The notes beneath the pieces are model-generated. The model saw only the letters and a list, made by a program, of their open reading frames with translations, was not told the origin of the DNA and made no database searches. Of a DNA stretch of 22,778 bases, positions 1 through 22,778 are shown one piece after another (positions within the stretch are counted from its first letter, which is position 1; each line of letters starts with the position of its first letter). The translations under genes and the position numbers were made by a program. This DNA is from Candidatus Woesearchaeota archaeon. Lineage in GTDB: Archaea; Nanobdellota; Nanobdellia; Woesearchaeales; JAGVYF01. Location of the stretch: NCBI GenBank assembly GCA_023264635.1, contig JAHFLT010000006.1, forward strand, positions 33,730 to 56,507. Direction: 5' to 3'.

Positions 1-436
1 TTCCTTGTACAAGTTTAGCAATTGTTTCTTCTGGAGTTTTCTCTACTGCGCCAGCCATTACTCCCATTCGTATTGCCGGAATAAGTAATTGACCATATCC
101 CTCTTGATGTGCTGCTTCTAAACCAGTATAAACAACTTTATCCAAAGAAGATTGTAAATCATCAACAACAAAGACAATATCATTAAAGCTTCCTCTATGG
201 TTTGAAGCATTGCCTTTTGCAACGACTGTTTGTAAATCAGATAACGGCATAGCTTGTGCTGCTTGTGAATGGTATTGATTTCCAGCAACTCTTTGAATTG
301 CTCCATCAATTCCGCCATACCACATCCCGCCTGAATTTATTGCAGTCATTATAGCATCGGTTGGAATTTGAGTAATATCCCCTTGAACTACATAAAGTCC
401 TATCTTTCCAATTCTTTTTACAAGATTTTCATTCAT
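1..436 (-). CDS. Macro domain protein (ADP-ribose binding / ADP-ribosyl hydrolase family), N-terminal 145 codons; the 3' end runs off the left window edge
   Basis: Absent from the supplied ORF track because it is open at the window edge. Manual translation of the minus strand from ATG 436-434 gives MNENLVKRIGKIGLYVVQGDITQIPTDAIMTAINSGGMWYGGIDGAIQRVAGNQYHSQAAQAMPLSDLQTVVAKGNASNHRGSFNDIVFVVDD... This carries the macro-domain signature (GDIT..DAIxxAxN..GGxDGAI). A GGAGG Shine-Dalgarno lies at 446-450 (minus strand), 9 nt upstream of the ATG. Confidence 0.8.
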   Translation of the reverse strand, partial: MNENLVKRIGKIGLYVVQGDITQIPTDAIMTAINSGGMWYGGIDGAIQRVAGNQYHSQAAQAMPLSDLQTVVAKGNASNHRGSFNDIVFVVDDLQSSLDKVVYTGLEAAHQEGYGQLLIPAIRMGVMAGAVEKTPEETIAKLVQG

Positions 437-472
437 TTTTTTTTGCCTCCTATCAGAGGAAGATATAGGTCG

Positions 473-485
473 TATTTAAATATTT
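473..485 (-). promoter_or_regulatory. Candidate TATA box for the macro-domain gene (leadered, SD-containing mRNA)
   Basis: The minus strand reads aaatatttaaata, centred about 43 nt upstream of ATG 436. The same 13-mer occurs at 2762-2774. This geometry predicts a short leader containing the GGAGG. Confidence 0.35.
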
Positions 486-547
486 GGTTAAATAGTCTTT
501 TCGCGGTAGTAACAATTCTTACCATATCCGTAAATTTTGCCCCGTAG

Positions 548-734
548 CGATTGAGATTAACATCTGAATAAGTTTCTTCTTAAGGTACTTAATCAGAATA
601 GGGTATTTAATCATATTCAGGTATTTCATAATCTTTCTTTTCCGGGAGCCACCCTTCATTATCCAGAAGAATGTGCTGTTCTGCAACAAGTGCGCCAATG
701 TCTCCAAAGAGTTTTCTGGCTTCCTCTACGCCCT
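548..734. repeat. Direct repeat copy A (187 bp, 100% identical to 2417-2603)
   Basis: Base-by-base comparison of 548-734 with 2417-2603 (offset 1869) found no mismatch. Identity breaks at 547/2416 (g vs t) and at 735/2604 (a vs c). Confidence 0.95.
607..734 (-). pseudogene. Truncated 3' fragment (last ~42 codons plus stop) of the small His-rich gene at 2476-2760
   Basis: This is the part of repeat copy A that corresponds to 2476-2603 of the intact gene. It would encode ...GVEEARKLFGDIGALVAEQHILLDNEGWLPEKKDYEIPEYD*. It has no start codon and its 5' part is replaced by the IS end at 735. Confidence 0.8.
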
Positions 735-1400
735 AAAGGGTTGCGAGGTTGCGACCTCGCAACTCCGAGACCGCAGTCTCGGAGCGGGGTTTCCAACAAC
801 TACAACGACTAGCTAAACAAATGCTTCAAGTCGGGTCTGGTGTACGTCTTCCTGATGCTTCACGTAGTTGTCAACAAAATCCACTGTATTGTAACCAACG
901 CTACCAGTATATGCTCCCAGACTCCAAAAATGTCCTCGTGGATAACGTAATCTGAACTTTTCTTGCATTCGAAAGAGGAGATAAGATGAGCCGCCTTTGA
1001 GAAGTTGTAATGCTTTGCTCTGCGACATACTCGGTGGGAGTTCGCAGCTAACATGAACATGTTCTGGCATGACGCTAAGCTCGCGTATCTCAATTCCGTG
1101 CTTTTCTGCTTGTTGTTTTATCGCATCTTCACAAGCTTTTTTATACTTCTCTTGATTGAGCATATGGTAGCGATATTTCGTACACCACTGTAAATGGTGT
1201 ATGTTAACACCAACTTTATGAGCAAAATGTGACATTTTAACGTTCGTCATTTTTTTTCTCTCAGGAGAACGAAGACAGCTCACACTACTTTGGTTCTAAA
1301 AGTGCGTGGCGCAAAAATTCTTTCGCCACGTACTTTTTGTTTTACTAGCAGAAAAAACTGTCGCCATTCCTCCCCATGCTAAAGCAAGGGGATTTCTGGC
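735..1400 (-). mobile_element. IS200/IS605-family insertion sequence (tnpA only). The right end at about 735 is well defined; the left end is only approximate (1340-1440).
   Basis: It contains a Y1 HUH transposase gene flanked by subterminal hairpins, as expected for this family. Downstream of tnpA there are two: gttgcgagg/cctcgcaac (740-763, 9-bp stem) and ctccgagac/gtctcggag (763-784, 9-bp stem). Upstream there is agtgcgtggcg/cgccacgtact (1301-1334, 11-bp stem with one G-T pair). I found no terminal inverted repeats, which fits IS200. The size of about 0.7 kb fits IS200-type elements. Confidence 0.75.
813..1250 (-). CDS. tnpA: IS200/IS605 family Y1 (HUH) transposase TnpA
   Basis: The translation contains HHLQWCTKYRYHML, as in typical TnpA (H.VW..KYR). 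It has the HUH motif PEHVHVSCEL and a C-terminal catalytic Tyr region, DNYVKHQ. The track ORF extends to 1283. I prefer ATG 1250 (MTNVKMSHF...) or ATG 1235, which give the usual 140-145 aa. Confidence 0.85.
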   Translation of the reverse strand: MTNVKMSHFAHKVGVNIHHLQWCTKYRYHMLNQEKYKKACEDAIKQQAEKHGIEIRELSVMPEHVHVSCELPPSMSQSKALQLLKGGSSYLLFRMQEKFRLRYPRGHFWSLGAYTGSVGYNTVDFVDNYVKHQEDVHQTRLEAFV

Positions 1401-1498
1401 ATAACACTTAAGTAATAACCTCCATACAACAATCGTACACCCGTCAAAAGCACCAAAAGTTTATAATCAAATTGTAGAATTTATCAAAGAGGATTAAA

Positions 1499-2353
1499 AT
1501 GGATTCCGAAAAAGCATTAGTAGTATTTCAAAGTAAGAAAATACGAAGAGCTTGGTTTAAAGAAGAGTGGTATTATTCTTTGGTTGATATAGTCCAAGCT
1601 TTAACAGATAGTGTTAATCCTACTGATTATCTAAAAAAACTGCGTAAAAGGGATGAAGAGCTTGGAAGCTACCTAGGGACAAATTGTCCCCATGTAGAAA
1701 TGCTGACTGAAACAGGCAAAAATAGACAGGTTCTTGCAGGTAACACAAAAGACGTTTTTAGGCTTATCCAATCAATTCCAAGCAAAAATGCTGAACCATT
1801 TAAGAGATGGCTGGCTGAAGTAGGAAAAGAACGAATTGATGAAATAGAGAATCCTGAACTAGCACAGGAAAGAATGAAAGAAATTTATTCTGCAAAGGGC
1901 TATCCTAAAGATTGGATTGATAAGCGATTAAGGGGTATTGCTATAAGGCAAAATCTGACTGACGAATGGAAAGAGAGAGGTATTGAAGAAAAAAGAGATT
2001 TTGCAATACTCACAGCAGAAATTTCTAAAGCTACATTCGGAATGACTCCAAGTGAGTACAAAGAATTCAAAACTCTGCCAAAACAATCCAAAGCTAATCT
2101 AAGAGATAATATGAATGACTTAGAGCTAATTTTCACCATGCTTGGTGAACGCATGACAACTGAACTTTCACAAGAAGAAAAACCAGAAAATTTTGACAAA
2201 AGTAAGGATATTGCCAAAAGAGGTGGAAAAGTAGCAGGAAACGCTAGGATAGAAGCTGAAAAAGAGTTAGGTCGTCCAGTAATAACCGGAGAAAATTCTC
2301 TTTCTATGTTTGAGAAAAAGAAGAAACATTTAGAAGATAAGAGCAAGAAGTAA
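1499..2353 (+). CDS. BRO-N domain / DinD-like (phage antirepressor-type) protein
   Basis: The N-terminus (LVVFQSKKIRRAWFKEEWYYSLVDIVQAL) looks like a Bro-N fold signature. The central and C-terminal part (KRWLAEVGKERIDEIENPELAQERMKEIY...AILTAEISKATFGMTPSEYKEFK...DNMNDLELIF) resembles the DNA-damage-inducible protein D / BRO family as I remember it. An AGAGGA Shine-Dalgarno-like element lies about 8 nt upstream. Confidence 0.7.
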   Translation: MDSEKALVVFQSKKIRRAWFKEEWYYSLVDIVQALTDSVNPTDYLKKLRKRDEELGSYLGTNCPHVEMLTETGKNRQVLAGNTKDVFRLIQSIPSKNAEPFKRWLAEVGKERIDEIENPELAQERMKEIYSAKGYPKDWIDKRLRGIAIRQNLTDEWKERGIEEKRDFAILTAEISKATFGMTPSEYKEFKTLPKQSKANLRDNMNDLELIFTMLGERMTTELSQEEKPENFDKSKDIAKRGGKVAGNARIEAEKELGRPVITGENSLSMFEKKKKHLEDKSKK

Positions 2354-2416
2354 CGGAACTCCCCCTCGTGTTTAGTCGTTAGAAATATCCCCCCATTAGT
2401 CGTTAGCCCTCTTTCT

Positions 2417-2603
2417 CGATTGAGATTAACATCTGAATAAGTTTCTTCTTAAGGTACTTAATCAGAATAGGGTATTTAATCATATTCAGGTATTTCATAA
2501 TCTTTCTTTTCCGGGAGCCACCCTTCATTATCCAGAAGAATGTGCTGTTCTGCAACAAGTGCGCCAATGTCTCCAAAGAGTTTTCTGGCTTCCTCTACGC
2601 CCT
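2417..2603. repeat. Direct repeat copy B (187 bp, identical to 548-734)
   Basis: See copy A. It covers 59 nt downstream of the stop plus the last 128 nt of the intact small gene at 2476-2760. Confidence 0.95.
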
Positions 2604-2760
2604 CTTTATGATGACGATGTTTTCTGTGCTTGTACTTGAGATGGAGAGGATACAGTGAAGCAAACTCATCCAGCCATGTATGGACTTTTTCGTAACGCGC
2701 TCCATATTTCTTTTCAGCCTCTTTGCAATGATGTTCGAAGTCCATAACCTCAGGAATCAC
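2476..2760 (-). CDS. Small His/Lys-rich hypothetical protein (89-94 aa)
   Basis: The ORF is intact and encodes MDFEHHCKEAEKKYGARYEKVHTWLDEF...KYKHRKHRHHKEG... I recognise no domain. The start is probably ATG 2745, which sits 24 nt from the TATA centre and fits a leaderless mRNA, rather than GTG 2760. Confidence 0.6.
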   Translation of the reverse strand: MIPEVMDFEHHCKEAEKKYGARYEKVHTWLDEFASLYPLHLKYKHRKHRHHKEGVEEARKLFGDIGALVAEQHILLDNEGWLPEKKDYEIPEYD

Positions 2761-2761
2761 G

Positions 2762-2774
2762 AAATATTTAAATA
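2762..2774. promoter_or_regulatory. Near-palindromic TATA box shared by divergent genes (2745 minus, 2799 plus)
   Basis: The sequence is aaatatttaaata, centred about 24 nt from ATG 2745 (minus strand) and about 30 nt from ATG 2799 (plus strand). This matches archaeal TATA-to-TSS geometry for leaderless transcripts. Confidence 0.5.
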
Positions 2775-2798
2775 GATTTTTCTCTGTTTATTATCCCC

Positions 2799-3359
2799 AT
2801 GAGATGGTGGATAGTTGTATTATTCCTGATTTACCTCTCAGCTGCCTCTGCGACGACTTTTCTGCCCCAGACCCTTGATGATTTGGATAGGCAAGCTGAC
2901 TACATTATTGTTGGTACTGTCACTAACCAGAACGGTTTACAGGAGAATAAAACCATCAGCACGCAGACAGCAATAGCTGTCGAAGAGTGGGTGAGAGGAT
3001 CCTCGATAGGAGACACTGTAGTGGTAAAAGAATTGGGTGGCATTATAGGAGATGTCATGATGGTAGTTCCCGGAAGTCCTCATTTTGAGCAAAGAGAACG
3101 TGTGGTGCTTTTCATGAAAGAAGATAGCCCTGCACGATGGCGGCATCGTATAGCATATGGCCATACAGTTGGCATGGCGCAAGGCAAATTCTCTCTCGAG
3201 ACAGATGAACAAGGGAAAGAAATGCTTATCAACGACTTGGGTGGTGCACATCTGCTTATTGGAGAGAAACAAAAACCAATCTCACTCGCAGCATTCCGTG
3301 CACAGTTCAAGCAGAGTTTTCTGGCACAACTTCTCTCTTGGTTAAAGGTGGTCATGTGA
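2799..3359 (+). CDS. Secreted or membrane-anchored hypothetical protein (186 aa)
   Basis: There is an N-terminal signal-like segment, MRWWIVVLFLIYLSAASATT. No domain is recognisable. Its stop codon TGA (3357-3359) overlaps the likely GTG start (3356) of the downstream giant gene. Confidence 0.65.
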   Translation: MRWWIVVLFLIYLSAASATTFLPQTLDDLDRQADYIIVGTVTNQNGLQENKTISTQTAIAVEEWVRGSSIGDTVVVKELGGIIGDVMMVVPGSPHFEQRERVVLFMKEDSPARWRHRIAYGHTVGMAQGKFSLETDEQGKEMLINDLGGAHLLIGEKQKPISLAAFRAQFKQSFLAQLLSWLKVVM

Positions 3360-6300
3360 AAAGTAGCCATTGGAAAATTATTGCTACCTTCGTTTTCCTG
3401 CTTTTTTTCCTGACTCCCGTATCAGCATATGTCAGGGCAACCTTTGACTTACCTACAGGAGTCAAACACGTTTTTTGGCAGTCCTCAGATATGCCCATAA
3501 AATGGTCAACTACTGCTGCAGGCTCAGCAGATAGTACATTTGCGGAGATGTTCAGTGCCATTAACCACAGCTTTGGCAGATGGGAAAATGTCAGTTTCGC
3601 AAACATACGTTTTTCATATCAAGGGAATGTTACTTCTTATGTAGGAAACGATGGTGTGAATCTCGTTGCATTTGATGAGAATGGGTCATTGCTTGCAATG
3701 GGGCCATCAACGCTTGCAACGACACAATTCTTCATTTCAGTCTCAACAGGGAGATTGCTGGATGCAGATATCATATTCAATGGCAAGTCATTTACATTTT
3801 CTACAACAGGAAATAATTATGACATAGAATCAATAGCAACCCACGAAATAGGGCATCTTATTGGCCTTGATCACGCCATTATCGGCACAGAAACAGATAC
3901 TGCAAGCAGACCGACCATGACTCCTTATTATAGTGGATTGGATGGCAGAACGCTCGAGCAGGATGATAGAGCTGGTGTCGGTGTTATTTACCCTGGCACT
4001 ATTTTTTTAACAACAGGAAACATAAGCGGCAATATACGGAATGAACATGAAATCTTTGGAGCATATGTTGCTGCGCTCAATGCCAGCACAAACAAACCAG
4101 TTATTGCTGTTTTTACGGGATACCACACTGGGAAAGGTATTGAGGGAGAAGGGGATTATCAAATGCTTGGATTGGAAACCGGAGTCTATACGCTAAAAGT
4201 GACGCCAATGGACGGCTTCAACGGAATAACCTCAAGTAATTTTAATGGGATATTCTCGACTACTTTTACTCAGGGGTTTCGAACGCAATTCTATAATAAT
4301 ATGTTTCACCAGGGAATTGCGAGGAATATAACTATTGAACCAAATACCGCATTTGTTGCTTCATTTAATGGGGTTATTGCACAGGTGAATATCTCGCTAT
4401 CCCCTGACCAGACTGTGCCTGTGGGAAATGATGCACGATATTCTGTTTTTGTAGGCAATACGGGAAATGATAATGACAATTTCACGCTTGCCATTGTTAG
4501 TAATAGCGATGCAAACGCCGGTGTGAATGCTACATTTAATCAGACATTTTTCTCCAATGTTGCAGATGGAGAAAAACGCACGGCACTTTTGATAGTGCAC
4601 AGCACTCTTGCGAGAATGAACACAATAACGCTCAATGTAACGTCACAAGCTAATGCATCTGCAGGTACAAGCGCTACTGTGGTGACAACAGTGATAACTA
4701 ATCTCTCTGTATCACTTATCTCCCCACAAAACAACAGCTTCAGCGCATCTTCTGTCCCTAATTTTATCTGCAATGCGACGGGTGGGCCACTGCAGAGCAT
4801 GACACTTTTCTATTATGGAGTAAATAGCAATAATAGTGATACTATCGATAATACCTCCACTCAGATTAGAGGTAATACCTCCACGATTCTAAGCGGTACA
4901 ATAAACAAAACGCAATTTACACTTTCTCTTCCCGATGGACGATTATTGTGGAGTTGTACAGCTACTGATTCTTTGGGCAATACAGCTTTTGCAGATACCT
5001 TTACCTTCACCATAGATACACATACACCTGCTGTTCATTATATTAGCCTTAATGCCTCATACCTAAAACCCAATTCACCAATACTTGTTACTGTAAATGC
5101 AACAGATGCAGTGACGAATGTATCTGCTGTCTTTGTAACTGCCATCTCTGCCACTTCCCTTTCGGGTAATAGTACTCCTTTGGTGAGAAGAGAGAGAAGT
5201 GGTGCATTCTTCGGCGGCAGTATTTTCAGCAATAGTATTCAGGGGCAATCCACTCGAGGGTCACACACATTGTCGGTTGTCACAAGTGACAGTCTCAATA
5301 ACACGGTAACGAATCTTACTTCCTACGTCGTGGATGCTGATAATCCAACAATAACCCCTTATGTTCCCGTTGGTCCTATTAGAGCTTACAATGCAACGTT
5401 CATTTGGCAGGTGGAGGACAACCTGAGCAGCACCAGCCTTACTGTAGATGGTCTCCTTCAGGCGGTACCGATTATTAATAAAACGATGGATGTGCAAAAT
5501 TTCTCTGCAACAATCACTGGCTTGCGATCAGGCATGCATGAAATGAGTATTACAGCAACAGATAATGCATCTAATTCTGCACGAATCACTTTTACTTTCT
5601 CGCTGTTCCATGAGGAAAATCTAACGGAAATGGTACAGCGACTCTTAACAGCTGGTCGTGGACAGCTAACAAATATTACCTATAGTGATATACTGGGAAA
5701 TCTCCTCTCTGGCGCTATTTCCGCTAACCAAACGATCATCAAAGATTTTGTCATCAATTCCTCTCTTGTAGGTGTTAATGCATCAGTTACTATAACTGCC
5801 TTTGGTGAGAACTATGATGAAACGAAAGCTTCCTCTGTATCAGTTGAAGCAAACCGAAGGAGTGCCCTTGCTTCAATGGTGGGCTCACATCTTGGGGGAG
5901 ATCCTCCAAGGGCAATTGTCCTTTTCCAGAATATGAGTCACTATGTTACTACTTATTCACTACAGAACGGCACGAGTACTTTTGTTACGCTCACATTTAA
6001 GCAGCTGCTTGGTTCTCTGCTACCATTTTATGTTGCTGATGATGATGGCACTTCTGTTTACCTTCTCAGCCGCTGTGCCAATAACAGTCCGCCAACAGGA
6101 ACACCCTCACTCAGCACGATGTGCTATACAAATTCTACCACAAGCGTCATACTGTACGTGCCCCATCTCTCTGGCGGAGGATTGGATGACCCTGCAAATG
6201 CACCGGCCATAAAGCTCACAACACCAACAACTGTTATAGACAATTCATTCTTTACTGCACACGGCACTATCCAAGATTTAAATCTTGATACAACAAGCTG

Positions 6301-7687
6301 CGATTACACTATTACCAAAAGCATTACTACTAACAGCAATTCAAATGCTATTGCCACTACTGGAAGATTCACTCCAACACAGATAACATCCACTAATTAT
6401 ACTTTTTCAATAGGTGAACTTACTGACTTGGCTAATGGAACCAGCTATAATTTCACCGTAAGTTGTGCTTCTACGGACACCAACAGGACAACACTTCTAC
6501 GCCAGTTCATTGTTGCTGATACAACACCACCGAAAACCACAAGCATAACAATCAGCGGTATAACCTCCTCACGTTCAACAGGAACTCTCACTGCTGTATT
6601 TGCAACAGATGAGACAGCAGTCTGTGGCTATAATAGCACTGCACCAACATCATTATTGTCATCTTTTTTACAGGCAGATACCACGTTAAGCAGTGTAGAT
6701 AATAACGGTAGAATTGATAACAAAACCCATACTTATTCTAAGACATACACAGCAGACGGTACTGTTGTTGTTCCATCAGTGGTATGCGTAGATCTGAATG
6801 GTAACAGTCAAACACAAGGCAATGAGAGCTTTTCAGTAATGGTGAATGTGGAGAAACCGCGTGTTTTTGCAGCTGATGGAGGTGGAGGAAGGGGTGGAGG
6901 AGGTGGAGGTGGCGGAAAAGCGACTGCCAAAGTGAACAGCCCTGCAAAAATCACCAAAGTAGCTGCAAACATCGCAAAGGGACAAACTGCTGTCCTAAGC
7001 ATGATCACCAAAGAAGTAGCGTTGACCCAAATAGCATTCACTGCAACGGAATTCATCCCTAAGCTCACTGTTATAGCGATAAGGCTTGTTGACATTCCGG
7101 GCGTGCCGGAACTGCATGATCTCGTCTACGAATATCTCAATATCACGACTACTCCAAGAATAAACGCCAGTGATATCCGTCTTGAGCTGCGTGTTGCAAA
7201 AGAATGGCTAACTGCAAATAAGGTGGATACTTTAGGTTTCTATCTTCTGGAGAACGAAATATGGCAGCAGATTCCCCTTTCAAAGACTGGTGAAAGCGAT
7301 GTGCAGGTAACCTATACAGCAAAAACTCCTCATCTCAGTTTGTTTGCACTTGCAGGCGTGACAGGAAAAAATAAACAAAAAGAAGAACAGAGCAAGGAAA
7401 AAAAAGAAAAACAGAGTGATGATGCAGTAACACGAAACCAAACAGAACAAACAGAACAAGGAGCTAAAAAAGAATTGCCATTTCCCGGACAGATTAAGCA
7501 GGGAAATGAAAATGGCACGACACAAGTGCCCATGGCTATGCACCTTGCTACGTTACTATCTTCTCCAAAGCTACCATCCTACAAGTTACTTTTTATTGTC
7601 CTTATTGTGGCTCTGGTTATTACATTACTGATACACATGGTTCATGGACCAATGCACAAGCCACTACGGGCGCAGAGAAGAAAATAA
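3356..7687 (+). CDS. Giant secreted surface protein: N-terminal metzincin (matrixin/M10-like) Zn-protease domain, Ig/CARDB-like repeats, Gly hinge, PGF-pre-PGF-like domain and C-terminal TM anchor
   Basis: The signal peptide is KIIATFVFLLFFLTPVSAYV. The Zn motif HEIGHLIGLDH (HExxHxxGxxH) lies at 3842-3874, followed by a Met-turn candidate RPTMTPYY. A CARDB-like segment reads YSVFVGNTGNDNDNFTL. The Gly run DGGGGRGGGGGGGGK lies at 6878-6916. The segment at about 6950-7357 ends PHLSLFALAG and resembles the archaeal PGF-pre-PGF domain. The C-terminal TM is LLFIVLIVALVITLLIHMV, followed by the basic tail KPLRAQRRK. The track start is TTG 3338. I prefer GTG 3356, which is preceded by GGTGG (3347-3351). 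Confidence 0.85.
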   Translation: MKSSHWKIIATFVFLLFFLTPVSAYVRATFDLPTGVKHVFWQSSDMPIKWSTTAAGSADSTFAEMFSAINHSFGRWENVSFANIRFSYQGNVTSYVGNDGVNLVAFDENGSLLAMGPSTLATTQFFISVSTGRLLDADIIFNGKSFTFSTTGNNYDIESIATHEIGHLIGLDHAIIGTETDTASRPTMTPYYSGLDGRTLEQDDRAGVGVIYPGTIFLTTGNISGNIRNEHEIFGAYVAALNASTNKPVIAVFTGYHTGKGIEGEGDYQMLGLETGVYTLKVTPMDGFNGITSSNFNGIFSTTFTQGFRTQFYNNMFHQGIARNITIEPNTAFVASFNGVIAQVNISLSPDQTVPVGNDARYSVFVGNTGNDNDNFTLAIVSNSDANAGVNATFNQTFFSNVADGEKRTALLIVHSTLARMNTITLNVTSQANASAGTSATVVTTVITNLSVSLISPQNNSFSASSVPNFICNATGGPLQSMTLFYYGVNSNNSDTIDNTSTQIRGNTSTILSGTINKTQFTLSLPDGRLLWSCTATDSLGNTAFADTFTFTIDTHTPAVHYISLNASYLKPNSPILVTVNATDAVTNVSAVFVTAISATSLSGNSTPLVRRERSGAFFGGSIFSNSIQGQSTRGSHTLSVVTSDSLNNTVTNLTSYVVDADNPTITPYVPVGPIRAYNATFIWQVEDNLSSTSLTVDGLLQAVPIINKTMDVQNFSATITGLRSGMHEMSITATDNASNSARITFTFSLFHEENLTEMVQRLLTAGRGQLTNITYSDILGNLLSGAISANQTIIKDFVINSSLVGVNASVTITAFGENYDETKASSVSVEANRRSALASMVGSHLGGDPPRAIVLFQNMSHYVTTYSLQNGTSTFVTLTFKQLLGSLLPFYVADDDGTSVYLLSRCANNSPPTGTPSLSTMCYTNSTTSVILYVPHLSGGGLDDPANAPAIKLTTPTTVIDNSFFTAHGTIQDLNLDTTSCDYTITKSITTNSNSNAIATTGRFTPTQITSTNYTFSIGELTDLANGTSYNFTVSCASTDTNRTTLLRQFIVADTTPPKTTSITISGITSSRSTGTLTAVFATDETAVCGYNSTAPTSLLSSFLQADTTLSSVDNNGRIDNKTHTYSKTYTADGTVVVPSVVCVDLNGNSQTQGNESFSVMVNVEKPRVFAADGGGGRGGGGGGGGKATAKVNSPAKITKVAANIAKGQTAVLSMITKEVALTQIAFTATEFIPKLTVIAIRLVDIPGVPELHDLVYEYLNITTTPRINASDIRLELRVAKEWLTANKVDTLGFYLLENEIWQQIPLSKTGESDVQVTYTAKTPHLSLFALAGVTGKNKQKEEQSKEKKEKQSDDAVTRNQTEQTEQGAKKELPFPGQIKQGNENGTTQVPMAMHLATLLSSPKLPSYKLLFIVLIVALVITLLIHMVHGPMHKPLRAQRRK

Positions 7688-8824
7688 GACATCTTCATAT
7701 ACATCCTTATATAATTTAGTCAGCGCCGGAATCTTTCTCTGCCAGAAGTACTCTTTCACAAACTCTTTTGCATCTTTTCCAATAGATATCAAGCGCTGCT
7801 TATTGCTCAGTAAATGCTCCAGCACGCGTGAAAATTCTTCTGGATTATAAATATCAACTGTAAACTCTTTGTCAACAAGCTCGCTGAATGATGGATTGTG
7901 TTTTGAGACAAGAGCAGCAGTTCCCAATGCCTGTGCTTCAAGAACAGCATAACCAAACTCATCATAAAGTGATGGTGCAACTAAGAGGTGACTCCTCGCG
8001 ATGTACGCTAAAGCCTCTTCACGCGGAAGTAAGCCCAGCACGTGTATCTGTAATTGTGAGTATTTCTCGCGCACGTTGGTAAATCTCGGAGGGATCTCTC
8101 CAATAAGCTGTAATGTAAACTGGAGAGAATGGTTTCTGTCATGGACCATAGCAAGAGCATCCAAAAGATAACGCAGTCCTTTCCTTTTGGTGAGGATATG
8201 GTGTCTTCCGACAAAAGTAATGGTCAACGTCTCATTTTTTGTTTCTTTCTTCTTCTCTTTCTGTTCAGGAAGTGTTATGCCTGGTGGAAAATAAATGACA
8301 TTATATCCTTTCTCAGCCAGTGCATTAGTCACATAATGTGTTATGCCAAGAGACAGTTTTACTTTCTGAAGAGCTAGGTGATCCTTTATGCTCATCTCCA
8401 TCTCCCTGATGCATCTGTATGGCAATAACAGGACAGAGGAATACTTTGCAGCAAGCTTGCAGCATTCCCGTGGTCTTTTTGGAAAATCCCAAGCAACACC
8501 GATGATTGGAACAGTAATAGTGTGATATGGCAAGTGATCAGCTGTGTGAAAAATATCCGGATGTATGGAATTGACCAGTGCGCTAAGCCTTGGGCCAAAA
8601 AAGAATGGCTCTATTAAAGAAAATGGCGGGAGTTGCTTCACTCGTCTCAAAAGAGCAAATAGAGTTGATGGAACCTGATGAAATTGGAGCTTGTTCTTCT
8701 CAGCGAGCTCTTTTGCCTCTCCAATGACATGGACATCATGATGTTTGCTCAGCGCTGCAGCAAGTTCTATAATGTATGTCCCAATTCCAGAACCTTCTGT
8801 GTAAGGATAAAGGCAGATTTTCAT
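7664..8824 (-). CDS. Glycosyltransferase, GT-B fold, GT4-like
   Basis: The C-terminal half contains PSLYDEFGYAVLEAQALGTAALVS, which resembles the GT4 EX7E region. The length of 386 aa and overall layout are typical of GT4. It lies directly downstream of aglB on the same strand. Confidence 0.8.
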   Translation of the reverse strand: MKICLYPYTEGSGIGTYIIELAAALSKHHDVHVIGEAKELAEKNKLQFHQVPSTLFALLRRVKQLPPFSLIEPFFFGPRLSALVNSIHPDIFHTADHLPYHTITVPIIGVAWDFPKRPRECCKLAAKYSSVLLLPYRCIREMEMSIKDHLALQKVKLSLGITHYVTNALAEKGYNVIYFPPGITLPEQKEKKKETKNETLTITFVGRHHILTKRKGLRYLLDALAMVHDRNHSLQFTLQLIGEIPPRFTNVREKYSQLQIHVLGLLPREEALAYIARSHLLVAPSLYDEFGYAVLEAQALGTAALVSKHNPSFSELVDKEFTVDIYNPEEFSRVLEHLLSNKQRLISIGKDAKEFVKEYFWQRKIPALTKLYKDVYEDVLFSSLRP

Positions 8825-8876
8825 GTCTTGCTCATATCTTTGCCCATATCCTTTTGTTCATATGTTCCTATTCAGT

Positions 8877-11615
8877 TCATATCCTTGTTGCTGCAGGATT
8901 TTCATGCTCGAAACCTATGTACTGCTTGCGCTTGTTCTCGTCCAGGAAAAAATCTTTTGGATAATTGATTTTCCAGATGCGCATTGGCCCGATGAGACGA
9001 CCATTGTACATTAGAAGAGGCATGTTGTTGCTATCATCATATACTGATTCAAATGAATCTGTAGGAAAATCAGGATTTTTCTTGTCGAAAAGATAGAGGT
9101 TAGTCCATAAAGCATGAATGCCTACTTCCGAAACATAGAGCCCAGCACCAATAGGATTCTGCTGTTTTCCATTAATCGATGGCATAATCCGTAAGCACCC
9201 CTTTAATCCCTGTTGTGGAAACTTGATGTATTGTCCATTAATGTAGATGCATTCCAAAGGAATATCTGTTCTTTGACCATTGCTATTGAAGATAGCTGCT
9301 GCTGGTTGCAGCACTGCTGTCTGTTTCACGGTTGTATTACCTTGCTTAACAGAAACTTCTGCAAATGGAACAAAAAAACCACCAATGCCAGCAGCAGCTT
9401 TTGGATAAAGCTGGCCATTATACATGAAGTCATGATCCAGAGGATACTGTCCCTGATAAAGAAAAATTGTACTGTTTCTCGTTTCACGTGTCTGCTGAGG
9501 ATTTATAGTGAATTCATTAATCCAGCTGTATCTATCATAATTTTCGTCTGAGCCAATGGAAGAAAACGCTGTATATTTTCCGATTTCATCAGAAACCATC
9601 AAGAAATGGGAGGCGTTATGTGCAGCAAGGACATCAAGAGCTTCTGTCTGGTTTGCGGCAGTAAGGACATGTCTTCCCATCTGATAGTTCCAGTAACTAT
9701 GTTCATTCCCGCCATCTGTTACTGTTGCACGTCCACCACCCGTTTGAATCCAATATCCATAATCCCACCAATGTGCGAAAACTGCATCTAGTGGGGTATT
9801 TCTTCGCACCCAGTCCATACCAAACTGCCACTGTTGGTTATATGGGCTTCCGGTATATGATGCCTGGGCTTTTGAGCCTTCATAATATTGGAAGAGCAAT
9901 CCTTTTCCGATACTCCCACCAAGCGACATTGGAGAGAGCACAAGCAATGCCAGTATCACTAACGCAGGGATGCGATAGGTTTGATTATGCAAAGCATAAG
10001 CCAGTTCGAAAAGGCGGGTGGTGAAGTAGCCAAACAAGAGCGTCGTGATTGGAGCAAAGGTAAATAACAGTCTGATAGCTCCACGCGCCCCGATGACCAT
10101 GAAAAAGAACCAGACGAAGATAAGGACATATATTTTATTTATCTGTGCTACTGTTTCGTAAAAAGTGCCTTTATTCTCTTTACTTTGATAGAATAGATAA
10201 AGGTACAGACCAAGAAATCCACCAATAAACATAACAAGTGAGCCCAGATAGAGCCAGACTGATAATGTGTTTGTGCCGTTCAATAGAGATGATTGAGAAT
10301 ATCTGCTGTAGGTGAGACTAAAGATAAATGCAACATAAAACAACACTATTGTTGGTATAGACAGATAATGAGTCTGTAATTTCTTCAGAAGATTAGCGAG
10401 TGGTTTAATGGTCTCGTAAAAGAGAAAGATCGAGGCAAGCAGGAAGAAGATGACATAGTACTTTCCCATCTGGCCATACCAGTCAACAAGATACGGCTGA
10501 TGTTGCTCTGCTACTGTCAGTTGCCACCTGTCTTTCCCCCAAGGAGAAATTAAGTCAGTGTATAATTTTCCTGCTTTATTTGAGAGGAAGAATGGCCCGT
10601 GAACAACAGAAATGACAATGAATCCCAAAATAACAATGCAGAGGATAGAAGTGATCCCGCTTGGCATATTTTTTCTCAGCAAATCTGCCTGCCCAAAGAG
10701 GTTTTTTTCAAAGAGGAAATAATAAACTGTCGCCATGCCAAAAGCTGCTGAGGCAAGTTCAGTTGTTGTTGAACCAATAAGCTGGCTGATGTCAAACAAA
10801 CCCAGATAGTCTAATCCGCTTGCGAATGTCACAAACCAGGCAGTGTATGCATAGTATTCATTTTCATGGAAAACGTTAAGAAATATCTGTATAATCGTTG
10901 TTCCGCCAAGGATAAGGTAAAGGAAGTTACCTCCACCGGGCCATACTATAACCATGAGAATAGTGGATAAGCCAGTCAGGAAGCCAACAAAAAGACCGCT
11001 CCATTTCTTTTCTTGCTTCAATGCAATGATGTAAAGATACAGCGAAAGTGTCAGCATAAGCATGCCAACAGCATCGTGATCAGCTACCCCCGTCATTGTC
11101 CTAAAAAGATAGGCAGGGTGATAGCCAAGCGCTGCTGTTGCAAGAAGTGCTGCAGGCGCACTAAAAACTGTTTTCACCAGCAGGAAAAAAACGAAGAGCG
11201 TTATGCCCAAAACAATAGAGGGATAAATGACATAAATATAATCATAGGTTACTGTACTGTTAAAAAAGTGGATGAACTTATACAGATAAGCAAGGAAATA
11301 GGGAAAGCCAACTAAAGGATGAAGAAGCGGTTCCCAATATTCACCTACAGGAACAAATCTCATTGGGTCAAATGTAGGATGAGTGCCATGCTCCAGTATG
11401 TACTCACCATAACGATACCATAAAAATGCATCTAAATCAGCTGCTATGTATTTTCCCGTTGTAGCATCCTTAAGGGAGCCAAGATTGGCAAAGCGGAAAG
11501 ACAATGAAGTGTAGATAATGAACGCCAACAAGAGCCATATAATCAGTCTCTTATGGTCTTTCAAAAACTGTACAAGCTGCTGCCTTCTTTCGTCTTCATT
11601 CATTTTTATCCTCAT
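8877..11615 (-). CDS. aglB: Archaeal oligosaccharyltransferase AglB (STT3 family)
   Basis: The WWDYG catalytic motif (VFAHWWDYGYWIQ) is encoded at 9756-9770 on the minus strand. The N-terminal half is multi-TM and the C-terminal half looks soluble. The length is 912 aa. An alternative start is ATG 11603. Confidence 0.93.
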   Translation of the reverse strand: MRIKMNEDERRQQLVQFLKDHKRLIIWLLLAFIIYTSLSFRFANLGSLKDATTGKYIAADLDAFLWYRYGEYILEHGTHPTFDPMRFVPVGEYWEPLLHPLVGFPYFLAYLYKFIHFFNSTVTYDYIYVIYPSIVLGITLFVFFLLVKTVFSAPAALLATAALGYHPAYLFRTMTGVADHDAVGMLMLTLSLYLYIIALKQEKKWSGLFVGFLTGLSTILMVIVWPGGGNFLYLILGGTTIIQIFLNVFHENEYYAYTAWFVTFASGLDYLGLFDISQLIGSTTTELASAAFGMATVYYFLFEKNLFGQADLLRKNMPSGITSILCIVILGFIVISVVHGPFFLSNKAGKLYTDLISPWGKDRWQLTVAEQHQPYLVDWYGQMGKYYVIFFLLASIFLFYETIKPLANLLKKLQTHYLSIPTIVLFYVAFIFSLTYSRYSQSSLLNGTNTLSVWLYLGSLVMFIGGFLGLYLYLFYQSKENKGTFYETVAQINKIYVLIFVWFFFMVIGARGAIRLLFTFAPITTLLFGYFTTRLFELAYALHNQTYRIPALVILALLVLSPMSLGGSIGKGLLFQYYEGSKAQASYTGSPYNQQWQFGMDWVRRNTPLDAVFAHWWDYGYWIQTGGGRATVTDGGNEHSYWNYQMGRHVLTAANQTEALDVLAAHNASHFLMVSDEIGKYTAFSSIGSDENYDRYSWINEFTINPQQTRETRNSTIFLYQGQYPLDHDFMYNGQLYPKAAAGIGGFFVPFAEVSVKQGNTTVKQTAVLQPAAAIFNSNGQRTDIPLECIYINGQYIKFPQQGLKGCLRIMPSINGKQQNPIGAGLYVSEVGIHALWTNLYLFDKKNPDFPTDSFESVYDDSNNMPLLMYNGRLIGPMRIWKINYPKDFFLDENKRKQYIGFEHENPAATRI

Positions 11616-12159
11616 TAATTTTATCCCTGCTCATTATCCCCACCAATTGGTATGCCATCTTTTCTACTGCCTTCTCAAAGTCCAGACTAGTTGGAGCTTG
11701 TATGATTGTACACTGGTCTTGATGCAAAACCTGTTTTTCCTCAGCGCTCCTGAAATAAAGCACTAGCGCATTTGCCGTGTCACAGCTTATGACAGGCAGG
11801 TCAGGTGGGCATCCATTCTCTTGTATGCATGCCGGAATCGCCCGCATCCCGAACTGCAGCAGCAGACCGCTTACCTGACCAAGTGGAACTGTTATATTTT
11901 TTGCAGATGGATCGTAAGCAACATAGACTTTCTCTGCTTGGGGAAGGGTTATTTGTGGAAAATCTAATTCAGTGGGTAGATGAAGGAACTGATATTGTTG
12001 ATTATTCACCCGTACCTGCCATCCTGTCCCGATGGGATTAAAAGTGAATCCATTGTATTTGACTGAATTATCAGGCTGGCTGTTGTAAACGCCCAACGCG
12101 CTCAGCACCATAACTACCAGTAGGAAGAATGAAGCTGCTTTCCTGCTCACTAACGCCAT
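11596..12159 (-). CDS. N-terminally membrane-anchored extracytoplasmic hypothetical protein (187 aa), overlapping the aglB start
   Basis: MALVSRKAASFFLLVVMVLSALGVY looks like a signal anchor. The protein has four Cys in its predicted external part and no recognisable domain. Its stop at 11596-11598 overlaps the aglB start by 8 or 20 nt, depending on which aglB start is used. Confidence 0.65.
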   Translation of the reverse strand: MALVSRKAASFFLLVVMVLSALGVYNSQPDNSVKYNGFTFNPIGTGWQVRVNNQQYQFLHLPTELDFPQITLPQAEKVYVAYDPSAKNITVPLGQVSGLLLQFGMRAIPACIQENGCPPDLPVISCDTANALVLYFRSAEEKQVLHQDQCTIIQAPTSLDFEKAVEKMAYQLVGIMSRDKINEDKNE

Positions 12160-12180
12160 GCTGTGGCTCTGGATTAATGG

Positions 12181-12191
12181 TTTTATATAAA
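12181..12191. promoter_or_regulatory. TATA box for the hyp-aglB-GT4 operon (leaderless geometry)
   Basis: ttttatataaa is centred 27 nt upstream of ATG 12159 (minus strand). The element is nearly palindromic. Confidence 0.55.
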
Positions 12192-12235
12192 CCTTCCGAG
12201 CAGCTGTGCCTCATTTTTGAGCATTCTCATTGTTT

Positions 12236-12513
12236 GGCGCCATTGAAAAGTCCCTCAGCTAACGCTTCGGTGCAAAGAAATCTCTTTGGAGATTTCTTGC
12301 ACAAGAACCAAAAAAATACTCTTGCATTTTTTGGCCCAAGAAATTCTTCACGAATTTCTTTGGAATGCTGTGGCATTTCTTTGTGGTCATCGGGCTCGCA
12401 TCCTACAGTACTCCCAAAGGCAAAAATTCCCCCCCGGAATCTCCTTTTTGCTCACTTTGGACAAAACAAATGCTCGCATGAATGATGACCACTTCGACCT
12501 TTTCAATGGCGCC
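12236..12513. mobile_element. MITE-like non-autonomous element (278 bp) with 15-bp perfect terminal inverted repeats and an 8-bp target-site duplication
   Basis: The left TIR is ggcgccattgaaaag (12236-12250). The right TIR is cttttcaatggcgcc (12499-12513), its exact reverse complement. Both are flanked by the direct repeat cattgttt (12228-12235 and 12514-12521). The interior has no credible ORF and is rich in hairpins, for example aagaaatctc/gagatttctt near 12274-12297, aagaaattc/gaatttctt near 12333-12355, and gtggtcatc (~12384) with gatgaccac (~12484). Confidence 0.8.
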
Positions 12514-12530
12514 CATTGTTTTGAGCGTTC

Positions 12531-13205
12531 TCACTGTAATACTGTCCCAATGAATTTTTTGCCTTCCACAATCTGACGCAGGTTGACAAAATTCTGGCCA
12601 TTTGCCAAGATAACTTTCAATCCCGCCTTCTTTGCTTCTTGTGCAGCAATGGAGTCAAAAGGTATGTGCAAACCAGGAATCCATTCCTTGCCAACCATCG
12701 CAAGATAATCTGACCACTTAAGTATGGGGAGTGGCGTGGCATCACTATGCTCCTGGGGGTCTTTGTCATACACGTAATCTTGGTTAAACAGATTGATGAG
12801 CAGCGATGCTTTGTACGTCTTGGCAAGGACAACCGCATCATAATCAGTGCTGCATCCGGGAAGGTGCCCAGCGGCTATAATGAGGTTCCCTTTCACTTTT
12901 TTGTGGGGATTATATAATACAGTATCATTGGCATTGCTGCCAAAAGCAATTCTCAGTAATTCAGCATTCAGGCGCGTCACCATGATACCAACCCAATCAA
13001 GGCTTTCTTTATCTTTTACTCCAAGTTGTTTCGCTGCTTGCTGATACGTACGGCAGATAGAGCCACCACCACAGACAAGAACAAATCTCGTTCCCGCTGT
13101 AAGGCCCGAGAGCACGAATTTTCGTACGTCTGCAATAAATTGTGTACTTATCTCTTTAGGAATAAGCAATGAGCCCCCAACAGATATTACTATTGTCTGC
13201 TCCAT
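12531..13205 (-). CDS. pyrH: Uridylate (UMP) kinase, archaeal type
   Basis: The protein is 224 aa. It shows ISVGGSLL, VLVCGGGSICRTY, AAGHLPGCSTDYDAVVLA, DYVYDKDP and a C-terminal GTVL, which line up with archaeal PyrH as I recall it from Pyrococcus. A TATA-like gtttttaaat (13229-13238) is centred 28 nt upstream of the start. Confidence 0.88.
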   Translation of the reverse strand: MEQTIVISVGGSLLIPKEISTQFIADVRKFVLSGLTAGTRFVLVCGGGSICRTYQQAAKQLGVKDKESLDWVGIMVTRLNAELLRIAFGSNANDTVLYNPHKKVKGNLIIAAGHLPGCSTDYDAVVLAKTYKASLLINLFNQDYVYDKDPQEHSDATPLPILKWSDYLAMVGKEWIPGLHIPFDSIAAQEAKKAGLKVILANGQNFVNLRQIVEGKKFIGTVLQ

Positions 13206-13238
13206 CGATGCATATTAAAGAAGATTTTGTTTTTAAAT

Positions 13239-13580
13239 CTACCGACTGAAACCAATTACTGAGACACCAAGAATGATGAGTGCTATCCCCGCTATCTTGA
13301 ATTTGTTGATGTCTTCTTTCAATCTATATTTCGAAAGCAAAGTTACCCATATGTATGTCAGTGAGTTTAATGGATAGAGTACAGATAGGTCACCAAAACG
13401 CAGGGCAGCTATATTGATAAACATGCCCGTACCATAACATAAGATCCCAAAAATAAGTTTCTTGTTTAAGAGATGCTGCAGAGAAATCTTAGCAGATGCT
13501 TCCTTCAAGAACAGCGCGCCAAATGCACCAATAATTGTGCATAGAAAAACTGCAGCTACTGCAATAGATGAAGTTGCCAT
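13239..13580 (-). CDS. Small 4-TM DMT/EamA-type membrane protein (113 aa), ArnE/ArnF-like, second subunit of a pair
   Basis: The likely start is ATG 13580-13578 (MATSSIAVAAVF...), which shares one base with the upstream stop (TAATG). It contains LRFGDLSVLYPLNSLTYIWVTLLS...IAGIALIILGV, typical of half-size EamA proteins. I treat the N-terminal extension in the track (to 13670) as spurious. Confidence 0.75.
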   Translation of the reverse strand: MATSSIAVAAVFLCTIIGAFGALFLKEASAKISLQHLLNKKLIFGILCYGTGMFINIAALRFGDLSVLYPLNSLTYIWVTLLSKYRLKEDINKFKIAGIALIILGVSVIGFSR

Positions 13581-13948
13581 TATAAATACCTCTCTTGCAT
13601 TTGTAAAACGGTTTTTGAGCCCAAACCGATAAATGAGACACCAATAACAATAAGTCCAGCTCCAATCCAACGAAGCAATGTGATTTTCTCCTCAAGAAAA
13701 ATGAAGGAAAGCACATTAACCCAGATGAAACTGGTGGCGATTGCAGGATAAAGTACAGACAGTTCCCCGAATTTCAGGGCGGTTATCAGAAGAACGGCAG
13801 CAACTACATAAAGGGCCAGTCCGCTAAGTAAGATGACATTAAAAACGGTATTTTTCATCACCCCTGCTTTCAGCAGAAGCGCTGCAGTGGAAGTGAAAAA
13901 CGTACAGAAAATAACCAGTGCCAGTGCCCACCACTTCGTTTTTTGCAT
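13580..13948 (-). CDS. Small 4-TM DMT/EamA-type membrane protein (122 aa), ArnE/ArnF-like, first subunit of a pair
   Basis: It contains LKFGELSVLYPAIATSFIWVNVLSFIFLEEKITLLRWIGAGLIVIGV, and four hydrophobic segments are visible. It is paralogous to the downstream gene. Confidence 0.75.
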   Translation of the reverse strand: MQKTKWWALALVIFCTFFTSTAALLLKAGVMKNTVFNVILLSGLALYVVAAVLLITALKFGELSVLYPAIATSFIWVNVLSFIFLEEKITLLRWIGAGLIVIGVSFIGLGSKTVLQMQERYL

Positions 13949-13968
13949 GGAGTCGGGAGAGATATTCT

Positions 13969-13979
13969 CTTTATATATC
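13969..13979 (-). promoter_or_regulatory. TATA box for the 4-TM pair (leaderless geometry)
   Basis: ctttatatatc on the plus strand is centred 26 nt upstream of ATG 13948 (minus strand). Confidence 0.5.
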
Positions 13980-14031
13980 TTTATCAGGATCAGTCAGGAT
14001 CAGGAGTGGCAATGGAATTTTTGAACGTTGC

Positions 14032-15252
14032 TTACCCGATACTTACCAATTCCAATTCTTTAATGGCATCTCCATTGTTGTCGATAGTCATTTTACCACC
14101 AGCACCAAGCCATCCGTTTATTGAATACAAATAGTTTTTTATCTCATTACTTGCAGCGCTTTTTTCCAGCGCTTTTACCATGAGTATCGTTGCATCATAT
14201 GCATTGGCGGCAAGCAAAGGATCTGCTGGAGCACCATATCTCTTGGTATACGTATCTACGAATTTCTTAGTAACATCATTTTTCTGAGGTAAGTGATAGA
14301 CAGCATAGATAACGGTTGTGTTTATTGTTATATTTATTGTTGTGTTTGTCTTTTGGCTTATTATATCCGTTGCACTCCCTGTTCCACCTGTTTCAATATT
14401 CGTTGAAAAAACCTGACCAGCTACATAGTACGTAAGAATATCACGAAGCTGCTCACTTTCTGCTGCTATAAAGACTGCCTGTGATTGTAGCTGTGACAAA
14501 TCCACTGGCCCGTACTGAAGTGGTTCATACAGAATCTCATCCACTATTTTGCCGCCTAATGTTTCATATCTTTTCTTAAACGCATCCTTCACATTCAATG
14601 CAAAATCCGTATTGGCAAAGACAAGGGACGTTGTGGCCAATCCTTTTCCATAGACATGTTCTGCCAAAACAATACCCTGAAGATTGTCAGATGGCCATAC
14701 ACGAAATACATAATCTCCGGCAATTGTTACATCGGGAGAGGATGCTCCTATGCTGAGCAGCACAACTTTATGGCGCTCGGCTAGTAGAGCTGCTGCAAGG
14801 GATTCTTCATTACACAGCCCCCCTATAACTGCAGATACATTGTTATCAAGCAGCTTTTTGAATGCATTTGTGCCGCCTTGCACAGTGCATGCACTATCTT
14901 CGTAAACAACGTGTATTTTCTGCCCATTAATTTTTTGCGTATTGACATTGTTGACATTGTTCTGCTTAGGATCATTGATCTCATCAATGGCAAGAGAAAT
15001 GGCACGTTTTGCTTCTTCTCCTTTTGGAGCATATTCTCCGGATAACGGAAGAAATACACCTATGGTTAAGGAGAAATTATCGGGAGTGTGTGGTAGCTGA
15101 TGAGTAGTAGATTGGTTTTCAGTGGTCTGTTGCGGGTTTATTGTTAAAGGAATATTGTTAGGCGAAAAAGCACTGCACCAGAAAAGTGTAATAAAGAGAA
15201 GAGTAACTACCAGAAAAAAAACAAATGCTCTTCCGAAGCGCAGTTTTCTCAT
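14032..15252 (-). CDS. Type-1 periplasmic-binding-fold solute-binding protein (Leu/Ile/Val-binding / ANF-receptor family), membrane-anchored
   Basis: IGVFLPLSGEYAPKGEEAKRAISLAIDEIN is the classic LivK-like N-terminal signature. The signal anchor is FVFFLVVTLLFITLFWC. The likely start is ATG 15252 (MRKLRFGRAF...), with a TATA-like ctatatatt (15275-15283) centred 27 nt upstream. The track extension to 15330 is unlikely. Confidence 0.75.
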   Translation of the reverse strand: MRKLRFGRAFVFFLVVTLLFITLFWCSAFSPNNIPLTINPQQTTENQSTTHQLPHTPDNFSLTIGVFLPLSGEYAPKGEEAKRAISLAIDEINDPKQNNVNNVNTQKINGQKIHVVYEDSACTVQGGTNAFKKLLDNNVSAVIGGLCNEESLAAALLAERHKVVLLSIGASSPDVTIAGDYVFRVWPSDNLQGIVLAEHVYGKGLATTSLVFANTDFALNVKDAFKKRYETLGGKIVDEILYEPLQYGPVDLSQLQSQAVFIAAESEQLRDILTYYVAGQVFSTNIETGGTGSATDIISQKTNTTINITINTTVIYAVYHLPQKNDVTKKFVDTYTKRYGAPADPLLAANAYDATILMVKALEKSAASNEIKNYLYSINGWLGAGGKMTIDNNGDAIKELELVSIG

Positions 15253-15334
15253 GCATGCGCGAAATAAGGATGTGCTATATATTGTTTTTGTCTTTAGAAT
15301 GAAAAGAATTATGTAAATAATACGTCTCAATCAC

Positions 15335-15376
15335 GGTCTATATCATCACAGTCTATATCCATCGGTCTATATCCAT
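15335..15376. repeat. Three direct copies of gtctatatc(c)at spaced 14-15 nt apart
   Basis: The copies are ggtctatatcat (15335-15346), gtctatatccat (15351-15362) and ggtctatatccat (15364-15376). They lie 60-100 nt upstream of the solute-binding-protein TATA box. The third copy contains the stop codon of the upstream glycosidase-like gene (15367-15369). Confidence 0.7.
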
Positions 15377-16458
15377 ACTAGGAATTTCGCAGCCCAGAGC
15401 AATCCCTCATCCCTCACATAGAAAAGTCTCCTATAAGGAGTTCCATCTGGATTGAAAACCTCCAGCACATTGGCATTCTTCTCAATAACCTTTTTGTACT
15501 CATTAATATAGTTCTGCGCTAATTTCTTGTCAACAAGCAGAGCAATGTCAATCATGCAAAAGCCAAGATGGGTCCAGATAGCAGTTCCTTCATAGTTCGG
15601 CGCGAAGAATGAAGGAAGTCGTAGCTCCTGCTCGCGGTGACGCTCTTTCGTGTACTTGGCAGGGAATGGCTTATCAAGCTCGTTCTCGTGAATCTCCTGC
15701 AATGCAGCAGTACACATATTCTTGTCATCAAATAATCCACACCAAAATGGGAAGATATTGGCATCGCTGGCAACATGATATTTTCCAGACAAGTCATCCA
15801 GGAAATATGCACCGGTCCAGAACGTTTCCTCGATTAGCTGTGGAAACTTGTACCCGGCGAAGGGGCTTGAAAGACCTAATTCTCCTGCATCTCTTGCAAG
15901 CATAGCTAGCATACAGTTGTCATAGCATGAAGACTGTCGTATATAATGATCTTTCATTGAAGAGAAATGTTTGTCTTTGCGCACTAAGCCGGTCTTGTGG
16001 TCAAAGATGTCCTTATAATAGTAACGGAGCTGCTCTTCCAAGAACGTCTTGTATTTTGTAACAAGCTCACCAGCTTTCGCCCGGACAAGGCAGTGGACCA
16101 AAAAAGGCAGGGAATCTGCAGCCATCACGGGAAAATCAATGCACTTACCTTTTTTAGTGATAGATGTTGTGACTTTTCCCGTTTTCTCATAATATTCTAA
16201 TGCAAACGCAAGTGAGGAAATGACCTTCTTTGTGTCTATCGCGAGCAGAGCATCAACACAAATCCCAAAATCACGCATCCAGAAATGCGGAAAATTCCCA
16301 TTACTGACTTGATAGAATGTGCCATTCCAGCATTCTTCAACAATCTGCCTGCAAATCTGGCTAGCATCACCAAGATACTTCTTTTGCTTTACCACGTGGG
16401 CTTTCATAGCCAAGCTGCCCATTCTAATGCCTTCTTTTAGGAGAGATGGACGGAACAT
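15367..16458 (-). CDS. (alpha/alpha)6-barrel glycoside-hydrolase-like protein (GH63 / GDE_C / trehalase-like superfamily)
   Basis: The protein is 363 aa. It has the aromatic and acidic motifs seen in six-hairpin glycosidases (PHFWMRDFGICVDAL, FPFWCGLFDD, YEGTAIWTHLGF). I cannot assign a family by eye. Confidence 0.5.
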   Translation of the reverse strand: MFRPSLLKEGIRMGSLAMKAHVVKQKKYLGDASQICRQIVEECWNGTFYQVSNGNFPHFWMRDFGICVDALLAIDTKKVISSLAFALEYYEKTGKVTTSITKKGKCIDFPVMAADSLPFLVHCLVRAKAGELVTKYKTFLEEQLRYYYKDIFDHKTGLVRKDKHFSSMKDHYIRQSSCYDNCMLAMLARDAGELGLSSPFAGYKFPQLIEETFWTGAYFLDDLSGKYHVASDANIFPFWCGLFDDKNMCTAALQEIHENELDKPFPAKYTKERHREQELRLPSFFAPNYEGTAIWTHLGFCMIDIALLVDKKLAQNYINEYKKVIEKNANVLEVFNPDGTPYRRLFYVRDEGLLWAAKFLVWI

Positions 16459-16476
16459 GACAGTAAAGAGAATGTA

Positions 16477-16489
16477 ATTTTATTTAAAG
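16477..16489 (-). promoter_or_regulatory. TATA box for the glycosidase-like gene (leaderless geometry)
   Basis: attttatttaaag is centred about 25 nt upstream of ATG 16458 (minus strand). Confidence 0.45.
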
Positions 16490-16656
16490 CTTTGCTGATG
16501 CGAAATGTTTAAATTACCTGCATAGTTTGTCGCTTTTTATGGATGAAAGTATCAGCCCAGTATGCCAGAACTGCGTGAAGTTTAAAGTATTTGGCAAGAA
16601 TTGCTGGTATTATTGGGAAGGAAAGAAAGTCTGCTCGATGAAAGAGGAGGAGTAAG

Positions 16657-16962
16657 ATGGGGCTATTCAACTGGTTGTTTGGGAAAGAAGAACAGAAGCA
16701 TAAGCCAACGGCAACAAGAACGATTCCTGTCATCCAAGAAACAAGTGGTTGTTGTTCTCAGGAAGCTTCTCATGGCGGTTGCGGATGTTCTGATACTAGT
16801 GACCACAATGAGGAAAGTACTGTGAGCAAGCAGGCACGTCTTGAGACATGCTGTGGCAGGTGCCCATGCCGAACAGAAGATGCCCAACACGGAGAACAGT
16901 GTTGTTTCTCCTGCTGTTGCAACCAATTGGATAACATCAGGCAGTTTACATTTAAGGGGTAA
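16657..16962 (+). CDS. Small cysteine-rich protein (101 aa, 13 Cys in CC/CxC clusters)
   Basis: A strong Shine-Dalgarno (GAGGAGG) lies 5-6 nt upstream of the ATG. The sequence is MGLFNWLFGKEEQK...GCCSQEASHGGCGCS...CCGRCPC...CCFSCCCNQ. A pyrimidine/T-rich tract follows the stop. I recognise no family. Confidence 0.65.
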   Translation: MGLFNWLFGKEEQKHKPTATRTIPVIQETSGCCSQEASHGGCGCSDTSDHNEESTVSKQARLETCCGRCPCRTEDAQHGEQCCFSCCCNQLDNIRQFTFKG

Positions 16963-17057
16963 GACAGTCTCTTCCCAACGAATATCTCTTTATCTCTTTG
17001 TAGTTCATGTATTTTCTTTTCCTTACTTCTTCTCTTTCGGTAATGGAGCTCTAATAA

Positions 17058-17182
17058 CGCGCCTGATGGGATTCGAACCCACGACCTTCGACTTAGGAGG
17101 CCGACGCTCTCTTTGGCTTTCGTCTCTGTCTGATACGGTCCTTATACATAGACGCCAAGTATCCAAACTGAGCTACAGGCGC
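17058..17182 (-). tRNA. tRNA-Arg (anticodon CCU) with a ~50-nt intron in the D-loop (non-canonical position, about 20/21-21/22)
   Basis: Hand-folded from the minus strand. The acceptor stem is GCGCCUG/CAGGCGC with discriminator G. The 5' D-stem strand GCUC and D-loop AGUUUGGAUA are followed by about 50 nt (about 17110-17159, CUUGGCGUCU...AGACGAAAGCCAAAGA), and then the 3' D-stem strand GAGC. The anticodon arm is UCGGC-CUCCUAA-GUCGA, the variable loop is AGGUC, and the T-arm is GUGGG-UUCGAAU-CCCAU. CCA is not encoded. A TATA-like cttttaagg is centred about 28 nt upstream. Confidence 0.85.
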
Positions 17183-17255
17183 ATAGATGTGTGGAGAAGG
17201 GAATTCCTTAAAAGTGTTTCCCTCTCCAGAGAAGATATAAACACTTTATACCTTC

Positions 17256-18431
17256 ATGAAAAACATGGAAGGATTATACGAACCCGGAGAAGATACGTTT
17301 TTGCTTGCGTCAGTGCTGCCAAACTATCGGCTAGGAAGAGTACTGGAAATAGGAACAGGAACCGGCTACATTACAGCTGCTGCTGCAAAGAAAGCAAAGC
17401 ATATACTGGCTGTTGATGTTGATTCAAAAGCAGTAAAATACTGCAGAGAACATCACAAACTGGACCACGTCACTTTCCGGCAAAGTGATCTTTTTTCTCG
17501 TGTTAGTGGGAGGTATGACACCATCATCTTTAATCCACCATATCTCCCTTATGATAAACGGGAACCGAAACAGTCACAGCTTGTAACTATGGGAGGAAAA
17601 CATGGTTACGAACTGCTGACGAAGTTCATCGCTAAAAGTCCGTCATTTCTTACAGCGCATGGCCGGATTCTGATTGTTTTCAGCTCGTTGACAAATAAAC
17701 AGAAGGTAGATGAAGCGATTATAAGTACTATGCTTGAAAAAAAGCAAGTGGTATCAAGGAAAATACCCTTTGAGGAGCTGTTTGTTTACTGCATCAGAAA
17801 AAGTAGCTTGCGGCAGCAGCTCGAGAAAGGAGGAATGAAAGAGCTTTTCTTTTTTGCCAAAGGCAAAAGGGGATTTGTATTTACTGGTCTATTGAGAAAA
17901 AAAAAGGTAGCTGTCAAAGTGCATAATCCGCAATCGCCGGTACTCAATGCATTGGCACGTGAAGCTAGGATGCTTCGATTTGCGAATCGTTTGGGAATTG
18001 GTCCACGTCTAATAGCAAGCGGAAGAGAGTATGTCATCTATCAGTTTGTTGAGGGTGAGCAGATAAGTTCCAAGGTGGCATCATTATCCAGAAACCAATT
18101 GCGATTGCTGATAAAACGAATAGGAAAACAATTATTTGTGCTGGATAAAGCTGGTATAGCGAAAGAAGAGATGAGTAATCCCTATAAGCACATTATTATT
18201 ACTTCACAATTAAAACCAGTGCTCATTGATTTCGAGAGGGCGCGTAAGACAAAAACACCGCACAATGTTACTCAGTTTTGTAGTTATCTCCTGCATTTGC
18301 AAGCGCAGGTAAAGAAAAGAGGAATACATTTCTCAAGAAAAGATGTCATTGACTGGGCTAAGCATTATGCTCTCTTATCGCCTTCAAAAAGAGAGCAACA
18401 TCTTAATAAACTAATGCACATTCTTTTCTGA
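17256..18431 (+). CDS. Fusion protein: HemK/Mtq2-type N5-glutamine (NPPY) methyltransferase domain plus a Bud32/RIO-like small kinase domain
   Basis: The N-terminal domain shows YEPGEDTFLL, motif I VLEIGTGTGYI and the catalytic IIFNPPYLP. The C-terminal domain (from about residue 195) shows AKGKRGFVFTG...VAVKV (P-loop plus Lys), REARML, VEGE, GIAKEEMSNPYKHIII where HGDLTTSN would sit, and LIDFERA (DFG-like). There is no stop codon between the two halves. An alternative start is ATG 17265. Confidence 0.75.
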   Translation: MKNMEGLYEPGEDTFLLASVLPNYRLGRVLEIGTGTGYITAAAAKKAKHILAVDVDSKAVKYCREHHKLDHVTFRQSDLFSRVSGRYDTIIFNPPYLPYDKREPKQSQLVTMGGKHGYELLTKFIAKSPSFLTAHGRILIVFSSLTNKQKVDEAIISTMLEKKQVVSRKIPFEELFVYCIRKSSLRQQLEKGGMKELFFFAKGKRGFVFTGLLRKKKVAVKVHNPQSPVLNALAREARMLRFANRLGIGPRLIASGREYVIYQFVEGEQISSKVASLSRNQLRLLIKRIGKQLFVLDKAGIAKEEMSNPYKHIIITSQLKPVLIDFERARKTKTPHNVTQFCSYLLHLQAQVKKRGIHFSRKDVIDWAKHYALLSPSKREQHLNKLMHILF

Positions 18432-18433
18432 AC

Positions 18434-18994
18434 ATGGAAGACTCTACAAAGCAGCGTCTGGCAGCATTCAGGAAGCAACTAGTGGATGAACTAATTAAGC
18501 AAGTGGCTTGTGACGTCAAACAAGACAATGAGGTTACCGAGAAAAAATATCATATGTATACTGTGGAATACGTTGCGAAGATGATTGAAACAGACAATGA
18601 TCATGCATTTGTAACAGAGCTCTTTAAGGAAATGATACGGGTGTATGCTGATAATGAAACGTACTGCGCTCGCATGTTTGACGCGTATAAGAAGCAGCCA
18701 GCTTTAACAGAGCATTTGTCTGATATGGAAACTTACTACGTCACAGCAAAGAAAGAATTTCCAGTCTATTCTCCGGCATATCTTGCTTACAATGCGCTGG
18801 TTGATGCATACAATGTCGGCTTGGAAAAAGAGATACTGTATTCTAAAATAAGTAATACTCTCTATCAGCTGAAAGACGCACGTGACAAGCTAACGCTGGT
18901 GGATTACAGAGAAGAATTCTCCGGGAATATCACCAAGCTACAGCAGATATATCTGGAACATTATCAACTGCCCGACAGTAAGAAATGCAACTAG
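18434..18994 (+). CDS. Hypothetical protein (186 aa, apparently helical, Tyr-rich)
   Basis: The ORF starts 2 nt after the upstream stop. I recognise no domain. Confidence 0.6.
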   Translation: MEDSTKQRLAAFRKQLVDELIKQVACDVKQDNEVTEKKYHMYTVEYVAKMIETDNDHAFVTELFKEMIRVYADNETYCARMFDAYKKQPALTEHLSDMETYYVTAKKEFPVYSPAYLAYNALVDAYNVGLEKEILYSKISNTLYQLKDARDKLTLVDYREEFSGNITKLQQIYLEHYQLPDSKKCN

Positions 18995-18999
18995 GCTAC

Positions 19000-19491
19000 A
19001 TGCGAAGAATTTATTATGATCAACTGGCTGCAGGATATGATGAATTATATGGTGATGAGCAGCTGCAAAAACAAAATCTCATTCAGCATACCCTTCTTTC
19101 TTTCCTCTCTGCAAATAGTACCATACTAGATGTCGGTTGCGGCACAGGCATATCGCTTGCTCACAATGCGTTTGGAATTGATCCAAGCTTTCAACTGCTG
19201 CTCAGGGCAAAAAAAAAGAGCCATTATCTTATACACGGTGTTGGAGAGGCATTGCCCTTCAAGGATACTTCATTTGATGTCGTGCAATGTGTTACTGCGT
19301 TGCATAATTTCACGGATTGGAAAAAAGGGATAGGTGAGATGAAACGGGTCTCAAAACAATTGATTGTACTCTCTCTATTGAAAAAAGCTGATGCTTTTCA
19401 TGAGATGCGAAAGATGATTGAGCAACACCTCTGCGTTGTAGAGACCAAAGATGCTCATCAAGATATCATTTTTTTCTGCAGGAAGAAGTAA
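19000..19491 (+). CDS. Small class I SAM-dependent methyltransferase (Methyltransf_11-like)
   Basis: Motif I is ILDVGCGTGISL. The post-I and later motifs are GIDPS, LPFKDTSFDVVQCVTALHNF and MKRVSKQLIV. The track start at 18985 overlaps the upstream gene by 10 nt. The in-frame ATG at 19000 (MRRIYYDQ...) leaves a 5-nt gap. Either start is possible. Confidence 0.75.
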   Translation: MRRIYYDQLAAGYDELYGDEQLQKQNLIQHTLLSFLSANSTILDVGCGTGISLAHNAFGIDPSFQLLLRAKKKSHYLIHGVGEALPFKDTSFDVVQCVTALHNFTDWKKGIGEMKRVSKQLIVLSLLKKADAFHEMRKMIEQHLCVVETKDAHQDIIFFCRKK

Positions 19492-19515
19492 TGTTCCTCT
19501 TCGGGAAAGATCATT

Positions 19516-20073
19516 ATGGCACAATGGAATGGTGATATTTCTGTCTCATATCTGTCGTATGCGGCAAGATTATCCTTAAAAAGCTATCTTGCTTACGAAT
19601 ATATGTGTCACAAAGCTGTCACAGGTGGAAGAATGTCATGTAATGGTCTCAATCTCTTATGTGGAATCGAGGGAAGTGGAGGGAATGGGCGTTGTTACAT
19701 CGGTAGGGAAACTCCCATCTCTTACGAAACCAGTGGTGGGCTTTATCTTACTGCGGAGAGGGATACCTATGAACCAGCCATTGAAATAACAAGGCCTTTG
19801 TACGCCTCTTCCAAGCACAGCGATGTTGAATTCTGGAAGCCACTCCTATTCTATGGACCGGTTCAAAGAGACACTCCATCTGCTAAGGAATTTGGATTTT
19901 CGTATCATCCGACATTAGATTTGGCACTGACGTATCTTGGCATTCCACAAAAATCACTATCTCCCCTAAAAACATCACCCATTAAATCATTACCTATCTT
20001 TGAAAAAGAACGCCAGCAGTTAGAAGAGCTTATTGCGCAGGAAAAGCGCAGGATGGTGCAGCGTGCAGCTTGA
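19516..20073 (+). CDS. Hypothetical protein (185 aa) with a Gly/Cys-containing N-terminal half and a Pro-rich segment plus amphipathic helix at the C-terminus
   Basis: The ORF ends 4 nt before the AAA+ gene start. The tail reads LGIPQKSLSPLKTSPIKSLPIFEKERQQLEELIAQEKRRMVQRAA. I recognise no domain. Confidence 0.6.
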   Translation: MAQWNGDISVSYLSYAARLSLKSYLAYEYMCHKAVTGGRMSCNGLNLLCGIEGSGGNGRCYIGRETPISYETSGGLYLTAERDTYEPAIEITRPLYASSKHSDVEFWKPLLFYGPVQRDTPSAKEFGFSYHPTLDLALTYLGIPQKSLSPLKTSPIKSLPIFEKERQQLEELIAQEKRRMVQRAA

Positions 20074-20077
20074 TATC

Positions 20078-21190
20078 ATGGTACGGAAAGCTGAAGAACA
20101 TGAACTTTTTGCTGAAGAAGTAGCTGATAGTGAAGAGAGGAAAACGCTTTTTCTTGAAGCGGCAGAAATTTATGTCAACGTTTCGAAGATATGCTCATCA
20201 CATCAAGTAGCTCACTATGTGCAACGCGCAAAAGAATGCTACCTCAAATCGCAGCAAAAAAAAACTGTAATCTCCCCTATAATAATAGAGACAAAGATAA
20301 TAGAGACAAAGAAAGTGTCTTTTGATGATGTAGTCGGCTTAGAGAATGTGAAAGAAAAGATACGTCTGAAAATCATTGAGCCATTTAAGCATCCTGAACT
20401 GTATACGTACTTTGGAAAAAAAATAGGAGGAGGGATACTCATGTATGGCCCTCCTGGCTGTGGTAAGACGCTGCTTGCGGAAGCTGCTGCACATGAGGCG
20501 GGATGCGCTTTCTTTTCTGTGAGCGTTGGCAGCATCACCAGCAAATACGTTGGTGAGACGGAGAAGAACATCACTGAGCTTTTTACGCAAGCAAGAGAGG
20601 CTGCGCCAAGCATTATCTTCTTTGATGAACTGGAAGCGCTTGGGAGCGAGCGGAGCAATGCAACAGAATATGCGCGAACTGCAGTGAGTCAACTGCTGAC
20701 TGAGATGAACGGCCTCGGAAACAGAGAACAGCACATTTTGTTGATAGGGGCAACCAATGAGCCATGGAACGTTGATATTGCACTTCGCAGGCCGGGCAGA
20801 TTTGGTGACCACCTTTTTATTCCACCGCTTGATTTCAAGGCTCGGTACAAGTTGCTGAAGCAATATCTTAAAAATAGACCGCTTGCAGGTGATGTGAATT
20901 TAATAGCAATAGCCATTGAGACACAGCACTATTCCGGAGCAGATATCGTAGCACTTTGCGATGATGCTATCGAGCATGCATTGACAGACTCGCTAAAGGT
21001 GAAAGCAGCGCGCAACGTGACAATGGATGACTTCATCAATGCATTAGCACAGAAACATGCAAAGTCCACAATTCAATGGTTCAAGATGGCAATCAAAGAA
21101 CTGGAAAAGAATAAGGATGAAAGCTTTCAGGAGGTGGTGATAGAAGGAAGGAAAGTGCTTTCTGCTGCATTGCGGGAGGTTGTGGCATGA
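20078..21190 (+). CDS. AAA+ ATPase (single AAA domain) with an N-terminal MIT-like three-helix region; Vps4/CdvC-like or Cdc48-related
   Basis: Walker A is GPPGCGKT and Walker B is IIFFDELE. The second region of homology is GATNEPWNVDIALRRPGRF. The N-terminal ~70 aa (EERKTLFLEAAEIYVNVSKICSSHQVAHYVQRAKECYLKSQQ) resemble a MIT domain by eye. The track start at 20033 would overlap the upstream gene, so I prefer the in-frame ATG at 20078. Confidence 0.85.
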   Translation: MVRKAEEHELFAEEVADSEERKTLFLEAAEIYVNVSKICSSHQVAHYVQRAKECYLKSQQKKTVISPIIIETKIIETKKVSFDDVVGLENVKEKIRLKIIEPFKHPELYTYFGKKIGGGILMYGPPGCGKTLLAEAAAHEAGCAFFSVSVGSITSKYVGETEKNITELFTQAREAAPSIIFFDELEALGSERSNATEYARTAVSQLLTEMNGLGNREQHILLIGATNEPWNVDIALRRPGRFGDHLFIPPLDFKARYKLLKQYLKNRPLAGDVNLIAIAIETQHYSGADIVALCDDAIEHALTDSLKVKAARNVTMDDFINALAQKHAKSTIQWFKMAIKELEKNKDESFQEVVIEGRKVLSAALREVVA

Positions 21191-22086
21191 TTAGTGTTAC
21201 CTATCTCATTAATGCGGGGTGCAATGAGCGCTGCCTTTTCTGCTTTAATCATTGGCGGGAGAACGGCCTTATGGATACGCTGCCTCATGACAAAAAAGAG
21301 TATATTGTGAAAAAAATATGTGACATGCGCCCAGAACATCTTGCATTCTCTGGAGGAGAACCGCTGATAGATAAGCATTTTGTTGCATTGCTGCAGTATA
21401 CACGCCAGCAGATGCCCAACCTTATACTGTCTGTGCAGACAAATGCGACGTTGCTTACTGAGGATATTACAAAAAAAATGAAAGCAGCTGGTGTTGCATA
21501 TATTCTGATTTCGCTGCATGGGCAGGAGAATGAACACAACGCACTAACTGGGGCAAAACTCTATACCAAAACAATCATGGGAATAAAAAACGCAATTGCT
21601 GCTCATATTCCCGTTGTGATAAACACTGTTGTTACAAGCCAAAATATTGCAGCTCTGCCACCTTTCCTTAAGGATGTTGGCAGTTTGGGTGTTTCTGCTG
21701 TTCAACTGTCTGCACTGTATGCAGCTGGCTCTGTCATCTCTAGAAAATATCTTTTTCCATCACCCGGTCAACAAAAGGAACTCGTCAGTGCTGTTACCAC
21801 TATGATATTACCGTATACTTTATCCTTTCATGCATTTGATAGGGAGATTGTTGCGCCATATTCTACCGATTCGTGTGGAGCGGGCGAGCAGGAGATCGCT
21901 GTTTTTCCCAATGGAGATGTCACGTTATGCCCAGCATGGGAGCAAAGCTATGGCAATCTGCTGCAAGATGACTGGACTGTGATCATCAAGAGAATTGAGC
22001 AGGGGTTGGTTGTGGAAAGTGAGCGTAAAACAGCATGCAATGACTGCGGCGGCTGCCTCTTGTCAAAGAAAGCTGCTGTTGCATAA
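21187..22086 (+). CDS. Radical SAM enzyme with a C-terminal SPASM/twitch-type auxiliary Cys cluster domain
   Basis: CNERCLFC (CX3CX2C) lies at residues 12-19, followed by SGGEPL. The C-terminus shows C-x12-G-x4-C (CGAGEQEIAVFPNGDVTLC) and then CNDCGGC. The start ATG overlaps the AAA+ stop (ATGA at 21187-21190). Confidence 0.8.
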   Translation: MISVTYLINAGCNERCLFCFNHWRENGLMDTLPHDKKEYIVKKICDMRPEHLAFSGGEPLIDKHFVALLQYTRQQMPNLILSVQTNATLLTEDITKKMKAAGVAYILISLHGQENEHNALTGAKLYTKTIMGIKNAIAAHIPVVINTVVTSQNIAALPPFLKDVGSLGVSAVQLSALYAAGSVISRKYLFPSPGQQKELVSAVTTMILPYTLSFHAFDREIVAPYSTDSCGAGEQEIAVFPNGDVTLCPAWEQSYGNLLQDDWTVIIKRIEQGLVVESERKTACNDCGGCLLSKKAAVA

Positions 22087-22115
22087 GCGCGCTGCAAAAA
22101 AATTTCCCAGAGAAA

Positions 22116-22778
22116 TCACACACGCCATGTAACAGCAACATCATCAGTACGCCAATATGGCATAATTTTCGATTTTTCAATGGGCGTTACACGTCCAGCT
22201 TTATGTTCAATAGTGCCGAGCCACGCAATCATCGCACCATTATCGACGAGGAACTCATTTGCAGGGACAAAGCACTTTGCATGTCGCTCTTCACACATCT
22301 TCTTAGCCATTTCCTGTAATCGTGTATTGCATGCTACACCACCACCTAACAAAAGCTCGTTTTTTTCCGTGTGTGCCATGGCACGCTCGCTCACTTCCAG
22401 CGCCATCGCAAAAACTGTTTCCTGCGCAGAATATGCAAGGTCTTCTTTTGTATACTTGCCCGAGTCGTACTTCTGTTTGAGATTCGTCAGTATACCCCCA
22501 AAGCTGAGGTCCATTCCCTTGACTACATACGGGATTTGTATGAGTTTCTTTCCGTTGCATGCAAGCGCATCTATCTTTGGACCACCGGGAAAACCAAGTC
22601 CCATGTGTCGAGCTAACTGGTCGAGGAAGTTTCCAATGCCTATGTCCAATGTTTCGCCGAAGATACGATATTTGCCGCTTTCAAATGCTATTATCTGTGT
22701 ATTTGCTCCGGATACGTAAAGTAACACAGGATCTTTTGCTTGTGTTTTTATCCGTCCGATTTCGAGGTGAGCAATGCA
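22116..22778 (-). CDS. kae1: Kae1 (tRNA N6-adenosine threonylcarbamoyltransferase, KEOPS catalytic subunit), C-terminal part; the 5' end is off the window
   Basis: The reading frame stays open to the right window edge (...CIAHLEIGRIKTQAKDPVLLYVSGANTQIIAFESGKYRIFGETLDIGIGNFLDQLARHMGLGFPGGPKIDALA...). This matches the conserved Kae1/TsaD core. It ends without a fused Bud32 domain. Confidence 0.88.
   Translation of the reverse strand, partial: CIAHLEIGRIKTQAKDPVLLYVSGANTQIIAFESGKYRIFGETLDIGIGNFLDQLARHMGLGFPGGPKIDALACNGKKLIQIPYVVKGMDLSFGGILTNLKQKYDSGKYTKEDLAYSAQETVFAMALEVSERAMAHTEKNELLLGGGVACNTRLQEMAKKMCEERHAKCFVPANEFLVDNGAMIAWLGTIEHKAGRVTPIEKSKIMPYWRTDDVAVTWRV

Follow-up and report, generated by a model that had tools for sequence, protein, structure and literature searches.

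Two neighbouring gene sets, one of them an apparently undescribed AAA+/radical SAM trio, probably make up a six-gene cluster of a DPANN archaeon

Results and discussion

The six genes at 17256–22086 of a DPANN (Woesearchaeota-like) archaeon are probably two neighbouring gene sets and not one six-gene operon. Coordinates refer to the window, the whole 22,778-nt stretch of DNA that was analysed. With moderate confidence, we read the region as two adjacent, separable transcription units: g1–g3, clade-specific modifiers of the translation apparatus, and g4–g6, a conserved module of a candidate client protein, an AAA+ ATPase, and a radical SAM (rSAM) enzyme. The g4–g6 trio appears to be an undescribed module that has been kept together across distant relatives. 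We adopted the two-unit reading because a conserved promoter-like spacer precedes g4, because a related locus (L021) carries an insertion between the two halves, and because g1–g3 are absent from distant loci.

Organization of the gene cluster

The preliminary description of this DNA had regarded the region as a tightly coupled operon of six genes. The six ORFs on the + strand end exactly where it placed them, and the ORF coordinates bear out their co-direction and tight packing. Gaps inside each trio are 10 nt or less. g1 (17256–18431) and g2 (18434–18994) are separated by 2 nt, g2 overlaps g3 (18985–19491) by 10 nt or, from the second ATG, precedes it by 5 nt, g4 and g5 (20078–21190) are separated by 4 nt, and g5 and g6 (21187–22086) share an ATGA overlap. 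Other same-strand neighbours in the window are mostly 33–445 nt apart, and three other same-strand pairs overlap or abut (−22, −20, and −1 nt). The 24-nt gap given for g3/g4 was incorrect: it was counted to the start of the longest ORF (19516), and the conserved start of g4 at 19633 leaves 141 nt.

The ATG at 19633 (MSC...) is most likely the g4 start, because relatives align only from residue 40 of the longest ORF, the homologues P0133 and P0135 begin at MSC, the upstream frame in L011 holds stop codons, and conservation in the spacer is that of DNA blocks with indels that break the frame. A four-genome alignment (A3) delimited these non-coding blocks at 19532–19627 (+ strand): block 1 (GTGATATTTCTGTCTCATATCTG, 19532–19554), a TATA-like box (ATCCTTAAAAAGC, 19572–19584) about 50 nt upstream of the g4 start, and a leader with a GGTG Shine-Dalgarno sequence (ACAAAGCTGTCACAGGTG, 19610–19627). 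All are invariant in the four genomes, and the promoter-like blocks suggest that g4–g6 have their own promoter. Near its 3' end, g3 contains a T7 run (19469–19475, + strand) that, from the sequence alone, may be an oligo-T terminator of the archaeal kind. In L021, about 2.7 kb of inserted DNA, including the remnant of a DDE transposase, separates g3 from the spacer blocks, and all six genes are intact despite it.

These features bear on the proposal that the six genes form one functional system, in which the methyltransferases and the kinase modify a client that is processed by the AAA+ and radical SAM proteins. We consider this proposal unlikely. The window and L011 share an uninterrupted, co-directional run of all six genes in one order, and g3 directly precedes g4 in both of these and in L024; read-through across the 141-nt spacer is possible. 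However, the conserved promoter-like spacer belongs to g4–g6, foreign DNA between the halves is tolerated in L021, no distant locus pairs g1–g3 with g4–g6, and the g1 domains suggest a release factor or RNA as the substrate. The claim of a single six-gene functional unit was thus not sustained by the spacer, the insertion, or the distant relatives, which lack g1–g3.

Linkage of g4–g6 across related loci

A g4-like gene lies directly upstream of the orthologous AAA+ gene and ends at its start in all 17 distinct related loci, which belong to Woesearchaeota and Nanoarchaeia. This adjacency is kept among clades with approximately 46% AAA+ identity, in which the flanking genes otherwise differ; such relatives retain g4–g5 with or without g6 and never g1–g3. 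g1–g3 co-occur only in close relatives (L011 and L021) and are absent from every locus with an AAA+ protein 45–53% identical to g5. The neighbourhood analysis therefore upheld the link between g4 and g5 but confined g1–g3 to close relatives.

The g6 adjacency is also retained in clades with approximately 46% AAA+ identity and 26–30% rSAM identity. We divided the loci into type A, with a multi-Cys N-terminus in the g4-like protein, and a type B clade, with a single Cys. The rSAM family HMM matched only ORFs right after the AAA+ gene in type A loci and gave no match in the type B clade. IS elements have damaged two g6 copies (L023 and L010). The g4-like and AAA+ genes of type B loci are separated by an inserted stand-alone paralogue of the g5 N-domain. 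With roughly a single loss in the AAA+ tree behind it, the link between the multi-Cys N-terminus and rSAM is suggestive and not a statistical one. Since the type B clade does without an rSAM enzyme, g6 appears to be accessory to a core g4–g5 pair. An apparent conserved "ABC" neighbour cluster proved to be a mixture of Rad50/SMC proteins and a clade-local ABC transporter.

DPANN genomes are gene-dense, and the six genes could be independent housekeeping genes packed by streamlining of a small genome, with synteny by descent only. This gene density, the restriction of full six-gene synteny to relatives with approximately 82% identical Kae1, and the overlaps of some other same-strand pairs are consistent with such an explanation. 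We regard it as very unlikely, because the g4-like/AAA+ adjacency holds in 17/17 loci despite the AAA+ divergence and different flanks, and the rSAM adjacency outlasts divergence to 26–30% identity.

The g1–g3 unit

Profile searches (Pfam and NCBIfam) detected MTS/HemK2 and small kinase domains in g1, Methyltransf_11 in g3, AAA with a lid in g5, and Radical_SAM in g6, and assigned no family to g2 or g4. Most of the earlier domain calls were thereby confirmed; the MIT-like domain of g5 and the full SPASM domain of g6 were not.

NCBIfam and PDB matches indicated that g1 (+ strand) is a methyltransferase–kinase fusion. The N-terminal domain (aa 1–185) is a HemK2/Mtq2-type N5-glutamine (NPPY) methyltransferase with the SAM motif EIGTGTG (17346–17366) and NPPY (17532–17543). 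It passes two NCBIfam HemK2/Mtq2 cut-offs (NF011529, 165.6 bits against 162; TIGR00537, 134.2 against 87) and matches HEMK2/N6AMT1 (7e-11) and Mtq2 (3q87, 8e-9) in the PDB. The C-terminal domain (aa ~190–391) is an AQ578/ArkI-family atypical kinase with a G-loop (17853–17882), VAVK (17907–17921), a catalytic loop (KEEMSNPYKHIII, 18162–18200), and IDFE (18225–18242); its PDB matches are TkArkI (7vnx, 4e-14) and 8yv4 (2e-9). The Bud32 model gave only 3.9e-4, far under its cut-off.

The g1 N-domain shares the NPPY motif with the release-factor glutamine methyltransferase Mtq2/HemK2 (N6AMT1), and no gene for its partner Trm112 was seen near g1. The AQ578 kinase family includes ArkI, the tRNA U47 2'-kinase (Ohira et al. 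2022, PMC9095486). The C-domain of g1, a homologue of TkArkI, has retained the G-loop together with the VAVK lysine and the DFE metal loop, but carries KEE in place of the HGQ catalytic triplet of ArkI; so does the uncharacterised PDB entry 8yv4. Unlike in Mtq2/HemK2 and ArkI, both domains are joined in one polypeptide.

The 186-aa product of g2 (+ strand), a gene translationally coupled to g1 and g3, is an orphan protein made up of helices. Pfam, NCBIfam, and PADLOC returned nothing for it, and the PDB gave no meaningful sequence match. A single-sequence AF2 model (pLDDT 75) contains 8 helices, and Foldseek returned TM-scores of at most 0.38. Homologues occupy the same position in L011 (27% identity) and L021 (46%). 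g3 (+ strand) encodes a small class I SAM methyltransferase of 168 aa (Methyltransf_11, 7e-15); its NCBIfam matches were all far under the cut-offs, and its best PDB match was YcgJ (2.5e-7). By domain-level homology, g1–g3 look like a clade-specific trio of translation/tRNA-type modification genes, whose targets are probably a release factor, tRNA, or rRNA.

The proteins of the g4–g6 unit

g4 (19633–20073, + strand) encodes 146 aa from the conserved start, and its motifs were taken from alignment A4. The N-terminal Cys box (MSCNGLNLLCGIEGSGGNGRCYIGR, 19633–19707) has a Cys at position 3, and is followed by a mid motif (EFGFSYHPTLDLALTYL, 19888–19938) and a C-terminal amphipathic helix (EKERQQLEELIAQEKRRM, 20002–20055). 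Only five sequence relatives were found among 1.84 billion representative proteins. In the 17 loci, the g4-like proteins are 120–230 aa long, always begin with M-[S/V]-C (MSC/MVC), and end in a short helix of the [KR]xxLxxxI[AQ]xE type. g4 is a small fast-evolving protein, with a multi-Cys box in its own clade. In hhalign comparisons between three g4 subfamilies, the Cys box gave P 5.7e-4, the helix 0.016, and the third pair nothing; homology among the three is thus not statistically established.

g5 (+ strand) is a single-domain classical AAA+ ATPase (AAA, 1.2e-41, with AAA_lid_3). It comprises an N-terminal three-helix bundle (aa 1–60, 20078–20257), Walker A (20447–20470), the pore loop KYVG (20543–20554), Walker B (20612–20635), and a second region of homology with Arg fingers (20750–20806); no HbYX motif is present at the C-terminus. 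These motifs predict a competent single-ring, hexameric-type AAA+ translocase with an intact pore loop. g5 could not be assigned to CDC48, PAN, FtsH, or CdvC (219, 205, 200, and 183 bits, respectively, all far under the cut-offs). AF2 modelled the N-domain confidently as a bundle of three helices (pLDDT 86), and the best reciprocal Foldseek match was the katanin p60 N-domain (2rpa, TM 0.68/0.69, not significant). With neither a Pfam MIT match nor a significant Foldseek match, the resemblance of the domain to MIT is one of shape only, and the MIT-like assignment is not significant.

g6 (+ strand) encodes a radical SAM protein (Radical_SAM, 1.8e-21) with the core CX3CX2C (CNERCLFC, 21220–21243) and the C-terminal motifs CX12GX4C (21874–21930) and CNDCGGC (22036–22056). 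The auxiliary-cluster (SPASM) domain described previously is present as a Cys-rich C-domain, but its SPASM score of 18.8 bits is below the Pfam cut-off of 21.5. As the family, moreover, keeps only three invariant C-terminal Cys, we regard it as a truncated, twitch-like SPASM domain. There is no N-terminal RRE because the protein starts directly at the radical SAM core. PDB matches were BlsE (1e-6) and SkfB (1.3e-6). NCBIfam gave domain-level matches to sactipeptide, ranthipeptide, and PQQ maturases, and every maturase model was far under its cut-off.

A possible mechanism and comparison with known systems

We propose that g4 may be a client or adaptor protein and g5 a Vps4-style unfoldase. The three-helix bundle of g5 would dock the C-terminal helix of g4 in the manner of Vps4 MIT–MIM or Mpa–Pup, and g5 would then thread or remodel g4. 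g6, which has no peptide-recognition domain of its own, might introduce a modification, such as thioether cross-links, into the g4 Cys box.

Pup, the disordered tag of Mpa/ARC (and PAN), has a C-terminal helix that is captured by the N-domain of the AAA+ unfoldase. Similarly, g4 is a small candidate client without a recognisable domain encoded beside an ATPase, and helix docking followed by threading is plausible for g4–g5. However, g5 has a bundle of three helices as its N-domain in place of a coiled coil with an OB fold, and g4–g6 lack the HbYX motif by which a proteasome is docked, a ligase, a deamidase, and a C-terminal GGQ/GGE on g4.

With Vps4/CdvC and katanin/spastin, g5 shares a three-helix bundle, a linker, a single classical AAA+ ring, and an aromatic pore loop, and, as with ESCRT-III, the adjacent partner gene ends in a short amphipathic helix. 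The pair could accordingly be a divergent ESCRT/Cdv-like or cytoskeletal system, in which g4 is a polymer-forming ESCRT-III analogue disassembled by a Vps4-like g5. The nonsignificant katanin match and the CdvC score of 183 bits point in this direction, but the CdvC model requires 650 bits, and the g5 core scores higher against CDC48, PAN, and FtsH, passing none. g5 also has no Vps4_C or beta-domain, the g4-like proteins have neither a Snf7 nor any other Pfam match, and a radical SAM enzyme belongs to the unit. Such a pair is, in our estimation, highly improbable.

g6 resembles SPASM/twitch maturases (SkfB, sacti-/ranthipeptide, PqqE/PqqD/PqqA, and MftC/MftB/MftA) in its CX3CX2C core and in an auxiliary-cluster domain rich in Cys; the unit also encodes a candidate substrate that is Cys-rich. 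In a RiPP-like or peptide-derived cofactor pathway, g6 would be the maturase of a g4 precursor, with the AAA+ protein as a chaperone replacing RRE/PqqD, and the end product would be a released peptide or cofactor instead of a modified protein. The precursor-beside-rSAM layout of PqqA/D/E and MftA/B/C, the lack of an RRE in g6, and the NCBIfam matches to maturases would fit this pathway. It seems quite unlikely, since the g4-like proteins are 120–230 aa long with conserved mid and C-terminal motifs, neither a protease nor a dedicated exporter is conserved near the g4–g6 loci, the type B clade has no rSAM, and the maturase scores fall short. The system further differs from the known maturases in that there is no RRE/PqqD element, the obligate neighbour is an AAA+ protein, and the candidate substrate has its Cys box at the N-terminus and its putative recognition helix at the C-terminus.

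The combination thus maps to no named system, as had been suspected: the assignments to CdvC, PAN, sactipeptide maturases, and defence all failed. A defence-like role was not supported, as PADLOC returned generic domain matches only. A protein modification-plus-remodelling module, proposed earlier for all six genes, seems to suit g4–g6 but not the whole set. The two earlier alternatives of housekeeping and novel maturation each seem to suit one half, g1–g3 being housekeeping-like and g4–g6 maturation/remodelling-like.

Flanking genes

The cluster lies between a tRNA gene and kae1, as previously noted. The tRNA gene (17057–17183, − strand), detected with Rfam tRNA and the ARAGORN intron mode, has a non-canonical intron of about 50 nt. 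The Rfam match (17066–17118) scored 29.4 bits against a cut-off of 29, and ARAGORN detected the gene only in intron mode, with a parse different from our manual one, which places the intron in the D-loop of a predicted tRNA-Arg(CCU). The 3' part of kae1 (tsaD family; 22116–22778, − strand; TsaD PF00814, 2.8e-49) reaches the window end, is convergent with g6, and carries no Bud32 fusion. Its orthologues in L011 and L020–L024 show 81–83% identity.

Transcriptional organization of the six genes

The window is archaeal (~42% GC), the closest relatives in public collections carry the MAG labels Woesearchaeota or Nanoarchaeia, and the contig was found identical in two public assemblies. Six ORFs on the + strand (17256-22086) lie exactly where a preliminary description had placed a single, tightly coupled operon. 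Domain scans agreed with its calls: g1 encodes an MTS/HemK2 methyltransferase fused to a small kinase, g3 a Methyltransf_11 protein, g5 an AAA ATPase with its lid, and g6 a Radical_SAM enzyme, and g2 and g4 are without any family match. Four of the junctions were also borne out (a 2-nt gap, a 10-nt overlap, a 4-nt gap and an ATGA overlap).

The 24-nt gap proposed between g3 and g4 was an artefact of the longest ORF; with the start at 19633, the spacer is 141 nt. The alignment of g4 relatives begins only at residue 40 of the longest-ORF product, and its homologues, few among 1.84 billion representative proteins, start with MSC. In the related locus L011, stop codons lie in frame upstream of the g4 start. 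In an alignment of the spacers of four genomes (g4 proteins just ~36-46% identical to that of the window), invariant DNA blocks were parted by frame-breaking indels. A 23-nt element, GTGAyATTTTTGTCTCATATCTG (19532-19554, with equivalents in L011, L021 and L024), is located at approximately −100 from the g4 start, and an archaeal TATA box-like block, ATyCTTAAAAA, at approximately −55. The third block is a leader that ends with AGGTG immediately 5′ of the ATG. Because these blocks are conserved and a T7 run is present at the 3′ end of g3, we infer that the spacer contains a dedicated promoter for g4-g6. A sigma-70 promoter/terminator scan was uninformative, as the DNA is archaeal. Reading g4 from its longest-ORF start conceals this putative promoter and makes two probable operons look like one, which is a lesson for annotation.

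The leader of g4 (19610-19627) holds a near-palindrome, CTGTCACAG, that overlaps the Shine-Dalgarno sequence and has equivalents in L011, L021 and L024. Either this near-palindrome or the 23-nt block (19532-19554) could be an operator for a regulator.

Conservation of gene order in related loci

We compared related loci using the AAA+ protein, in genome and metagenome collections, and the radical SAM protein as anchors. L011 retains all six genes and kae1 in the same order, with 27-68% identity, and L024 retains g3 to g6. In L021, g1-g3 and g4-g6 are each intact but ~2.7 kb apart; between them, 5′ of the conserved promoter-like blocks, is an insert with ORFs on the opposite strand and the remnant of a DDE transposase. 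Genes g1, g2 and g3 were never present in loci whose AAA+ protein is 45-53% identical (L002-L010 and L025-L029), and the six-gene arrangement is therefore clade-local. Thus, synteny across relatives was upheld only in part, and the single-operon reading likewise found only partial support, given the clade-local set, the spacer with promoter-like blocks and the separated halves in L021. The genes would instead comprise two units, g1-g3 (unit 1) and g4-g6 (unit 2).

Some close relatives carry an extra Methyltransf_11 gene (209-212 aa) on the − strand between the radical SAM gene and kae1 (L011, 11922-12557; L020, 1206-1844; L023, 5195-5824). It is not found in the window, L021 or L024, in which the radical SAM gene and kae1 abut or overlap.

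Proteins of unit 1

The N-terminal domain of g1 scored above the cut-offs of the curated models NF011529 (165.6 against 162 bits) and TIGR00537 (134.2 against 87 bits) and contains an NPPY motif at aa 93-96, by which it is predicted to be a HemK2/Mtq2 protein N5-glutamine methyltransferase. Its best PDB matches were human HEMK2/N6AMT1 and microsporidian Mtq2. Such methyltransferases work with a Trm112 partner, their target being the GGQ motif of release factors. No Trm112-like gene was found in the window, where the Cys-rich ORF at 16657-16962 has no family match.

The C-terminal domain of g1 matched TkArkI (7vnx) with an E-value of 4e-14 across 164 residues, and has a G-loop (FAKGKRGFVF), a beta-3 Lys (VAVKV) and a DFE metal-binding triplet (in IDFERA). 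ArkI, a tRNA U47 2′-kinase, is characterized by an HGQ catalytic-loop triplet and a C-terminal YKR motif (PMC9095486). KEE (in GIAKEEM) of g1 aligns to HGQ, as it does in 8yv4, and no YKR was seen in g1, the corresponding region being beyond the alignment. On these sequence features, the domain belongs to the AQ578 family, though it is not demonstrably an ArkI orthologue. No relevant description of the PDB entry 8yv4 was found in the literature. The nearby kae1 suggested that the kinase might be Bud32, but NF011464 gave 20.2 bits, where the cut-off is 246, and the ArkI-family matches were far stronger. The ORF next to kae1 in L011 encodes a methyltransferase rather than Bud32.

The g2 protein is helical and has no matches; single-sequence AF2 modelling with Foldseek (TM ≤ 0.38) and a PDB sequence search without a meaningful match led us to reject Cgi121, Trm112 and other known folds. 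The g3 gene encodes a small class I methyltransferase of generic type. We propose that the three genes of unit 1 are translationally coupled and encode modifiers of the translation apparatus; judging from their families, the substrates would include tRNA or rRNA and the GGQ motif of release factors. The Mtq2-AQ578 kinase fusion adjoining unit 2 is unusual, and provides a lead: the translation apparatus may be the target of an ArkI-like kinase subfamily (with the KEE loop, as in PDB 8yv4).

g4-like proteins and two types of locus

In all 17 of the distinct related loci, a gene runs up to, or into, the start of the orthologous AAA+ gene or of a stand-alone three-helix gene preceding it. The encoded g4-like proteins begin with M-S-C or M-V-C and end in a short amphipathic helix (for example, ERQQLEELIAQEKRR, RKRTLLEDLIAKEKE, KQRLLENRIAQAF and RDQLSFLIQAELG), and their middle region is poorly conserved. 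Within the clade of the window, a mid motif, [DE]LGF[ST]Y[HN]P[TM]LD, is conserved. Homology among the three g4-like subfamilies is weak (hhalign P of 5.7e-4, 0.016 and none); therefore, their equivalence rests on position and terminal motifs. In a word-indexed homologue search, g4 matched only itself, and the same search with the AAA+ protein was swamped by two-domain Cdc48 proteins.

The loci fall into two types. In type A (the window, L011, L021/22, L024, L020, L005, L007/27, L009 and L026), g4 starts with a box of several Cys (MSCNGLNLLCG...RC and MSCGGSALL...SCGC are examples), and a radical SAM gene of the g6 family directly follows the AAA+ gene. L023 and L010 also fall into type A; the radical SAM gene is truncated by an ISL3 element in the former, and in the latter it survives as a remnant (24 bits) beside an IS. 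In type B, the g4-like N-terminus is MVCxPHxY with one Cys, and no g6-family radical SAM gene was found; the radical SAM gene near the type B locus L004 is outside this family. In most type B loci, the g4-like and AAA+ genes are separated by an additional gene, whose product is a stand-alone three-helix protein and a paralogue of the AAA+ N-domain. In a neighbour-joining tree of the AAA+ proteins, type B was nested inside type A, so the radical SAM gene was lost in about one event, coincident with the loss of the extra cysteines; this coincidence is suggestive, not statistical.

The three genes of unit 2 have been struck repeatedly by mobile elements. In L023 (3295-5171), the ISL3 transposase truncates the radical SAM gene and replaces the g4 and AAA+ genes; in L010 (10869-11613), an apparent IS transposase, recognized by eye, follows the radical SAM remnant; and in L021 (2957-5368), the remnant of the DDE transposase separates g3 from g4.

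The distant type A clade has a gene for a DUF488 protein (6e-20) directly 3′ of the radical SAM gene on the same strand (L005, 12149-12580; L007, 6321-6842; L009, 12101-12625; all +). The gene is not found in the clade of the window. In the type B clade (L003, L004, L006, L008, L025, L028 and L029), all three proteins have an N-terminal cysteine motif: MVC in the g4-like protein, MC[S/D/E][I/V]K in the stand-alone three-helix protein and MC[N/G] in the AAA+ protein. The AAA+ proteins of the window clade, the part of type A compared here, start without Cys.

The AAA+ ATPase

The g5 protein has Walker A and B motifs, a KYVG pore loop and Arg fingers. Its N-terminal 60 residues were modelled with confidence as a three-helix bundle (AF2, pLDDT 86). 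The preliminary description had called this domain MIT-like; the shape agrees, but no significant Pfam or Foldseek match was obtained. Pfam MIT did not match any of six g5 orthologues at E-values up to 10, and Foldseek returned no match with E ≤ 0.001. The best reciprocal match was the katanin p60 N-domain (2rpa, TM 0.68/0.69), and MITD1 gave a TM of 0.47-0.51.

We rejected CdvC as the identity of g5, which scored 183.3 bits against a cut-off of 650 for the NCBIfam equivalog NF041006. No Vps4_C/beta-domain match (PF09336) was found in g5, nor any Snf7 or other Pfam match in the upstream g4-like partner proteins. The core scored higher for CDC48 (219), PAN (205) and FtsH (200) than for CdvC, and below every family cut-off. 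PAN and Cdc48 were likewise rejected (cut-offs of 500 and 803, respectively): g5 has a single AAA domain with a three-helix N-domain, unlike coiled-coil/OB or double-psi N-domains. The penultimate Tyr of an HbYX motif was absent from the C-termini of g5 and five homologues (P0003-P0007).

The radical SAM enzyme

The g6 protein contains CX3CX2C followed by CX12GX4C and CX2CX2C (Radical_SAM, 1.8e-21), and the core CNERCLFC is invariant across the family. The SPASM match was 18.8 bits, under the Pfam cut-off of 21.5. A full SPASM motif has seven Cys; as just three auxiliary Cys are invariant in the family, g6 is a twitch-like enzyme whose SPASM domain is truncated and probably holds a single auxiliary cluster. 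Only 11 residues precede the core motif, so that there is no N-terminal RRE. A sacti- or ranthipeptide maturase was considered and rejected, since the scores were 77 against 625 for StsB and 51 against 340 for PapB, SPASM was below its cut-off and there was no RRE. The nearest solved relatives, BlsE and SkfB, are remote (~1e-6).

Proposed mechanism and comparison with known systems

From the gene linkage and motifs observed, we infer the interactions and chemistry of unit 2 as follows. By analogy with MIM-MIT or Pup-Mpa, hexameric g5 would receive the C-terminal helix of g4 on its three-helix N-domain and would then thread or remodel g4. The g6 enzyme, itself devoid of a recognition element, would work on the N-terminal Cys box of g4, possibly forming thioether-type cross-links, which related SPASM/twitch enzymes make. 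Type B loci, which carry a g4-like gene and a g5 orthologue without the radical SAM gene, show this pair to be the core, to which the radical SAM step is an addition; Cys3, being invariant, must then have a role independent of the radical SAM enzyme.

The combination fits no named system, as the preliminary description had held. The architecture is common to Vps4/ESCRT-III, but the CdvC tests failed; the targeting logic is like that of Pup/Mpa, but g5 failed the PAN and Cdc48 tests; and unit 2 resembles the precursor-plus-radical SAM pairs PqqA/D/E, MftA/B/C and SkfA/B, but the maturase tests failed. PADLOC gave generic domain-level matches only (IetA/TRIP13 for the AAA+ protein, pVip for the radical SAM enzyme and mad2/MTase for the methyltransferases), none for g2 or g4, and no multi-component match to one system, so a known anti-phage defence system was rejected and the defence-like alternative was not borne out. 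A conserved ABC exporter near unit 2 was dismissed as well, since the cluster had merged Rad50/SMC proteins with a clade-local ABC transporter through their common ATPase domain.

No description of an AAA+/radical SAM module in DPANN was found in the searchable literature. The module of a small Cys3 protein, an AAA+ ATPase and a radical SAM enzyme is conserved in DPANN and apparently undescribed. DPANN archaea are largely uncultured and have tiny genomes. Since the three genes are nevertheless kept across Woesearchaeota and Nanoarchaeia, they probably have an important function in these cells.

It is possible, though rather doubtful, that g4-g6 are a previously unrecognised DPANN-specific maturation/remodelling system, in which an RRE-less radical SAM enzyme cross-links the N-terminal Cys box of its dedicated client, a Vps4-like AAA+ protein captures the client's C-terminal helix, and type B is a sister version free of the radical SAM enzyme. 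Such a hybrid system would combine RiPP-type chemistry with unfoldase targeting of the MIT-MIM type, and type B would rely on an N-terminus with a single Cys/His and on an additional three-helix adaptor that stands alone. If the mechanism proposed for unit 2 is right, it would provide the first case known to us in which a protein-modifying radical SAM enzyme has an AAA+ unfoldase as its constant partner, a way of targeting such an enzyme without an RRE, and a definite client for one orphan family of archaeal AAA+ proteins.

Flanking genes

The six genes are flanked, as described previously, by a tRNA gene and kae1. The latter (22116 onward, −; TsaD match) is convergent with g6. The former (17057-17183, −) has an intron and was detected by Rfam (29.4 bits, cut-off 29) and by ARAGORN in intron mode. 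The intron is ~50 nt long and in a non-canonical position; a manual parse makes the gene Arg(CCU) and puts the intron in the D-loop. With default settings, ARAGORN does not detect it, and the intron mode yields an implausible Tyr(ATA) parse.

Two coupled small ORFs, 1 nt apart, were found at 16527-16655 (+) and 16657-16962 (+). The first encodes a 42-aa CxxC...C...C peptide that matched no Pfam family. The second, the Cys-rich small protein of the preliminary description, is 101 aa and very rich in Cys (CC, CGC, CCGRCPC and CCFSCCC); it does not look Trm112-like, and matched neither a Pfam family nor, by tblastn, any of the related loci.

At the left end of the window, an IS200-type Y1 transposase gene (1.1e-25; 813-1283, −) adjoins that of a Bro-N domain protein (2.2e-9; 1499-2353, +), a pair that suggests mobile or viral DNA. 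A cell-surface/glycosylation block follows at 3338-7687 (+), 7664-8824 (−) and 8877-11615 (−). It encodes a GT4 glycosyltransferase, an STT3/AglB oligosaccharyltransferase and a protein of 1449 aa in which an N-terminal matrixin (M10) domain is combined with a Gly-rich stretch and, at the C-terminus, a hydrophobic segment that, by eye, resembles a membrane anchor.

What the first reader, a model, noticed from the sequence alone, without database searches (positions are those of the whole stretch)
19516..21190. MIT-like AAA+ ATPase preceded by an unknown protein whose C-terminal tail looks like a MIT-interacting motif
The AAA+ protein has a ~70-aa helical N-terminus resembling the MIT domain of Vps4/CdvC. 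Its second region of homology mixes a meiotic-clade feature (NEPW) with a classic-clade feature (RRPGRF). The gene 4 nt upstream is not an obvious ESCRT-III/Snf7 or CdvA homologue. It ends with a proline-rich stretch (IPQKSLSPLKTSPIKSLP) and then a charged amphipathic helix (FEKERQQLEELIAQEKRRMVQRAA). Pro-rich MIM2-type and helical MIM1-type peptides are how MIT domains recognise their clients. This could be a minimal unfoldase-client pair unrelated to canonical Cdv operons. It is also coupled by an ATGA overlap to a radical SAM gene, which canonical cdv loci are not.
Basis: inference. Interest (0 to 1): 0.62.

Follow-up and report, generated by a model that had tools for sequence, protein, structure and literature searches.

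The report
Orphan protein paired with AAA unfoldase
A small, fast-evolving protein and a single-ring AAA ATPase form a conserved gene pair in a minority of Woesearchaeota-type archaea; it is probably a client (or adaptor) and its dedicated unfoldase, it is not a Cdv/ESCRT division system, and its function is unknown.

Summary
The sequence features are real. A 185-aa ORF ends 4 nt before a 370-aa AAA ATPase, which overlaps a radical SAM/SPASM gene by ATGA. Homologues show the small protein (X) most likely starts at M40 (19633, 146 aa).

The pairing holds. A full-length family profile finds this AAA in 18 of 401 genomes of the phylum (about 16 genera). Every locus inspected has a small same-strand ORF directly upstream, usually overlapping the ATPase start.

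X diverges beyond recognition except for:
- an M-[S/T/V/A/C]-C N-terminus;
- a C-terminal helix motif L-x-x-h-I-x-x-E-[K/L].

The Pro-rich "MIM2" stretch is not conserved.

The ATPase N-domain is confidently predicted as a three-helix bundle. Its best whole-domain PDB match is the archaeal CdvC MIT domain (TM 0.60), but E is 1.7 and no sequence or profile method finds MIT.

The genome has three FtsZ genes and no ESCRT-III, PspA or Vps4_C. This is therefore not a Cdv system but a new AAA family, about equally distant from CDC48-D2 and Vps4.

The radical SAM partner occurs in six of the carrier genomes and is absent from four others checked.

Best reading: X's tail docks on the N-domain and the ring threads X.

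Another first-stage note (e1-3766137) records the same kind of pair in another genome.

The parts
19516..20073 (+). ORF of protein X as listed (185 aa)
   Evidence: It has no Pfam, NCBIfam or PADLOC hit.
19633..20073 (+). Probable true CDS of X (146 aa, starts MSCNG)
   Evidence: Homologues and gene calls begin at MSC. GGTGGA lies just upstream of the ATG.
19633..19641 (+). N-terminal M-S-C motif of X
   Evidence: The upstream protein starts M-[S/T/V/A/C]-C in the genomes compared. M-x-C occurs at 1.8% of background starts and M-[small]-C at 0.6%.
19879..19941 (+). Genus-level conserved motif SAKEFGFSYHPTLDLALTYLG
   Evidence: Invariant columns A123, G127, F128, Y130, P132, L134, D135, L136, L138 and Y140 in alignment A1. 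The motif is not recognisable in distant lineages.
19942..19998 (+). Variable linker, Pro-rich in this genome (IPQKSLSPLKTSPIKSLPI)
   Evidence: The linker varies widely in length and composition. Prolines are absent in G001, L004 and L008.
19999..20052 (+). Conserved C-terminal helix motif of X (FEKERQQLEELIAQEKRR; core LEELIAQEK)
   Evidence: E165, L169, E170, A174, E176 and K177 are invariant in A1. The core motif occurs in 18 of 21 X tails against 1.6% of background ORF tails.
20078..21190 (+). AAA ATPase CDS (370 aa)
   Evidence: The family is monophyletic.
20078..20257 (+). N-terminal three-helix domain (residues 1-60; helices 2-14, 18-38, 41-59)
   Evidence: AF2 model with pLDDT 87.8 and pTM 0.71. 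It is conserved across the family. The best whole-domain PDB match is the 2w2u CdvC MIT domain, TM 0.60, E 1.7.
20447..20470 (+). Walker A GPPGCGKT
   Evidence: Invariant in A2 and A6.
20543..20554 (+). Pore loop 1 K-Y-V-G
   Evidence: K156 and G159 are invariant; Y157 and V158 are nearly invariant.
20612..20629 (+). Walker B IIFFDE
   Evidence: D183 and E184 are invariant.
20753..20800 (+). Sensor 1 / second region of homology: TNEPW ... ALRRPGR
   Evidence: N227, P229, W230, R238, G240 and R241 are invariant in A6. Relative to VPS4B 'RR--RF' there is a two-residue PG insertion of the classic type.
20891..21034 (+). AAA lid domain
   Evidence: PF17862 at 272-319, E 7e-10.
21187..22086 (+). 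Radical SAM/SPASM gene (299 aa), ATGA-coupled to the ATPase
   Evidence: PF04055 scores 77.5 bits. SPASM scores 18.8 bits, below the 21.5 cut-off. Orthologues lie next to X-AAA in G001, G030, G363, G332 and G486.
21220..21243 (+). CX3CX2C cluster motif (C12, C16, C19)
   Evidence: Read from the sequence.

Best explanation
X (19633-20073) and the AAA ATPase (20078-21190) are a dedicated, co-translated pair found in a minority of Woesearchaeota-type DPANN archaea.

The ATPase:
- It is a single-ring, substrate-threading AAA protein with intact Walker A and B motifs, a KYVG pore loop and arginine fingers.
- It belongs to a family of its own.
- It has a 60-residue three-helix N-domain that resembles MIT in topology.

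X:
- It evolves fast, is tyrosine-enriched and matches no known fold family.
- It keeps only an M-small-C N-terminus and a C-terminal helix motif L-x-x-h-I-x-x-E-[K/L].

Proposed mechanism (inferred, not shown):
- The C-terminal helix of X docks on the ATPase N-domain. This is analogous to ESCRT-III MIM1 on Vps4 MIT, or to Pup on the Mpa coiled coil.
- The hexamer then threads and unfolds or disassembles X. Alternatively it acts on cargo that X brings.
- In this genome and five others a compact radical SAM/SPASM enzyme is coupled downstream. There X is probably also the protein that this enzyme modifies, with the ATPase presenting it.

Shown: co-occurrence, gene coupling, the conserved motifs, the N-domain fold prediction, and the absence of ESCRT-III.
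Inferred: the docking, the threading and the link to the radical SAM enzyme.
For: Gene pairing:
- Close orthologues and G001 keep X directly upstream of the ATPase, with a 4-nt gap or an overlap of 11-26 nt.
- The N-domain profile and the full-length profile find family members in 18 of 401 genomes of the phylum.
- Every inspected locus has a same-strand small ORF directly upstream. In most it abuts or overlaps the ATPase start.
- No other neighbour is shared by all loci.

X proteins:
- They are unalignable between lineages. The genus HMM reaches only the G363 protein, at E 0.006.
- Nearly all still start M-[STAVC]-C, against 0.6-1.8% of background starts.
- 18 of 21 carry the C-terminal motif, against 1.6% of background ORF tails.

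The ATPase:
- The N-domain model has pLDDT 87.8.
- The N-domain is conserved across the family, with A5, A12, L26, A28, Y32, S36, A51 and Y55 invariant.
- Its best whole-domain PDB match is a peptide-binding MIT domain.
- A free-standing copy of this domain lies between X and the ATPase in two genomes, so it behaves as an autonomous module.
- The catalytic and pore motifs are invariant.
- The family is monophyletic with 100/100 support.
Against: - No interaction was modelled or measured.
- The MIT resemblance is not statistically significant (Foldseek E 1.7), and no sequence or profile method supports it.
- The helix is only moderately amphipathic. Its regex was derived from the data, so the enrichment figure is inflated.
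- A charge-hydropathy estimate puts most X proteins near the order/disorder boundary, so 'disordered client' is not established.
- The conserved N-terminal cysteine is not explained by this model.
- X could be an adaptor or regulator rather than the substrate.
Confidence: 0.5

Rival explanations
1. Protein maturation module. X is the substrate of the radical SAM/SPASM enzyme, for example through a crosslink or modification at the conserved N-terminal cysteine or at the tyrosines. The AAA ATPase replaces the missing leader-recognition (RRE) domain: it binds the X tail and feeds unfolded X to the enzyme.
For: - The radical SAM gene is ATGA-coupled to the ATPase here.
- It lies directly downstream in G001, G030, G363, G332 and G486.
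- The enzyme is compact. Its CX3CX2C motif starts at residue 12, so there is no N-terminal RRE.
- It aligns over its full length to the peptide maturases PapB and MftC, and to StsB from position 97 onward.
- All five clear triad lineages have X starting exactly MSC. The sixth, G486, reads MEDCVSCGG.
- Two more distant homologues of the enzyme, in G373 and G308, sit in multi-radical-SAM or small Cys-rich-peptide contexts.
Against: - X-AAA occurs without any orthologue of this enzyme in G244, G066, G138 and G005. G244 and G066 are 98% complete.
- The M-x-C start is conserved in those genomes too.
- X is 120-240 aa, long for a RiPP precursor.
- The SPASM score here is below Pfam's cut-off (18.8 against 21.5 bits).
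- No modification chemistry can be inferred.
Confidence: 0.25
2. X is an adaptor or regulator rather than the client. It docks on the ATPase N-domain and uses its variable body to recruit or gate other substrates, like MecA, ClpS or SspB. Alternatively it acts as a degradation tag, like Pup.
For: - The architecture is a conserved docking motif plus a variable body.
- The pairing and co-translation suggest stoichiometric use.
Against: - X has no conserved globular substrate-binding domain and no Pup-like C-terminal GGQ/GGE.
- No ligase or depupylase-like gene is among the shared neighbours.
Confidence: 0.15
3. A divergent Cdv/ESCRT system. The ATPase is a true CdvC/Vps4 orthologue and X is a degenerate ESCRT-III or CdvA.
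For: - The AAA domain is 41% identical to human VPS4B and shares the TN-x-PW motif.
- The N-domain is a three-helix bundle with the 2w2u MIT domain as its best whole-domain match.
Against: - The CdvC equivalog scores 183 bits against a cut-off of 650, and the match covers only residues 59-329.
- There is no MIT or Vps4_C Pfam hit.
- There is no beta-domain insertion, and the arginine-finger region has the classic R-x-G-R form.
- Identity to the genome's own CDC48-D2 is equally 41%.
- The 96%-complete genome has no Snf7 or PspA and has three FtsZ genes.
- X matches no known protein family, including Snf7, and its composition does not suggest a helical-hairpin protein.
Confidence: 0.03
4. X is not a real gene, or the adjacency is incidental within a translation-factor-modification operon (HemK2-Bud32 fusion, methyltransferases, Kae1).
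For: - X has no database annotation and is an orphan in the word-index search.
- The neighbours in this genus are tRNA or translation-modification genes.
Against: - Protein-level conservation with in-frame indels is seen across 5-6 homologues.
- HMMER finds relatives at E down to 2.7e-19.
- The methyltransferase, Bud32 and Kae1 neighbours are not conserved outside the genus, whereas X-AAA is.
Confidence: 0.02

Closest known systems
Vps4/CdvC with ESCRT-III (MIT domain binding MIM1 or MIM2 tails)
   Same: - Single AAA ring with a small N-terminal three-helix bundle.
- The partner protein carries a conserved C-terminal helix.
- The AAA domain is 41% identical to VPS4B and shares TN-x-PW.
   Different: - No detectable MIT or Vps4_C homology and no beta domain.
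- The arginine-finger region has the classic R-x-G-R form.
- X is not an Snf7-fold protein.
- The genome has no ESCRT-III and divides with FtsZ.
- The Pro-rich MIM2-like stretch is not conserved.
- The helix motif fits MIM1 only at L0, I4 and K8.
CDC48/p97 D2 and its relatives AFG2/SPATA5 and NVL/Rix7
   Same: - Best profile and PDB sequence matches: TIGR01243 at 219 bits, and CDC48 D2 chains at E about 1e-116 (two-stretch scores).
- 41% identity to the genome's own CDC48-D2.
   Different: - One AAA domain rather than two.
- No double-psi-barrel N-domain.
- The score is far below the family cut-off (219 against 803 bits).
- The genome has a separate bona fide CDC48 of 759 aa.
Mpa/ARC with Pup (Actinobacteria)
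   Same: A small, poorly structured partner whose C-terminal part forms a helix on the ATPase's helical N-domain while the rest is threaded. This similarity rests on established knowledge of that system and is an analogy only.
   Different: - No homology.
- X lacks the C-terminal GGQ/GGE.
- No ligase gene is among the shared neighbours, and no proteasome genes were noted in the loci read.
RRE-dependent radical SAM/SPASM peptide maturases (PapB, MftC, StsB, PqqE)
   Same: The downstream enzyme has CX3CX2C plus a C-terminal Cys-rich SPASM-type region. It aligns end to end with PapB and MftC models.
   Different: - All scores are far below the family cut-offs.
- No RRE domain or PqqD-like partner is present.
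- The candidate substrate is a 120-240 aa protein, and an AAA ATPase sits between the two genes.
IetA/IteA anti-phage AAA ATPase (Iet system)
   Same: It gives the best PADLOC hit (116 bits) and an NCBIfam IteA hit (106 bits) over the AAA domain.
   Different: - The score is far below the cut-off (106 against 510).
- No IetS-like protease neighbour is present.
- The similarity is generic to the AAA fold.

Membership tests
Vps4/CdvC | N-terminal MIT domain (Pfam PF04212) | tested here: not met
   - No hit at E <= 0.1 on the window protein.
- No hit at E <= 10 on seven family N-domains.
- No hit in the own genome or at the ATPase loci of five other carrier genomes.
- The N-domain profile finds no MIT chain in the PDB.
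- hhalign against the VPS4B MIT gives P = 0.068.
Vps4/CdvC | MIT-type three-helix fold | tested here: inconclusive
   - AF2 predicts a three-helix bundle with pLDDT 87.8.
- The best whole-domain Foldseek match is the 2w2u_B CdvC MIT domain: TM 0.60/0.61, rmsd 2.3 A, 23% identity, but E = 1.7.
- Most other top hits are partial matches to larger helical proteins.
Vps4/CdvC | Score over the CdvC equivalog cut-off (NF041006, 650 bits) | tested here: not met
   The score is 183 bits and covers residues 59-329 only.
Vps4/CdvC | Vps4_C helix (PF09336) and beta-domain insertion in the lid | tested here: not met
   - PF09336 is not among the hits.
- The BLAST alignment to VPS4B ends at residue 298, and the remaining 72 residues leave no room for the ~50-aa insertion.
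Vps4/CdvC | ESCRT-III (Snf7) partner encoded in the genome | tested here: not met
   - No Snf7 match in the 96%-complete genome.
- No PspA.
- Three FtsZ genes are present.
Classic AAA ATPase (PF00004 plus AAA_lid_3) | Walker A and B, sensor 1, arginine fingers, pore loop 1 and lid | tested here: met
   - PF00004 E 1.2e-41 and PF17862 E 7e-10.
- The motifs are invariant across 13 family members.
CDC48 family (TIGR01243) | Two tandem AAA domains, N-domain, and score over 803 bits | tested here: not met
   There is a single AAA domain and the score is 219 bits.
PAN (proteasome-activating nucleotidase) | Coiled coil plus OB domain, and score over 500 bits | tested here: not met
   - The score is 205 bits over the AAA part only.
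- The genome has its own PAN of 378 aa, 37% identical.
MIM1 motif | (D/E)xxLxxRLxxL(K/R) in a C-terminal helix | tested here: not met
   - The conserved core is L-x-x-h-I-x-x-E-[K/L].
- It matches the consensus at L0, position 4 (I) and position 8 (K), but not at R3 or L7.
- The consensus is quoted from my own knowledge.
MIM2 motif | Conserved proline-rich strand in the tail | tested here: not met
   The Pro-rich linker occurs only in the window protein and P0123, with different sequences. It is absent in G001, L004 and L008.
Radical SAM / SPASM | CX3CX2C, PF04055 and PF13186 | tested here: inconclusive
   - PF04055 scores 77.5 bits, over the cut-off.
- SPASM scores 18.8 bits against a cut-off of 21.5 in the window protein.
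- SPASM scores 28 bits in the G332 orthologue.

The most novel reading that the evidence does not exclude
An AAA unfoldase takes the place of the leader-recognition (RRE) domain in a radical SAM/SPASM maturation pathway. It binds a C-terminal 'follower' helix of a 120-240 aa tyrosine-rich protein and threads that protein into the enzyme. The enzyme then modifies it at the conserved N-terminal cysteine or at tyrosines. This would be a protein-scale, ATP-driven analogue of RiPP maturation in DPANN archaea.
Probability: 0.15. Interest if true: 0.8.

Novelty: new variant of a known kind. Interest (0 to 1): 0.5.

Why it matters
- DPANN archaea have very small genomes, so a conserved and tightly coupled module of unknown function is worth explaining.
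- The pair would be a compact model of how an AAA unfoldase recognises one dedicated partner through a short tail motif. That principle would here have arisen outside the ESCRT and proteasome systems, or have diverged from them beyond recognition.
- If the radical SAM link is real, it would be a new way of delivering a protein substrate to a radical SAM/SPASM enzyme.
- It also gives annotators a warning. A three-helix N-domain on a single-ring AAA protein is not enough to call CdvC/Vps4 in a genome that divides with FtsZ.

Tried and rejected
- **Family searches for X.** Pfam, NCBIfam and PADLOC found nothing. The word-index homologue search returned only X itself.
- **Full-length ATPase model.** AF2 with a 6-sequence alignment gave a poor AAA domain (pLDDT about 40). 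Its Foldseek search returned only CDC48-type chains and said nothing about the N-domain.
- **N-domain profile against PDB sequences.** One chance hit only.
- **The search for related loci on genome contigs with the family alignment.** The patterns were too general and returned bacterial AAA loci (by my reading FtsH; not inspected) and no family member.
- **Building a diverse MIT profile from VPS4B residues 1-80.** Only vertebrate VPS4B was returned, so no useful profile resulted.
- **PqqD/RRE reading of a 93-aa protein next to a radical SAM homologue in G308.** It looked PqqD-like by eye, but Pfam does not support this.
- **X as a clearly disordered protein.** The charge-hydropathy estimate is borderline.
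- **Bacterial-type promoter and terminator scan.** Uninformative for an archaeon.
- **Literature.** No paper found describes this pair. A survey of archaeal Cdv systems reports Cdv proteins in three of the four archaeal superphyla and gives no DPANN case (PMC8970359).
- **Defence-system reading (IetA, pVip).** Rejected as generic AAA and radical SAM similarity.
Full report
**What is in the window**

The window lies in a 1.32-Mb, 96%-complete genome. A close orthologue of the ATPase is named by NCBI as coming from a Candidatus Woesearchaeota archaeon.

On the + strand a tight gene row runs as follows:

| Coordinates | Gene |
|---|---|
| 17256-18431 | HemK2/Mtq2-type methyltransferase fused to a Bud32-like kinase domain |
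| 18434-18994 | Unknown 186-aa protein |
| 18985-19491 | Class I methyltransferase |
| 19516-20073 | Protein X |
| 20078-21190 | AAA ATPase |
| 21187-22086 | Radical SAM/SPASM enzyme |

Kae1/TsaD is convergent at 22116 onward.

The TGA of X lies at 20071-20073, then TATC, then the ATPase ATG at 20078. The ATGA overlap lies at 21187-21190.

**Protein X is real but shorter than the ORF**

X has no Pfam, NCBIfam or PADLOC hit. It is an orphan in the word-index search.

A filter-free HMMER search of 1.84 billion representatives finds four true relatives, at E 2.7e-19 to 7.7e-7. A same-genus genome carries a 44%-identical copy.

The homologues, and most gene calls for them, start at MSC. The 39 codons upstream in the window ORF are not conserved. 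The likely start is therefore M40 at 19633, preceded by GGTGGA, giving 146 aa.

Within the genus four things are conserved:
- the start MSC[NG]..L.G..G.GG;
- a WKP;
- the block SA[KR]E[FL]GF[ST]Y.P.LDL.L[ST]Y;
- the C-terminal helix E[RQ]..LE.LIA.EK.

Between the block and the helix lies a linker that varies greatly in length. It is Pro-rich only in the window protein and in P0123, with unrelated sequences. It has no prolines in G001, L004 or L008. The helix passes it.

**The ATPase**

It has one AAA domain plus a lid. Walker A (GPPGCGKT), Walker B (IIFFDE), pore loop 1 (KYVG), sensor 1 and the arginine fingers are invariant in 13 family members. An active, substrate-threading ring is expected. 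This last step is an inference from established AAA mechanics.

It reaches no curated family cut-off:

| Model | Score (bits) | Cut-off (bits) |
|---|---|---|
| CDC48 | 219 | 803 |
| PAN | 205 | 500 |
| FtsH | 200 | 600 |
| CdvC | 183 | 650 |

The CdvC match covers residues 59-329 only.

The best matches among PDB sequences are CDC48/p97 D2, AFG2/SPATA5 and NVL/Rix7.

In a small tree the 12 family members form a 100/100 clade. It is separate from the genome's own PAN, CDC48 D1 and D2, two 485-500-aa AAA paralogues and human VPS4B.

Identity of the AAA domain:

| Compared with | Identity |
|---|---|
| Distant family members | about 50% |
| Own CDC48-D2 | 41% |
| Human VPS4B | 41.5% |
| Own PAN | 37% |

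TN-x-PW is shared with Vps4. R-R-x-G-R-F is the classic form, with a two-residue insertion relative to the RR--RF of Vps4. There is no room for a Vps4 beta domain and no Vps4_C hit. This is a distinct AAA family, not a CdvC orthologue.

**The N-domain**

AF2 on the first 75 residues, with five orthologues, gives pLDDT 87.8 and pTM 0.71. It predicts three helices at 2-14, 18-38 and 41-59. The same helices appear with pLDDT 77-90 in the otherwise poor full-length model.

Foldseek against the PDB finds nothing significant (best E 0.49). The best match that spans the whole domain on both sides is 2w2u_B, the Sulfolobus CdvC MIT domain solved with an ESCRT-III peptide. It gives TM 0.60/0.61, rmsd 2.3 A over 60 columns and 23% identity. 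MITD1 is weaker, at TM 0.50. Most other top hits are partial matches to much larger helical proteins such as 14-3-3.

Sequence methods give no MIT signal:
- no Pfam MIT hit on the window protein or on six distant family N-domains, only weak TPR and Sel1 traces;
- no MIT hit at the ATPase loci in six genomes;
- no MIT chain for the N-domain profile in the PDB;
- hhalign against the VPS4B MIT at P = 0.068.

Even true MIT domains are barely linked by sequence: VPS4B against archaeal CdvC gives E 0.006-0.6. Homology is therefore neither shown nor excluded. The defensible description is a three-helix bundle that is MIT-like in topology.

**The pair is conserved well beyond the genus**

- The N-domain profile finds the family in 8 genomes of 401 sampled in the order, after false positives are removed.
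- The full-length profile finds it in 18 of 401 genomes of the phylum. These span about 16 genera and include other orders of the same class. E-values run from 1e-113 to 1e-176. CDC48 scores near 1e-82.
- Every inspected locus that extends upstream has a small ORF of about 120-240 aa directly upstream on the same strand. Eleven of thirteen abut or overlap the ATPase start. The other two have intergenic gaps of 16 and 186 nt. In two further genomes a copy of the N-domain lies between X and the ATPase.
- No other neighbour is shared by all loci.

Between lineages these upstream proteins cannot be aligned. The genus HMM reaches only the G363 protein, at E 0.006. They still share two features.

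1. They start M-[S/T/V/A/C]-C: MSC, MVC, MTC, MAC or MCC. In G486 a possible GTG start gives VSC. M-x-C occurs at 1.8% of candidate starts in this genome, and M-small-C at 0.6%.
2. Eighteen of 21 carry L-x-x-h-I-x-x-E-[K/L] within the last 45 residues, against 1.6% of 1055 background ORF tails. The pattern was derived after seeing the data, so the contrast is overstated. The remaining three have near-variants.

They are also tyrosine-enriched: 4.6-7.5% against 3.7% in the proteome, with tyrosines spaced fairly evenly every ~7-20 residues. They have no hydrophobic segment long enough for a membrane span.

A docking motif kept while the rest of the protein drifts is what is expected of a short linear motif that binds a conserved partner. 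The co-inherited and conserved N-domain is the obvious candidate. In G509 and G479 a free-standing 102-104-aa copy of the three-helix domain lies between X and the ATPase. The domain therefore behaves as an autonomous module.

**The radical SAM/SPASM gene**

Orthologues (E <= 1e-25, full length) occur in 7 of 401 genomes of the order.
- Five of them (G000, G001, G030, G363, G332) have the gene directly downstream of X-AAA, overlapping the ATPase stop. G486, found in the phylum search, adds a sixth.
- The other two (G373, G308) have it in multi-radical-SAM or small Cys-rich-peptide contexts.
- G244 and G066 (98% complete) and G138 and G005 have X-AAA but no orthologue of the enzyme.

The core module is therefore X-AAA. 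The enzyme is an accessory that is either ancestral and repeatedly lost, or repeatedly recruited.

The enzyme is compact. Its CX3CX2C starts at residue 12, so it has no leader-recognition domain. It aligns end to end with the peptide maturases PapB and MftC, far below their cut-offs.

**Not a Cdv system**

The genome has no Snf7, MIT or PspA match and has three FtsZ/tubulin genes. It also has its own PAN and CDC48. A survey of archaeal Cdv systems reports Cdv proteins in three of the four archaeal superphyla and gives no DPANN case. That survey required a MIT or Vps4_C region to accept a CdvC homologue (PMC8970359). Neither region is detected here.

**Most likely mechanism**

X and the ATPase are made together. 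The C-terminal helix of X docks on the three-helix N-domain, and the ring threads X. This works like ESCRT-III with Vps4, or Pup with Mpa, without being a member of either system.

Where the radical SAM enzyme is present, X is its most plausible substrate. The ATPase would then supply the recognition and unfolding that an RRE domain supplies elsewhere.

The co-occurrence, the motifs and the fold prediction are shown. The docking, the threading and the enzyme's target are inferences. The conserved N-terminal cysteine remains unexplained. In several clades the ATPase or the free N-domain copy also begins with MC.

**Limits**

- The tree lacks archaeal CdvC, katanin, spastin and FtsH references.
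- Another first-stage note (e1-3766137) describes a 123-aa orphan with a C-terminal amphipathic helix overlapping a Vps4/CDC48-like ATPase in another genome. This matches the G001-type homologue seen here.

Noticed in passing
L131:630-938 (G509) and L135:2573-2887 (G479): A free-standing 102-104 aa copy of the ATPase's three-helix N-domain (starting MCNIKDAKRW... and MCSIKDAQRE...) is encoded between X and the ATPase in two genomes of one family.
   Followed up: partly
L012, L013, L131, L132, L135 (starts of the AAA genes): In several clades the ATPase itself begins with M-C (MCTEKDAE, MCNENEIF, MKMCDEKAV). In the same clades X begins MVC or MTC. An N-terminal cysteine thus recurs on both partners and is unexplained.
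   Followed up: no
window 17256-18431: A single ORF fuses a HemK2/Mtq2-type methyltransferase (NF011529, 165.6 bits, over the cut-off) to a weak Bud32/APH-like kinase domain. The fusion recurs in G001, and a homologue of similar length lies about 6 kb from the ATPase in G066. Kae1 is encoded separately at 22116 onward.
   Followed up: partly
window 17058-17182: ARAGORN reports no tRNA anywhere in the window. Another first-stage note proposes an intron-bearing tRNA-Arg here.
   Followed up: no
G000:C30:29701-30120 and G000:C44:12685-13101 (L024, L025): Two paralogous 485- and 500-aa AAA proteins have long unknown N-terminal regions. They form their own long branch in the AAA tree.
   Followed up: no
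G000:C37, C13, C43 (L030-L032): Three FtsZ/tubulin-family genes occur in a 1.3-Mb genome.
   Followed up: no
L045:63-2782 (G308): A radical SAM/SPASM homologue (30% identity) lies about 1 kb downstream of an 86-aa ORF containing CVCVCVC, with one ORF between them, and is followed by a 93-aa protein. It looks like a peptide-maturation cluster, but Pfam gives no PqqD hit on the 93-aa protein.
   Followed up: partly
window 18434-18994: An unknown 186-aa protein is conserved and syntenic in G001. It has no family hit and is not found near the ATPase in other lineages.
   Followed up: no
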